From Lingula anatina (Eukaryota > Animalia > Brachiopoda), in the NCBI GenBank assembly GCA_051362555.1, contig CM120643.1, positions 9,486,001 through 9,550,000 of the forward strand: a stretch of DNA of 64,000 nucleotides, read 5' to 3'. Shown here piece after piece: positions 1-64,000 of this stretch (positions are counted from its first letter, which is position 1; every line of letters starts with the position of its first letter). A program made the position numbers and the translations under genes. The notes beneath the pieces were generated by a model. It ran no database searches, was not told the origin of the DNA, and saw nothing but the letters and a program-made list of their open reading frames with translations.

Positions 1-927
1 AAATATTGTCAGACGGCCCTAAGACAGTTTTACATGTACCAGATTGTAAGTATAATAATAATAATAAAAATAAATATAGAATGCAAGGACATATAAAGCA
101 TGCAATCTGGTCCTTATCCCAAATATTTCTAACCACAAATATTTCAACACATAATATAATACAGTGCCATCACCTCACCTGAATAAAAAAAACATTTTAC
201 TGAAATTCTCAGAGAGTCACCCTGAGTATAAGGGGTCATTCCCATTGAAACTATCATTCTGCATAGATCCAACTCCACGGGGACTCTCGCTGAATGCATT
301 CAGATTAACACACCTCCTCCTGGTTTTGAATAGAATACAGAAAAGCTGGTGATGACGTGACTACTTTGGAAACAAGAGGCTTGTACATCTTTTTACCTGA
401 CTGCATTCAGCAAGAGTCCCCGAAGAACAACAGCTGCATTGGGAGAATTACAAAGGGCCCTTAGAGAATTAATGACAATTCCCATTGATGTCACATTTCT
501 GTTACATATGCCCTACCCTATCAATTCTCCGTTCTCAGTGACTCAGGGTGCATCTGCTGAGAATTTTTTCTCTGATAAGCCATACTTATATATTGCTCTT
601 ATATTGCGAGTGAAATAGATATATCACAGGCACAACATAGTTCATTGTCATGGGTGAAAGTTGTAAATCCTGAAAGCCTAGTTTGCAATTTCTTTTCATA
701 TTTAGACCATATATAAAAAAAAAGATCAAAATGAAAACTAAAAATCTTGAAATCAGGCATAATCCTGAAAACTTTCACCCATGCATTATTACTAGTATAT
801 AAATATGGCATATGGAAAAACATCCCCCCCCCCAAAAAAAAAAAAAAAAAAAGTTATGAAAAAAAAAAAGTCAAAATTTTTGCGATTACTTTCTGCCCTT
901 AGCAGAGCTGCAGCAAGTAATACCTAC

Positions 928-1154
928 TTCCTATCAGCATGGTACCAGCGCTTTCTATTCTTGACACTCCACTGGGAAGGCCATTTTTTAGGACAAAAAA
1001 CACAAGTACATCAAAAAAGGAGGAGTGTGGAGCTACGACTAGAAGTGGAGCATCGATGTCAGACGCTGGTATTCCCTTGATGTTAACATAATGGAAGCCC
1101 ATGACAAAAAAGCAAGCTCTTCCCATAAACTCCAGCAACCGGCCACTACAGCGC
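928..1154 (-). CDS. LPCAT2: LPCAT alternative exon 3b (227 nt, phase 2 to 1), catalytic motif PHSSFFD
   Basis: catcattag|G CGC TGT...RCSGRLLEFMGRACFFVMGFHYVNIKGIPASDIDAPLLVVAPHSSFFDVLVFFVLKNGLPSGVSRIESAGTMLIG A|gtaggt. Confidence 0.85.
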
Positions 1155-4100
1155 CTAATGATGAACCAAGCAAATGAATGAAAAACAATGATAACTAAAT
1201 TAAATTCGACATGGATTATGAACATAAAAACACAGAGTAAAGCAAGTATCATGAAGCAGCTTTAAAATATATGGGATTCAGCCAGCTATTTAACCCTACA
1301 AAAAAATAATAAAATCAGTAATATGAATGGCAATACGTACAAGTCAAGAAATCAAAGGACCGATACCACAACAGTTGCATGCATATCATATACAATGTAC
1401 TGGGGTGCGATTCGGAACAGGGTGCTTTAGAATACTTGAAGAGAAAGTGTCACAAGGAAATATGGCCACAGGGTGCAGTACGGTACATATTAGATAATGA
1501 CATATTGATCTCTTCAGAGTGTCTCTTAAAAGACTGAAAATTGCTTTCAAAAGCAACCCAGAATTATCATGGAGATTTTTTCTCACAACTTTTCATGAAG
1601 CATATAGCATTTATAATTTAGTATCTAATAACTCAATGGAAATCCAGTGTCTTCCCACTTCCTACCCATACCCAGTATACACAGAGCATACCTAATATAC
1701 GAGAGAGATTCAAGGGAGTTAAAAGCAAATCACGATCTGATCAATACAAAACCGCTGTGCTACGAAGTGGGGTTATTTTCTTATGGCAGCAAGTCAAGGT
1801 TCGGTAAAAAGCCGGCTTACAAAAACTCTGGCTAAGATGCAATGTGAAGGCCAACAGTTTTGCTAAAATTCCTGCTCCTTACTGACCAATCCCCTTTTAA
1901 TTTTAAAAACCAATATATATATATATATATATATATGTACCCAAACAAAATGTTCGGAATGTCTTGAATATGTGCTAGCAATAAGTGTCATTAGATGCAA
2001 ATTTTTGGTATAATTCTGGATCATTTACGAGAAAGAAGTCTTCCTTCTGTCACCGCCATATATGTCCCATAACCAGGAGAGTGCTGTTATCCTATCAGTG
2101 TTACCCAACAGAATATGTATATATTAATTATATATATTAACATTTATCAAATTAAGTATATGTCTCCCGTTAGTATCACAGTGCCCAGTACAATAACTGT
2201 TACTGTCACGGAAATCACAGATAACTTCTCTGTGAATGTTGTGTGGTAGAGTGAAATTTAATTACTTATTTAATAAATAAACAACTTTTTTTCTGAAATG
2301 TGTTTATGAATGTGAATGTTGGTGGCAAATTGTATGTAAAATTTTTCATTTGTGTCATAGTCACTGTCATTACTTCTGTCAGCTGTAATTTGATATCCTT
2401 ACCTACCTCAAGAACACTCGAGTCTTCATGACAATCAATAATCAATTTCCATTTTTTCTTTTCCTTTGAAATTACTGTTTCACTTTTGCTTTTCAATTAC
2501 CATATTAATGTATTATATACAGTACCTTACCTTACTTTATGACTCTCTGACATATTTCGAGAATGTTCAAAATGAAATGCAAAATAAAAGATTGTCATGA
2601 CTTATATTTTCATCAAGGTGATGGCTAGACTGATTTTTTTTCTTTGTGGCAATCACTGCAATTATACTTTGCAATAAGAGATACATACTACCAAACAGGG
2701 GAATATTTTTTGTGTCTGATTTTGCAACAACTGTTGTCATATCCGTCACAATTGACAATAACACATCGACAAATGACGAGTGTGGAGCAGCGACAAGAAT
2801 AGGGGCCTCCGCAGCTGAAGCACGCTGGCCGCGGAATGGAATCCAATGAAATCCGCCCACAAAGAAGACGCTTCTGTACAGGAAACAGCACAGTTTGTGG
2901 AGAATTCTAAAAAATAAAATGAAAATAAAGAAAATGAGTTAATGAAATTTAAATTTTAAATTCAAAATCCAACATGATAACTCTGTTAGCAATTATATGT
3001 TGGTCAACAAAGTTATATTTTTCTATTGGAAAAGATGTTGCGTTAATTGATCACGTCAAAATTTTGACAAAAAAGATTGGACAAACTCTCATAAAACAAA
3101 CGTACCGCGAGTATAGTTTACACTGTGAGTAATGAGCTAATTATAAGCTATTTGATTAAAGGAAATTCAGAAGTCAGCTCAGCAGTTTTTTCACTAGAGA
3201 TACAAGGCAGCTCTATTCCAGGCTCATGCTCCTTGTTGTTAAATGAAAAAAAAAAGGAAGGAAATGATAAAAACAAATACAACCAGCTGAGCCAGGACCC
3301 CCACTAAGCTCAGCTGGTTTCTCGCAGGTTGTGCTAAAGTTAAATATCATATTATTATTTATGAAATATAGTATTTTTGGTATCTGATTTTAACTTTTTT
3401 TGTGGAATACAGCAGAGGTTGAAAGATCCAAGGCAATGCATAAAAAAAAGAAAAAAATATATATAATCCTGTCAACTGGTTCATATTCAAGATAAAATGA
3501 AGTCAAGATATATAAATCTATACCTTTTTCTTGAAAATTTTCATTACTGACTTTAAGCACTGTATAATGATAATTATCATTAAATATTGTTTGCCAAGGT
3601 ATCACTGTACATTATGATGCCTAATGACAATTGCACTTGCCTTCAAACAAGGAGCTATTACCCTATGTTGCATCAACATTCAATATAGTCTAATTCTCTA
3701 TCAATAGTTCCATTGGTTGACTCACTGTATTTGCTCATAACATACAATTAACATCAAGAATCATAAAGAAAACAGATGTGAACACTGCAGTGACTTCTTA
3801 ACAATTTCCTTCGGAATTAACACAAGATGTAGAGCAACTTTAACACAAAATGCAATTTTTCACCAATTTTACATCTTTTGACTCAGACAGACTGCATATA
3901 TTGCCATTGGGCATTCATTCAAACATGTAAAAGGAAGCAATGCTATGGGAATGAAATAATCATTACAACTGAAAACAAGATGATTTACGAGTTAGACAGA
4001 CACTGGAAACCAGAATGACTCTTGCTTAGATAACCAGAAGGGACTGGAAATATCCTCAACAGATTCCAAACAGTGATCAATTCAATTGTGCAGACCTGTG

Positions 4101-6974
4101 TACAAACACCTCGAACATGTCTTTGGTGTGTTCAGAAACAGTGAAAGACCAAAACGATCATGGGACGTAAGACTGCATTCCCAGAGATTTAGATCGATCC
4201 ATCTGGATCGACCTAACTCCCTGGGGGTTCACGCTAAATTGCTGTCAGCCGAGCACACACCACAGTTAATTACCCCCTTACAGTTTTTAGTAGGCAGGAC
4301 AGACATTTAAGCCTGTAAGGCTGACACCAATCTAGTGAGACTCTCCAGGGAGATAGATCGATCTAAATATCTATGGGAATGGTGTATTAGTGTCCCCTGA
4401 CAACCAATAACTATGTCTGTCTGTCTGCATGAATGGTGCATTGGAGAATTTACACACGTATGACTTAACCATGAAAAACTACTCATGACTCTATGACTAA
4501 CAGACTAAAATGACTCTACCAAAAAGACCTAGAGGGGCCAGAACAATTCTAAAGAGAAAAATTATTTCATATCATAATACATCCATTTTGCTATCTGTGA
4601 AATGTGAAAAAACAGGGGGGTAAGCAATATGACATTTTCTTTTTCTTTTTGTTTCAATTTAGTCAGGCATTCTAAATCTAGAAGTAGATTTCTTTTTAAT
4701 TTGCTGACATTATCTCAACTAGATGTCTTATCTTAAACATCAAAACAATTTTAAACATACCAATCAATAAAAGCATCACAAAGAAATTTACTTATTTTCA
4801 CTTTCAGTAGTAGAAGTAGTAGTATTTATTTATACTAGTACAGTACTTGGCTGAAATGATACGAGCCAAAATTTTATCCTTTAGTTTACAAAATGTATGA
4901 CTATCCTCATCATATATATGATTGAAAATTAACTGTTTCATCTTATACCTAAATATAGCCTGTGTCACAGATTACATTCTTGTATCCCTATAAATGTGTT
5001 ATTAGCTCACACTAAATCTAGTCTTAGACCCCGTTCCCATACAAAAATTGATCTAGCAGGATCGACCCATCTCCGAGGGGTTTCTCGCTAGATTGCTTTC
5101 AGCTGAAGCGGCTCTCATGTCTGGCACACCTACTGAAGCTGTTAGGGGGTAATTAACTATCGCTGAAAGCAATTTAGCGAGAAACCCCTCGGAGATGGAT
5201 CGATCCTGCTAGATAGATCTAGGTATGGGAACTAGGTCTTAGAGCATGAGCAACATATACATGCCATCATAAATCATGGTGATGGTTGTGGAAATCAATA
5301 ATATATACTCGTGTCAAAATGGAATTCTAAAATAGATTTCCATTGGATCTGAAAGGCTTTAGGGGGAATTCTGGAGTCTGTCCGACAAAAGGTAGAAAGG
5401 GGGTGGGGGTAGAAAGAGAGGATCACTTCAGCCTAATGTGATTATCTTCGATAATTTTGTTATGGATCAACTTATTGGATCTGAAAAGCCTTAGGGGTAA
5501 TCCTGGAGTCTGTCTGACAAAAGGTAGAAAGGGGGTGGGGGTAGAAAGAGAGGATCACTTCAGCCTAATGTGATTATCTTCTATAATTTTGTTATGGATC
5601 AACTTACTGGATCTGAAAAGCCTTAGGGGTAATTCTGGAGTCTGTCTGACAAAAGGTAGAAAGGGGGTGGGGGTAGAAAGAGAGGATCACTTCAGCCTAA
5701 TGTGATTATCTTCTATAATTTTGTTATGGATCAACTTACTGGATCTGAAAAGCCTTAGGGGTAATTCTGGAGTCTGTCTGACAAAAGGTAGAAAGAGGGT
5801 GGGGGTAGAAAGAGAGGATCACTTCAGCCTAATGTGATTATCTTCTATAATTTTGCTGTGGATCATCTAAGTGACATAATGGAAACATGAGACACTTCTC
5901 CATAGAAACATGTGACACTTCTCCAGCAGTTTAACCTCCATAATCAATACTTCACCACCATACTAGTACTTCTATAAAGTGTGGCAGCCCTATAATGATA
6001 ATTGCACAGAAATGATGTTGCATCACCATAGCTTGGTTATGTTAGCATATGTCATTCTTTCAAAAGAACTGAACAAAAAAACAGAACATGAAACACATAC
6101 TTAGTAAATTTAGGCATTATCAATAGACTAAAACAGCAAAGCATGTTAAAATTGTGACAAAGATGTCAATGTTACTCTTACATGTTTATAAAATCTACTA
6201 ATCTTGCACTAGAATTGTTTCATCTTCGGTCATTACCTATACCCAGGAGAAAGTGAGTTTATCTTTGCTGGTTTTTATCCAACAGCCTAAAGTTATTAAC
6301 AGATTTTGATAAAATTTTCAGGACATGTTGAGGACAGGTTAGAAAAGTTCTGTCTTAGGATGATAAAAATTTAGTGCTGATCCATTACATAATAAATGAT
6401 CAGTAATCAGACATGAGCCTAGGTTTAAAAAAAAAAAAAAAAAAAAAAAACTGAACATTTATCATGGGACCCAACATCTAACCTTGATGAATCTCAGGAA
6501 CCATCAGAATTGAATTTAAAAATGTGGTATTCCACTTTTCCACGGAAAAAGTTCATGTCTGAGTAATAAAAGGGATTCAGCTACCTTGGCGTAGACCTGT
6601 GCTCCCTGGGGGGCTTTTAGGGTGTATTACCAGAGATTAAGATTGATCCAGAGATTAAGATTTAGATCGACCTAACTCCCTGGGGGTTCATGCTAAATTG
6701 CAGTCAGCCGAGCACGCACCATAGTTAATTACCCCCTTACAGCTTTCAGTAGGCGGGACAGACGCTTAACCCAGCTAAGCTGACAGTAATCTAGTGAGAC
6801 TCCCCACAGGGATAGATCGATCTAAAATCTATGGAAATGGGGTCTTAGACTTATCTCTATACTTACATAACATATCTGACAGATAAGATGAGATATGGCT
6901 TCTTAACAAAGAGCTTCAGATAACTTCATATTGATTCTTAGGGGAATCATTGTGGCTTGATAAATCAAATGTCC

Positions 6975-7006
<32 letters not shown>

Positions 7007-9331
7007 AAACTGAAATCTCACTGTTATTGCCTCTTGTAAAATCTTATATTTTAAACTTAAAATGTATATTAGGAACAGTTTCCTCTACTTGTGTAATATT
7101 AAATGTGACAATGCATGTATTTTATATAAAAGTATCTACTTGTGAAATGGAAACATGTCTAAGCGAGTGTTCTAGTGTCTGTACATCACAGTATTATTGA
7201 TTTTTGTCATCTAAAAAGGAGGAAATGAGAAGAGCTATAGCAGGTATATACAATACCTGCCATTTTCAAAGATGCTACAGAAGATCACATTTCTCACTTT
7301 TCAACATCAATGATACTGGAGTGAGACCACAGTTACATTGTGAATACCTTCTTCAAAAATATGTCTTTAAAAAATAAATAAATGATCCTGAAATGTCAAT
7401 GTAATGGGAACTTATCACAATACTTGAGAATGTATATTATTACCAGTGGTTGCCAACTTTGTGAACAGTTAAAAAGGGTTACAAGTACACGCAAGCAAAC
7501 AGCCACTCACACACACCCACACATACACATTTTGTATATAAGTACTTAACTACATACATCTTAATAAGCAATTATTAAACTAATTCTCAGTGTCGCGAGT
7601 GAAAATAAATAACAAGCTTCTCTCTTCTCTGTTCCAATTATCTCTTTATATGAAAGAGGGGGGGGGCTTTGCCTTTTATCTTCCCATCAATTATTACTGA
7701 CATATCACTATATCCAATAAAAAGGGAAGAAACTCAGTTTGAAAGGTAATCTAGACTATCTGCAGGCATATCCCTCTTGACAAGGTAAGGAAGCCATTTC
7801 AAGTACTAGGCGGGGTAGAGGAAACTGTTCCTAATATTATAATACATCTAGGGATCATGTATCACAAAACATCTTGAAGCAAAGAATTAAAGAAGCTGGA
7901 TTTCTTTATACTGACAAATAAAAAAATTCAGAATCTAATCACTCAATGAAAATGTTACCTTCTCCATCCTCTCACAGGAACTATTTGTTCTTTTTCTTCC
8001 TTAGATCTGAACGCCACAGCAAATGCTGCCACGGGCCAGGCTAACAGTAAGATCACACACAGGCTGACTAGCCGTATAGGGGCTATAGTCACAGACATGA
8101 TGGCCACCTGTAAAATAAAATGTTTAAAAGAAAACTTATAATATATTCTTCTTATCTATAATGCTATGATCAGACATAACACAGGTACATGTAGTAAGAC
8201 GATACAAATACAAGGTAAAATAAAAATTTTTAATTAATATTAAACCCAAAACTATTAATAATGAAAGGCACAACAGTAAATAAAATTAGTCCAAATATTT
8301 CTCATATGGACTAGAGTGACTCATGAGCTCTAGACATTTATGCATATTCCTACAAAAAGATTAAATTACCCGCATGAAAATGCAGTAGTATCGAAGTAGC
8401 AAAGAAGCATTAACGCAGTAGTGGTGTGGAGCATATTTGCAGTAGAAATGCAGTATAGCCTACTGCAATTCTACTTCAAAAATTACATAGGGTTGTACAG
8501 AGGAGGAGCATTAATGCAGTAGATTAGCAGCATGATAGAAGCATGTTTCAAATATGCTAATTAGCTCCCCAATCGAAGCAGGTTTGAAGCATGTTTGCAG
8601 TATGATTGCAGTAGTCTACTGCGCTGGAGTATCTACTTCGTTTTCGCGCGGGTACAGTAATAAACATGTGCAAGCAACATCACATGGTCAGTCGCTATTT
8701 TCAAAATATTTTTAGAATCGGTTGCTTTGATCACAAAAAATAGAATTTGATGCACTAGATTAATCTTAATGCCTGCTAAGGCACCTAATGATTAACTCAT
8801 CTCTAACAATTAGAATTAATTATTTTACCATCTGTCACCAAGGGCTGCAATTGTTGGGTGTCTTTAAGACTGTAATCTCAAAATTTATTGAAGGGAAGAC
8901 ATGCACAAACTATGCATGAAACTAATTTTTTATCTATTTTTTAGTCTTTAGCTATAGTCTGAAAAAATGTAGCATTCAAAGTATAAGCCATATTGCAATA
9001 GTTTCATAATGATTACATAACAATATTAACATTACAATTAATCCCGTTTTACTGCATTTTTTAAAATGAACAAAATTATGACCGCGGTAGTATCACTTCG
9101 CAACTGGAAAACACTCGCTGGACTACAGTAGTGCCAAAAGAAGAATTTGCTGCAAAAGGGTATATTCAGAAGGATTTAATCCGATAAATGTAAAAACTGT
9201 CTTGCACTTTCCAAGTTGCAACAAACCTGTAATTTTTCCCACCATGTCAACTGTAGGTCGTGTACAAAAGGATTTATCACTTCTGGTAGGACAAGAGATT
9301 CAGATCGTGGAAGGACCTTATTGGCCCTCAT
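928..9331 (-). CDS. LPCAT2: Lysophosphatidylcholine acyltransferase (LPCAT1/2-like), 5' part; remaining exons lie off the left edge of the window
   Basis: Exon 1 9331-9227 (MRANKVLPRSESLVLPEVINPFVHDLQLTWWEKLQ, donor GTTTGT). Exon 2 8107-7959 (VAIMSVTIAPIRLVSLCVILLLAWPVAAFAVAF...GWR, TM segment, ends phase 2). Two alternative exon 3 copies at 2906-2689 and 1154-928. The NPFVH, IAPIR..L.AWP and APHSSF.D motifs are typical of LPCAT1/2, and all junctions are GT-AG and phase compatible. LPCAT1 vs LPCAT2 orthology is not resolvable by eye. Confidence 0.9.
2689..2906 (-). CDS. LPCAT2: LPCAT alternative exon 3a (218 nt, phase 2 to 1), catalytic motif PHSSFVD
   Basis: ttttttag|A ATT CTC CAC...ILHKLCCFLYRSVFFVGGFHWIPFRGQRASAAEAPILVAAPHSSFVDVLLSIVTDMTTVVAKSDTKNIPLFG A|gtatgt. 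Confidence 0.88.
4171..4386. mobile_element. Palindromic MITE, PIF/Harbinger-type family (subfamily shared with 6620-6844 and 28841-29055)
   Basis: Inverted arms (ttcccagagatttagatcgatc ... gatcgatctaaatatctatgggaa), preceded by TAA; similar copies elsewhere in the window. Confidence 0.7.
5027..5238. mobile_element. Palindromic MITE with TTA target-site duplication (PIF/Harbinger-type)
   Basis: TTA|GACCCCGTTCCCATAC...GTATGGGAACTAGGTC|TTA with long inverted arms. Same family at 13578-13776, 27691-27942, 53720-53977 and 55957-56138 (partial). Confidence 0.8.
5344..5865. repeat. Tandem repeat, ~132-bp unit x4, in LPCAT intron 2
   Basis: tggatctgaaa recurs at 5344, 5476, 5608 and 5740; units nearly identical. 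Confidence 0.9.
6620..6844. mobile_element. Palindromic MITE (same subfamily as 4171-4386), abutting a short HINE-like element at ~6235-6620
   Basis: Shared core gatcgacctaactccctgggggttcatgctaaattgc...; ends ggggtc|tta. Confidence 0.65.
8369..8652. mobile_element. MITE with TA target-site duplication
   Basis: TA|CCCGCATGAAAATGCAGTAG ... CTACTTCGTTTTCGCGCGGG|TA; imperfect terminal inverted repeats and internal tgcagtag subrepeats. Confidence 0.6.
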
Positions 9332-9811
9332 CTTGTCTCCTCTCTTCGCTGATCAGCGTCTGTACGAGTTAGTTCGTCATCATTAGCACCGTCATGTTCG
9401 TTGCTCCACTTGTCTTTCCATCCTTCTGGCCTCAACGACCTTTACTATTGGAAACTGACCTACTTTATGACTGAACAAAATGATAAATCTACCGCTACCG
9501 GGGAACAGATATACTTTTAAAAGAATTAAGTTAAAATAAATAGTTCTGCTAGTGATAAAAAGAAAACACAAAATAGTAAATTGCAATTTATGTAAGAACT
9601 ATTGATAAATTTTATAAGTTTAGCATTTATTTTACTACAATTTCTTGCCGCCCCCTTAATCACAATCTTTATTTTAGCTCCAAGGTCATTGCGCATGGCA
9701 ACTCAGTGCGACTTTGTAAAGATGCTGGCAGCAGCTACACAAGCAGAAAAATACTTTTATCCTTTGCAAAAAAATTAAGCCCCGTCTTCGTGGGCTTTCA
9801 AACTCGATTCG
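9332..9811. promoter_or_regulatory. Putative bidirectional promoter and 5'UTRs shared by LPCAT and CK1alpha
   Basis: Only 480 bp separate the divergent ATGs at 9331 (minus) and 9812 (plus); transcription starts are not identifiable from sequence. Confidence 0.6.
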
Positions 9812-10813
9812 ATGAAATCGTCAAGGATGGATAGCGGAAGCGACAGGCCCACTAGCAAGTCGGAGTTCATAGTTGGACAAAAGTATCGTTTGATAAGAAA
9901 AATAGGGAGTGGTTCGTTTGGGGACATCTACTTGGGGATAAACATATCAAATGGGGAGGAAGTTGCGGTCAAATTGGAGCCCCTCAAAGCGCGGCATCCT
10001 CAGCTTCTTTACGAAAGCAAGGTCTACAAGATTTTGCAGGGAGGGATAGGTATTCCTCACATTCGTTGGTTCGGGCTGGAGAAAGAATATAACACTTTGG
10101 TCATGGACCTCCTTGGTCCCTCCCTGGAGGATTTGTTTAACTTTGTATCCAGGCGATTCACAATGAAGACGGTGCTAATGTTGGCAGACCAGATGATAGG
10201 ACGCATTGAATATGTCCACAACAAGAATTTTATTCATCGTGACATTAAACCCGATAATTTCCTCATGGGCATTGGCAGGCATTGCAACAAAGTGTTTTTG
10301 ATTGACTTTGGTCTGGCCAAAAAGTACCGCGACTCACACTCTCGCACTCACATCCCATATCGAGAAGACAAAAACTTGACTGGCACAGCACGCTATGCCA
10401 GTATCAATGCTCACATGGGGATTGAGCAAAGTCGTCGCGATGACATGCAGTCCCTTGGATACGTGCTCATGTATTTCAATCGTGGCAGTCTGCCATGGCA
10501 GGGGTTGAAAGCTGCAACGAAAAAGCAAAAATACGAGCGCATCAGTGAGAAAAAGATGTCCACTCCAGTGGAAGTCTTGTGCAAAGGTTTCCCAGCAGAA
10601 TTTGCCATGTACCTCAACTACAGCCGAGGCCTAAGATTTGATGAAAATCCCGATTACATGTACTTACGCCAGCTATTCCGCATCTTGTTTCGCACTTTGA
10701 ATTACCAATATGACTACACTTTTGATTGGACCATGCTGAAGCAGAAAGCTGCTGCTGTTCATGTAGGCAATTCTGGCTCGGCCCGGCCCGTCAACCCGAC
10801 AGGGGGCCATTGA
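9812..10813 (+). CDS. CSNK1A1: Casein kinase I isoform alpha, single-exon CDS (333 aa)
   Basis: [52 protein letters not shown], and the CK1alpha-type C-terminus [16 protein letters not shown]; uninterrupted ORF. Confidence 0.97.
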
Positions 10814-13577
10814 ACATTAAACCTGCTCAATCAGTATGTGATCAAAGACTTCTCGTGCATAACACACGATTGTTAAAACTCGTCATACACTTCTAATATC
10901 AAAATGGTGTGACACTTGAATACAGGACTATAATATTACAAGAGGTACAGAAGACCTCTGAGACCATTTATTGCTTGTTTCATTGGTGCACCATCTACTG
11001 CACTCTGTAGGCAGTCTGGGTGGGCTTTGAGGCATGTTGCTTTGCTTCTGAGTAAAGAAGTGAAATACATTTGGTGCCATTTTGAAGAGTGTTAGTCGAG
11101 CTGTGTTTGAAGCCTGTTGTAATTTGTACAACGCTTTACTGGTCAACAAGAAAGAAAGAAAGAAAGAAAGGAAGAATGCATGCCAGTTAATGTATGGCCT
11201 TTGTGAGGTGTACATTGCCAAGGTGAACAGGATTCAGAGGAGCTTGGAATACCCTGCACAGTGGTGTCTTACATGTGGTCGTAGATATTTGTTGTGGATT
11301 TCTAGCAAAGTTGTCAGTCTTGATGAGAAGTTGCAGAGTGCAAATATACTGCTGTGGCGAGGACTGCACGCAATAGATGGACAGACAGACAAGTGAGCAG
11401 TACTGACATTTAAGAATTGACCTTCCAAAAGAGGAGTGCTATTTTGCATTGATAAGTAAAAGGTTGTGTTGTAATTTATGGTGCAAAAAAGGAGAAAAAA
11501 ATACCCAGGTGTTAAAGCCTTCAGTTATCCTTAATTGTGATAATGCATATAGGTATATTAGTGGTTGAAATCATGAAAGAAGTGATATTTCATATACTAA
11601 TGCATATTGTTCACTGCAATGGGGTTTGTTAATAAGATATAATTTGTCAATAAGTTGTTTTCCTAATTAGGCTTAAAATTGCCTCATGAAAGAATGAGAA
11701 AGACAAATTGCTGTAAAAATAAAATTTTCAAATTGACTTTAAAATCAAAATGATTTTTTTTTCAAAATGTAATGAGTGCAAGTTAAATTTATTCAGATAA
11801 TGGGTGAATACAAAAATTACACAGACAGAGGCTGATGTATCGTCAGGAATTGCACGCTTATTTAGATTCTGCAATGAAGATAATTGCAGAATAATTGGAC
11901 AAAGTGACTGAGTTATGATGCTGATAACACAAGTAACAGAAGGTCTATAGGATTATTCACTAGTCTATAAAGGTTCTTCCAGATAATTTCTCTCGTCCCC
12001 ATTGTTGGACAAAGCGTCTGATTTAAGAATACTAACTTTCTATGTAGAGTTATTGTGGATTTGGCATTTATGATTAAACCTGAATTTGTGTTTATATTAT
12101 GCACCATTAATGTTGAAAGGTTATGTGGAATCTATAATCTATACCTAAATGGGCGAGAAGCAGTCTGGCAGATAGCAACAATCAATACAGTATATGTCAA
12201 TGCTTTTAATCCGGCATAGTCGGAAACTAGAGCAAGTATTTCTCTTTTTTAATTGCCAGTTGCTAAAAATAAGACTTTTTGGTTACAGAAAATGGAAAAC
12301 GTTTTTACTGTTATGTTTTGAATCTTTTTTCATTGATTTCAGCAAATTGACTCGCTGGATAAATGTCAAAATATGCTCATGATCGAGTACTGCATTATGA
12401 AAACAAGTCTCCTATCCAGGGCAGTATGTTCACTAATGGTATTCAGGGTTTATGTGTTCAAGATGATGTCAGACTAGCAATGTAGATGTTATTGTTATTG
12501 AGTACATAGCTGAAGAGAATGGGCCCAGAATACTATTAGTGCCCTGAAGCAGACGCAAGATATTGATTTTTTTTTTCACTTGGTGCAAGACAAATATTGT
12601 GTGATTTATCTGAATCATAAAATACTTCATTGTAACTGATTATCTTTATATTTTTATTTTCATTCAATTGTGTGCTTATTATTTGAAGTCAAAATTTTCT
12701 CCTTTACCTGATGGTGTATAAACTGCATCGGACCTTAATTAGATCCCTTCCCACCTCCCCTATTTGAAAGCTATTGTTGATAACTGAAACCCCAAAATCC
12801 AATATGCCTTTTAGGCTTTGACAGTATTATTGGACATATTATGGTCATCCACGAGGGATTTTAACTTTCAGGTACTTTACAGTGATTTCAAAATTGCGTG
12901 TCTGCAAGGCAGCAAGTTAAGTGTGTGAGCTAAATTGCGTAAGGCAAAATATAGCTCGCTGTTTTTTTTTTTTGGCATGTGGCCCAGACATTATCTCGTG
13001 AGTAATAATTTTTATGCAATCTTTAATTAAAGTATTAAATGGTAAAGTGAATGAGTTAAAAGTTCCCAATAGTGAAATTGCTTTGGGACCATTTGGAAGT
13101 GGTGTTATCTTTGGTCCCAAAACTGATTTGATATAAAAAGTTGATTATTTCAATTATGGTGTTTTCTGTGTCTAAACAGCTATTTTGTTGTTGCAATTTT
13201 CTTGCTCATTACTTGAATTATTTTTCTCATTTATTTATTTTAGCTAATACTAGAATTTGATTATTTTTCACTTCATGTTTCTTTTAATTTTGAAAAAAAA
13301 GTAATTGTGATAAATTCAAAAGCTTGTCTTAATATTAAAGTTGATGAGAAAGCTTACAGACATGAAACGTAGCCCTATAGGATTTCCAAAATCTCAGGAC
13401 TCTTTAACATATGATTTTTTACATCAAAGATCTCCCACCCTAAAATGGCACTTGTTGAAGAAGCTAAGCATAAATTCATTTTGCCAATTTGTAAAAGAAA
13501 AGCCTGTTTCATACACAAATAATTGGGGGGGGGGGGGGGGGTTAGTTGGTGAGCAAATCATTTGGACCCTTCATAGT

Positions 13578-13776
13578 GACCATTCCCATACCCTATCGAT
13601 CTATATTCGAGGGGTTTCTTGCTAAGTTGCTTTCAGCTTAAGCGGCTTAGATGTCTGTCACACCAGCTAAAGCTGCTAGGGGGTAATTAATTATCTTAAG
13701 CTGAAAGCAATTTAGTGAGAAACCCCTCGGAAGTGAATCAATCCTGTTAGATCGATCTAGGTATGGGAACCCAGTC
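13578..13776. mobile_element. Palindromic MITE (family of 5027-5238)
   Basis: ttcccataccctatcgatcta...tagatcgatctaggtatgggaac inverted arms. Confidence 0.75.
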
Positions 13777-15575
13777 ATAGTGTTTTGGGGTAGATAAATA
13801 TTTCATTCAATTCCATGGGTGATGAAATGAAAAATATCAAAAGTGCTTTAATTTTCTTTAACCAAAGCGTACCATAGTTAGTTTCTTAAAAAATAAAGAA
13901 CTGAGAGGGTGTTATAAAAGGGAATGGTGTGATTATCCAGCTCCGCCCCTTTAGGTCACTCTTGTCAGAGTTATCTTAGGGAATAGTACATTCAGAGTAC
14001 CAATAGCAGTATTTCAATGGCCTTTCAAAAAGGCATGCAACGATAGCTAATATGGTATCTTTGACCTTCCGTGCAGTCAAAGTTGTGGTTGATAGGTCTC
14101 AATACTCTACAACACGTAAATATGTGATGGCCTTGGAACATACGGTTATTGTTCATAAATTTCAAATATCAATATTTTTCTCTTTTTAACAGCAATCAAT
14201 ATTTAAATTCTTCACGAAATGATGCTTTCATATTTTGAACCAACTTGTTTCTCAAATCATTTTAGCAATGTCTTATGTGACATAATTATTGATTCAAAAA
14301 GCAGTTTTTGGAAAAATAATTTCTCATTTAACTTTGAATTTATTGAGAAACTGCCATGATATTTGTTTTTCAACAATGATGAGGGCAAAACCCTTTCAAG
14401 TGGTTTTCATATTATGTAAACGTTTACTCTTTTATTCTGTAAATATGGGTTTGATGTACATGTGTACATGGATTTGTGATATACTAGTTCATGATTGAGA
14501 GATGCATGTGTATAATTGGTATTTTTCATTGTGATGAATGTGACATGTCGGTACAGTGTCGATTATTGTGTTATTATAATCAATTTATAAGTTAAAGGGA
14601 TAATAACTCTTTTGTTTTGGCCAAAAAATGAATTTTCCTGGAGTAAACAACAATTTTTCCATACTTACCAATGATTAATAAATCCATTTTTACATTCAAA
14701 GTTAGTCCCTGGTTTTTTTCTAAAAAGTTTGTTTTTTTGTTATAATCTCTTAAGAGATTATAACAGAGTACAGTCACGTGGTCTAAAGTCAAGCTCAGAT
14801 AACAGTATGACAGCTATAACTGTCATTTTTGTGGTAAAACAGAATATATTATATTTCTTTGAGTTCTTCACTATGTTTTTATTGTGAAATATATATCTCA
14901 TACGAAGAGTTATTATCTCTAAGAAGTGTGCGTGTTGGCATAGCATTTAGGTAAGTCTCCTATTTTACAGTCATGAACTCCATGAAGCATTTCTCTATGT
15001 ATAAAGAGGACTCGATGTATTATCTGAATTGCTGTGAATGATGAAGAAGAGTTGTGTAGGCTTTTCTTTGAAAAGTAGCTTAAGTATTTACGTAGATGTA
15101 TTTGTAATGAGACAACTGCAATCCTAACAAAATAGGTAATTATCAGAAAGAGTTGCATAGTTATGGGAAATGAGCACACATGTTACAATAATTATTATAT
15201 TATAGACTCCATGATAGCCTTAACCACCACCCAAGATAATTGCTCAATGGTGCTACTTCTCTTCTGAGATGAAATCTTTAAATTGAAAACAAATTTTTAA
15301 ATCTTGTGTAACAGCATGTGGCATTGTGTTATTCAGTTCATAAATGATCTAAAGAGATTAATTTTAGATGTTATTAATTTCTGCATCAGCCCATTTCTTC
15401 ATTTTGAACCACCTTTCCTTTTTTTCTACAGGATTATACCCTTCATCATTCTGTCAACTGAAGACGAGAGGACAATATTTTATTTCAAAATTAATCTATT
15501 TATGTTAAGTTCTCAGACTTTTTCACAATTAACATGACTAAATGCGAAATCCATGAGTATCAGAGTGAGAATGCC

Positions 15576-18500
15576 TTTTTATGTACAGACACAGATGTGT
15601 CTGTACATATAGCCGTCATCTGCGTCTGTCGTCGCCGTCGCCGTCGTCGCCGTCGTTGCCGTCGTCGCCGTGCACTTTTACCGATAACACGATAAGTGGA
15701 AAACTGTTTTTTCTTTTTGTTTGAAACTTACAGAACTGATGAATATTCATAATACGCAGGTCAAGTTCGAAAATCAGCATGATCAGGTCACTTATATGGA
15801 ATTTATGCTGTTTTTTCACTTTTTTCAGCATATATGCAGCACCGATAACACGATAAGTGGAAAACCATTTTACCTTTTGGCTTGAAACTTACAGAACTGA
15901 TGAATATTCATAATACGGAGATCAAGTTCGAAAATCAGCGTGATTGGGTCATTTTTAGTGAATTTAGGCTATTTTTTCTCTTTTTTCAGCATATGTGCAG
16001 CACCGATAACACGATAAGTGGAAAACCATTTTACCTTTTGGCTTGAAACTTACAGAACTGATAAATATTCATAATACGCAGGTCAAGTTCGAAAATCAGC
16101 ACGATCGGGTCACTTATAGGGAATTTATGCTGTTTTTTCACTTTTTTCAGTATATATGCAACACTGATAACACAATATAAGAAAAACAGATTGGCCAATT
16201 GTCATTATACTCACAGGAGGGGCCAATCTTACTAAAACGCAGGTTGAGTTTGAAAATCAGCATAATCAGTTCATTATTTTAGAAGTTATGCTGTTTTTTC
16301 ACATTTCCTCACATTCAATTCTTAGGCATGTTAACAGTCTCATTATTGAACTAATAAGATACGTAAAAGTGTTTGTTTGACATTTCCTGCATCTTTACAA
16401 CATTGTTAGTTGATTTTTTAAAAATGATGGTAAACTTGTTATCATGTATTGTGTAATAAAGTGTCAAAAATGGAAATAAACTCATATCATTGCAGTTTGT
16501 CAGATGCATTCATCCACTATGTTCAGAATCTCAGAATGGAGGAAGTTGGACATTTAACACTGTTCTATTGATAGTTTTCCCATCTCATCAATTTTCTTCA
16601 TTGGTCATATAAAAATGGCAGTAAACTGTTTATTTTGTTTTATGTTAAAAAAGTGTTAAAAATGGAAATAAACCCATTTCAGAACAGTGCTGTCTTGTTT
16701 ACATTTTGGCATTTTCAATATGTGACTTTGAAGTTCCATGGGCCTGAAGACTTTTGCTTGTCACATTTTCTGAATAACCATGATACTAATATTTTATAAT
16801 TACAAATTGATGGTCATTATGCTGTAAAACATTATGTAATATTCCATCAAAATTTGAAGAAACCCCTATTTTGGGCACTGCTCCCATGATGACCATTTAA
16901 GGAAAATCATGTCACTTACTGTTCTCAAACTTACAGGAAAGAAACATGGGACTAAAATACAGCTTCAGTAGGCAATGCAGTCTGTTTGGTAAATTTTTCT
17001 GGCAATTAAACAGTTTTTTGTGAAAATTTAATTTTTCACATATTGGCATTTCCAAGGTGTGACTTAGAACCTCCACGGGCTTGAAGACCCATGCTAGTCA
17101 CATTTTGTGAAAATTCATGACACTTATATTTTATTATTAAAAATCGATGGTCATTATGCTGTTAAGCATTATGAAATGTTGCATCAAAATAGAAGAAAAC
17201 ACAATTTTTGGTGCTGCTGCCTTGATGACCATTATGGGAAACCTGTGTTACTTATGACTGTCAAACTTTCAAAAAAGAAACGCAGGACTAAAATGCAGCC
17301 TGAGGTAGAAAAGCAGTCTAATTGGCTTCTTTTTCTGGAAGTTATACATTTTAGTGTAATATTCATTATCTTTTTGGCATATTCATTGTGGGACTCGGAG
17401 CTCCCATGGACATGAAGCCAAATGGTAATCATATTTTCTACATGTCCATCCTATTTATATTCAATAAACAAAAATTGGTGATAATTATTCTCTAATTTAT
17501 TATGTAATGTTACATCAAAATTGACAACAATCTTTTTGCACTGCTACTGCAAACATTATGAAAAGAAAACTGTGCCACTTATTATAATTTTAAACTTACA
17601 AGTACGATTTTTAGGATTGGCCTTCAGCTCATGAGAAAACCAGCTCTATTGGATTATCATGTTTATTGTATTTATGCATTTTTTGTGAAATTTTCATTTT
17701 TCTCATTCTGGCACTTTCTAAGTATAAACTTGAACTCTGATGGGCCTGGAGCCTTATGCTTTTACTTTCGTCTGTGTGACCTGTTGTGCATAAGTTGATG
17801 TTGACTGTGCAGTTAAACATAATGTATTATTGCATCAGGATTGGTAGTCTCCTATTTTGGGCATTATGGTTTTGTGCTTTTCTTAAGGTGTGACTTATGG
17901 GCCTGAAGACCTTTGAGTGGGTCAGTCTGTAAATTACCCTTGGGTATCACTAGATTAATTTCAGAGTTATAAAGTCATTTGCTTTAATAGGCCATTAAAT
18001 GAGATTACGTAAAGCACACTTGTTGATATTTCCCTGTAAACTCCCAAAGGTAAAGCTCTCTGCTAGATTAATAATAAGGAAGGAGTGATAATTATGCAGG
18101 TAAATTTTGTTTAATATTGCAAATAAGTTTTAAATATATATATATATATATATATCAAACTGGAAGATTAAATAAAAGTTTGAATAGCATCTTCATTGGA
18201 ATTGTATTTACCTCAAGCTCTGCCAAGGAGGTTATATTTTCACCCCTGTTTGTCTGTCATCCACATAACACAAAAAAGTTATGGACCGATTTTGCAGAAA
18301 TTTTCAGGAACTGTTGGAAGTGGGCCAAAGAGGACAATGATTAATTTTTGGTGGTGGTCCGGATCAATAATCAATCAATTATCAATAATAATCAACAATT
18401 GCTGCCTTGGCAGAGGTCTGCACTCTCAAAGTGCTTTTCTAGTTTTGTTGTTTTCCTTTATAATTTTTTCTCAAACACTTGCATTTGTGACTTTTAACTC

Positions 18501-19002
18501 TCATCTGCCTGGGGCTCTGCACATTTTCTGTATTTCTACATAAGCAGTTGTATTGTTTTTTATGTCTTTAAACATTATGTAATATTATTTTATGCACTGT
18601 CATCATTTTTCAAATATTGAGACTTTCATAATGTGAATTTGAACTCTCATGGTCCTGAAACTGTAATCTTATTGAAGGGGTGGATTGAGACCATCTTCTG
18701 GGTCTTCCGGAAGACAGTCAGGTTATTAAGTTTATATTGACTGGTATCTATTTTTTTCTGTTGGAAGACCATCAAAATGGAGGATGGATCAACATAGATA
18801 CTTTGTAATACTGTCAGAAAATATCTCTGGGTATGCTCCTGTTATTGACCATGTTACCTGTTGTGCAAGATTAAAATTCAGTGTTGACTGACAGTGCTAT
18901 TATAAGCATTATTTATTATTGCATCAAAATTGACCAAATGACCTTTTTTGCATCTTTATTTTCTGTTTTTTGTCTGTACATTTGACAGCTTTGCTGCCTT
19001 GT
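15576..19002 (+). mobile_element. Helentron-associated interspersed element (HINE/DINE-1-like) with internal ~161-bp tandem repeats
   Basis: 5' end: T-run, then palindrome ATGTACAGACAC-AGAT-GTGTCTGTACAT, then a (CGTCGC)n microsatellite. ~161-bp units start near 15681, 15841, 16002 and 16162 and decay distally. 3' end: subterminal TGTCTGTACAT (18971), short hairpin GACAGCtttGCTGCC, T-run. A reverse-oriented 3' end occurs near 22668. Confidence 0.7.
18208..18445 (+). mobile_element. Small nested HINE-like element
   Basis: ctctgccaagg ... ccttggcagag subterminal inverted repeat, gtttgtctgtc microsatellite, 3' hairpin gcact-ctcaa-agtgc, ends ctagtt. Confidence 0.6.
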
Positions 19003-19747
19003 TTTTTTCTCTGTTTATTTTTAAATTTTATTTATTTATGCATTTATTTATTTGATTATTTGTTGTGATAAAACCTGGATCACAACAGATGAGTATAGAC
19101 AGCATGGAAGGGGCAGTTGGTTTAAAACTCTATACATTAAAATTTACTGATACACATTTTTGATCATCTATTGATTAAGTTCTTATGAATTCAATCTCTG
19201 TAATGACAAAAACACCCTATACCATAATCTGACTACTGTAATAACAGTTTTAAACAGAAGCATTTGCTTTGCCCAGGCCTGTTTAACATGATTCGGAATA
19301 TCCCAAACTAATTAATTTCACCCTTAATGAACTGTAACTTTACTAGTAATTTATGTTCAGGATTTTTTTTCTCGTAATCTTATTTCCACTGCTACTATTT
19401 CCTTCCAATTTTTAACGACACACCATGCCATGGTTACAGGCTACATAAAAGAAAACAGGATTTGAAAAGAAAAATGTGCAATAAAAAGTTTTTTTTTTCT
19501 TTTTCTCTCCCATGGTTGAACTCCTCTTCACATGGGGATAGGTCAAAGGTGAGTGCCCTGGGTATTCCACTCGGCTAGTATTGCAAGGTGCTACTTGGTG
19601 CCAGCTCAACATGTGCACTAGAGGTGAACCGGCCATGGACAAATTACGACCACCTAAATTAGCACATGCTAAGAACTTTAATTGGTTGTTTCATCATCTG
19701 TATGGACCTTTATCTCTCTCTCTTCCTGTGTGTGTGTGAGTGAATGG

Positions 19748-19751
<4 letters not shown>

Positions 19752-19809
<58 letters not shown>
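19752..19809. repeat. Compound (CT)n(CA)n microsatellite
   Basis: Direct reading. Confidence 0.95.
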
Positions 19810-19810
<1 letters not shown>

Positions 19811-19886
19811 TTATGAGAGAACAGTTTCATTTGCTCTGTATGTATCAATTTAGATTATAGTTTTTTCTTTTTATCAAGAGCTTATA

Positions 19887-20054
19887 CAGGGCCGGATTTA
19901 GGCCGTCTTCTGGGTCTTCCGGAAGACGGTCAGATTTTCACGTTTACATTGACGGGTATCTAATTTTTTCTGTTGGAAGACGGTCAGAATTGGAGGATGA
20001 ATCAACAAAGAAAATTTGGAAGACTGTCAGTAAATGGCTCTGGATCCACCCCTG
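19887..20054. mobile_element. ~170-bp MITE with CAGG termini and 5-bp TSD (hAT5-like)
   Basis: TTATA|CAGGGCCGGAT...ATCCACCCCTG|TTATA. Related copies at ~18676-18842, ~50203-50365 and 55133-55304. Confidence 0.75.
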
Positions 20055-22667
20055 TTATAAAATGACCCTAGTCATTTACTCCCTGATGATGGTGACTGAC
20101 AGTCACAGAAATATTGGAGGTAATACCTACATATTTTACAAGCTCTTGATAAAAAGAAAAACAATAATTTAAACACACAGTTTTGTTTTATTGGTATACA
20201 ACAAATAAAAAGAAAAATGCAATGAGATGAGCAGAAACGGGCATTATAATAATCAGAATGCAATATATGATAATCAAAAGCTTAGGGAAGATGAGGCATT
20301 TAGTCTATGCATATATTAGAGCCATTATTGAGCCAGTAGATATTGCATTTGATAAACCAGTGTTTGTCGGAATCTTGTTGATGAATAATATGTGCAAACT
20401 GCCTTATAACTTAATTATTTGCTGTCATGCTAATATGGGTGTTGCCCTTCATTGTGATCTACTTCTGGCATTGGGTTGTGAAAAGCATTATATTGAGCGG
20501 GTTATAGTGTGATAGATAATTTTAAATCATGTCGCGTGGAGCATGCCATAACCAAGGTCCTCAACCTGATTGGGTGTTGTGTAAAATTTTGATAATTAAT
20601 TAATCTTTATTTTCTAATAGGCAAATTTGCAGGGTAACCAACTTCAACATCTGTGTGTTTCCAACATTATATATTTTTCTTGAATTTGTCTTGTTCCCAA
20701 CAAAACTATAAAGATGTTTTCAGTCAGATCAATGGTTGCAGTTAATGGCATTTATCATAAGTGTAAACAATAGAATTACACCATGGTGCATATAGCAAAA
20801 TTTATAATATTGGTACAGTGTAGACACCTGTATTTCTGCATGGATTAGATTTAACTGCTATAGGTTGTCATACAAGTATTACAGCATCTTGGTCATTTTG
20901 TTAAATATTCAGCAAGTAGGACTTGGCTTTAAGACTGGGGCCCTAATTTCTCAAATGTGAGTTACTTTCTTTGCGCATTTTTTTTTTTTTTTTAATGATC
21001 CTAACATGCAATTATTCTGGGAGTGGGGTGTTTTTCCTCTCACTTCTTACTGTTTAGACCAATCAAAAATAACCAAGGTAAACAGCCATATTGAGTAAGG
21101 GGGCTCCATGCATTTAGATTTTTTACACCAGACTTATAGGCTGAAAATCTCTCAAAATGATGGGAAACAGAGAAGTGCACCTCACAACGTAAAATAGATA
21201 AATGGCAACCTTTCTCTTTGTAACAAATATGTATGTCATGTATTATGAACATTTTTATGACAGTTTTGATACTGCAATCTATATTCATTACAAGTTTAAT
21301 GTGTAAAGTATCTAATGTGCAAAAACATATTGCACAGGGAAAGAACAGGTGCTTGTATTTGATTAATTGATTAATCAGTATTTCCAATCTTTTTCAAAAT
21401 GCTCTGAATGTCATTGATGTTTGGAAATTGATTTGCTCTGATTATGTTGACCAATAATGCATGAGATATGAGTCCTAGTTACTAACAAAAATTTAATATA
21501 TGAAGTTAGAAAATATTTATATGAAGAAAAATCAGGATTTTTCTTATATTATTAATTTTGTATCGTCTTGGTACTGTATTAACAATGAGTTAAGAATATG
21601 ATGATGATGATTGTCAGAAAAATTATGATGATGAGAAAGGTGTTACAATTGATAGAGTAAAGAAGATCGAAAATTATGTTGACTTCTATTTAATTTTTTT
21701 TTTTTTTTACAGAGGGAAGACCCATTTTACATGAAATTTTTTTTTATAATAATAATAGCTGTATTCTTGATTAAGATCAATTTCACTGAACAATCTGACT
21801 GGGTAGTCTCAACTGGCAGTAAGTCACCAAACTAAACTGTTAAAATAAGGAATCCAAGTGACAATCAAAGCAGGCCAGTAGCCAGTAGTTTAGAGTTAGG
21901 GTGATGTCAGTGGATCAAAATCTAAGGCGGGACTCTCCTGTACAAAGCCATGAGAACCAGACCCTGTACCACTGGGGATTTTTTTTTTCTTATATGTGAT
22001 GATCAGGTAGTTTTTTTAGTCAACTGATGTCAATTAGAATGGTTCAAAAGCAGGCTCATATGACTTTACACATGGTGGCATATTCTAGGAATATAAATAT
22101 AATCATTTCCTCACTGGCCATGGTGCCATTACCTCAGATGGCAACCTGCAGAGTCCTCAATTGTCACAGATGGTTAGAAATCCAGGTGAGGTAAAAATTC
22201 AAACAGACCTCAAAACCGCAAAAGTTAACTGAAGCCTGTAATCGGATAACTATACTTGATTAGTGATGCATATGTTCATTTAAGTGAATGGAATGCTCAC
22301 AGTGGAGGAGAAAACCAGTATTCCTTCATCCACAAGTTGCAAGGCATTTATGGATGTAGACAAAAAGGGCTACAGGCCCATTAGACTTTTTGGTGTATAA
22401 GGACATTTTTCGCTAATCCTACTTACACTTTGGTACTCCAGAATATACTGGTCAAAAACAGGAAGTGACCATGCAGTTACTAAATAAATATAAACTTTAC
22501 TGGACCGGCTTCAATTTTATACTGGAATATAGCCTAATTTTGCTAACATTGCAGACAGATAAAATAACTCAAAATTGGACTTTTGGTTGATATTTTCATG
22601 AAAAAAAATGTTAACAGATTCCTGGTATTAAAGGCTTTGTTTAAATGAACATGGACTTACATTGCAA

Positions 22668-23100
22668 ACAAGGCAGCAAAGCTGTCAAAAGTACAGAAAA
22701 TAGCGATGACAGTACAGAAAATAATATGACGTACATAACGCTACACAGACTGCAACCGTTAATGTGGAAATTTAGAAAATTTTACTAGCATAAGGTCTTG
22801 GGTCCATTGATGTTACAACATGAAAATGTCTGGCAAAAATGAAAAATTCACAAAAAGATGCATAATTTCAAAAGAATGGTCCAATAAAGTTGCTACTTAA
22901 ACATGGCCTTTATTTTATAGTCATAAAAATCATACTTGTTAGTTATGGTGTTTACAGTCACAATGCACAAAATAGGAATTTTGTCAACACTTGTGTAATA
23001 TTACATTGTACATAATGCTTAACTGCATAATCACTACCAATTTCTAATTTTGTACTACAGGGTACAGTACTGCTAACATGGGCATTCAGAAAATGAACCT
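22668..23100 (-). mobile_element. Truncated, reverse-oriented copy of the 15576-19002 HINE family
   Basis: acaaggcagcaaagctgtcaaaagtacaga is the reverse complement of the 3' end at 18971-19002; right boundary approximate. Confidence 0.5.
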
Positions 23101-23620
23101 ACCACAGATGGTGAAAGCTCAGTGTACAGACGCATTTAAAAGGATAAAATGTAAATGGTAATTTTCAAAACTAATCATAGGTATTGTTAAGTGGCTAGCA
23201 ACGGTTGAAATGGACATTAACATAATGACATGCAATGGAAGGATTTAAGACAAATGTCCATTATGCAGGACGTAAAACAACCCATTATACACAGTTGAGT
23301 GAATCTCTTTCTTTTGAACTTATTTTTAAAACATTCATCAGTCAGAACTTAGGGTAAAAAGAACTTTTAATTAAATTTATTTAAGTTTGTCATCTAAAAA
23401 TGCAATAATTAAGGTAATCCATGGATGAAGCAGACTCCCGGTATTTTACAGTTTTTGAAGTAGCAAATTTTGGCTTCACTGTATACATGCAATTAAACAC
23501 ACTTTTCTATTTCTGTTTCTTTTCTGTTTAATATACTTTTCACTGGCCTTGGAATTATGAATACTGAAACTGTTCTCAAATTGTTCTCTTCAATTTTATC
23601 ATGTAAATAACTGTAATACT

Positions 23621-24862
23621 TTAATGATCAATGGGTAATACATCTTTATAAACTTCAAAATGATGATTTAAACCTTTCTGAACATGAATCTTGTACTTGG
23701 TTCCCAGAGCTCCAGATTCTGATGCAGTATTATAAAACACTCTACTAATTCTTGAATGAACCAGTGCCATAGAACACATTACACATGGCTCTCTTGTAAC
23801 ATACAAATCATAACCTGTGCATAAATATGGTGCAGTCTTTTCTTTATTTTCTGTGACCTTGTCTTTAGTTTCTGTGTCATTTTTATTGAGTGTAATAACC
23901 TTTTCTTGCCTTTTGGTTATTTCATCTTCAGATGTATAATGAATGTCTGTTTCATTTCTTATGTAATTATCAAGATGCAAAACGGGTTTCTTTTCTTCAT
24001 TTTGACTTCTCTTCTCTTTTGAACTCGTACTAATTATTGTGTCTTCTTCATCTGGTCCAGTCTTTTCCTTGTCTTCAGTTACCTTATTTTTAATCTCCTC
24101 AGTTGTTTTAGTCTCTTTTCCAAGTTTAATAGAAGATATTGCAAACAAGGCAGGGCTGCTGTCATATTTCCAAGCACCCCCACCTTGAGCCTTACCAACC
24201 AAGTCAATGCATACCATTACTGCATGCTGCAAAGGATGCTGGGATCTAATATCATGTGACTTTGCAATAATCTCATTGGTTGATGGATCAACAACAATGG
24301 CACCAACTTTTTCATTCCCCGTCTGCTCTCCCATTTCAGACATTTTCACAGCTTCTTTCATAAACTTTTGGATTAAGTCAACTTCTGAATGTGAAAACAA
24401 TTGGCCACTTAGAATTTTGGCTATTTTCTTGTCTTCATGAAAAGCTGTAGGCCAGTGTAACACTGCCATTTCATACTGTTTTCTTATCAGTGGCTGATAT
24501 TTGGGGACTTGAGTAATGCACGGTTCACCTAAGCTATCCACACTTATGTCTCTTGACTGACAAATTTCGGAAAGAGAGAAAATTTTTCCTCCAGAATCAC
24601 AGTAGTTATCGTCATAACAACAAAGAATAATCTGCAGCTTAGACCCCTCTGGTGTCTTTGCCTTTCTGACCCTTTTCAAATGTTGTAAAGAGGGCAATGG
24701 GAATTCTGATGTCAACTCCCTAATAAGTGTTGTGGTATCTTTTTTGTTTCTTATATCACAAACTAGCACTTTCTCCAACTGAATATCCTCATAATATTTG
24801 TCAGCTAACACAGCCGTTGGGTGCTTAGATGTTTTGCTCTTTCCATCATGGGACCTCTTCAT
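23621..24862 (-). CDS. ADAT3: tRNA-specific adenosine deaminase 3 (non-catalytic subunit of ADAT2/3), single coding exon, 413 aa
   Basis: [28 protein letters not shown] (Val in place of the catalytic Glu), [34 protein letters not shown]. An in-frame TAG lies upstream of the ATG. A probable 5'UTR intron has its acceptor near 24967. Confidence 0.95.
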
Positions 24863-25849
24863 TGTGGAAGGTGAATGGCAGTCTACTGTGCCGGTAGTCT
24901 ACTGTCCACCACACTGGTTATGTTGAGCCCTTAACACTGTACCAGGTGTCCCACCTTCCAAAATACCTGGAATGCAACAAGCCAGGCAAGTTAGTGCAAC
25001 AAATAACCCAAATATTCATAAAAAGCAACTACAATGCAGACCTCTACATTGCACAACTCTGCAGTGTACAAAAGAACCAAAGTAAACTCTCCATGCATTG
25101 CACATTTGTGTAGATCTATTAACTCATAATTAATTTCTTTTTGTTTCAAGCTCAGAAATCATCTTTACTTTGTTATTATTATTATTATTATTATTTTAAA
25201 TAAATATATAAACTATAAACTTTGAAGAATGATAAATCTGAAACCATATGACTGTGTCAAAATGTGTGAAGTGCACACTTTTTAAATGCCCCTCCCCCTT
25301 TATATAACATCCAATGTCCACGATATGAACACCGTTTTCCTCCATCTAACGTACAGCAGATTAGACTCTAGAGGAGCTTTTCTTTCTGCATTTCGTGTTC
25401 AGCCAAATTGGTTATTGATAGTCAACATGTATGTTGTACTCACACTTACACCTAACAACAAAATATAAAGACAGCAACTTCGTCACATGTAGGATGATTA
25501 TGACAGTGTGTTTTCTTGTAAATACTTCTAAGCTCAGTTCACCCACGTTTGTCTGTTTACAGGACAAGCCATCTATCGTTAAAGCAGTCAAGATAATCAC
25601 AAGTTAAACCACAGCGGAGCTGGAATGTTTTGATGATAAAACTGTAAAACTGATCGTATTAGACTTTTCGAAAGATACTCATTTGGTTCGCTAAAATGAT
25701 CTGAGATGTATTTGATTTGTTACTTGTAAGCAAAAGGCATTTTCACACCAAAACCTAGAATGAAGGCTATCTTGATTCAACACCTTCTTTTGTAGATAGG
25801 ACAAACAAACTGCGAAAGAAAATGCATGGTTTCATCCTAACTTCACAAG

Positions 25850-28800
25850 ATGAATTTACATGAATTTATCTATGTAATAATTTTTGCTTTTGTGAGTATC
25901 ATTCTTCCAATTAATGTTTAACACGCAGAGCTGTATTTGTAAACTTTCGCTCTAACATCTTCCTTAATTCGGTTTATAATACTTTGGTTCCTTTAGCTTG
26001 GCTTGAAGTTCAGTTTAGACTAGTTGAACTTGGAACTGAGAATTTCATATTGCAGTTACTAGTCGTTGGAAAGAGAAGTGATTTGATGTTTTATAGTGAT
26101 CAATGCAAATATCCATATACAAGAAAAATGTCACCCCTTTTTAGACTGACGAAGGTGCTACATTATGTATGCACACAAGAGCACGAAACTCATGCGTTAA
26201 CACTCCTGTTGACGATTTTGATATCTACACTGTACTACCACATGAATGCTAAGGCTTCAAAAAGTTTAAAATAAAGACCAGTTGCAGAGCCAGCCAGGGT
26301 GTGGGAGCTCTTAAATTTTTATCTTACCTTTCATCTCAACTCACACCTTCCTGTAAAGTCAACCGGTTTTCCCATCAACAGTAGCTGTTATTGAAGTAAT
26401 AAACAAATGTAAAATTGTTCAAGAGATATTAAAATTGTCATAAGGAATGCAAATGTATGTATACTGTGCTAATCATACACATACCAGAACTAGTACACGT
26501 ACATGTGTAGTATCTGCCTTTTATTATAAATTATATACATGTATCACAAATCTAGTTCATTTAGTTAGTGTTGACTATATTAAAGATGATATTTCTCCAG
26601 CTCCTGGAAGGTGGTAATTTATTTATTTATTTCTCCAGCTCCTGGAAGGTGGTAATTCTCTCCGAAAGAGCATTGATAACCTAAATCCAGTAGAAAGAGG
26701 TGAAAGAGCAGACCAGAAAGTTGACGTTGACATAAATGCAGAAAAATCATGTTCAAGGGAAAGGTCAAAGATTGTTAGAGATATTTTTCAAAAAGTAGGT
26801 GCCTCTATAATTCTAAGCCAAAGGCCTGTTTCACAAAAGAGCTTTGGGAAACTTCATCTGATGCTGTTTGGTATGTGAAATAATAAAAAAAATATACAGT
26901 ATATATCTAACATTAAAACTACCAGACAGGTTGCCATATTAACCACTTAACGATGATAATTTTAATGAATATTTAATTTTATTGCTTATGGATGTATATA
27001 CGTTGAGTTCATATAAAATCTCTATTTGAAATTTCCAGCAAATTCTTCCATTTTACGAAGACCTCTCCCCAGATGGCCAAGTGCTTGAGGTGCCGCGTGG
27101 GTGCCCCTTTAACCAGCTTAGAGACATGTATGGAGCACAGGAGAGGCACAAGACTTTCGAATATCCGTCCAGATGGGTGTGTGAATACTGTGGAAAAGCT
27201 TTTTCCAGTGAATACTTTTTGGATTTGCATTTTGATAATAGGCATAAGGAGGGGGTAAGCCAGGTGAGATGCTCTTTAGAGCTCTAGCTGTTTTGTAAAA
27301 TATTGATTTGAATTTATTTTCTTGTGCATCCAAGTGTGCAGAAGCAGAGTGTTAAACAAGGTGAAAATATTCATTTTGAAATGTTCTGAAATATATGTTT
27401 GAGATGAATTGTAAATATATGAAAAATTAAATGATATGAATAAGAAATTAGATCTACAATGACATATTGGTAAGAAATATTTTTTTTAATTCCCTGCAAT
27501 AGGAGAAAGATCGAACTTGCCTGGCTGACTACTGTGATATATTTAGATGTGATATCGTCTCTGGTGCTAGAAAGCTAGGCTACTGGGACAAAGCTCTTTG
27601 TAAACCAAGCGACTGGTCCCCTATTTATGACAAGTGTGAGGTAAGTGTTGGCTGCTCTTGTCATGATAATATATTATAATTATTGACTTAGACCTGTTCC
27701 CATACCTAGATCGATCTAGCAGGACCAACTCATCTCAGAGGGGTTCCTTGCTAAATTGCATTCAGTTTGAGTGGCTCTGATGTCTAGCACACCTACTGAA
27801 GCTGTTAGGGGGTTAACTATCCTTTAGCAGCTTCAGTAGGCATGCCAGACATCTAAGCTGCTTAAACTGAGTGCAATTTAGCTAGAAATCCTTCAGAGAT
27901 GGGTTGATCCTGCTAGGTCAATCTAGGTATGGGAATGGGGTCTTAACTGTAAACTTGTGGTATATCAACTAACAACTGGCCAATAAATAAGGTCAGAGGG
28001 TAGATTAAACTTTATTAAAATAATAATAATAATAATATTTATTTATAGTCTAAAATCCATATATAAAATGTTCAGTAGACTTCACATGGGTAAAATGAAC
28101 AGAATCAGATAACTAAAATAAATGAAAAGGTAGTAAAAATAATAAGATATGAACTAAAGATGTGAACTTAAATGTAATTGAATTGATAAGATATCAAAAA
28201 TAAACTGTACAGTGTAAAAGACAACAGCCAGTCAAATCAATTGTAAATTGTAAAAGGTAAGATTAGTAAGATTTTTTGTTAACTTAAAATTAATGTTGAT
28301 CATCTGTTAATGAATAAAACTTTATATACATTTATCAAATGTAAAAAATAGTAAGGTATTGAAATTGTATGTGAAAATCTGCTAGTTTTTCCCTGCATAT
28401 ATTTACAGGCAGCAATGAAAACGTGTGTTCCCCTTGGAATAAAGGATGCCATCGCTGAAATATTTTACGGTATGATAATGTTTTTTATCCTTTTACTTGC
28501 ACTTTTGAAAGCAATCTATTTTGCTCAGAGCAACCAAGTTGAAAATATGCTTGTTGCAGGTAAAGTCAACCTGATGATTTTTTGAAATGACTTATCTTGA
28601 AAATATACTCCAGCTTTATACGTTTTGTTGAGTTTTGCTTCAGTTGGCAAAATTTCTAGACATATGCACATATGCACAATTTAATGAAAGCATACAAGTT
28701 AAAGAACTTTTATTTTTCTTCTGTAAAAGAATTTTTTTAAATAATTTGTTACAGAGGGCTTAACAGAAAATGTGTGTGCTTATCTGACATGTGAAAAATT

Positions 28801-30192
28801 CTGGTCTCTGCCTGAAGAATCAGTGGTAAGATAAGCCTAAGGGCATATTCCCATAGATTTTAGATCGATCTTTCCCCGTGGGGAGTCTCACTAGATTACT
28901 GTCAGATAATCCGACTTAAATGTCCGTCCTGCCTACTACAAGCTGTAAGGCGGTAATTAACTTTCGTGCCAGATCAGCTGACAGCTATTTAGCGTGAACC
29001 CCCAGGGAGTTAGGTTGTTCTAGTTTGGATCGATCTAATCTCTGGGAATGGGGTCTAAGATATGAAGAAAAATAGTATGTCCATAATAATAGAAAGAGAT
29101 TTCTGACATTAAAAATATTTTACTGAAAATTGTGTATTTTAATTTTTTTTTCCAATTGTTTAAGAAAATTTCCACATCATTATAATCATTCCATATGCAA
29201 GATACAGAGCTGATATAATGTTCCGTTTGTTGCATTTGTGTTTAGCACAAATTAAAGCCATAACATCATAAAAAACACTTCCCTCTCTGGTGTTGTTTTT
29301 CACCTTCATAAATTCGATAATTTTGATTGAAGTACAAACACACTAAGGGAGCATTCCCATAACCGTAACTTACTAGCTGGATCGATCCAACTCCTTGGGG
29401 ATTCTCGCTAAAATTGCATTCAGTTTGAGCGGGTTAAAAGTCTGGCACGCCCCTTGTAACTTAAAGTACTTGGGTAAAGTCGCTGAAAAATTTGTGGTCC
29501 ATGATGTTGTTTATGTTGCTTTGTGAGGGGGCATCCCAGACAGTTACTGTAAGCTGAAGACATTGACTGCGCCTTAGCGAGAATCTCTACCGAGATAGAT
29601 AGATCCTGCTAGTACCATGAGGTTATGGGAATGAAGTCTTAGTCCTTTAATTTTACTTTATTAATAATGAGTTAGCTATTATGTTCCAGGACAATTCGGT
29701 GCAGATTGTAGCCTATGTCTTCCTGGGGTCTTTCCTCATTGTAGCTGTACTTTTCTATTACTATGTTGTTTATACACATTATTAGTAAGTATGATTTTTA
29801 AAAAATATTTTTGTCAAAGTGATTAGATGTAAATTCATTTTTTTTTTTTTTTTTTGGTGATGATTATTATAAGTGGGTATGGTGAACTTCTATATCAGTA
29901 TGTTAAAAAATGTAAGCTTGCTATTTATGTCAAATTTTAATTGATTTTTTTCTTTTGGCTGGTGAAATAGTAATAAGGTCTTAGTTGTTATTAGTAACTG
30001 GTTCTTTTTTTAATTGAATTCGAATTAGACTGTAAACTTAAAAGAAAGTTTTCTTTTTTCTACAGCACTGATGAATCTCTAGTGGAATATTTCCAAAAGT
30101 TTAAAACTGATGAGGAACACAAAGGAAGATCTCAAATGCCTGAAGGACAAGAAATTAGACACCGTCATGTAAACTGTAAACATAGGAGTTGA
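25850..30192 (+). CDS. 8-exon gene for a ~300-aa type I membrane protein: signal peptide, Cys-rich luminal domain with one C2H2 finger, C-terminal TM
   Basis: Exons 25850-25891, 26639-26794, 27039-27254/27263, 27503-27640, 28409-28469, 28755-28825, 29690-29784 and 30066-30192, all GT-AG and phase consistent. MNLHEFIYVIIFAFLLEGGNS...CSRERSKIVR...CPF...DMYGAQERHK...WVCEYCGKAFSSEYFLDLHFDNRH...CLADYCDIFRC...VCAYLTC...IVAYVFLGSFLIVAVLFYYYVVY...EIRHRHVNCKHRS*. Confidence 0.88.
27691..27942. mobile_element. Palindromic MITE, TTA TSD (intron 4 of the C2H2/TM gene)
   Basis: TTA|GACCTGTTCCCATACC...GGTATGGGAATGGGGTC|TTA. Confidence 0.8.
28841..29055. mobile_element. Palindromic MITE, TAA TSD (intron 6)
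   Basis: TAA|GGGCATATTCCCATAGA...TCTGGGAATGGGGTC|TAA; inverted relative to the 4171 and 6620 copies. Confidence 0.75.
29347..29638. mobile_element. Palindromic MITE, related family (intron 6)
   Basis: cattcccataacc ... ggttatgggaatg termini with TAA/TTA flanks. Confidence 0.65.
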
Positions 30193-33100
30193 CAAAGACT
30201 GATCTTGATTTGTGTTTGTGGGCCTGTCCTTCGGGCTTTTTTTTTCTTTTGATATTTGTATGTTCCTGTACTCAAGGAGATGGAGATGAATTTTACACCG
30301 AATAAGTCCAAAGTGCAGTACTGTTTAAAAAATACAGAGCTAAAGTAGTTTTATTGTAGAATGATATTTTTGTATTATAGATTGTAATAGTTATATATTG
30401 TTAAGATTTGTTGAAAGCCCCACCTTTGTTTCACAAATAAATAAATCTGCATGCACATTATGTGAGCAAATTGACGGTTATATTATTGTTCTGGCAGCAG
30501 ATTCAAAAACAATGACTACAAAATGGTTACCTTGATAAACCAGTTGTTAGCAGTCACCTAATTACGGCTGTGCCCATGAGACAATCACCTTATATTTTTT
30601 GAACATTTATGAGATACAGTTCCCTTCTTATCAATAAGAATACCCCAGTTGATTAGGAATCAGATTGCCAAAAACAGCAGTGAATGTAACTGCTCAGTCT
30701 GATTGGGCCATGGATTTATCACCTATCAGACAAGAGCTTTTTTCCGCATAAAATCTGCGGGATTCCTCATTTTTTGATTCAATTCTGATGGTTCCTGAGA
30801 TTTGTCAAAATCTGCAATAAAATCTGGTACAATTTTTTTTAATTCTAGGCTCATTACTGCCTGTTATTAATGGACAGAAGTGTACTAAAACTCTTTCTGT
30901 ATGGCATCTTATAATGGCACATAGGTGCAGCGTTTTAAAACTGTTTTTGTTTAAAGAAAGTTCATTTTCTTTTTAATAATTAAACTTATTAGTATTGCAT
31001 TTTTTTTTTTTTGCTATATACATAAAATTATCTCTAAAGGTCAGTCTTCAGTGTCAAATAATTTTTTGTGAAATTATAGTATTTTGTCTAATGTCAGAGA
31101 TACAGTATGTATATATTTATTGATCGGTGATATGAGACGTCTTGCGTTTTACATATCCAAGACAACACACACTAGTTGTAAGTAATCATTAAGGTATGTG
31201 GATTATAAGATACATTAACAAAATTCATTAGGGCTTTTGCATTGATTTTATAAAAATGATTTTTTTCTAAATATGTGGAGTCATCGGTACACAATCCCCC
31301 GGAGACGCGCTGTAAGGCTTATTACAGAATTGGCCACATGATGCTAATTGATTTGTGAATACTAAGTAATAAATAATAACTTAAACTGATTTTTTTACAC
31401 AACGTGTTATAGATTTTTTATGAAATTTGCGCAGTTATATGCAATTAACGGTTACTAAAAGTGATTTAATAAAACAACGCACCAAACATTTTCTTTCAGA
31501 ATTTTCAAAACTAGAAACTTGACCAATTCTTAAAATTATTTTGCTCAGTTAACAGTTCAACTATTAAATCTGTAGAGTTTACTTATGGAAAATTACTTAA
31601 GAATGTAACATACAAGACACGTCAATAAACGTGTGAAAACAAACGTCTTCATGTCCATCTATGTTTAAAGAAATAGAAAGAAAGAAAGAAGAAATTTTTG
31701 TTGCCCTGTACAGTACCGTAAGATTGAATGAAAATCCTGTCTTTTCTATCACAGTCTCGCCCCAGTTCGTTAATTCGACCGATGAAAGCTGATTTATATG
31801 CCCAGTCAAGTGTGATGACCTCGAAAGTGCGTTTTTATTTTCATTTCTTTATTTCCGTTGTGCGTGTGTATGTCATTATGACTTTATCAACCCCTTATCT
31901 TCTTTTCGACATGAAGACTTACAGGTATTGTGCCTTCTCATAAAATAGACTATAATTCAAACCGAGGCGTCCGCACGGAAATGAAGCCATCTCTTCATTA
32001 TTATGTAAATCAGGTGAGCGTTTTGGTGAAATGTGTTCAGGTAGGACCAAGGTCAGTAGAAGATGGAGAAGAAGGGTGTCCCGTGCCATATTACTCTTAC
32101 TGCCACATTTAGGCCGAAAAGATGACACTGAAACCGGTAGCAGCATCTCGTAAGTCCCGTACATATGATAGAAAATGTATGGTAGCATTTCTATGTTTTG
32201 CATTGACGATATTTTCCCAAAAGGTGCACTCTACTTGTTTTGTACATGTAGGCAAAATGACCATGGGGATCTCTAACTGACGTGAAGAATATTTCCTCTT
32301 AGCTTTACTTCAGTGCCTTTTGGGCACCCCTTGTTTCTGATACCATTAGCTTTCCGTGGTAGTTCAATATGGATATAAATTCTAATCGCGATTTGTTCAT
32401 AATAACGCAAGGATACTGACACGAATTACTGTAATGAGTATGTGCTGCTTTATCACATCTTTAGACATTGTTTTCTGAATGTGAATTGAAAGTTTAATTG
32501 CGATTTGTTCATTGTAACGCAGAGGACACTGACACAAATTACTGTAATGAACATGTACTGCTTTATCACATCTTTAGACACTGTTTCATGAATGTGAATT
32601 TATTCCTTTAATTCCAGTGACTCAAAGTAGCGTTTACGAAGATGCCAGGAGCGTCCAACTCAGAGACACGTTTCGTGTTCGACGAATACAACCCCACACC
32701 CATGCCAAGATTGCCTCCAATGCCGACGTTTGTCTGCTCGTTAATTTGCAGGGACGACGTTTAGTACGGAATGTTATAAGTTTGCTCTTGGTTGTAACAT
32801 TCGGCTCCAAAACGTACTGCGGTATATCAAATTAAAAGTCGAATAAAATGAGATTTTTATCTATGAAACTACTTATAGAAATTAAATCCATACTAAGCGT
32901 CCGCCCTGCATGTTGCTGGTTTGCTTCTTTTGGAAATTGTATGTTACTGTGACGTAGTACAGTACTCTTAGTCTATCTATCTTTTCGAACCTGAAACATT
33001 AGATTTGAAGTTCTCATTTAACAGAAATAATGTCTGTATAAAAATGAAAAATTGTTTGTTTTAAAATTATCATATATTAATATCCAAGAAGAGAAACGTT

Positions 33101-36100
33101 TTTATTTGTCACTGGAAATATGTGTGGGCAAATCTGCAACTTGACGCCTCGTTGTGCACTTGAAGATGTACTCCTATTTATTCTAAATTATGTTGACTTC
33201 TGGGGAGGAAAGACATTGCAACTCCATTTTGTAAATTGCATATAGGAAACCTTTAATAACATTAATCGTGTTTTCAGTCAAAAAAGAGGGAGGGATGTAA
33301 AGCTACAAAAGACACTGTTAATAAAACGTATAATGCCTTAGAAAGCCCAACATTGTGTAACGGGAAAAATGTGCCGAAAGTTACTGCAGAATTGTCCACA
33401 TATACTATAACGATCTTTTAACAATTATGAATATGGCACTGTGGCTGTGAATAAACTTCCTCTGGTTCTTGGTGTTCTCTGTGGTGGGCGGGGATCAAAA
33501 ATCTGTTTTGTGAAACAAAGTTAAACCTTGAGGTGGAGTAAATATTCCCATCCGAAGTAAAATTCATTTAATATTGCGGTAGAAAAATGGAGATCTTTGT
33601 TGCGAATATGATAAGAAAACTGTTCCTATAGTTGGCTACAAAAAAAATTTTCCCTGGATTGGGAACATAAAAAAAACGGGAAATGGACTTATTTTAGTTA
33701 TCCTTTGTCCATTAAAATGTTTCCGTAGGACTGACATTAATCATATCCTTTTGCACAAAGGTTTCATTTTCGGAAAGTCGACTTTCGTCAATTTCGTCAA
33801 TGCTGAAAAAAGAAAGTGAACAATTAAAAATTCTTAAACAAAATCTATAGAACTTTGAAAATGAGATTATAGATTTATTGTTTCAATTGTTGCACTAAAG
33901 TCCATTCTTACAGTTTGGCTAGTTATTTAAGTATTTTTACGGAATTATCATCTGAAAATGTTATAACAAAGTATTTTTATCCTCTAAACGGTTATTTCGA
34001 CATTACCAAAGTGTTTATAAACCTAAAAACTTCGTTTGGTTTGAATTTTTAAAGTGTAACACATGCTTGGTTAGATATCAGTCCTGCATGCCCATGTTTT
34101 GTTATTTGTGCTTAGTCTCTTCACTGAACACCGAGAACCAGAGTTAATTTTAAGTGAATGTGAAAAGTCACATCAAATACACTGATTTTTGTATTACCTT
34201 TTCAGTTTGGTTTGAATATTATTCTGAATTTGGCTAAGACTTGAATAATCTTGTAAACCGTCCATGTCTTTATGTCGCTCCAAATTTTCATGCTTTGCAA
34301 AAGTAAATTTTCATCCACAATTACGCAATGTATGATATCTACTTTCGGATTTAGTGCAAAGAAAACAAAATTTTAAAATAACCCATTGCCAAAACAACGA
34401 GGAATGAAGAAATTTTGGTATCTGTTCGATTTGGTGTGCAAACATCAACAAGACGACATAGGACAAGGTGGGCTTACGTGTGCGTTAGTGCACGAATGAG
34501 GCTAACAGCAGGTTATATGCATTTTAAAAATTGTTACAACCTCTGAATTTGGACAGAAATGTTTTTGATGGAATTCGATGAAGACAAAGCACTAATGTCA
34601 ACATCGACAAAAAGTTGCAAGTCCAATTTGTTTTAAAAAATTCATTTTTTCTACCATCAGTTCTTGCCAGTCTTTCAAATGTTATATTCTTGAACTTTTT
34701 ATCATAAATCAATATTTTCTTTCTTTTAGTAACAATTTTCAAAATGCATAAAAAATTCGACTTGTTTTATTTACAGATAACTATACCGTCTTTTTTCTGC
34801 TTGTTATATTTCATTTTAATTTAGAGCACAAAATGTTATATTTTCTTTTTGTAAAAAAATTATGCTGTAAATCATTTTGACAATAATAAATGTACAAATG
34901 CTTACTTAGTTCAAAACTTGCAAAAAGAATTTCTTTCACCACTAGCTCATCCCGATCCCTTCATCTTCTGCTTACTGTTCTGCCGTCTTATCCACTGAGC
35001 CACTGCCTCGACTTACTTCTTGCATGATCGTAGGACCTTCTTGTCGCAATTTAAATCACTTATTTGAAATTTTTTTGTAAAAGGTAATTTGCTGGGACCT
35101 AGAAGCGCCAGGTTTCGAACCCAAGCTTGCTGTGTCCGAGTTGCGCGTGCTATCCACTCTCCCAAGTGTTCCCGCCCACCCACCCCTGGTAGACTTTCCT
35201 TTTATAGTAACTAAAGGGAATTTTGAAAAGTACCTCTGGAAAAAAATTACTATGTTCCAAGTACCCGAATCGAACCCCCACCCTTACAGTTCCGACCCAA
35301 AGAAAACGCTAAGTCATTTTGCATATAATTGTAAAGTATTTTATTTCGAGCAAAATAATCTGCCACATATTTTCAAACATCCACTTGTTAAAAAGTTTTT
35401 AAAAATATTTTAATCACAATAAATTTTGAATTCAGAAATGTAAAACAAAAATATTGATATCTGCATTAAGACTTGCTCAAGTTTGACTGATATGTAAACT
35501 ATCTAACGAACTACTTGGCTAATATTTGATCTCAGTTAAAGAATCAGATTTTTAAAATTCATTTTAACAAAAACAACGGCAGATCTAGTACCTGTCTCAA
35601 CCCACACCACCGCAATAAAAAAATGGAAAGAAACTCACTCTGATATGATGATTTTAAGAGTTACAAAAATATTCCAAACTGCCAAGAATTTCAAAATGTG
35701 ACACCCTTTCAAAATACTTTGTATCTGCCATTGTTTTTATTTCATTTTAACCATAAGGCCATATGGCCTTTTTTCTACATTTAATACGACATAAAAGTCC
35801 AACAGTAATTGTTTGTAAAGAAAAAAATAAGTTGTTTTGTAAAAAAATATCACAAGCCGTTTCTGAAATAAATTTCAACATTTAACAGCAACCGATACAT
35901 GTACGTTCAAATACTTTACAAGAGATACACTTCAATGGTGAATTCAATAGAGACAATATTGCAAAAAAATTGATCCAAGTACTCCAAATTGAATTTTTTA
36001 CAGGATATGACTTTTTCTACATTTGATTCTACATATAACTCAGACAGTTATTGCTTGGAAGGAAAAAAAATTTTTACTATGTTTTGCAAAAAAAAAAAAA

Positions 36101-37000
36101 AAAAAAAATGTCACAAGGCGTTTGTGAAATAGGCCTATATTTCAACATTTAACATCAACCGATACATTCAAATACTCTACAAAAGATACACTTCAACGAG
36201 ATACACTTAAAAATCCCCTAGAGACAGTGATTATTAAAAAAAAAGCATTTTAGCAATTGCAACGTGTAATTATCAAACCTGGGCAAAATGGAGGGACAAA
36301 TCATGGTATAACTTATAACACCTTGCATTTATATTGTAAAGTCCAAACATGTGTAACAAACGGTTTTGTAACTTTCTGAACGTAAATAATGTGCTCATAC
36401 GAGATCATAAACATTTCTGCGTCTGCTGTTCGATATACCAAAGATGGTGCCGAAATAGAATTGTAAAAAAAGCAGCAGTTTTGAAAATGGGACAATTTGG
36501 GTCACATGACTGTTCCCTTCATATTTATGCAAAAGTGAGATCTAATCTGGTCAACAAATTAATGTCACAAATGCAAGCCGTAATTAACAAATTATTACAA
36601 AAAATATTGCACATTCTACTCACCTTAACTTAAAAAATAGGTCATACCAGTTGAACAAATTTACATAAATAACAAAAACCGTTTAATATATCCAAGTTCT
36701 TTTTATAAAGTTTTTAAGGTAGACTCTGACTAGCCAAATCAGTTTGCAACTACATACATACTCCATTACTTAAACAAAAGGATCGATTGTGGTCCGTAAA
36801 AATGGCACTTTTCACTCAACAAGACAGCAAGTTTTCAAGCTTCAAAAGATTATACAGATACGAGTTTTAAGTAACAAGATTTTGAGTCATCCTTGCTATG
36901 GAGACAAAGATTTTCACAAGTGACGATAGAATTATACAAATTTGGAACCCCAATATACAAATTTTTGGGTTATACAAATTTGGGGTTTTCTGGTCGTAGT

Positions 37001-37150
37001 TTTCGAGACAGTTTTTGGCTAAAGTAAACCTAAAAGGAAAATTGCTGATTTTTCGAGACGGTTTTTGGCTAAAGTAAACCTAAAAGGAAAATTGCTGATT
37101 TTTCGAGACGGTTTTTGGATAAAGTAAACCTAAAAGGAAAATTGCTGATT
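37001..37150. repeat. 50-bp tandem repeat x3
   Basis: tttcgagac(g/a)gtttttggctaaagtaaacctaaaaggaaaattgctgatt at 37001, 37051 and 37101. Confidence 0.9.
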
Positions 37151-37521
37151 TTTTTGCTATAATTAAGGTCTAACCCGCATTGCATGCGTTTAATTGAGAA
37201 ATTAACTCCAGGAGTTCAAAGCGAGTGAAATTATTGTTAAGTTCCGAGAGAAATGCTCCATATTTCAAAGATAAAAAATATGCAAATATTTTCTTTTGAT
37301 AGAATTTTGTCAACTAAGCATTAAATAATTCTAAAAACGGGTTTGAATTGATTATGTTTTATTTCTAAGATCAACAACTCGAAACTGCTTCAGTACGTTT
37401 TATTTCTCTCCTAAGCATTTTAAAGGACATAACATAACTCACCAAATGTGCAAAACAGAGTTTTCAAGGTAGCATTTTTTAATGCAAAGGTGAAATTGAG
37501 CTTCATATGCGAGTTTTTTCC

Positions 37522-37685
37522 TGGGGCACGTAACTCGAAAGCATCGCGTTTTGCGAATAGTGATATCACATAGAGGCTTCAATGTATTATGCAGGCTTTG
37601 TACAGGGCGATTATGGGCGAGTTATGGAATCGGGACGCTTGTGCTCGGTCGCAATGCGCGATGCTTTCGAGTTACGGGGCCATGG
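37522..37685. mobile_element. Short palindromic MITE-like element
   Basis: cgtaactcgaaagcatcgcg ... cgcgatgctttcgagttacg perfect 20-bp inverted repeat. Confidence 0.6.
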
Positions 37686-40600
37686 ACTATGAAAGTTTTC
37701 TGAATTTTTTAGCATTATATTTGCATTGAAATAAACGTCAGGTCACAACTTGCTGCCTTGCTGAAGAATACCGCAAATAGTTATACAAACGTCGCGGAGA
37801 CAAACTCATAATTGTAGTAAAACCTGTTTAAAGGCATAAGGGGAAATAAAACTAATTTTGTTACAAATGAATGGTGTAAAATATGCTGCGTTTCGACTTT
37901 TTACAAAAGGCTTAAAAATTTGGAGGTAACAAGCCATGGTAAATTGCTTTGTTCAGAGCGTTTTGATTAGACAACGTGATAATTACATAAGCCATAAATG
38001 AGAAATATTAAATTACGTTCAAACATTACTTGCAAATTGGCACTAGCAATTTGCCCCCTATGCCTTGAAAATGGCTGCTTTCATAATCTGTCACGCGAAA
38101 AGAAGTAACTATTTACTAGGTCACATACTTCAAAGGATCGAAATATTACAGATCATGGTGTCATTTGCGAAATAATGCCAAAATTAGAAAGTATATCACT
38201 AAAACTTTATCCTGTTCTTTAAATTTCAATTTTGTCAATCTTGCCGTACTACAATTATGACAGTTTTATTTAAAACCACTGACTAAATTTCAACAGTCAA
38301 AATTGTAAAGGAGCCATTCCACAAAAATTTCCCCATCTTGACCATTTCGCTTGTAAAACTTTACCGTCACTACTAATTCTACCAATGTAGTGTTAAATTC
38401 CGTGTAGTTAACATGAGGCACAACTGCAATTTTCACTGTCGTAAGGTACGTGATGAAATAAAGGAGACATGGAGGACACAAAATATCACGTGGGGAAAAT
38501 ATTGCAGGAAGGCAAATCCCAGTGTTTAACATGCTGGCATCAAAACAATTTTTAAAATGCATCAAGAATACATTAAGTTTTAGACAAATACCTAAAACCA
38601 TCGTCTTGAAACGTTAAAACTGAAATATCCATATACTTAGTATCCTGCCCGCCTGGCATCCATACCCTGGTCACTCAAAACGGAAGAAGAAGAAGTGACA
38701 TCTCATCCAACGGTTCAGGTTTCAAATGATCCATCGGGGTAGAAGGCAGGAAGAGCTAGGTGACCGCCCTTTATACTTATCGATTACCAAAATTTGACAT
38801 ACAAAATTTGATTAACAATGTGCTGAAATAGCAATGCACAGAAAACTTTTGTTTCCCGCATATTTCACAATACACTAGATTAAATTAATTAAATTAACCT
38901 TCAGACCCTTACACACCCCAAAGTAAAAATGGTATTATGTAGGTCACTGGCAATCCTTATATGGTCTACTGCATGCGGCAATCTGAGCAGTTTTTGCCAA
39001 GATTGACAAACCACACCGTTCTTGAGCGCCATCTGGAGGGGAACAGAAATGATCTTCTCTGCTGCAATCGGTAGCTTAGCAGATTGTGTGTGTGTGTGTG
39101 TGTGTGCGTGTGTGCTCGCGCGCGCACTAGCTTGTGCGTGCTTAATCTTCAGCACCTCAGAAATGGCAATAATAATGCAATTAAAACTGGCATATATACA
39201 AATAAATTTAATAGTCATTTATGAGAGTAACGCCAATAATACATGTTATCTACAAACTGTACGGGCATCAACTCTGCTAACGGTCAGCTGTCATATTTGA
39301 TCTGTTAATTATATTAATCCATCCAAAAACCGCGTAAAACGACCATAAAATACTACACCAGTCTACCATAATGTAAACATTTTTAAATGTTATTAAATCT
39401 TATTAAAATAAGATAAATCAACTCATTATTAGAATACAATTGAATGGATGGAAAGTGAATAGATAAACTATCAAAATCGGCCAAGTACTAGTATTCTGAC
39501 CGAATTCAAAAGTAAAAAATGAAAAACATGCATGCACTGTGCTGATATATATTATCATAAAACCTTCAGATAATGAAACAAAACTTCTACTAGGCTATGC
39601 AAGACTGCCTCTGAGGAAGCTTCTGTCGAGAGAGCAGCACCGCCGACTACTTTTGCAGTGACTAGGATCTTATAGCGGTTTCGGGCACAACAAAAGGATC
39701 ATGTGGATTTCGCCGATGAGACCAGATTCAACCTATACCATCGTCTTAATCAAATTAAAATTCACACACTTGCTGAAGAGACCTACGACAAATCGTGTGA
39801 CGTTCTAAAAGTGACTTAAAAAGCGATGGGAGCATAATAAGTAATTTTTTAAAGTAAATAAGTTTAATAAAACACGGCAACCAAAAGGTGAGAATAAAAT
39901 TTACAAATTAAAATAATGATCGATAAACAGGTATAATATAAGATGTGCGAATAGAACTTAATGAGATAAAAAAAGGGATAAATTAAATTAAATGAATAAA
40001 ATAAATTTGTGGTTGGGGCAGAATTAGAGATGTTGCCTACATTTCAAAACTACTTCCCACAGATAAATGTTAATAGCTTTTATATGCAGAATTAGTTGAC
40101 ATATTGTAAATGTTCGAAAAAGACAAAATGCTTTAATACCGCATTCCACGGTTTTTACATGTGTTTATAATATTTTTCTTTTGATCTTACCCTTGGCCAG
40201 ATCCATTGTTTTACTGGGAGGGGGGATGGAGGGGGGGGGGCGGGGCAAGCACACATACTAGTATGTACGGAATATATGTGTATGTATGTACGTGTATGTG
40301 GACTACTTTCTTCGGAAAATACAGGAAATCTGTAAAACCATGTACGTTTATTAGGGAGTGGGAGGGAGAAGGACTGGGGGTATCGCCGAATTAAGGATCC
40401 GACATTTCCTGCCGAAGTTAGCGCTACGTACCCCTATTACTTATAATGAGATGTTATTTATCTAGACTGTCACTCCTAGAAGCAGTTATCATTACGAACT
40501 TTTGTGGCATATTTTGAAAAAAAAAACCCATTCTGTAATATGACCTATAAAAATCGCGTAAAATAAACGTCTTTCGAAACTTCTTTCGTACTGGGTATAA

Positions 40601-41541
40601 CCCTTGGCAGAACCGGAATGTTTAGAAGTATTTTTTCAAACACTGAGATCCCACAAAGAAGAGAATGCATTTGAATAAACAGAATATTAGCATTCGATTT
40701 CCAGTAGCCCGATCCATGCTTTTGGTACCATCGCCTGCTGTAAACCTTGTCTTGGGTCTCCAGCACACGTTCGTTGGTTTTGTCCGTGGCAGTAAATTGG
40801 AAAAACTTTGTCGTCTATGATATGCTGAGCAGGAAAACCGGGATTACCCTAAGAAGGAATGAAATGCAACTCGGCGCATGCATAAAAGACAACAAGCACT
40901 CTATTTTTATCTAGCTTATACACTTTTCAGCTCTCTCATACCGTACGCATAACCCTATTTCCACTGGCGATGCAAGCTAGGTTCCTCTATTTCACCTTTT
41001 TACGTCAGAGCAAAACACCCAAACTGAAAAATAAGAACGTCCTCATTTCGAGGGCAAGAACCGTTTATCATTGAGAACAGATCTTGTTCTAAAGGAGTAT
41101 CGGCATCTCGGTTTTCATTAATTCAATTTGTTGCTTTAATCTATTCCTGTTTCAATTGCTTTTTAATTATTCATCCTTATTCTGAGTTTTTTAAAAATTT
41201 TTATTCAATCATAACCGATTATTAAATCTAGGGTTATACATGCAGGGGTACAGTAATTAAAGCTCGACTCAATTCAACCGGTCGAGGGACGACGCGTGGG
41301 GAGCCGTGTGAGAGGCGGAGAGACCATTACAGGATTAAGCGGTCTTCCTTTCATGTAGGTCCGCCATATTTAGGCCGTGGCCTAGCTAGCACTCGGCTCT
41401 TCTCATTCTGAATAGCCTCTATGCCACGTGGGTCCCTCTAGCGGCGCACAGATCAACTACAGTCAGCAGACCAGTGACGTTGGAGCGGAAATTCCCTTCT
41501 TGGTGTTTTTCGTACCCTCTACCAGGGTGGCAGATATTATA

Positions 41542-41581
<40 letters not shown>

Positions 41582-42206
41582 AAAAGAGATAGTAAAACGA
41601 ACGTCTATTTATCTTGAGACATATATGTGAATTGTATTCTCTATAATACATTGTGTCAATTTTGAAGAGGCTGAGTATGGCTTGTTTACCTGTCGCATTA
41701 AGAAGCCAGTGATAAGGAAGTGCATGAAGCCATTGGCTGGAGTACGTACTAAGGGTTGTAATATTGAATAGAGAGTCAGAATGTACCTGAGCAGGCAACG
41801 AGTTCACATTAAACGATTGAAACTGGTCATTTTTGTCAGTGTGGATTTCCTCTGTAGCGTTTAGACGTAACGATTTCGACCGAGAATCTGGAAGGTTATA
41901 CTAAAGCGTTATCCTAACTAAAAGTGTCCAACGGTGTCCGTATTTCGAGCCTAATTCTAAATTACGTTTGTATCTAAATTTGCGCGGTTCCGGACACTCA
42001 GCTCTCCTCATTCTGATTGGCCCTTGAGTCCAAAATCTAACTTGATTTAACTACTGACTATGACATGCTGTTACTAACAAGTTGTAAAACAGACAATTTA
42101 AACTTCACTATATTTTTCTTACAAGAAATTTGAAGATGGTACAGTTTTTATGCTTTTTCTGCTGACAAAATTCTTAATTTTGTTTATCTTTTGGCATGTT
42201 GACTTT

Positions 42207-42381
42207 GGCTTCATTCAGAATAGGGGACAAACTAGTCCGAGAGTCAAATATGGCAACCCACTACAAAGCTTGCCGTCTAATCCGCTAATAGACACTGAAT
42301 AGATTTCCCATGGGGAAGCATTCAAGTGGGTTGGCCATATTTGACCCTCGGACTAGTTAGTCCCCTATTCTGAATGGGGCC
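42207..42381. mobile_element. Palindromic MITE
   Basis: cattcagaatagggga...actagtccgag...caaatatggc and its inverted copy gccatatttg...ctcggactagt...tcccctattctgaatg. Confidence 0.7.
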
Positions 42382-42633
42382 TTTGAGTCATATAAGAAAC
42401 TAATAGAGGTGGCTTATATTTGTTACAGGAATCTACAATCTTTTCATATGTAACTTTAAAGATGGGTATGAAGTTAGTTGGCATGCTAAATCATTGACAA
42501 TGAATTTGATCAAATCCCACAATTAAGTTTCAAATAGCGGACAGCGAGAAAGTTAATGCTTGGAGGAATTCAATATTCAAAGACACTGCACAGAATTAAA
42601 TAAAAGAGCATACAATATATGTATAAGTGTACA

Positions 42634-44097
42634 TCATACATCATCATCTGTAAAAACATTTCTAAACATTGCAACAGGATATATCTTAGATCTCACTTTT
42701 GGGGCAATGTTATCATTAGACTCCTTTTTCACTATAGCTTCGGTATAAAAATGGTTTTGTTTCATTGTCCCCAGAGTTGATTCCTCATCTTGAAATTCCT
42801 TTTTAATAGACTGAAGTGAAAGCCTAGTCCCAGGTAATATATCCTCATCTTGAAATTCCTTTTTAATAGACTGAAGTGAAAGCCTAGTCCCAGGTGATAA
42901 ATCCTCATCTTGAAATTCCTTTTTAACATACTGAAGTGAAAGCCTAGTCCCAGATGAAATATCCTCATCTTGAAATTCTGTCTTGATAGACTGATCTGAA
43001 AAACTAGAATGAATCCTTTTTTCATTATGTAAACAATTACTTTTATCACTGAAACTCTTTTTACAAAGCTGGCCTTCTGTGTGGATCCATCCGTGTCGTA
43101 AACACGCTCTTTTCTCACTAAAACTCTTTTCACAATATTTGCATTTGAGTGGTTCTTCTCCAGTGTGGGTCCTTTCATGTTGTTTACAGTGTTTATTGCC
43201 AATGAAACTCTTTTCACAATACTGGCATTTGAATGGTCTTTCTCCTGTGTGTCTTCTTTCGTGTACTATACAATTACTTCTTACAATAAAACACTTTTCA
43301 CAATATTTGCATTTGAATGGTTTTTCTCCAGTGTGGGTGCTTTCATGTTGTATACATTTACTTTTCTGAATAAAACACTTTCCACAAAATTGGCATTTAA
43401 ACGGCTTTTCTCCAGCGTGAATCTTTTCATGTTGTTTACAGTAACTTTTCTCACTAAACCTCTTTATACAATACTGGCATTTGAATGGTTTTTCTCCAGT
43501 GTGGGTCTTTTCATGTTGAATACACTTGTCTTTGACAATAAAAGTCATTTCACAATACTGGCATTTGAATGGTTTTTCTCCAGTGTGAGTCCTTTCATGT
43601 TCTTCACGCTTGTATTTGACAATAAAACTCATTTCACAATACTGGCATTTAAATGGTTTTTCTCCAGTGTGTCTCCTTTCATGTCGTTCACAGTAACTTT
43701 TCTCACTAAAACTCTTTACACAATACTGGCATTTGAATGGTTTTACTCCAGTGTGGGTCTTTTCATGGTGAACACACTTGTCTTTGACAGTAAAAGTCTT
43801 TTCACAATACTGACATTTGAATGGTTTTTCTCCAGAGTGGGTCCTTTCGTGTCGTATGCAACTACTTTTCACATTAAAACACTTCTTACAAAACTGGCAT
43901 TTGAATGATTTTTCTCCAGTGTGGATCAATTCATGTCTTATACATTTACTTTTCTGTTTAAAACACTTTACGCAATACTGGCATTTGAATGGTTTTTCTC
44001 CAGTGTGGGTCCTTTCATGTATTATACAGTTACATTTCTTTTTAAAACTCTTTTCACAATACTGGCACTTGAAAGGGTTTTTTCCACTGTGGGCCAT
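42634..44097 (-). CDS. Tandem C2H2 zinc-finger protein (12 intact fingers plus 1 degenerate) with a C-terminal 20-aa repeat
   Basis: FKCQYCEK.F..K..C..HERTHTGEKP repeated with 84-bp periodicity. First in-frame ATG is at 44097 (the ORF track start at 44133 is GTG); an upstream exon cannot be excluded. Confidence 0.85.
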   Translation of the reverse strand: MAHSGKNPFKCQYCEKSFKKKCNCIIHERTHTGEKPFKCQYCVKCFKQKSKCIRHELIHTGEKSFKCQFCKKCFNVKSSCIRHERTHSGEKPFKCQYCEKTFTVKDKCVHHEKTHTGVKPFKCQYCVKSFSEKSYCERHERRHTGEKPFKCQYCEMSFIVKYKREEHERTHTGEKPFKCQYCEMTFIVKDKCIQHEKTHTGEKPFKCQYCIKRFSEKSYCKQHEKIHAGEKPFKCQFCGKCFIQKSKCIQHESTHTGEKPFKCKYCEKCFIVRSNCIVHERRHTGERPFKCQYCEKSFIGNKHCKQHERTHTGEEPLKCKYCEKSFSEKRACLRHGWIHTEGQLCKKSFSDKSNCLHNEKRIHSSFSDQSIKTEFQDEDISSGTRLSLQYVKKEFQDEDLSPGTRLSLQSIKKEFQDEDILPGTRLSLQSIKKEFQDEESTLGTMKQNHFYTEAIVKKESNDNIAPKVRSKIYPVAMFRNVFTDDDV

Positions 44098-44133
44098 TTT
44101 GTACCATACACATATACTTGAAACTTCTTTCAC

Positions 44134-44425
44134 ATTACTGCCACTTGAATTTTTGTTCTCCAGTATAGGTCAGAATTACATAATGTTTTTCGTCAGGTGG
44201 GTCTTTTACTGTGGTAAATAGTAATTTATCTTATTAAATCACTTTTCACAACGTCAGCATTTGATGGATTATTTCCAGTGTGAGTCATTTCACGCTGGGT
44301 GCAACTGTGTAAACGCTTTTCAAACACGGCAATATTTTGAAAGAATTTTTTTACAACATTGAAACACTGATGGTTTCTCTTCAGTCTGAGTGTCCTCTGA
44401 TGTATAATGTAGTTTGCACGTTTAA
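44134..44425 (-). pseudogene. Decayed zinc-finger repeats upstream of the intact array
   Basis: Minus strand shows linker/finger remnants (ACTCACACTGGA = THTG; AAATGCTGACGTTGTGAAAAGTGATTT = KC*RCEK*F) with stops and frameshifts. Confidence 0.6.
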
Positions 44426-46827
44426 ATGTGAGTACTAGTTGCGTAGATCTGGACTGTATACAGCGATTTCACTGGGTGTCAGTCCACAGTGGCTGTGATT
44501 TGGATCAGCTTCGTTGAGGCGAAGTGTCGCTAACGTGCACGTAAATTTCATGTTGCAGCCTCACCAATGACAAAGTTGTTGCTGATACACAGCAAAGTCG
44601 CATTATTCTACCCGATTCTTTCCGCTTATTTACGAAAACAATGTCATAAAACCTACATACGAGACAGTGTACGAGACAAAACATGCAGGTAAAAATGGGT
44701 AACGTACTATTATTCGATACTATTTATCTGAAATATCTTCAGGACAGGACACATTCCAATTCATTGAGATTGCTTTTAAGATAAAATAATGCGTTTCTAG
44801 ATTATTTTAGTTCATCTGAAACCTTAAATGTTGTCTTTTTTATATTTAATAATTATATAAACGTTTAATACAGATCTTGGTATAAAATTTCCTTCTTTTT
44901 TCAATAAACTCCAAAATAAACGCATGAGGTGTATATACAGTAGCCTAGGCCCCTATATATATTCAGGGGTGTAACCAGAACTTTTAAAATTGAACGCACA
45001 GATTTTCAAAATTCCCAAAGTACAACTAAATTTAGACTTACGCAACAGATGAAGGGCAGTTTAAATTATATGTGCCAAATATAATAGCTTAATTTTCTCC
45101 AGTAATTAAATCGTCACTTAAAGTTAAAAATATTCCTAAAATATAATTAAGTTCCACTAAACTAGTATTATTTCACCCAGGACCAACACTTTTTCCAGGA
45201 TTAGGGTACAGGCCGTCCAAAATTGCCATCTGTAATTTCCTTCAAAATTTAAGGGTGTCGAACTTTTCCAAGTGCCGAGAGAGGGAGGGGGGGGGGGGGG
45301 GCTGGGGGGTTTGGGGAATAAAATTAAATAAAAATATTTAAAAAATAATAAATTTCAATGGGGAGGGAGGGTTTAAAATAATCGGTAACGATGCAGTCGG
45401 CAACTATCTCTTGCTCCCGATCTTCGGTTAACGAAGTCTTTTGAACAGATAAGAAAATTCCCTTCTCGTCTTTTTGGCGAACGATCTCTCGCTGAAAATA
45501 TAAAATTTGCCTTTCTTGTCTATCAGCTTTGTCAGGTGCCGTATGTATAAAGATCCGGAAGGTGCCCCCTTGAATAATTTGGCGGCAAGTTAACTCAGAC
45601 TTCATTTAGGGCCTACACGTGTTTTGTACCGAATGTATATAATTCCTGTCACTACTGCATAATGTATTTTTTTAAAAGTTAATGGAAACATTCTATTGTG
45701 TTTTGTAAGCTTTAGGTCGTACAATGTATATAGTTACGTTGTGACTGAATAACAGCGTGCACTAAAAAGAAGAAATATTCAACTGAGACGCATCATAAAT
45801 GCGGGGTACGTCTAATTACTCCAAGCGATTTTGATACGCCGTCCACGGGTATATAATATTCGGAAATAGTGTTTGACTGCTGTAATGAAGTAATTCAGTA
45901 AAACATAAACATTTAACTTTAATCTATTAATATTAAATGAAGTTATGATATTTCGACTTGAAATCAGACAATTTCAGTCTTGGTGGTAGACAAGTTCTTA
46001 AAATATCAGGTTAATATGGAGAAAGATAGTAAACACTATCAGTGTTTTACTAATTGACAGTTTTGCTAAATTTTTATAGGAATTGCATAGTTCAGATTTT
46101 TATGCTCCACTAAATTGATGTAAACATACGTAAATTAGCTCAACATTCAATATTAAAATGAATGACAAAGCTTGATTTCTTAAATGGAAGACTGTACAAA
46201 TTCCTTTTGCATAAAAGATGACATCATTAAAATAATTATCCATTTTGCAGATTACTAGCTGAAGAGAACAAACTGATGGGTCAGTAACGTCCTTGAAAAA
46301 CTGTCACAGCACAATCGGCAGGAGTGAATCCAGGATTACTTGAAGGGGGGGTCGCCCCCCCCCCCCCCCCCCCCCCCCCACTCCGGGCATGAGGCCCCCC
46401 AAAATGTGGTATTTCAGAGGGTGAACAGTGCCATTTGGTACGGTTTAGAACTATGATTTACAGCTAGTCAAAATTCTAATTTCAATAGGGGACCATTTGT
46501 GTGATTTTTTAATCAGAAACAAAGTGGGGTTGGGACCCCCCTGACCCCCCTAAATTTGCACTGAACTGCGAATCACGTTTAAAAATGTTCGTTTAAAAAT
46601 GTTTGTTGTTTGTGTTATTGTCTCTGTATAGCAGCTCAGCTGGTATTTTCCTAAGGTGAAGCTTGAAGATGCTTTAACATCATTTTCTTTAAGTCCTTGT
46701 TCCTTAAATTTATGTTCATTAATGACATCTTGATTTCTTTCAAACTGTTTATATTCATATACCAGTCTGATTGTCATCAGAAACCTTTTTTTCAATAAAA
46801 TGCTCTAGATCCACCATCTTCTAGTGT

Positions 46828-48699
46828 CTAACTGTCTGGTTCATACTCTGTTGGTGATACTTCCATTAACAACTGAAGAGCTGTTGTGATTTTATCTGAA
46901 AGTAGGAAAAATTTTATTTGTTTTTATTTAATAATTAATCAATCTATTTTTTATAAATCTGATTTGGAGAATTATTCACTGATCTGTTATTTAAAATCAA
47001 TTCTTTTTATCAAAATATATGTACATAAAGTGATTATGAATTATAATGAAATTTACAGATAATCAAAATATCAAATATATGAGTGAAGAATGTACAAAAG
47101 TGTGGATTGTTTTTTAAAATTTATAAAATTAACAGATTCAGAACATAGCCCATTTTTGTGAGATGACATTGGAATCAAGAATCTGCCTAAATAGAACTGT
47201 AAAGAGACAATTAAACAACTTTTTAATGGTGAATACCCAAAAATGTACTTACCAATGAACTTTGGGTGTATTTTAAAGTGGATGAAAGGCACATAAAAGA
47301 TAAGTCCAGCCAAAATAAACAAGGTTGCGTACAGGTACTCCAGTTTAGGGGAGTCCACAATGGGAGCTATGACTAGGTACAGGGAAGCAAGCAGCATGAA
47401 AATTGGTATCACTATTGGAACCTGTGGAAAATACGGGAAATAGTCATCATTTTATGTTTTATGAAAAAATAAATAAATAAATAAATAATTAAAGAGTAGA
47501 TGGCTACAATCACAGTTACTGGAAACAGAAATGCAAGATATGAAGAAGTATAATAATAATGTTTAGGAACTTGCAGAAAAGAAAGTTAAATTATTTTATG
47601 AAAGACATTTTGCCAAAAAATATTTGCCGATATGAATGAATACCTTGTATGGCCTTGGCAGGTCAGGCTGTCTGAATCGTAGGACAAGAAGAGCAGCAAA
47701 TGTCGCACCATAAAACAACCAGGCAGTAAAACTAAAGAAATCGATGAGAGCAGATATATCTCCTGGAATGATCATCAGAATGGCAATGCAGGCCTGAAAA
47801 TGGAAATGATTCAACAGACTGAAATAGCATGCCAATGTCCTGCAAGGCAATCCCCCCAAAACGGCTCATTCCATACCTAAGTATCATTTTTTAATATCAA
47901 AATTTAATATGGCTTATTCCAAACCTAAGTATCATTTTTTTTAATGACAAAGTTTAATAAAGTGTTTTCAAAATTTAGGAATTTATTGTAAATACAGTGA
48001 AGAGAATGCATATATATAATAGATTCCAAACAAGGTGTATCAATACTAGCTAGACTTGCTTCTTTTCATACCATATCACAGTTCAATACAGCTTTCAGAA
48101 GTCTATTATTTTTCATTTATCTATTATTTTGTCCATTGTCAGATGCATCCTATGATAGACAGGCCAGTAACCAGCAATTCCAATGGGGGGGGGGGGGGGG
48201 GGGGGGGGTCTTTTTCTGAAAAGGTGGACCCTTAACCATAAAAACTTCATGTACCTACGTAGATCAAATTTTACCCAGAGTGGACATTTTCCCAGCAAAA
48301 GGGGAAGTTCTTTTCAACTCCCCCCCTCCCCCCTCCCCCCATCAGGCTACAGGCCTGATAGAATATTTATACTTACAGTAAAGATCATGGACGGGAGAGG
48401 TGTGTACTTTTTGACATGAACCATGGACAGAATACTCATAAGGTGGCCTTCTCTGGCTGCCACAAAACAAAGCCTGGGAACAGAAAAATGGAAATCTTAT
48501 GAGGTTCTGGCAGAATCTGATGAATTGTGAATCTGTCACTACCACAAACCAAAGCTGGAAAACCGAATAAATAAATGAATCTTTTTATTTTGTGACCTTT
48601 AATTTGGCTATACCACAAAATAGGGGCCTGTCAATTCAAAATGGCAACAGAAAAATTCTGGAATATAATTCACATCAAACAACAATAAATAAGTGTCAA

Positions 48700-48730
<31 letters not shown>

Positions 48731-51700
48731 AAAAACTGAATCAAAAGTTTAATTTCTATATTCAAGACATACTTTAATACAGGAAAACTGATAATTCATG
48801 CTGCCAATAATGATGTTATGTTTGATTTAGTGCCAATGAATGACGTGCATGTGGTGCTTTGACAAAATAAAAAAAGAAGAAGGGAAAAATGACCCACCTG
48901 CCACCTGTGAAGGCTGTGCCGTTAGCAGCACCAAATGTAGACATTGCCACAGAGATAGGAATAATAATGGCTGCTGGGCCTATCACTCTATCTGCCCATG
49001 TCTGAAATAATATATAATATAAAAGACTGTAAAATGAAGATTTAAAACCTTTATTACACATTTTACAGTATATATGTTTTCTATCATAGCTAAGAAGCTG
49101 CAGCACTACAGGTAGCACAAAACTATTGAACTCAAAAGGCATGAACATTTGAAAAAAGTGAATGAAAATCTTCCACATCCTGAAGCCTAATTAAGAACCA
49201 ATGTTGCACTTAGAGCGCATTCTCAACGAATTAAGCCAGGCTTTACAAAGCCGGTGACCTAAAAATGGCGGACGTACATGAAAGAAAAACCGCCTAATCT
49301 TTTAATAGTCTCTCCGCCTCTCACACGCCTCCCCACACGTCGTCCCTGCGGGGTACAGTAATTAAATCTCGGCTCCGAACATTAATATTTCCGTGAATAT
49401 CTCTGGTGATATTATCTCCGTAGATAGTCGATTCATTGCTGCTCTACAGGCCAAATTATTCCTTTTTCGTCTCTGTTTTCAAAGATAATAGAACAGAAGA
49501 GCTTTTTTCCTTCGATCGCCTTCAGCCGCCATGCTTTCTTCACCACGAGTTTAACTGATGAGCATGTGCACTTAATATTTCTCAGGTAGCTTCCGCATGG
49601 CGAACGGAGTCGAGATTTAATTACTGTACCCCACAGGGACGACGTGTGGGGAGGCGGAGAGACTATTAAAAGATAAGGCGGTCTTTCTTTCATGTACGTC
49701 CGCCATTTTTAGGTCACCGGCTTTGTAAAGCCTGGCTTAATTCGTTGAGAATGCGCTCTTAGTCTACTATTAATTGTGCTTCTGTAATTGATAGAAAAAA
49801 AAACTAGAAATAGTCAACAAACTTGGAAAATCTTTTTTTTTTTTTTTTGGCCAATATATCTGATTTTGTCAAACATACCAGATATATTCCAATTTTAATT
49901 AGTCCTACAGTATATTATATATTTTTACAACGGTTGTTGTTGTGTTGTTATTTTTACCTGGTGTATGTAATAAATGATGCAAAAAAAGAGAAGTCAAAAT
50001 TACTCACAAAATGTAGTTTTTCTCATGGCCATACCAGTACTTACAACAGCTACAGCAGGTGATGCAATAATTTCTGCAGCAGACATGACGCTCAAGTAGG
50101 AAATATTAACCAGGATATAGCATATCATAACCAGTGGCAAGCCAATCAGAATGGCACGAGGAAGATTTCTGAAATAAGAAAAAACATGAAAAGTGTCAAC
50201 AACAGGGGCAGATTGATCCAGACATATTTTCTGACAGTCTTCCAAATTATCTTTGTTGATCCATCCTCCTTTTCAACCGTCTTCCGACAGAAAAATTAAA
50301 TGACTTTCAATGTAAACTTGAAAAATTCTGACTGTCTTCCAGAAGACCCAGAAGATGGCCTCCAATGAACAATTACTGGTACTTTTCGCAGTTTGCTTAA
50401 AGGGTCCATCAGCTACTTCTACTGTTGAGTTCAAACAGATAAAGAAGCAAGTAACAATTTTTGTGGTGATTTACCAATGAAAATTTAAACTAAGTAAATT
50501 GATCAAACATTTATATGAAAATACACATTCAAGAACACAAAAGTTGTCAAACAATTACACTTACACTGTTGGGTTCTGCAACTCTTCTGTAGCATAATTC
50601 AAATTGTTCCTACAATAAACAAGCCAACCATTCATGATAGTCTTTAACTGAACACAAAATTTATTTTCAATGTTGCAAATTTAAAATTTTGACAAATGAT
50701 GAATTTGTATGAATTTCACAGAAGTGCATATCAAGCTGTCAACACTTGGTGTTTAAGCTTCTTCTGTATTTTTTTTAGATATTGATCCCTGTTCTACTTA
50801 TGCTGAAATCATGTAAATCGATCAGCCCATTTAAGGCAGTGTCAAGTTGACAGAGACTCCATCTTCTCTGCTCAGCATACTGAATATCATGTTTTCAGTG
50901 TGGCAGATCCGGCTGTGACATTTTTAAAGTACAAAAACTACCGTTAACAGTTGTGATTCAGAGGCTCAAGAAAGGAGCATCAAAAGATTCAGAACTTCAG
51001 TTTCAGAAAGGACTGCATGACCACTATATGCACATGTATATAACAGTGGATCATATAAATTAACACAATCATTTAGGCTTCGTTCACATGCAATCTGTGG
51101 ATCAAATATGGCAACCCACTAAACAGCTTGTCGCTTAATTCCTGTTTGGACATTAAGGCTTCGTTCACATGCAATGTCTATTTTCTAAATTCTATTTTCT
51201 ATTTGCACTATCTTATGATCACGGCCTGTGCACTGAATATCCCGCCGGGTAATTACTGGCAGCGCGAGCCAGTTACTTATAGTAACTTATAGTAACTGGC
51301 TCGCGCTGCCAGTAATTACGCTGCGGGATATTCAGGCCACAGACCGTGATCATAAGACATACCGCAAATAGAAAATAGAATTTAGAAAATAGACATTGCA
51401 TGTGAACGAAGCCTTAGCTACATGTTCCTTACCAGCCATCATAAGCCCACAGCCCATCATAGAATGCCAGTGCTATTCCAGCCACATTGTTAGAGGTGCC
51501 TTCAAACCCATTGCCAAGGTGTTGGATATTACCTGGATATAAAAGAAGTGAATAATTATATTAAGACAAATATTAATGGACTGGATATATGTATAACAAT
51601 TTTGCCTTCATGTTCATTTTCTTAACTGTAATATCAATATTCTTTAATTTTCAGTAAATCATTCATTCAGGCCTATTTTTTTATTTTGTTAATTAAAGTT

Positions 51701-54700
51701 TATTTTAAAATTTTGAAAATGATGATAAACCATTCCTTTAAGTTTTGGCTATGTAAACGTTACAAGTTTTTTTTCTATTTCTTTTAATATATCACTTTAA
51801 TAAGTGACCTAACAACCCACGTTGAAAATTGCACATTGTGACAAAGGAAAAAGACTACAGCTTCAAATAAAGTTTTCTTTTACACAATATTTCAGAGTCA
51901 TAATTGTTTATCTAAACTTTAAGTTGGCAGTCTGAAACATTGCTGTGACATTTGTAAATTAAATAATTGTTCATGACATAATACATAATTACTATCTGCT
52001 TACCTTGTATAAGTTTAACTATTCCGCCAACAATAATCAGTCCAATCGCAGCCAGTTTTGCAAAAGCAAAGAAGTTCTGAACCCTTGTCGCCAGCTTAAC
52101 TGAGTAACAGTTGATGCCCATTATAACCACTGCAGATATACACAATGGAGAGACATGAAATTTAATTATACTGAAATAATTTATTGACCATTGTTAAAAA
52201 TCCTGCTCACCCACATATTTTATAATGAATCACTTTGGCCAAATAACAAAGCATTAAATTAATTCACATTTAAATAAAGATTCAATAATTTTCACAATGT
52301 TCAGAGCTTTTTTAACAGATTCACTGCTGCTTTCTTAAACTGGTTTTGTATATATAAAATATCTCATAATCCCTATATTAACATAAATGATACTTTTTTC
52401 TTTAAAAAACTAATTTTGTCACAATAAGAAAATTTAATTTTAGGATAAAATATCAGAAAGTTTACATTTAATCTGGATATTTTTTGGGGAAATCCTTAAA
52501 ACATGTGTTCTTTACATGGAAGAAAGAGACAAACATTTGTTGAGAACCAGGTTATTTACCCAGTTATAAAATGCAGGAAAGATAAACAACAGACACAGAA
52601 AGACAATAATGCAAAAGCTTCTATAGATAAACCCAGTGAGTATGCTTCAGCATGCCTTTTGTGATCATCTGGTGTAATCTGATATCATTAACAACAGCAA
52701 ACATTAAACAATAAAGATCACCATTGTTTTCTGTAGTGATGACTGATTCGTGCAATCGCTTTCGTACCTTAACTGGAAATACTTAGGGACATATCTGACA
52801 TGTATGTTCCACAATGAATCTATTGTCTTAATATTATAGGTTTTTTCACAGTTTCTTCAATTAACCCAAATCATTTAAATTACACATGCAATATGAAATC
52901 TGTCCTTTAATGATCATCTCCTTTAAATAAAATCTACATACACTGACACACTCGTTACATGTATCATCTAGATTTACCATTATTTTCTCAGTTTTTTTAC
53001 TCTCTGCATGCTCTTGCTTGTATACCTGGTAGTTTCAAGCCCATTTACTATATTTAATTTTCTTTTTTATCTGTTTTTAATTATCCCTACAAGATTTGTT
53101 TTGTGCTTAGTTAATGCTGAAACAATTGAATTGCTTGTGTGAATTTTAACCCATAATATCTATCTTCCTGGTTTGTAGCTGTTTTTGATTACATATGTTC
53201 ATTTCAAAGTAGTTTAAAGTCCAGCTGTCATATTTATCTTCCTGGTTTCTAACCCTTAAATTATTCTGCACTTTTTTAATATGTTCTTGTTCCAAGCATG
53301 AAACATATTGTGTAAATTGCTTGAAGTTTCGAGTTCATTTAATCAGCACTTAGCAAGGACACAACTAACACTTACAGAAGGTGACAAATGCACGCTAAAT
53401 ACAGAAAACTTTTTTAAAAGTTTCATTATTATGAAATATTCTGTCATAAGATTATTTTCATTGTACATAGCAATTACCATTAACAACAAAGAATAGGAAA
53501 TCAAAGACAGTACTTGTGGACACTTGACTTTCAGGGTGAATCATAAAAAATAATGCACAGGAGAAAAAGAAATATTCAGCTTTAATGCTAAGAAAAAAAT
53601 TTCCCTGAGCATGGAACCGGTACCAGCTAAGTTATTATCATCCAGTTCTTTTTCCTTCCTAAAAAATTTTCCCCTTCCCCTCATCAAATCTGCCTTTGAT
53701 ATATTTATATAAATACTAAGACTGGGTTCCCATACCTAGATCGATCTAACAGGATTGATCCATCTCCAAGGGGTTTCTGGCTAAATAGCTTTCAGGCTTA
53801 AGCAACTTAGATGTCTGACACTTATTCTGAAGCTGCTAAATGATACTTAATTACCTCCTAGCAGCTTCAGGAGGCTTGACAGACATCTAAGCCGCTTAAG
53901 TTGATAGCAATTTAGCGAGAATCCCCTTGGAGAGGAATCAATCCACAGTTGGTACAATAGGGTCTGAGAACGGTCCCTTATACTTACTCAAAGCAGCAAA
54001 GGCTGTCAATTTCAGAATCGCCTGTGGGGGCCCACAGTTCCCATAGACAGGGGTCAGTGTGTACCTCGCAAATGCAAGGGTAATAATTGCCATTGACGAT
54101 GGTTTTTTTGCGAGTAATGTGGTCCACACAAAAAGAAATGCCGGAACTGGACCATAAGCCTCAAAATAATATGCATACATACTCCCAGACTTAGGAATGG
54201 CTGTTCCAAGCTCAGTGCAACACAGTGCTCCTGTCAAGGAAATTTGTACAAGTGCTGCTTTAATATATTTAATCTAGATCATCATGAATGTTTAAATATG
54301 TGAAAAATAATTACTTTAAAAAACCAACTCTTTTTGTCCTAAATGATTGTCATTCCGAGATCCATATATAATCAAGATGGGTATATTAATGCGCTTTTAA
54401 AATCTTGCACCAACCACACCACAATTTTTTTTTATCATGCTGTCATTTAAGAGAAATCCTTCTCAATATTAAAATGATAATTGATATTTCATACATTTTC
54501 AAGCATCATGCAATGTTTAAATTAAGGAAGTGTGCACCAATTTTTGCCTTAAATTCTGCATTCTCTAGCAATTAGGGAACTGCCCCATACTGATTTATAC
54601 AAAGTTTAAATGACAAATACTGGTATATGTTTTCTGATTATCATTGATTATATAAATTTAATTACCAGTCACTATGAAGATTTATGGTGGATCAAGGGGG

Positions 54701-57700
54701 GCAAAGAGAAAATTAAGTGCTCAAGTCTGATCCCTTTCCTGAAAAGTTGAATCTGTCATATGTAGGACCTGTCAGTATACTGAGTAAATACTGGAGAACT
54801 GTGCCATATGGAAGTCTTTATAGAAAATCCAAGCAGGCCCGTAGCCAGCAATTTAAAAAGGGGGGTTCTTTTTTCTGAAAAAGTGGACCTTTTCCCATAA
54901 AAACTTCATGTACATAGATCAAATTTTACCCAGAGTGGACCTTTTCCCAACAAAAGGGGCGGTTCTTTCGAACCCCCCGAACCCCCCCTGGCTACGGGCC
55001 TGCCAAGGGAGCATTTTACACCCAAGTTGATCCAAGGACTAACTGATAAAACCTGGCACGCACTTGAAAGCATGTTGGTAATCAATAAACAACAGATACA
55101 GAAAGGCAATAATGCAATAGCTTCTACAGATGCAGGGGTACGTGTATCCAGAGATATTTTCCGACAGTCTTCCAAATTATCTTTGTTGATCGATCTTCCA
55201 TTTTTGACCGTCTTCTGACAGAAAACATTAGATGGCTGACAATGTAAACTTGAAAATCTGACCATCTTCCAGAAGACCCAGAAGATGGCCTAAATCTGCC
55301 CCTGAAATGTTAACCCAGTGATGCTGGTGGCACTGCTTCAGCATATATTCCTGTAGTGATCATCTGGTGTAATCTGACATCATAAACAGGATGCATTAAA
55401 CAGTAAAGATCACCATTGTTTTCTTTAGTGATATAGGGTTCATGAATCTCTTTCAGTGCCCTAATTAAATCTAATTGAAAATACTTAAGAGCATACCTGG
55501 TGCATATGTTGAACAACGAATTTTAATTATCTTAATTACTATATTATCATTTTTTGTCACAGTTTCTTCGAGAACCCAAATCATTAATTACACGTGCAAT
55601 CTGAAATCTGTCCTTTAATGATTATCTTCTTTAAATAAGATCTACATACACGTACTAACACAAATGCACTTGGTACATGTACTGTACATATATCATCTGC
55701 ATTTACAACTATTTTCTCAGTTTCTAACTTTCTACAAGTGCTTGCTTGTATATTTTCAAGCCCACCAGATGACCAATATTTAAATTCCTTGTTTCTGACT
55801 GGCAGCTAGTGTTTTTGATTATCCCCACAAGATGTGTTTCAAGTTTATTGCTGAAACAATTAAATTGCTTGTGAGACTTCAAACCCATTCATTATATCTA
55901 TCTTCCTGGTTTGTAACTGTTTTTGATTAAATATATTTATAGCAAAACAACTGAATAGCTTGACGGCTTAGAAGTCTGGCATGCCTACAGAAGCTGCTAA
56001 ACAACACTTAATTACCTCCTAGCAGCTTCAGTAGGTGTGACAGACATCTAAACCAATTAAGTTGATTGCAATTTAGCGAGAATCCCCTTGGAAAGGAATC
56101 AATCCACAGTTGGTATGGTAGGGTCTGGGAATGGTCCCTTATACTTACACAAAGCAGCAGATGCCGTCAATTTCAGAATTGCCTGTGGGGGCCCACAGTT
56201 CCCATAGACAGGGGTCAGTGTGTACCTCGCAAATGCAAGGGTAATAATTGCCAATGATGATGGTTGTTGAACAAGCATTGTAGTCCAGACAAAAAGAAAT
56301 GCCGGAACTGGACCATAAGCCTCATAAAAATATGCATATGTACTCCCAGACTTTGGGATAGCAGTTCCAAGCTCAGTGCAACACAGTGCTCCTGTGGAGG
56401 AAAATTTGGACAAGTGCTGCTTTAATATTTTGAACCAAGCTAGATCATCATATACATGTGCACATGCATATATATACCAGTAATTTATGAGTGAAAATAA
56501 TTTAAAAAGTCAACTAATTTTGGCCTAATTGATTGTCATTATGGGGTCCAGAGGCTATAAGTTAGGTCAGACAAAATTGTGACTGCCACCCTAATTTTGT
56601 GGAAATCTGAATTCTTTTTGCACCTATTCTTTTTAATGGAAAAGATAAATTGGGTGTTGGTTTGGTTATAGTGGGAAAAGTACAACAGACAACACAAAAT
56701 ACCTGAATACTGTTGTTTTTATGCTCCAAAACCCATTTATAAAGCAAATTTGCTATTTTTTCCAACTTAACCTAGCATACTTACATATAGCTAATACTGC
56801 AGTTAGTTTCAGCACTGATTGAGGAGGCCCGCAGTTGTCATAGACAGGTGCCATAGCGTAGTGTGCAAAGGCAAGGCATATTATAGCCATAGAGGAAGGA
56901 CGAACAACAACAATTGATAGCCATGCATGGAGAAATGCGGGGACAGGACCGAACGCACTGCCTAGATAAATGTACTCGCCACCAGACTTTGGTATTTCGG
57001 TCCCCAGCTCAGCGTAACACAAAGATCCTAGAGAAAAGCAGTACTAAGTAAAAGAAATGCCAAAATGCAGCTAGAAAATCAGACTAACCAAGCTTAAAAA
57101 TGCAGATAATAAAGCATGAAATCTTTAAAATCCTGCAAACCTAAAGATGTCAAAGTTAATAAAGAGATGTTTTGGTCAATTCATTAGAAAAAAGAAGTTC
57201 CAATTCTCAGAAATTTTGTGTATGATTGAAGGGGGGGGGGGAGGAGCTGCCAATCATGCCAGGGCCTGTATTCATGCAGGAGTGAGACTAAAGAATTTAA
57301 TTTAACAGCATTTTTGGCTGGTAAGAGCCAATCAACATTTGATGAAGATTTTATGCCATTTTTCCAGTTTGAAGTCAACCAAGGGGTGGGGCAGGGAGGT
57401 CCACTTTTTCAGAAAAAAAGCTATAACCCTTTTTTGAAATTTTCACATTGCTAAGCTAAATTTAAGGCACCCTGCTAAAGTGCAGTAAATGGAAAAATAT
57501 GTTGGAGTTTATTCAGATGGAGGAAAATTTTAAAAGGGATGCAAGGTTGTGACTGAATCAGAGACAGTCTTACAAGCTAGACCAAGAGTTCTATTGTGAC
57601 TGAATGAGAAAGAATCTTACAAGCAAAAGAAGAGCCAACATGCACTGTGATTTGCAGTAGCTATCTAATATTAGACTAAACTGTTAAACGTTTCACACTT

Positions 57701-58258
57701 TTCACCAATATCTATATCTGCAGGTAAATATGGAGCATTTGAAACAAAGGTTATATATACCTCAGTTAGGACCTTATAGCTACATGTATAAGCATGTCAT
57801 ACATGTATAACTGAATAGCAATGACTTATTTTACATTATCTATTCCAGTGATTGAAAATGCCCATGCAACTTTGATTCTAGCTACGAATAGGACCCACCA
57901 AATATATACTCTGCATTGTATACATGTATCCGTATATTGTTTGGTGGATCCTAGGATTGTATGATTTTATTCTAAAGCATATGCACGCACACAATGTTAA
58001 GGTCACTGTACTTACAAATAGCAGCTGCAGCAATCATTTTGGGAATAGAAGGAGGCGGGCCACAGCCATCGTATATGACGACAGATAAGTATTGTCCAAA
58101 TGCTAACATAATGATAGAGAGTGAGGAGGTTTTTATCACTGCCACTGACAGCCATGCAAAGAGGTATGCTGGGATAGGTCCGAAAGCTTCGTAAAGGTAT
58201 GCATATTCTCCGCCTGATTTTGTTAGTGCCGTCCCTAGCTCAGCATAGCACAAGGAAC
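46828..58258 (-). CDS. SLC7A9: SLC7 (LAT family) amino-acid transporter light chain, b(0,+)AT/SLC7A9-like; first exons lie beyond the right edge
   Basis: One of four 243-nt exons, then constant exons 52129-52004 (126 nt), 51532-51433 (100), 50609-50565 (45), 50168-50045 (124), 49001-48898 (104), 48473-48377 (97), 47793-47644 (150), 47421-47253 (169) and 46895-46828 (stop). Motifs [76 protein letters not shown]. Exon sizes agree with my recollection of human SLC7A9 except the 169-nt exon; this should be verified. Confidence 0.92.
48160..48357. mobile_element. MITE with CAGGCC termini and 5-bp TSD ATAGA (hAT5-like)
   Basis: ATAGA|CAGGCCAGTAACC...GGCTACAGGCCTG|ATAGA; same family as 54834-55002. 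Confidence 0.75.
49213..49758. mobile_element. 546-bp MITE with long near-perfect TIRs and TTA TSD (young PIF/Harbinger-type)
   Basis: TTA|GAGCGCATTCTCAACGAATTAAGCCAGGCTTTACAAAGCCGGTGACCTAAAAATGGCGGACGTACATGAAAGAAA... with an exact inverted copy at the right end |TTA; a related fragment lies near 41240-41375. Confidence 0.88.
51157..51413. mobile_element. Near-perfect 257-bp palindromic MITE; extra orphan TIR at ~51076
   Basis: GGCTTCGTTCACATGCAATGTCTATTTTCTAAATTCTATTTTCTATTTGC...inverted copy...GAACGAAGCC, flanked by TAA/TTA. Confidence 0.85.
53720..53977. mobile_element. Palindromic MITE immediately downstream of the exon D donor
   Basis: Family of 5027-5238; both arms present; ends ~10 nt from the GT at 53987. 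Confidence 0.8.
53988..54230 (-). CDS. SLC7A9: SLC7 alternative exon D (243 nt, phase 1-1)
   Basis: ccttgacag|GA GCA...[81 protein letters not shown]|gtaagt. Confidence 0.87.
54834..55002. mobile_element. MITE, TIR CAGGCCCGTAGCCAG, 5-bp TSD CCAAG
   Basis: CCAAG|CAGGCCCGTAGCCAG...CTGGCTACGGGCCTG|CCAAG. Confidence 0.85.
55133..55304. mobile_element. MITE of the 19887-20054 family (inverted), imperfect 5-bp TSD AGATG/AAATG
   Basis: CAGGGG...CCCCTG termini; internal sequence is the reverse complement of 19887-20054. Confidence 0.75.
55957..56138. mobile_element. Truncated MITE downstream of the exon C donor (outer left arm missing)
   Basis: Colinear with 53795-53977; lacks a counterpart of 53720-53790. 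Confidence 0.75.
56149..56391 (-). CDS. SLC7A9: SLC7 alternative exon C (243 nt, phase 1-1)
   Basis: cctccacag|GA GCA...[81 protein letters not shown]|gtaagt. Confidence 0.87.
56785..57027 (-). CDS. SLC7A9: SLC7 alternative exon B (243 nt, phase 1-1)
   Basis: ttctctag|GA TCT...[81 protein letters not shown]|gtaagt. Confidence 0.9.
58016..58258 (-). CDS. SLC7A9: SLC7 alternative exon A (243 nt, phase 1-1)
   Basis: gattttag|GT TCC TTG TGC TAT...[81 protein letters not shown]|gtaagt. Confidence 0.9.
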
Positions 58259-59202
58259 CTAAAATCAATGGCAATTTGTTGGCTTTGGTTAGTTTATCAT
58301 CTGGAAGCATTTTTAGTGACCTTTACAACTGAAAGTATCAAGACATTATCTTGTATTAAATAAAAGTTTTTTTTACGATACATTTAATTTCATATTTGCC
58401 AGTATATGGAATTATTTCAAATAAAAAGGAAGAAAATTTCACAAAAAATAAACACTGTCTTGTAACTTTCTGTATTGTCAATGAGTGTTAGATCTTTATA
58501 TAAATAAAGTTTTTTCCTCAAAGTATCAACTATTTTCCCTTACAATCACCAAGGTATGCAATATCAAATACCATTCGTAAAACTGTAATTGATAAAATTT
58601 GTTTTTCAGGCTCTAGTTTTCAGTTTTTGAGTAATGCTGAAAGACACTGGTGTATTTCACAATGGATTGACAGATCAATTTTTTTCAACAGTTATGGATA
58701 GGGCACCACCATACCTTGATGATAAAGAGAAGATTAAAGTTAAATAATAATATTATTTATTTTTTTCATTGCTATATAAAGATCTAGTGTACATCATATG
58801 TCTTCCATCTTAAAATAAAAATAAATAAGTATGACTACTGTAGCACATGATTTTAATTTATATGAGTAAAAGGCTCCACTAGTACTATTAGCATATAAAG
58901 CAGTTAGACATAATATATATATTTTTTAATTTATAGACTGAAATGCTTTCTATAAAGCAAAATTACAATAACCCAAAGCAAAAAATGGCGAATTTTAATT
59001 CTCTATTCAAATAATTTGTCCCAATTTACTGGGTATCAAACAATAAAATTGCTATATAAATATGTATCTCAAAAAAAAAAAAAAAAAGTTCAAGAAATGT
59101 TCATGTTATTTTACGTAAAATACTATTCAAATGTTCAAGTAGTACCAGTACATTTTTATAAAAAATAATATATATATATATATAAAAATATAAAAATAAT
59201 AG

Positions 59203-59430
59203 TGTAGTGCCGAGGGGTCATTGCATGACCCGGAAGCATGTCACGGCGCATGCGTAGTAGTGAGTTGAAGTTGAGAGCGTTGGAGTTGAGCATGGCGCGC
59301 TCAAGCGCATGGTGCTAAGTTGTGGTGAAGAGAGAATTAACAAGAAAACGAGGACTTGGATGCCTATTCAGAAAAGGTAGGCACTTTACTTATTCATAGG
59401 CCAGTTGTAACCCACAACCCGGTTTCTATA
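59203..59430 (+). repeat. Putative 5' LTR (~228 bp)
   Basis: Begins TGTAG after an AT-rich host flank and ends CTATA (imperfect inverted terminus) 1 nt before the PBS; the 3' LTR is not in the window. Confidence 0.7.
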
Positions 59431-59431
59431 T

Positions 59432-59452
59432 TGGTGGCAGCCGGGCCGGATT
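59432..59452 (+). promoter_or_regulatory. Primer-binding site, probably tRNA-Leu
   Basis: TGGTGGCAGC is complementary to the 3' end of eukaryotic tRNA-Leu(AAG/UAG) (...GCUGCCACCA); the match degrades after 10 nt. Confidence 0.7.
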
Positions 59453-59696
59453 TGTGCCACATTTGGGCAGAAAAGTTGCGAATTTTTCTGCTGAGGAGTT
59501 TTTCAGCCACGGAGCTGAACTCCGCACTCAGGCACGCTACCCTACCATTTTAATGTTTATTGTTGTATAAATTGTATATGAGGAAACCCCAGCACGGACT
59601 GGTGAGTGTTTTTAGAGTGTTTTTACAGTAGTTTCTTACAAGTTTTAAGGAGTTTTCTGGAATTTTCGGCGGCACGTGCGCCAAGGAAAAAACAAA

Positions 59697-61802
59697 ATGG
59701 CGACGCACGCCAGGATTTTCATAAATTATGCAAATGTAAATGAGTTAATGCGGACTCCAGGTCTCACGGAAGACCAAGTGTTCAAAATAGCCGAATTGAG
59801 GGAACAGTTTGGAAATTTAAATGTGCAGCAAGTGGAAAGTGCTTTGTGCTGCAGACTGGCTCCTCGTACGCTGGATATGGTGGACTTTGAGCCGAATCAG
59901 CGCTTGGGTGTGGGCAGCACGGCTGTTTCACTCAGGGAAAGGAAGGTGCAGGAGACAGGAGGATCTGGAAACTGGCTATGGAGATTTTTCCGGTTTCTTT
60001 TAGGACTGTTCTTCGGATTTTCTGCTCAGGAGGAGAGCAACGCTTTCAATAGCGAAAGTGCGCCTCACGGAGGTGGCACGCGGCAGCTAGGAGGCTGTGA
60101 GGGTCAAATGAGTGCACGTCGTAACTCGGAGGCCACGGTGCCGAAGAGATTATTCGAGGATAGTGGACTGGAGGGAGCGAATTCGCCTCAACTTGTCAAA
60201 CGGAGCCCAGGTAAAAATGTAGTTAAGAATGTAAATAGTGGGGTTCAGCAGGGGGGTCCTTATGTTCCATATACACCTAGCCCCATGGGGGGTGGGGTAG
60301 CATTAGGTCCCGGGAGTCAGGATAGGGCTGTTTACACCCCTGAATTGTTTACACCTAGTCCAGGGGGGGGCGTTGTAAGGGAGACTCCTATGTCCGGGGA
60401 TGTCCGGGGGGAGGGGTATGCTATTGGCCCGGGGGGTGGTGGCAGCTATTCGGGTTACCCTGGGAATCATAGCCCTCCAATGGCACCTGGTGTCAGTTCC
60501 CCAGTCATGCACCCTGGGAATCACGGATTCTCAGTACCGCACCCTGGAAATCACAGTTCTCCAACCATGTACCCTGGGAATCACGGATTCTCAGTACAAC
60601 ACCCTGGAAATCACAGCTCTCCAGCCGTGCACCCTGGGAATCACGGATTCTCAGTACTGCACCCTGGAAATCACAGCTCTCCAGCCATGTACCCTGGGAA
60701 TCACGGATTCTCAGTACAACACCCTGGAAGTCACAGCTCTCCAGACGTACACCCTGGGGATCACGGATCTCCAGTGGTGGGAAGTGGATCGAATTCAGGG
60801 CACTTAGTGTATCATAGCACCCCAGTGGAGGGAGGTAGCCAGGACGAACACCCTGTATTCCAGGGCTCTCCTATATTGAAACGGGGCGCGGCCTCGAGGA
60901 GGACTGCACGGCTCACGGAGCTAGGGGCAGAACAAGACTCAATAGAGAGGAGGAAGGTCAATCCTCCTAAGAGCTTAACTTTTAACGGACACGGAAGTTG
61001 GGCTGCTTTTAAGTTGCTTTTCTTACGACAGGCAGAGAGGGAGGATTGGGATCGCGACATGTCCCTGGATGCACTATGCCTCTGCCTGAAGGGTAAAGTC
61101 CTAGACTGTTGTGTGAACGTCACACGCAGGCTAGGTAAGCTCTCATATGAAGGTCTCATGGAGGAATTGGAGACCTGTTACGGAGAAACGGACACACCGG
61201 CTACGGTCCGGTCGCAGCTACATAACGCTACTCAAGGCGAGACAGAAACGGTGGATGAATGGGGAGTCAGGGTGCTACGTCTGACTTCTGAAGCGTATGC
61301 TCAGCTACCTAGGACATTCGTGGAGTCAGAGGCTGTAAGTCGGTTCTGCGCGGGCATGATTGATTCAGAGGCAGGTCAATCAATTTATATGCGACAGCCA
61401 GCCACCTTAAGGGAAGCGATGCAGCTGGCTAAGATGCATAGGGAAATGCGTGTGACTATGGAGAATGCGGGAAAGAAATTGCGCCCGGGAGCCAAGCGAG
61501 CCAACCAAGTGACGCCTGCAGCAGAGGGTAACATTCCAGAGCTGGAACAGATGAGGGACACCATCAAGGAAATGGAGAAGGCGTTGAAAGATGTCCGCCA
61601 GGAGCTGAGTAGGAGGTCATCTACCGGTTACGGCCACGGAGCCGCACCCGGAAACCAGCGGGGCTGGGGACGGGGCAGCACTGGAAGCTCGGTGCTGTGT
61701 TATAAATGCAATCGGCAAGGGCACATTGCAAGGGAGTGCCCGCAGGTGGGAAACTCCACCGGGTCGAGGCCGGAGGCCAACCCTCGACCCAGCGATTCAT
61801 AG
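59697..61802 (+). CDS. gag: Gag (701 aa from ATG 59697): HhH-like N-terminus, hydrophobic helix, decapeptide repeats, capsid-like domain, coiled coil, CCHC knuckle
   Basis: aaaATGG context. Capsid-like LTFNGHGSWAAFK...W...L...LKG...QGETETVDEWGVRV...RFCAGM...PATLREAM, and CYKCNRQGHIAREC. Confidence 0.9.
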   Translation: MATHARIFINYANVNELMRTPGLTEDQVFKIAELREQFGNLNVQQVESALCCRLAPRTLDMVDFEPNQRLGVGSTAVSLRERKVQETGGSGNWLWRFFRFLLGLFFGFSAQEESNAFNSESAPHGGGTRQLGGCEGQMSARRNSEATVPKRLFEDSGLEGANSPQLVKRSPGKNVVKNVNSGVQQGGPYVPYTPSPMGGGVALGPGSQDRAVYTPELFTPSPGGGVVRETPMSGDVRGEGYAIGPGGGGSYSGYPGNHSPPMAPGVSSPVMHPGNHGFSVPHPGNHSSPTMYPGNHGFSVQHPGNHSSPAVHPGNHGFSVLHPGNHSSPAMYPGNHGFSVQHPGSHSSPDVHPGDHGSPVVGSGSNSGHLVYHSTPVEGGSQDEHPVFQGSPILKRGAASRRTARLTELGAEQDSIERRKVNPPKSLTFNGHGSWAAFKLLFLRQAEREDWDRDMSLDALCLCLKGKVLDCCVNVTRRLGKLSYEGLMEELETCYGETDTPATVRSQLHNATQGETETVDEWGVRVLRLTSEAYAQLPRTFVESEAVSRFCAGMIDSEAGQSIYMRQPATLREAMQLAKMHREMRVTMENAGKKLRPGAKRANQVTPAAEGNIPELEQMRDTIKEMEKALKDVRQELSRRSSTGYGHGAAPGNQRGWGRGSTGSSVLCYKCNRQGHIARECPQVGNSTGSRPEANPRPSDS
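60510..60779 (+). repeat. Coding minisatellite: nine 30-bp units in an alternating 60-bp dimer, (H/Y)PGNH(GFSV/SSP.).
   Basis: accctgg(g/a)aatcac(gg/ag) recurs every 30 bp. Confidence 0.95.
61748..61790 (+). other. Programmed -1 ribosomal frameshift signal: G GGA AAC, 6-nt spacer, 9-bp GC-rich hairpin
   Basis: Heptamer 61748-61754 is in the gag frame; GGGTCGAGG (61761-61769) pairs with CCTCGACCC (61782-61790); the -1 frame is the pol frame. Confidence 0.88.
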
Positions 61803-64000
61803 GCCCAGATGTTATAAATAAGCCCATTAAGAAACTCAGGGTACCAGAGGAGTCAGCAGTTTCGGATATTAAGTGCACTGTACCCACGGAGGTACAGGGT
61901 GTGCAATCAGAATTTACTCGACAGGGTGCAGCACTAGTCCAAGACAAGCCCAACCGTGATACGAGTCACGTTGAATCACCAACTAGGGCAGATGAGGCTA
62001 CCACAGGGGGAATACAGGGCACGGTTCCTGCTCCCATGGTAGTGGTGCGACAAATCGGAACAGTGGCGGATTATTCACTTCAGATGAAAGTGGGAAACAT
62101 TGCTGTGAATGCTGTAGTGGACACTGCGGCTCAAGTTACGATACTTTCAGACCGCATTTACAACAGTCTTAAGAAACAACCTAAGAGGTTGAATTCAGTA
62201 CAGCTTTTAGCCGCTGGTCGGGAAATGGTGATGCAGGGGTTCACGGCAGGCCCTGTTAAGTTAAAGATTGGACATAAGTGGTATGCTGTGAGGCTATACG
62301 TAGCCCCCATTGAACAGGATATGTTGCTGGGAATGGACATTATGAAGGACTTAGGACAGGCAGTAGTGGATGTCGGCAGAGGAGTGATGCAGTTTGACGG
62401 CATGTATCTGACATTAGACGCTAATTCAGATAAGGGAACACCTCAGATGGCCAGGGTCACTGTCGCACGGCGCCAGGTGATACCCCCTTACTCCGCTGCC
62501 AGGGTGGCCTGTAAGTTAGATGTAGATCTTCCTAGTTATGTAATAGAGCCAAAGGTGGGGGGTGTTGGTAAGTTCCTTGCTCCCAGGGTTATTCGTAATG
62601 GGGGGTCTGAACCCATCATGGTCCTCATAAATCCCAGTGAGAGGCACAGACTACTGCGTAAGGGTACTGAAGTGGGGCGGGCTTTTACCTATGCGGGTAT
62701 TATAACGTCTGGGGAGCCCCTGGGGGATCCGTTATGTTTCCCTAGTAACCAAGGGGAGGGTGGCAGGTCACCTGGGGCGGAGGTCATTCACTGCATACCA
62801 CCAGCAGTGCAGTCAGTCACGGCACGGACCGATGACGAGGTCAATGACGAGGCGCGACGCGTGCCTTCTCATTTAAAGCAGGTGTATGAGGGATCCAGTG
62901 CAGAATTAGATGATCAGCAGAAAGTTCACCTAGCGAGATTACTCACGGAGTATCAGGATGTGTTTGCTAGAGACGAATTTGATTTAGGAAACTTCACATT
63001 GGTTGAGCATAAGATAGACACTGGTACTGCTCTTCCGATAAAGCAGAGAATGCGGCGAACGCCACGGTGCTTTGTGGGCGAGGAGGAAGCCCATTTACAG
63101 AAGATGTTGAAGGCAGGAGTGATTCAGGAGTCAACTTCCGACTGGGCGTCGGCGCCAGTGTTAATACGGAAGAAAGATGGCTCTGTGAGGTGGTGTATCG
63201 ATTACCGTGCGTTGAATGCCGTGACCACTAAGGACGTGTTCCCATTACCCTTAGTCGATGACTGTTTGGATACCTTGTCGGGTAATGTGTATTTTTCTAA
63301 GTTGGACGCCAACTCTGCGTATTGGCAGGTGCCCATACGTGAAGAGGATCGGAAAAAGACAGCTTTCATTACGAAATATGGTCTCTATGAGCATGTGCGT
63401 ATGGCATTTGGTCTGTGCGGGGCGCCCGCGACCTATGCTCGGATAATGAACTTAGTTTTCCGTGGAATGTCCTGGAAAACTGTGCTGGCATTTCTAGATG
63501 ACATAGTGGTACTCGGTACTACTTTTGATGTGCATTTACAGAACCTAAGGGACGCCCTTGAGAGGTTCCGCAGCTACGAGCTGAAGCTTAAGCCAAAGAA
63601 ATGCACCTTCTTTAAGAAGGAGATTGAATTTCTCGGACGGATAGTGACAGGGGAGACGCTCTCCATGTCTGATCATGACATTAAGGCTGTCACGGAATGG
63701 CCTACACCAACATGTGCCAAAGATGTGGAGAAATTCATGGGCTTGGCTAATTACCATCGAGCCTTTATTAAAAACTTCAGTGAGATAGCGGCACCCCTGT
63801 ACGCTGTAACTGGAAAGAGTTACGAGTGGGGTGAGGAACAAGCACGGGCTTTTACGGCATTAAAGGGGGCATTAACATCTCCCCCAGTTCTTTCTGTTCC
63901 CACGGTGGACGGAGAGTTCATTTTAGATACAGACGCAAGTGACTTTGCTATAGGAGCAGAGCTTATTCAAGTACAAGATGGCCAGGAGAAAGTGATAGCT
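61748..64000 (+). CDS. pol: Pol polyprotein (partial): aspartic protease, reverse transcriptase, start of RNase H
   Basis: One frame (-1 relative to gag) carries AVVDTAAQVT (GAC 62120), SDWASAPVLIRKKDGSVRWCIDYRALN, MAFGLCGAPATY, AFLDDIVV (63491) and FILDTDAS (63926); no stop seen before the window edge. Confidence 0.93.

What the first reader, a model, noticed from the sequence alone, without database searches (positions are those of the whole stretch)
928..2906. LPCAT carries two mutually exclusive versions of its catalytic-motif exon
Seen: exons 3a (218 nt) and 3b (227 nt) share phase 2 to 1, both splice in frame to exon 2, and both encode APHSSFxD. They are otherwise highly divergent (DVLLSIVTDMTTVVAKSDTKNIPLFG vs DVLVFFVLKNGLPSGVSRIESAGTMLIG). 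Each length is 2 mod 3, so including both or neither shifts the frame. No copy of exon 1 or 2 lies in the 1.5-kb intron between them. Known: HxxxxD (motif I) and the following motif II form the catalytic and acceptor-binding core of AGPAT/LPCAT enzymes. Inference: an old splice switch yields two enzymes with different lipid or acyl-donor preference from one gene.
Basis: partly seen in the sequence, partly recalled or inferred. Interest (0 to 1): 0.78.

Follow-up and report, generated by a model that had tools for sequence, protein, structure and literature searches.

The report
Ancient swappable catalytic exon in LPCAT
A brachiopod's membrane-lipid remodelling enzyme gene splices in one of two old copies of the exon that holds its catalytic histidine, a choice also on record in molluscs, worms, an insect, starfish and acorn worms, which likely gives two enzymes of different fat preference and may be the origin of our separate LPCAT1 and LPCAT2 genes.

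Summary
Real. The window is from the brachiopod Lingula: its exons match RefSeq LPCAT2-like isoforms X1 (3b) and X2 (3a). RNA reads join exon 2 to 3b and 3b to the off-window exon 4. They join exon 2 to 3a and 3a to the same exon 4 in one run only (3 reads each). No 3a-3b joint was listed, and using both exons creates a premature stop. The same exon is swapped in records of molluscs, an annelid, a nemertean, a beetle, hemichordates and starfish; separate duplication in each phylum is rejected (AU p=0.0014). Two positions tied to substrate handling in mouse LPCAT2 differ by exon type: the Ala115 equivalent (Gly in 13/16 3b-type, 0/16 3a-type) and Arg166 (Lys in 16/16 3a-type). Vertebrate LPCAT1/2/4 form one clade outside this exon, yet LPCAT1's exon groups with 3a (97/89) and LPCAT2/4 resemble 3b; AU tests are mixed (p=0.027 to 0.26). 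No enzyme was assayed. It is a new case of a known kind; five literature searches did not find it described. The scan noted it before in an octopus (e1-8672679).

The parts
9227..9331 (-). Coding part of exon 1 (ATG, 35 codons)
   Evidence: Matches RefSeq isoforms; exon 1-2 joint in 4 of 4 runs: 23, 7, 11, 13 reads
7959..8107 (-). Constant exon 2 (first membrane helix), ends in phase 2
   Evidence: helix 43-66 in the model
2689..2906 (-). Alternative exon 3a (218 nt), minor form, LPCAT1-like type; Tyr95 at 2878-2876, catalytic His127 at 2782-2780, Lys147 at 2722-2720
   Evidence: Joined to exon 2 and exon 4 by 3 reads each in X8 only, of the 4 runs; covered in 4 of the 7 runs laid; RefSeq isoform X2, P0005; 5 of 7 read variants synonymous
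1155..2688 (-). Intron between 3a and 3b (1534 nt); no copy of exon 1 or 2
   Evidence: no 3a-3b joint listed in 4 of 4 runs; a few unspliced reads run from 3a into it in X9
928..1154 (-). Alternative exon 3b (227 nt), major form, LPCAT2/4-like and ancestral-like type; Gly96 at 1123-1121, catalytic His128 at 1027-1025, Arg150 at 961-959
   Evidence: Joined to exon 2 in 7 of 7 runs laid and to exon 4 in 4 of 4 runs; RefSeq isoform X1, P0008, identical over 160 aa
1..927 (-). Start of the intron before the shared exon 4, which lies beyond the window's left end
   Evidence: Loose read ends at both 3a and 3b translate to the residues that follow exon 3 in both RefSeq isoforms

Best explanation
One LPCAT gene makes two full-length proteins by splicing in either exon 3a or exon 3b, two copies of the motif-1 exon that likely duplicated before the protostome phyla split, and the swap likely changes which fatty acyl-CoA and lyso-lipid the enzyme prefers while keeping the catalytic His and Asp. 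Shown: structure, phases, reads, exclusion at the depth sampled, and a premature stop if both exons are used. Inferred: nonsense-mediated decay removes double inclusion. 3b is the default form and 3a a minor, possibly regulated one. Predicted: 3b (Gly at the LPCAT2 Ala115 site, Arg at the Arg166 site) leaves a roomy acyl pocket like LPCAT2. 3a (Tyr and Lys in Lingula) narrows it and disfavours arachidonoyl-type chains, like LPCAT1 (Met and Lys).
For: RNA. RefSeq X1/X2. Same exon swapped in other species. Profiles built without the tested phylum put 30 of 32 protostome exons in the expected type, with 1 tie and 1 wrong. Separate duplication per phylum is rejected, p-AU 0.0014. The order 3a-then-3b is also seen in fused gene models of Mytilus coruscus (P0033) and Blattella (P0202). 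Eleven columns, including His127 and Asp132, are kept in at least 28 of 32 exons. Both isoforms model with the same secondary structure and pLDDT about 88-96 over the exon; the 3a model matches PlsC 5KYM. Ala115 column: Gly in 13 of 16 3b-type and 0 of 16 3a-type exons. Arg166 column: Lys in 16 of 16 3a-type; Arg 10, Lys 5, Ala 1 of 16 3b-type. In mouse LPCAT2, A115L lowers preference for 16:0-CoA and A115W for 20:4-CoA; Arg166 is proposed to recognise the lyso-PAF phosphate.
Against: 3a junction support is 3 reads per side in one run, at the tool's listing threshold. 3a has no coverage in X1, X4 or X6, and part of its coverage in X9 is unspliced. No activity data exist. Mollusc 3a-type exons carry small Ser or Cys at the Ala115 site, and Pomacea 3b has Leu, so 'bulky versus small' is not uniform. 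In the wider set only 63 of 128 3b-type exons have Gly there. The mouse mutants shift preference in residue-dependent directions, and the pocket position comes from a homology model. I assigned the 3a/3b labels of other species by resemblance. Read variants in 3b are not significantly synonymous-rich (5 of 11, p 0.10-0.18).
Confidence: 0.7

Rival explanations
1. The switch is real and ancient but changes membrane or lipid-droplet attachment, stability or calcium and regulatory coupling rather than substrate preference, since the exon also encodes the second membrane-anchoring helix.
For: The exon covers helix 84-101 of the two-helix membrane anchor. Many type-diagnostic columns lie in that helix and the next turn. 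Fly and mammalian LPCATs sit on lipid droplets.
Against: The sharpest type differences include the two positions linked to substrates in mouse LPCAT2.
Confidence: 0.2
2. Exon 3a is a decaying or nearly neutral duplicate that is only leakily spliced in Lingula.
For: Low, patchy expression: junction reads in 1 of the 4 runs, and no coverage in 3 of 7 runs.
Against: Open frame with catalytic residues; no indels listed; 5 of 7 variants synonymous (p 0.012-0.027). 3a-type exons are more alike across phyla (mean 51%) than 3b-type (39%).
Confidence: 0.05
3. 3a and 3b belong to separate paralogous or allelic genes, or are an assembly artefact.
For: A second Lingula record with a 3a-type exon lies on another scaffold (P0152, 6 differences from P0005), and short reads cannot tell the copies apart.
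Against: Both exons join the same exon 2 and exon 4 sequences. X1 and X2 have the same longest-contig length in their records (293,909 nt). The same swap occurs in many other species.
Confidence: 0.03
4. On the vertebrate link only: LPCAT1's likeness to 3a is convergence and LPCAT2's likeness to 3b is retained ancestral state, so no splice switch was split between paralogues.
For: Cnidarian and ichthyosporean outgroups also score 3b-like. Under LG+G4, a vertebrate clade in the exon tree is not rejected (p-AU 0.256; 0.105). All amphioxus records seen are 3b-type. Ambulacrarian alternative exons mostly score near zero or 3b-like on the profile scale. By plain identity Lingula 3a is no closer to LPCAT1 (37.5%) than to LPCAT2 (41%). 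LPCAT4 is only weakly 3b-like.
Against: Under the mixture model all 16 protostome 3a exons and 5 LPCAT1 exons form one starred group (97/89) and the vertebrate clade is rejected (p-AU 0.027). LPCAT1 is more 3a-like than LPCAT2 in 99.9% of column bootstraps. Outside the exon the vertebrate genes are one clade (95/96).
Confidence: 0.35

Closest known systems
Tandem duplicated, mutually exclusive exon substitutions (PMC8373072, PMC9741552, PMC7954323; e.g. PKM, OGDH, CACNA1)
   Same: Two homologous adjacent exons, one used at a time, ancient, core residues kept and others varied.
   Different: LPCAT or acyltransferase has 0 hits in the main text of these three papers. The event covers a catalytic motif, which is rare: 9 events affecting catalytic sites in PMC7954323's set. 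It is on record in invertebrates only, so human-anchored catalogues would miss it.
Splice isoform separation after gene duplication (PMC4494069; CACNA1F/CACNA1S and the FYN family in PMC9741552)
   Same: An ancestral gene with two exon versions, and duplicates that each keep one.
   Different: In the cases read, a vertebrate gene still keeps both exons. Here none of the vertebrate records seen does, and the two-exon state is inferred from invertebrates. Separation is probable, not shown.
Mammalian LPCAT1 (LPLAT8), LPCAT2 (LPLAT9), LPCAT4 (LPLAT10) and fly CG32699
   Same: AGPAT motifs, two-helix anchor, EF hands, PlsC-like fold; one invertebrate gene is co-orthologous to the three.
   Different: One gene with an exon choice instead of separate genes; no activity is known for either Lingula form.

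Membership tests
AGPAT-family LPLAT, LPCAT1/2/4 subfamily | Motif 1 HxxxxD | tested here: met
   Present in both exons
AGPAT-family LPLAT, LPCAT1/2/4 subfamily | Acyltransferase domain PF01553 above cut-off, motifs 2-4 and C-terminal EF hands | tested here: met
   69.2 and 55.4 bits against a cut-off of 23, plus EF hands, on RefSeq isoforms P0005 and P0008; exons 4 onward lie outside the window
AGPAT-family LPLAT, LPCAT1/2/4 subfamily | PlsC-like fold | tested here: met
   3a model versus 5KYM: E 1e-5, TM 0.64 by target; the 3b model has the same elements but was not searched
AGPAT-family LPLAT, LPCAT1/2/4 subfamily | Acyl transfer to lyso-PC or lyso-PAF | not testable with these tools
   Needs an assay
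Tandem duplicated mutually exclusive exons | Homologous, adjacent, same phase | tested here: met
Tandem duplicated mutually exclusive exons | Each copy spliced to the same flanking exons | tested here: met
   3b in 4 of 4 runs and 3a in 1 of 4 runs; RefSeq X1 and X2
Tandem duplicated mutually exclusive exons | Not included together | tested here: met
   No 3a-3b joint listed in 4 of 4 runs (threshold 3 reads, low depth); premature stop if both are used
Tandem duplicated mutually exclusive exons | Tissue- or stage-specific choice | tested here: inconclusive
   3a covered in 3 of 3 runs of study P3, 1 of 2 of P1 and 0 of 2 of P2; tissues are unknown and the P3 animals differ genetically
Splice isoform separation after gene duplication | Paralogues arose from one gene orthologous to the two-exon gene | tested here: met
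   Vertebrate LPCAT1+2+4 clade 95/96 on 395 columns outside exon 3; a faster tree on 236 columns left LPCAT4 unplaced
Splice isoform separation after gene duplication | Each paralogue's exon descends from a different ancestral copy | tested here: inconclusive
   For. Not rejecting the alternative:
Splice isoform separation after gene duplication | Two-exon state in the chordate ancestor; loss of the other exon in each vertebrate gene | not testable with these tools
   No chordate genomic DNA could be searched; amphioxus protein records show only the 3b type

The most novel reading that the evidence does not exclude
The difference between human LPCAT1 (saturated, surfactant-type PC) and LPCAT2/4 began as a splice choice in the bilaterian ancestor. 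One gene chose between two catalytic exons differing at the acyl-pocket floor and the lyso-lipid phosphate contact, and vertebrate gene duplication fixed 3a in LPCAT1 and 3b in LPCAT2/4. Invertebrate isoform pairs are then natural single-exon chimeras that isolate the specificity determinant.
Probability: 0.5. Interest if true: 0.75.

Novelty: new member of a known kind. Interest (0 to 1): 0.6.

Why it matters
LPCAT1 and LPCAT2 are disease-relevant enzymes (surfactant and cancer; PAF and pain, PMC8753187), and the PDB searches found no solved structure of either. A designed loop swap between them abolished activity. Here nature supplies pairs of proteins identical but for one 72-75 residue exon, kept across several phyla. 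These pairs make the basis of acyl and head-group preference directly testable. They also suggest that invertebrates tune membrane lipid remodelling by splicing where vertebrates use separate genes.

Tried and rejected
No whole genome is held for this window, so exon 4 and the rest of the gene were seen only through read ends and RefSeq proteins. No indexed RNA holder was listed; 7 of the 9 same-species runs were laid, X2 and X5 were not. In one search only 15 of 74 joints were shown and the exon 2-3a joint was not among them, so one search used a narrower stretch. RNA-pairing mechanism: an inverted repeat between 3a and the middle intron (I11) is not beyond chance (5 of 40 shuffles as strong). 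Steric exclusion by a distant branch point: not supported, since the AG-free zone before 3b is only 38 nt. Sisterhood of the two Lingula exons alone is not rejected (p-AU 0.093); only the joint per-phylum hypothesis is. No tunicate or other named chordate with a 3a-type exon could be identified among the 150 representatives. The PlsC structure paper is not held. No complex prediction was run, as no binding is claimed. Rows left out: 10 unnamed long-branch or outgroup rows from the exon tree; the constant-region tree used 47 of the 86 aligned rows, one isoform per species; searches used 52 rows without the ambulacrarian exons.

Full report
Observation. On the minus strand the window holds exon 1 (coding 9331-9227), exon 2 (8107-7959), exon 3a (2906-2689, 218 nt) and exon 3b (1154-928, 227 nt), with AG/GT ends. 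Either exon 3 continues the frame. With both, a stop falls at codon 196, 111 nt before the end of 3b, which by general knowledge is a target for nonsense-mediated decay. The exons are 41% identical over 71 residues. Exons 1 and 2 occur once and exon 3 twice in the window.

Identity. 3b matches Lingula anatina LPCAT2-like isoform X1 (P0008, 100%) and 3a matches isoform X2 (P0005, 97%). The two records differ only over this exon, so both isoforms are already annotated. A second Lingula 3a-type record on another scaffold differs from P0005 at 6 residues and is probably allelic (inference).

RNA. Seven of nine same-species runs were laid. One search shows the exon 2-3b joint in 4 of 4 runs (14, 7, 8, 7 reads). 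In one search, loose ends link 3b to exon 2 (7, 9, 11, 9 reads) and to exon 4 (7, 9, 40, 11) in 4 of 4 runs. They link 3a to exon 2 and to exon 4 with 3 reads each in X8 only. The downstream ends of both exons translate to the residues that follow exon 3 in RefSeq. No joint inside 880-3000 was listed, so no 3a-3b joint reached 3 reads. 3a had coverage in X3, X7, X8 and X9 and none in X1, X4 or X6; some X9 reads run unspliced into the intron. So 3b is the major form and 3a a minor one, although 3a has the stronger pyrimidine tract, which hints at active repression (inference). Of read variants, 5 of 7 in 3a are synonymous (p 0.012-0.027) and 5 of 11 in 3b (not significant).

Conservation. Record pairs that swap this same segment occur in Ruditapes, Mya, Dreissena, Saccostrea, Crassostrea virginica, Mizuhopecten, Gigantopelta, Haliotis, Biomphalaria, Pomacea, Ptychodera (three versions) and Saccoglossus. 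They also occur in Octopus sinensis, Owenia, Lineus, Aethina and Acanthaster, and, with a truncated second record, Asterias amurensis. The Crassostrea and Pomacea pairs also differ near the C-terminus. The Mytilus pair I used is from two species, but a fused M. coruscus model holds both exons, 3a first; so does a Blattella model. Only one type was seen in the records of amphioxus, sea urchins, Centruroides, Anastrepha, Oculina and vertebrates; these are protein records, not genomic searches. With 16 protostome pairs labelled by me, profiles built without the tested phylum placed 30 of 32 exons correctly, with 1 tie (Aethina X1) and 1 wrong (Octopus 3b-type). Separate duplication in each phylum is rejected (p-AU 0.0014). 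The duplication therefore predates the split of these protostome phyla, over 500 million years ago (date recalled). Cnidarian and ichthyosporean outgroups score 3b-like, so 3a is likely the derived copy. Ambulacrarian exons do not sort cleanly on the profile scale, though six of their alternative exons fall in the 3a group of the larger tree (84/76, unstarred).

Mechanism. Both isoforms model as the same fold with high confidence over the exon, and the 3a model matches PlsC. This shows foldability, not activity. The exon encodes the second membrane helix, motif 1, the next helix and strand, and the P-x-x-G kink; motif 2 is in shared exon 4. No mouse LPCAT2 sequence was fetched; its numbering was transferred by offset from the catalytic His, and 21 of 24 residues named in the mutagenesis paper match in platypus LPCAT2. 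The column of Ala115 is Gly in 13 of 16 3b-type exons and in none of 16 3a-type exons (Tyr in Lingula, Trp in Owenia and Lineus, Ser or Cys in molluscs, Ile in the beetle). It is Met in 5 of 5 LPCAT1 and Gly in 5 of 6 LPCAT2. In the wider set it is Gly in 4 of 71 3a-type and 63 of 128 3b-type exons. The paper places Ala115 at the bottom of the modelled acyl pocket and reports that A115L lowers preference for 16:0-CoA and A115W for 20:4-CoA. The column 20 residues after the His, Arg166 in LPCAT2 and proposed to recognise the lyso-PAF phosphate, is Lys in 16 of 16 3a-type and 5 of 5 LPCAT1. It is Arg in 10 of 16 3b-type and 10 of 10 LPCAT2/4. I therefore infer a change of substrate preference, with 3a disfavouring long polyunsaturated chains. 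The small residues in mollusc 3a weaken a simple bulk rule, and a change in membrane attachment is the main rival.

Vertebrate link. Outside exon 3, vertebrate LPCAT1, 2 and 4 form one clade (95/96). Within exon 3, 5 of 5 LPCAT1 score 3a-like (+9 to +16 bits), 6 of 6 LPCAT2 score 3b-like (-10 to -23) and 4 of 4 LPCAT4 weakly so (-0.5 to -9). LPCAT1 is more 3a-like than LPCAT2 in 99.9% of column bootstraps. With a mixture model, 3a exons plus LPCAT1 form a starred group (97/89; the bootstrap had not fully settled) and a vertebrate clade is rejected (p-AU 0.027). With LG+G4 it is not rejected (0.256; 0.105). Only 72-73 columns bear on this, and no chordate with both exons was found, so I put it at about even odds to slightly better.

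Literature. Five searches found no description: LPCAT with mutually exclusive exons (9 papers, 8 listed, none on this by title or abstract start) and (0 papers each; 2 papers). The library lacks most subscription papers. Seen: bioRxiv 10.1101/2020.10.31.363515, parts 1-3 of 4 of the text (supplements not seen). Passages only: PMC8753187, PMC8373072, PMC9741552, PMC4494069, PMC7954323, PMC4293825 and PMC13051972. Their supplementary gene lists were not examined and could name the gene. I had stated mine before the look-up, took two paper leads from it, and do not count it as evidence. A look-up by sequence returned nothing.

Verdict. A real, expressed, ancient mutually exclusive exon pair covering the catalytic motif of LPCAT: a new member of a known kind, already present in annotations. 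Its interest lies in the two substrate-linked positions it swaps and in the probable link to the LPCAT1/LPCAT2 split. Interest 0.6.

Noticed in passing
window 58258-58016, 57027-56785, 56391-56149, 54230-53988 (minus): An SLC7-like amino acid permease gene has four tandem, open, 243-nt copies of one exon, each with AG/GT ends; the last three are 52-62% identical to the first, while two later exons (about 49190-48816 and 47451-47071) were each listed once. This is a candidate second mutually exclusive cluster. The length is a multiple of three, so frame does not enforce exclusion. The last two copies are a recent duplication with flanks (88% DNA identity) and have altered conserved motifs.
   Followed up: partly
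window 9779-10813 (plus): Uninterrupted casein kinase 1-like reading frame (344 codons stop to stop; the CK1 label is my recognition, Pfam gives a kinase domain), head to head with LPCAT and about 0.5 kb from its ATG; possible shared promoter or retrocopy.
   Followed up: no
window 23621-24898 (minus) and 42634-44169 (minus): Uninterrupted ADAT3-like deaminase frame (label recalled; Pfam gives a cytidine deaminase domain) and a C2H2 zinc-finger array.
   Followed up: no
window 59649-64000 (plus): LTR-retrotransposon-like gag and pol frames (zinc knuckle, protease, reverse transcriptase), GC-rich, running off the window.
   Followed up: no
window 4170-4370, 5022-5243, 6620-6850; 5344-5871: Three copies of a palindromic MITE-like repeat in LPCAT intron 2, heavily represented in RNA reads from other loci, and a 132-nt tandem repeat of four copies.
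   Followed up: no
proteins P0045, P0173, P0211 (Anopheles and an unnamed relative) and P0117, P0053 (Babylonia): Possible independent splits of the two exon types between paralogues. A fused Anopheles model holds two whole acyltransferase domains in tandem, the first 3b-like and the second 3a-like by eye, and Babylonia has one 3a-type and one weakly 3b-type gene record. Whether each gene lacks the other exon was not checked.
   Followed up: partly
proteins P0063, P0065, P0079: The acorn worm Ptychodera has three versions of the exon; the Acanthaster X2 version changes the motif context to ACH.
   Followed up: no

What the first reader, a model, noticed from the sequence alone, without database searches (positions are those of the whole stretch)
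53988..58258. Four-way cassette of duplicated substrate-site exons in an SLC7A9/b(0,+)AT-like transporter
Seen: four homologous exons, each exactly 243 nt, phase 1-1, with intact AG/GTAAGT sites and no stops. No other SLC7 exons lie between them, and all feed one set of nine downstream exons. Differences cluster in TM3: VAVIKTSSL (A), IVVVRPSSM (B), MLVQQPSSL (C), LLAKKPSSM (D). C and D also change YAE to CTE and GGEY to GSxY. Known: TM3 lines the substrate pocket in LAT-family transporters (e.g. the TM3 Arg of xCT), and the loop Cys that bonds to the SLC3 heavy chain is kept in all four (xCGPP). Inference: one gene makes four carriers of different selectivity by mutually exclusive splicing, where vertebrates use separate paralogs. 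I am not aware of this being described for SLC7.
Basis: partly seen in the sequence, partly recalled or inferred. Interest (0 to 1): 0.9.

Follow-up and report, generated by a model that had tools for sequence, protein, structure and literature searches.

The report
Swappable pocket exons in brachiopod transporter
A brachiopod amino-acid transporter gene carries four tandem copies of the exon that builds one wall of the substrate pocket, and it likely splices in one copy at a time, which would let one gene make carriers with different transport properties.

Summary
Confirmed: four 243-nt, phase 1-1, open exons (A-D) with AG/GTAAGT sites precede nine shared exons. The gene matches the Lingula anatina SLC7A9 (b0,+AT) orthologue. 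RefSeq already models isoforms with A, with B and with none; no C or D model was found. RNA reads join D to the next exon (5 and 4 reads in 2 of 4 runs). No C-type read and no copy-to-copy joint was listed, at low depth. 'Four carriers of different selectivity' is not shown: 5 of 7 documented pocket positions are identical in all copies, and read variants in the copies are mostly non-synonymous (11:2, against 2:13 in shared exons). Mutually exclusive splicing in SLC7 is known (SLC7A2). Not found in print: this TM3 cassette, or that the same exon is alternative in protein models of 5 of 34 other species and the TM8 exon in 10 of 34. Verdict: a real cassette, a new member of a known kind; function untested.

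The parts
58016..58258 (-). Cassette exon A (end of TM2, loop, TM3, disulfide loop, start of TM4)
   Evidence: 243 nt, AG/GT, open; same amino acids as RefSeq XP_013391135 and one residue from isoform X1; RNA depth on the exon and on its flanking introns
56785..57027 (-). Cassette exon B
   Evidence: 100% identical to RefSeq isoform X2; low RNA depth, partly running into the upstream intron
56149..56391 (-). Cassette exon C (recent twin of D; no sign of use)
   Evidence: reads laid here at 85% likeness are D-type; zero depth in bin 56321-56747 at 95% likeness
53988..54230 (-). Cassette exon D
   Evidence: joint to 52129 in 5 reads (X7) and 4 reads (X9), none listed in X1 or X4; loose ends equal to the start of the next exon
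52004..52129 (-). First shared downstream exon (126 nt)
   Evidence: joints
46828..51532 (-). Eight further shared exons: 51532-51433, 50609-50565, 50168-50045, 49001-48898 (TM8 exon, single here), 48473-48377, 47793-47644, 47421-47253, 46895-46828 (stop)
   Evidence: seven of the eight shared-intron joints are among the rows shown
55967..56451 (.). Duplicated block holding C, 88% alike to 53806-54285 holding D; a neighbouring block 55334-55946 is 72% alike to 52643-53208
   Evidence: self-blastn; intron parts 11% and 17% mismatched
53752..53944 (-). Palindromic dispersed repeat just after D's donor; its far arm (about 53752-53820) is a predicted docking site for D's arm and for C's arm
   Evidence: predicted duplex -92.7 (D arm) and -73.2 kcal/mol (C arm) vs about -31 +/- 5 for 200 single-letter shuffles; A -20.7, B -29.0; further copies elsewhere in the window
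56037..56105 (-). Single arm of the same repeat after C's donor (candidate selector)
59200..64000 (+). LTR retrotransposon in the intron upstream of A (left edge approximate; runs off the window); hides the TM1-2 exons
   Evidence: GC shift, sequence, protease, RT and RNase H Pfam hits in ORF 61706-64000

Best explanation
The Lingula SLC7A9-type gene holds four tandem copies of its TM3 exon, and likely splices one copy (A, B or D; C is probably near-silent) between shared upstream and downstream exons, which would give carriers that differ in one pocket wall and so likely in kinetics or selectivity. Shown: the copies, their splice sites, and D joined to the next exon. Taken from annotation: full-length A and B isoforms. 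Inferred: that D joins the same upstream exon, that co-inclusion is rare, and that the proteins transport differently. No steric, frame or minor-spliceosome rule enforces the choice. For C versus D, a repeat-derived hairpin is predicted to act as docking site and two selectors, with D's local pairing the stronger. For A and B the control is unknown, most likely splicing-factor competition.
For: Equal length, phase and splice sites, and dN/dS 0.14-0.26; C/D 10 non-synonymous vs 13 synonymous, Fisher p 0.002. RefSeq X1 and X2 differ only at residues 122-190. D-to-52129 joint in 5 and 4 reads, similar to shared joints in those runs (1-12 reads). No A-B, A-C or B-C joint listed. Depth arithmetic fits single reads ending exactly at A's and B's donors in X9. 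The exon maps without gaps on b0,+AT 80-159, LAT1 100-179 and xCT 94-173. The two positions that differ are LAT1 Ile140 (I/V/Q/K in A-D), part of the TM3 pocket patch (PMC11828871, passages), and xCT Arg135 (K/R/Q/K), where even Arg-to-Lys kills transport (PMC8654953, passages). The same exon is alternative in protein models of 5 of 34 other species compared.
Against: No transport data. Five of 7 documented pocket or near-pocket positions (b0,+AT T123 and S131; LAT1 S144, I147, V148) are the same in all four copies. C and D change Y83 and E96, each invariant in 105 of 105 orthologue representatives, and score below all 105 on the family profile. Read variants in the copies are 11 non-synonymous to 2 synonymous, against 2 to 13 in shared exons (p 0.0004) and not different from a neutral share (p 0.53). 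No 5' joint of any copy was listed; in X7, 7 of 8 reads just upstream of D's acceptor carry intron sequence. No joint or loose end at A's or B's donor was among the rows shown (8 joints hidden, 1 loose end hidden). RefSeq also models a skip-all isoform, and crustacean models include both copies. Depth was 15 reads or fewer per site.
Confidence: 0.55

Rival explanations
1. The splicing is real but the copies are largely redundant: A and B are near-equivalent carriers, and C/D are drifting under relaxed selection without a distinct substrate role.
For: 11:2 non-synonymous to synonymous read variants in the copies vs 2:13 in shared exons; C/D lose two residues invariant in 105 of 105 representatives; C not seen in reads; A/B pocket differences are conservative (I/V, K/R).
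Against: All four frames are open with 243 nt kept, which a simulated neutral copy does in 7% of draws at 37% divergence, indels not modelled; C/D dN/dS 0.26; D is the only copy with a listed joint; E96 varies among human LATs (y+LAT2 has Ser there). The variant rows are the best-supported subsets at two different likeness thresholds, and diversifying selection would give the same excess.
Confidence: 0.25
2. D (perhaps other copies too) works as an internal first exon: transcription starts in the intron before it, and D's new Met codon starts a protein without TM1-2 that cannot transport and may hinder the heavy chain.
For: 7 of 8 reads upstream of D's acceptor in X7 are intronic, and A and B also have upstream-intron depth. 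D has Met at exon codon 17 where A and B have Glu. Scallop, abalone and damselfly models start at or inside this exon. Short Drosophila Sbm isoforms fail to bind CD98hc and disturb its location (PMC6167638, section 8; where those isoforms start was not seen).
Against: In X9 no read passes D's acceptor while 6 cover the exon 28 nt inside it, and the depth fits reads ending at the acceptor. Intron reads also lie beyond the donors of A and D, as unspliced pre-mRNA would give. Met17 is not fixed in the reads (12 of 21 carry D's letter at the second codon position).
Confidence: 0.13
3. C and D are two haplotypes or a mis-joined repeat placed in tandem by the assembly, so the real cassette has three copies.
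For: No C-type read in three runs; the collection holds two near-identical models of this gene on two scaffolds, which suggests haplotype duplication in that assembly; no DNA run was available.
Against: C and D differ at 24 of 243 exon bases, 14 on third positions, and at 11-17% of flanking intron bases; a neighbouring block is only 72% alike. The two scaffold models differ at 2 of 519 residues. The RNA animals differ from the window, so C may simply be silent or absent in them.
Confidence: 0.07

Closest known systems
SLC7A2 CAT-2A/CAT-2B
   Same: SLC7 family; tandem-duplicated, mutually exclusive exons; one gives about 3-fold higher capacity and lower affinity (PMC12714141, passages; listed as a tandem duplication in PMC8373072, passages).
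   Different: CAT subfamily without heavy chain; two exons (7 and 8), not four; a later part of the protein (loop position recalled, not checked); function measured, unlike here.
SLC12A1 (NKCC2) exons 4a/b/c
   Same: Cluster of more than two homologous mutually exclusive exons in a transporter (PMC8373072, passages).
   Different: Cation-chloride cotransporter; three copies conserved in vertebrates; the effect on ion affinity is recalled, not read here.
Drosophila mrp and Dscam1 multi-exon clusters; docking/selector RNA structures
   Same: Invertebrate clusters of several homologous internal exons, enriched in transporters and channels (PMC8373072); selectors can arise when one arm of a stem-loop is duplicated with the exon (PMC7797038, passages), as predicted here for C/D.
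   Different: Here the stem-loop is a dispersed repeat, covers only C and D, and is untested.
Human b0,+AT (SLC7A9) and Drosophila Sobremesa
   Same: Best solved-structure match (581 bits vs 488 for xCT consensus and 441 for LAT1); disulfide Cys kept; one orthologue group with arthropod and deuterostome proteins in a tree without the two cassette exons.
   Different: No TM3 swap among the insect models compared; the four fly transcripts described differ in length. Human isoforms were not compared here.

Membership tests
SLC7 LAT light chain, SLC7A9 type | Amino-acid permease domain, closest to b0,+AT | tested here: met
   PF13520 on the full model and on exon A above cut-off; D just under (25.3 vs 27 bits); PDB ranking
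SLC7 LAT light chain, SLC7A9 type | Cys between TM3 and TM4 for the SLC3 disulfide | tested here: met
   Cys at the b0,+AT C144 position in all four copies; role from PMC7159911 passages
SLC7 LAT light chain, SLC7A9 type | TM1 unwound substrate motif | tested here: inconclusive
   Present in the RefSeq models but its exons lie outside the window
SLC7 LAT light chain, SLC7A9 type | Binds an SLC3 chain and exchanges amino acids | not testable with these tools
   Needs expression and uptake assays; no complex job was sent
Tandem-duplicated mutually exclusive exon cluster | Adjacent homologous exons of matching length and phase with canonical sites | tested here: met
Tandem-duplicated mutually exclusive exon cluster | Each copy joins the same downstream exon | tested here: inconclusive
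   D: reads. A, B: RefSeq models and single-read depth arithmetic only. C: not seen
Tandem-duplicated mutually exclusive exon cluster | Each copy joins the same upstream exon | tested here: inconclusive
   A, B: RefSeq models. C, D: no model and no listed 5' joint
Tandem-duplicated mutually exclusive exon cluster | Copies are not co-included | tested here: inconclusive
   No joint listed within 56128-58420 (threshold 3 reads); skip-all model exists
Tandem-duplicated mutually exclusive exon cluster | Enforcement by steric clash, frame shift or U2/U12 mismatch (common, not required) | tested here: not met
   Introns 988, 393, 1918 and 1858 nt; 243 is a multiple of three; all donors GTAAGT; mechanisms as listed in PMC5740500 passages
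Docking/selector RNA structure | One docking site complementary to a selector beside each copy | tested here: inconclusive
   Predicted for C and D, absent for A and B; the element is a dispersed repeat; no covariation data

The most novel reading that the evidence does not exclude
SLC7A9/Sobremesa genes across bilaterians retune their substrate pocket by splicing: the exons for two pocket helices, TM3 and TM8, were duplicated (repeatedly, or once early and then lost in places) into alternative cassettes, and Lingula's four-copy TM3 cluster, with a charged or polar residue at the LAT1 Ile140 position in D and C, yields carriers of new selectivity from one gene.
Probability: 0.3. Interest if true: 0.75.

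Novelty: new member of a known kind. Interest (0 to 1): 0.52.

Why it matters
If the isoforms transport differently, they are natural single-helix swaps on an identical scaffold: a direct test of what TM3 contributes to selectivity in b0,+AT, the cystinuria transporter, where the role of TM3 residue T123 is still open (PMC8399266, section 6 part 1). The recurrence of alternative TM3 and TM8 exons in arthropod, echinoderm and hemichordate models suggests that invertebrates diversify LAT pockets by splicing, and gives a testable case of repeated exon duplication at functional sites.

Tried and rejected
No whole genome was held, so the region beyond the retrotransposon, the TM1-2 exons and any further copies could not be read. 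No RNA holder was listed in the index; nine raw-read runs were offered by species label, of which six were laid (X1, X4, X5, X7, X8, X9), each at 6-30% of its size; X5 gave 0 reads, which is no test. A protein search with exon D among 44-140-residue proteins found nothing. A metagenome scan with one crustacean-like protein found nothing. A second gave 37 loci, 0 of which hold a tandem TM3-only cassette: three have one exon split by an intron, two hold tandem whole genes, one has two part-matches. So the cassettes of other species rest on protein models only. A single-sequence AlphaFold model had mean pLDDT 40 and was not used. The exon tree (87 columns, 48 rows) resolves only C+D for Lingula; AU tests do not reject one clade for A-D (p 0.54), for both Cherax copies (p 0.36) or for all long-form exons (p 0.52), so ancient versus repeated origin is undecided. 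Steric, frame and U12 enforcement rejected. No pairing of A's or B's donor region with the hairpin. One Fisher test printed at the end used placeholder counts and is discarded; one search holds the right ones. The translation printed had one acceptor misplaced, corrected. No earlier scan findings. Supplements were not read; tables of mutually exclusive exons in the Drosophila and human surveys, or the MetazExp database (search listing only), may list such events.
Full report
1. Observation. Nucleotide identity is 56-63% except C/D at 90%; amino-acid identity is 41-49 of 80 except C/D at 71 of 80. Nei-Gojobori dN/dS is 0.14-0.26 in five pairs, with dS near saturation outside C/D and infinite for A/D. 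Nine shared exons follow. No other SLC7 exon lies between the copies, and the TM1-2 exons are not in the window; an LTR retrotransposon fills the intron from about 59200 to the window's end. C and D lie in a duplicated block of about 485 nt (88% alike), with a neighbouring block at 72%.

2. Identity. Exon B is 100% identical to RefSeq 'b(0,+)-type amino acid transporter 1 isoform X2' of Lingula anatina, and the downstream exons match that protein. Its cluster has 3 of 3 members named: X2 (exon B), X1 (exon A) and a model on a second scaffold with exon A as in the window. A fourth model, X3 (438 residues), skips the exon altogether. No model with C or D turned up. These are computational models; I did not see their read support. 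The best solved relative is b0,+AT. A tree of 29 proteins without the TM3 and TM8 exons groups arthropods and deuterostomes each as one branch, with Lingula among lophotrochozoans, as expected of one orthologue group.

3. RNA. Six of nine offered runs were laid, each read at 6-30%. At 95% likeness over 46500-59300, seven shared-intron joints appear with 1-12 reads in X7 and X9, and the joint from D to 52129 with 5 reads in X7 and 4 in X9, none listed in X1 or X4; 15 of 23 joints were shown. At 85% likeness over 56128-58420, reads laid on C are D-type: of 24 sites that tell C from D, 17 are among the 40 of 63 rows shown; at 15 of them every read has D's letter, and at two (56266, 56340) part of the reads do, in line with a second D-like haplotype. 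Their loose ends equal the start of exon 52129 (4 reads in X7, 4 in X9). No joint between copies was listed. A and B have 2-7-fold depth in X7, partly continuing into introns; no loose end at their donors was shown (1 row hidden), though bin depths in X9 fit one read ending exactly at each donor. No 5' joint was listed for any copy; in X7, 7 of 8 reads 5 nt upstream of D's acceptor are intronic, in X9 none pass it. So D is used and, in X7 and X9, is the only copy with a listed joint; C is not seen; exclusivity and D's upstream partner remain open.

4. What differs. The exon maps without gaps on b0,+AT 80-159, LAT1 100-179 and xCT 94-173. Documented TM3 positions are LAT1 Ile140, Ser144, Ile147 and Val148 (PMC11828871, passages), xCT Arg135 (PMC8654953, passages), and b0,+AT Thr123 and Ser131 (PMC7159911, passages; PMC8399266, passages and section 6 part 1; bioRxiv 10.1101/577551, passages). 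Two of these 7 differ among A-D: Ile140 (I, V, Q, K) and Arg135 (K, R, Q, K); five are identical. A also has Thr for the following Pro (103 of 105 representatives have Pro). Against 105 orthologue representatives (118 less 13 multi-copy or fused models; insect-heavy), C and D change Y83 and E96, each invariant, and score 124 and 122, below the lowest member (148); A and B score 166 and 161. E96 is not invariant among human LATs. Variation is not confined to TM3 (19 of 28 vs 27 of 52 columns, p 0.24), except between C and D.

5. A result against strong constraint. Among read variants shown that fall in coding exons, 13 of 15 in shared exons are synonymous, whereas 11 of 13 in the copies are non-synonymous (A 4 of 4, B 0 of 1, D-type 7 of 8 after removing C/D diagnostic sites); Fisher p 0.0004, and 11 of 13 does not differ from a neutral share of 0.73. 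The rows are best-supported subsets (261 hidden, 23), taken at different thresholds, and D-type reads may come from two loci. Relaxed and diversifying selection both fit.

6. How the choice may be made. Introns of 393-1918 nt, a length divisible by three and uniform GT-AG sites exclude steric, frame-based and U12 enforcement (mechanisms in PMC5740500, passages). A palindromic repeat follows D's donor, and only one arm of it follows C's. The far arm is predicted to pair with D's arm (-92.7 kcal/mol) or C's (-73.2), against about -31 for shuffles; A and B show nothing. This is the geometry expected when one arm of a stem-loop is duplicated with an exon (PMC7797038, passages). The element has other copies in the window, so strong pairing is expected of it regardless; its role is untested.

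7. Other animals. I compared same-species protein models for 34 species, chosen by me from the best 120 of 3258 hits with a bias to clusters with several members, and not all listed members; two pairs that proved to be different genes, one cross-species spider set and Lingula were left out. In 5 of 34 the TM3 exon segment is alternative: swapped in Centruroides and Cherax, single versus doubled in Panulirus, Procambarus and Oratosquilla; a Daphnia model also holds two copies. In 10 of 34 the segment matching the 104-nt TM8 exon is swapped (four malacostracans, a scorpion, three sea stars, a crinoid, a hemichordate); that exon is single in the window. No TM3 or TM8 swap appeared in the mollusc, insect, horseshoe-crab or barnacle sets. 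Yet the limpets Lottia and Patella, 79-97% alike in seven segments, are 62% and 59% alike in the TM3 segment and the next, and an AU test rejects their TM3 exons as sisters (p 0.005, group named after seeing the tree), which hints at an unannotated mollusc cassette or at paralogy. I saw no DNA for any of these. The exon tree cannot tell one origin from several.

8. Comparison with what is known. Mutually exclusive exons that change transport are known in SLC7 (SLC7A2; PMC12714141, passages), and multi-copy clusters in SLC12A1 and Drosophila mrp (PMC8373072, passages). It works like these. As a member of the mutually exclusive class it meets the anatomical tests and leaves the read-level tests open. 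Searches of the held library gave no paper on this cassette: searches returned none; some searches returned listings on other subjects, of which I opened PMC12714141 and PMC6167638 (passages and section 8). Most subscription papers and all supplements were outside what I saw.

9. Verdict. The anatomy is real and at least three copies have some support for use. The claim of four carriers with four selectivities is a hypothesis: best reading 0.55, redundant or drifting copies 0.25, internal start at D 0.13, assembly duplicate for C/D 0.07. Novelty: new member of a known kind. Interest 0.52, raised by the recurrence of alternative TM3 and TM8 exons in this one gene and by how directly the isoforms can be assayed.

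Noticed in passing
window 2669-2884 and 908-1130, minus strand: Two homologous coding segments (45% amino-acid identity), one with a Pfam Acyltransferase hit and both with an HxxxxD-type motif (motif role recalled); may be a second duplicated-exon pair in an LPCAT-like gene. Whether other exons lie between was not tested.
   Followed up: partly
protein models P0066/P0144, P0113/P0185, P0085/P0196, P0054/P0235, P0105/P0265, P0089/P0276: A second alternative exon (TM8 region) in arthropod, echinoderm and hemichordate orthologues; single in this window.
   Followed up: partly
protein models P0027 and P0031: Lottia and Patella models share the backbone but carry short and long forms of the TM3 segment, and differ in the next segment too; possible unannotated mollusc cassette.
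   Followed up: partly
window 53988 and 56160-56363: RNA reads show two D-like haplotypes with several non-synonymous differences, and a last exon base matching A-C rather than the window's D.
   Followed up: partly
window about 59200-64000, plus strand: LTR retrotransposon with a long open pol frame and a short tandem array near 60500-60770, inside the transporter's intron, opposite to the gene.
   Followed up: partly
window 9779-10810, plus strand: Intronless kinase ORF, casein-kinase-1-like by eye (Pkinase hit); possibly a retrocopy.
   Followed up: no
window 23624-24898 and 42637-44169, minus strand: A long deaminase-domain ORF (ADAT3-like by recall) and a C2H2 zinc-finger array ORF.
   Followed up: no
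L018-L020; L011, L021: Metagenome loci where the TM3 exon is split by an extra intron, and loci with tandem whole-gene copies.
   Followed up: no

Follow-up and report, generated by a model that had tools for sequence, protein, structure and literature searches.

The Gag protein of a Ty3/Gypsy retrotransposon from Lingula anatina opens with a helix-hairpin-helix (HhH) domain of the ComEA/EEPD1 type, and we consider it nearly certain that this is a real domain characteristic of a whole clade of Gag proteins. The HhH-Gag architecture is genuine, extends over a large clade, and apparently has not been described before. Our best explanation, in which we place about even confidence, is that a captured HhH domain occurs throughout the clade and likely acts as a weak multivalent tether of the capsid to DNA or chromatin, with a hydrophobic helix downstream of the domain in this protein probably being a passenger.

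Organization of the element

The element is a young Ty3/Gypsy retrotransposon with an intact gag, and its features in the 64,000-nucleotide stretch of DNA that we analyzed (the window) are collected in Table 1. Consistent with a Ty3/Gypsy assignment, gag encodes CA and a CCHC knuckle and pol runs in the order PR-RT-RH until the window ends in RNase H, before IN and any third ORF; that IN follows RH is known from two relatives, L005 and L007. Near the end of the window, gag starts within an island that is richer in GC than the AT-rich animal DNA around it. Contigs from public runs indicate a multi-copy family of near-identical members with at least one sister subfamily, and depth on the contigs, which is not a measure of copy number, is 27-101 in the flank and climbs to 190-630 within the element. 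A single LTR-like end and a primer-binding site were seen, the second LTR lying beyond the window. The primer-binding site, TGGTGGCAGC, is presumably of the tRNA-Leu type, and the identical 10-mer occurs upstream of the HhH-Gag of another locus, L002. Four RNA reads (run X11) exit at 59376. The five runs yielded a small number of RNA reads (36 + 19), not enough for a judgement on expression or splicing, and none of them showed use of the consensus donor at 59599..59607.

Gag is arranged as HhH domain, long disordered linker, CA, and zinc knuckle. Pfam matched CA to Retrotrans_gag and PNMA, with the capsid match at residues 463-554, and the modelled capsid was nearest to PNMA2 (Foldseek E=8e-5), followed by dArc and Ty3.

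Table 1. Features of the element, in window coordinates
Feature	Position	Strand	Evidence
Likely 5' LTR, starting TGTAG; 3' end approximate	59203..59430	+	sequence and depth
Splice-donor-like site in the LTR, AAG/GTAGGC	59374..59382	+	motif and reads
Primer-binding site TGGTGGCAGC	59432..59441	+	sequence
Consensus splice donor in the 5' leader, CTG/GTGAGT, ahead of the gag start	59599..59607	+	motif only
gag ORF, 701 aa, uninterrupted	59697..61802	+	ORF translation
HhH domain, ComEA/EEPD1 (HHH_3) type, Gag residues 7-65	59715..59891	+	profile, structure, conservation
Aromatic amphipathic segment, residues 93-110, subfamily-private; T-rich DNA	59973..60026	+	sequence, model
Tandem repeat, 60 nt x 4.6 copies, within the disordered Pro/Gly/His/Ser linker	60494..60768	+	
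Capsid (CA), residues about 420-595, PNMA2/Arc/Ty3-like	60954..61481	+	Pfam and Foldseek
CCHC zinc knuckle, residues 668-683	61698..61745	+	Pfam zf-CCHC, E=1.2e-6
Predicted -1 frameshift signal: GGGAAAC, 6-nt spacer, 9-bp hairpin	61748..61790	+	fold, -18.2 kcal/mol
pol frame: protease, RT, start of RNase H; exits window	61706..64000	+	Pfam; -1 frame

The N-terminal domain of Gag is of the ComEA/EEPD1 type

The initial annotation had assigned the peptide encoded at 59715-59819 by eye to the HHH_3 pattern of ComEA and EEPD1. The peptide is as quoted, and profile, structure, and conservation all upheld the assignment, with the domain extending beyond this stretch. A PF12836 profile run on residues 1-120, one of the checks that the annotation had proposed, matched HHH_3 at residues 7-41 with 20.9 bits (E=3.9e-4), a score below the curated Pfam cut-off of 27. 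A profile built from the relatives with this protein excluded scored this protein at 36.2 bits, and the family profile retrieved EEPD1 (E=1e-14) and ComEA (E=9e-9). EEPD1 was also the top sequence match in the PDB, covering residues 4-65 (E=0.0014).

Structural analysis, likewise proposed in the annotation, gave an AlphaFold model of the domain with a pLDDT of 84.8, of which residues 68-72 are meaningless because the last five columns of the input alignment (A3) were misaligned onto CA. The top Foldseek match was ComEA (probability 1.0, E=0.078), and comparison of the model with ComEA (8dss) gave a Z of 8.5 and an rmsd of 2.2 over 65 residues, with the compact two-HhH fold present. Further fold matches included Tex (Z 7.1) and a ComEA-like protein (6.6), as well as KIF22, PsbU, TEFM, GspK, and Spt6. 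When the N-terminal model was put through three fold searches, the matches listed included no retroviral matrix structure, and the best were HhH proteins.

Distribution of the HhH domain among Gag relatives

A HMMER scan with the whole Gag returned 2845 proteins at E<=0.001, and the 150 ranked highest are Gags with 24-37% identity. According to a profile built without this protein, an HhH domain opens 81 of these 150 best relatives, a fraction inflated by the use of the entire Gag in ranking the matches and deflated by the gene calls, many of which begin at an inner Met. The domain was present in 80 of the 109 relatives with at least 100 residues before CA and in 63 of the 72 with at least 200, and it lies inside the first 30 residues in 76 of 82 proteins, this one counted. 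When the first 24 positives were scanned, 18 matched HHH_3 at E<=0.001 and 12 passed some curated HhH cut-off, that of PF12836 being reached by 11. The linker between HhH and CA ranges from 20 to 650 residues across the clade, and two of 30 relatives checked bear an organism name, Lingula anatina and Mercenaria mercenaria.

In a quick, unrooted CA tree of 102 of 151 rows, from which 49 rows that lack an HhH domain and have fewer than 150 residues ahead of CA were omitted, HhH-bearing rows fell on all main branches with negatives interspersed. The pattern fits an ancestral HhH domain with later losses or truncated gene calls, although a single origin is not evident from the tree itself (16 changes against a shuffled mean of 18.5). 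One capture event from a cellular gene is the likely source of the domain. An RT scan of viral contigs found no relative, and a word-indexed homologue search with residues 1-115, residues 415-690, and alignment A2 gave no match, a result rendered uninformative by the 2845 HMMER matches.

Integrase and third ORF in complete relatives

Among 12 relative loci examined, 5 carried an HhH domain and 2, L005 and L007, reached the end of pol, with RT identities to the window element of 72% (150/209) and 68% (141/207), respectively. Both have the order PR-RT-RH-IN, with a PHD finger terminating the integrase (2/2), and in both the third ORF ends in a TatD domain and is not env (2/2). In one further locus, TatD precedes the primer site. 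Judging from these related sequences, the third gene of the window element is probably TatD rather than env.

Hairpin residues and the function of the domain

ComEA and EEPD1 bind double-stranded DNA (PMC9747964, PMC12988330). DNA binding by ComEA needs the GIG hairpin and subsequent lysines (PMC3879209, PMC9747964), and HhH contacts are made with the phosphate backbone and are not sequence-specific (PMC3879209). In the first hairpin of 61 aligned relatives, we observed Gly22 in 53 and Gly24 in 50, and a base at position 26 in 29 and at position 27, which by alignment would correspond to the key lysine of ComEA, in 4. Both glycines together with a base occur in 28 of the 61. GhG is present in 50 of 73 complete domains, and a second-hairpin Gly-x-Gly in none of them; the median net charge of the domains is -1. 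This copy reads GLTEDQ where an HhH1 hairpin would read GhG followed by lysine(s). Its hairpin, PGLTEDQ, is missing the second Gly and has acids at positions 25-26, an acidic state found in 0/61 relatives, and the net charge of its domain is -4. Given the drift of its hairpin to PGLTED, this copy would bind DNA weakly or not at all, whereas the hairpin residues of the relatives make weak nucleic-acid binding through one hairpin plausible for the clade.

By analogy with known tethers, we tentatively propose, at somewhat less than even confidence, that the clade function of the HhH domain is that of a DNA or chromatin tether. Chromatin tethering is the most plausible of the three roles that the initial annotation had put forward, while envelope-free budding and vesicle transfer found no support. 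The matrix stands ahead of CA in retroviral Gag, and by analogy with this position, the long disordered linker would display the HhH domain outside the shell. There, many weak contacts with the phosphate backbone would keep the core or the pre-integration complex attached to host chromatin, and the PHD finger of the integrase would choose the integration site. Foamy-virus Gag and MLV p12 are precedents for chromatin tethering. The absence of a second Gly-x-Gly, the slightly negative median charge, and the scarcity of bases at position 27 speak against a tether, as does the occurrence of HhH folds without a DNA function (PsbU and GspK) among the structural matches.

The fold shared with PsbU and GspK is also consistent with a pseudo-HhH module for protein interaction, for example in Gag-Gag contact or in recruitment of a host or ORF3 protein. 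Core residues N10, L17, A28, R35, and F64 are kept in at least 90% of the relatives while the DNA-contact positions vary, net charge is near zero, and an acidic hairpin is tolerated in an intact multi-copy family. We nevertheless regard a protein-interaction module as rather improbable, the 28 relatives with both glycines and a base being hard to explain without nucleic-acid contact. We assign a similarly low probability to the domain binding RNA or nascent cDNA for packaging, export, or shielding of the element genome. The non-sequence-specific nature of HhH backbone contacts (PMC3879209), the presence of Tex and Spt6 among the fold matches, the proximity of the clade CA to PNMA2 by both fold and profile, and the existence of PNMA-related metaviruses with an RBD-CA-NC Gag (PMC11011659) would suit such a role, but Gag already contains a zinc knuckle and the closest matches of the domain, ComEA and EEPD1, are binders of double-stranded DNA (PMC9747964, PMC12988330). 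A compact, easily expressed HhH domain found across hundreds of diverged families offers a route to the question of how the cores of env-less retrotransposons get to host chromatin, with natural variants carrying intact or decayed hairpins as built-in controls.

A hydrophobic segment private to the subfamily

The initial annotation had described an aromatic, membrane-type helix at 59973-60026 and had combined it with the HhH domain into a matrix-like extension with nucleic-acid binding and membrane targeting. The peptide is as quoted and amphipathic, but a membrane-type character is not supported as a family trait. Residues 93-110 form the most hydrophobic 18-mer of the protein (Fauchere-Pliska mean 1.13; moment 0.46-0.51); on a helix, Arg and Gly would occupy a narrow face and the aromatic residues a broad one. 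The HeliQuest-type discriminant of the segment (1.09-1.14, with a net charge of +2) lies inside the "possible" band of 0.68-1.34. Two Arg lie inside the segment, and because the best 19-residue Kyte-Doolittle mean is only 0.94 and the uncharged core spans 11 residues, it is not a transmembrane segment. AlphaFold predicted a low-confidence helix at residues 93-105 (pLDDT about 53-62), isolated among about 340 disordered residues. The moment was matched by 2-3% of residue shuffles, for a segment chosen post hoc and of modest amphipathicity. Base composition alone yielded such hydrophobicity in 16% of stop-free shuffles, and hydrophobicity and moment were reached jointly in 0.04% of base shuffles, with the observed values as thresholds.

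Conservation among relatives, which the annotation itself had set as the test of its proposal, went against the helix. We found no comparable segment in the 150 best relatives, and the ten closest have acidic or Ser-rich sequence in its place. F, W, and L make up 12 of the 18 residues here, compared with a maximum of 8 anywhere in the 150 relatives and of 7 per 18 residues in the linkers of the 81 HhH-Gags, and the segment is an outlier in that 19 of 16,590 linker windows of the relatives score as low. A contig of the sister subfamily aligns with 59762-59955 (38 differences in 194; about 80% identical) and with 60204-60480, and 219 other letters, which may encode a similar helix, replace 59956-60203. 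Since the helix is unshared and is replaced in the sister subfamily, a matrix-like module joining membrane and DNA binding is unsupported as a family trait. The helix DNA is fixed and gapless in main-subfamily contigs of three runs, copies that are too alike for selection on the helix to be read. We are highly confident that the helix is not a trait of the clade; it is probably a passenger, a subfamily-private part of a fast-changing linker, and may have a private function in this subfamily.

In at least this subfamily, the HhH domain and the helix might act as a matrix-like membrane unit in envelope-free budding or vesicle transfer, which we consider very improbable. The opposed Arg/Gly and aromatic faces, the modelled helix, and the lack of env in complete relatives agree with such a unit, and membrane anchoring is known for two HhH proteins, EEPD1 and ComEA of Gram-positive bacteria (PMC12209743, PMC9747964). 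Weighing against it are the absence of the helix from all 150 relatives and the replacement of its DNA in the sister subfamily, the rarity of a Met-Gly start (1 of the 75 relatives whose HhH is terminal), the shortness of the uncharged core, and the attainment of its hydrophobicity by 16% of stop-free base shuffles. There is likewise only a slim chance that, within an old Gypsy clade of marine invertebrates whose capsid bears the captured DNA-binding fold in addition to integrase-PHD and a TatD nuclease gene, the subfamily has rewired the module, with the DNA hairpin decayed and a matrix-like membrane anchor arisen de novo beside it in an env-less element.

Other results bear on whether the helix arose incidentally from features of the underlying DNA, either from the pyrimidine tract of a splice acceptor (60003/60029) or from frame-shifted linker DNA, an origin that we judge unlikely though worth considering. 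The AGs at 60029 and 60003 rank 1 and 3 of the 183 YAG sites of the element by pyrimidine content, with pyrimidines at 15/20 and 14/20 positions, similar to four host acceptors (11-15), and donors lie upstream at 59376 and 59601. However, no RNA read from the five runs covered 59860-60179 and no joint was seen, T is more frequent at codon positions 1 and 2 (10/18 each) than at position 3 (6/18), and a spliced ORF3 message would more simply explain the 5' donors. Regarding a shift of frame, the gag frame of 59952-60032 lies at the 1st percentile of linker composition; the +1 frame, at the 26th and 6th percentiles, is unexceptional but has a stop at 60001, and the sister contig differs from the element by non-triplet gaps totalling -18. 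A by-product origin concerns the helix only and is compatible with our best explanation. We set aside a similarity of the helix DNA to the 5' leader, as it was weak (23 of 500 shuffles were as good).

Relation to known systems

To our knowledge, published accounts of the N termini of Ty3/Gypsy Gag proteins mostly give helices or disorder, and a single RNA-binding fold is on record. The premise of the initial annotation that a canonical Gag is CA plus NC only was too strong, as N-terminal extensions occur, an RNA-binding fold included (PMC11011659, PMC10309623). The nearest precedent, as far as the accessible text goes, is the RBD-CA-NC Gag of PNMA-related metaviruses, which similarly places a putative nucleic-acid-binding fold before a PNMA-like CA and a knuckle and is without a retroviral matrix fold (PMC11011659); none appeared among the fold matches listed for HhH-Gag either. 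The metavirus domain is an RRM-like alpha/beta fold of vertebrate elements, whereas that of HhH-Gag is all-helical and belongs to marine invertebrate elements; the word "hairpin" is absent from the main text of that paper (PMC11011659). Cer1 Gag and CERV of Caenorhabditis elegans also offer a Ty3/Gypsy Gag with a large non-matrix N terminus and a spliced accessory gene, but the extension of Cer1 is a coiled coil, and what is called "helix-hairpin-helix" in the H domain of CERV contains a leucine zipper and, in the text accessible to us, is not described as ComEA-type (PMC10309623).

Relative to ComEA (PF12836; 8dss, 2duy) and the (HhH)2 domain of EEPD1 (9yi2), the Gag domain has the same compact four-helix fold over its whole length, the IN...L...PG.G...A..I...R pattern, and a terminal hydrophobic residue that aligns with EEPD1. 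It differs in standing at the N terminus of a retrotransposon Gag and in having a second hairpin without Gly-x-Gly; in addition, the key lysine is mostly shifted or absent in the clade, and this copy has a sub-cut-off score and an acidic hairpin. Compared with retroviral MA, the domain shares its position before CA, but it starts with Met-Ala and not with the Met-Gly of a myristoylation signal, carries neither a conserved membrane element nor a basic patch, and has a net charge of -4.

Other LTR elements offer partial parallels. The rotifer elements Juno and Vesta also have a third ORF encoding a nuclease and not env, which in their published description is of the DEDDy type as opposed to the TatD of HhH-Gag relatives (PMC5408684). 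CopiaMBD likewise captured a host DNA-reading domain, one that biases its integration; the accessible text describes an MBD reading methyl-CpG in a Copia element, in contrast to an HhH domain of non-specific type in a Gypsy Gag (PMC6673714). The main text of two mollusc and annelid LTR surveys has no PHD, TatD, or hairpin (PMC6238403, PMC8556966). In the literature searched, with Repbase, Dfam, GyDB, subscription journals, and supplements outside its scope, we found no description of HhH-Gag, and the same literature, subscription journals and supplements again excepted, held no description of TatD in Gypsy LTR retrotransposons. The HhH-Gag architecture also accounts for "ComEA-like" matches in invertebrate gene sets, which are explained as transposon Gags.

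Third ORF and transcripts of the HhH-Gag elements

In three loci of Gag relatives, HhH-Gag elements carry a third ORF ending in a TatD domain, and in two of these (L005 and L007) the integrase ends with a PHD finger. The LTR element in the window has a predicted frameshift signal, and L002, L005, and L007 also have slippery-type heptamers close to where gag ends. We observed four RNA reads, all from one run, departing from the LTR at a donor-like site (59376), and the letters beyond this site found no place within 58900-62200. These reads perhaps represent a spliced message driven by the LTR, perhaps for the third ORF. In another relative, L008, a 485-aa ORF (2-1456) without a match in a Pfam search sits upstream of a protease-fused gag lacking the HhH domain.

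The best viral fold matches (BFVD) of the AlphaFold model of the Gag HhH domain include ComEA-like HhH proteins of the giant viruses Yasminevirus, Klosneuvirus, Indivirus, and Hyperionvirus, every one with E >0.08. Judged from predicted folds, such proteins are a possible donor of the Gag HhH domain.

Host genes in the window

The four look-alike exons of the host transporter gene, SLC7-like by eye, are each flanked by AG and GTAAGT, and the remaining three share 60-62% protein identity with the 57028 exon. From their sequence, these exons may be spliced in a mutually exclusive manner. The LTR element is located 5' of the four exons and runs on the other strand. Elsewhere in the window, the casein-kinase-1-like ORF may be a retrocopy.

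Features of the window and of the HhH-Gag relatives
Feature	Sequence	Position	Strand	Detail
Casein-kinase-1-like frame (by eye)	Window	9779-10810	+	344 aa; long uninterrupted host ORF
Frame resembling tRNA deaminase subunit (by eye)	Window	24898-23624	-	425 aa; long uninterrupted host ORF
C2H2 zinc-finger array	Window	44169-42637	-	511-aa frame
Four tandem 243-nt exons, host amino-acid transporter gene	Window	First bases 58259, 57028, 56392, 54231	-	Look-alike
Textbook -1 frameshift signal (predicted)	Window	61748-61790	+	LTR element
Third ORF, C-terminal TatD domain	L005	6627-9350		E 2e-39
Third ORF, C-terminal TatD domain	L007	6346-9591		E 4e-37
Third ORF, C-terminal TatD domain	L002	1-1881		E 6e-33
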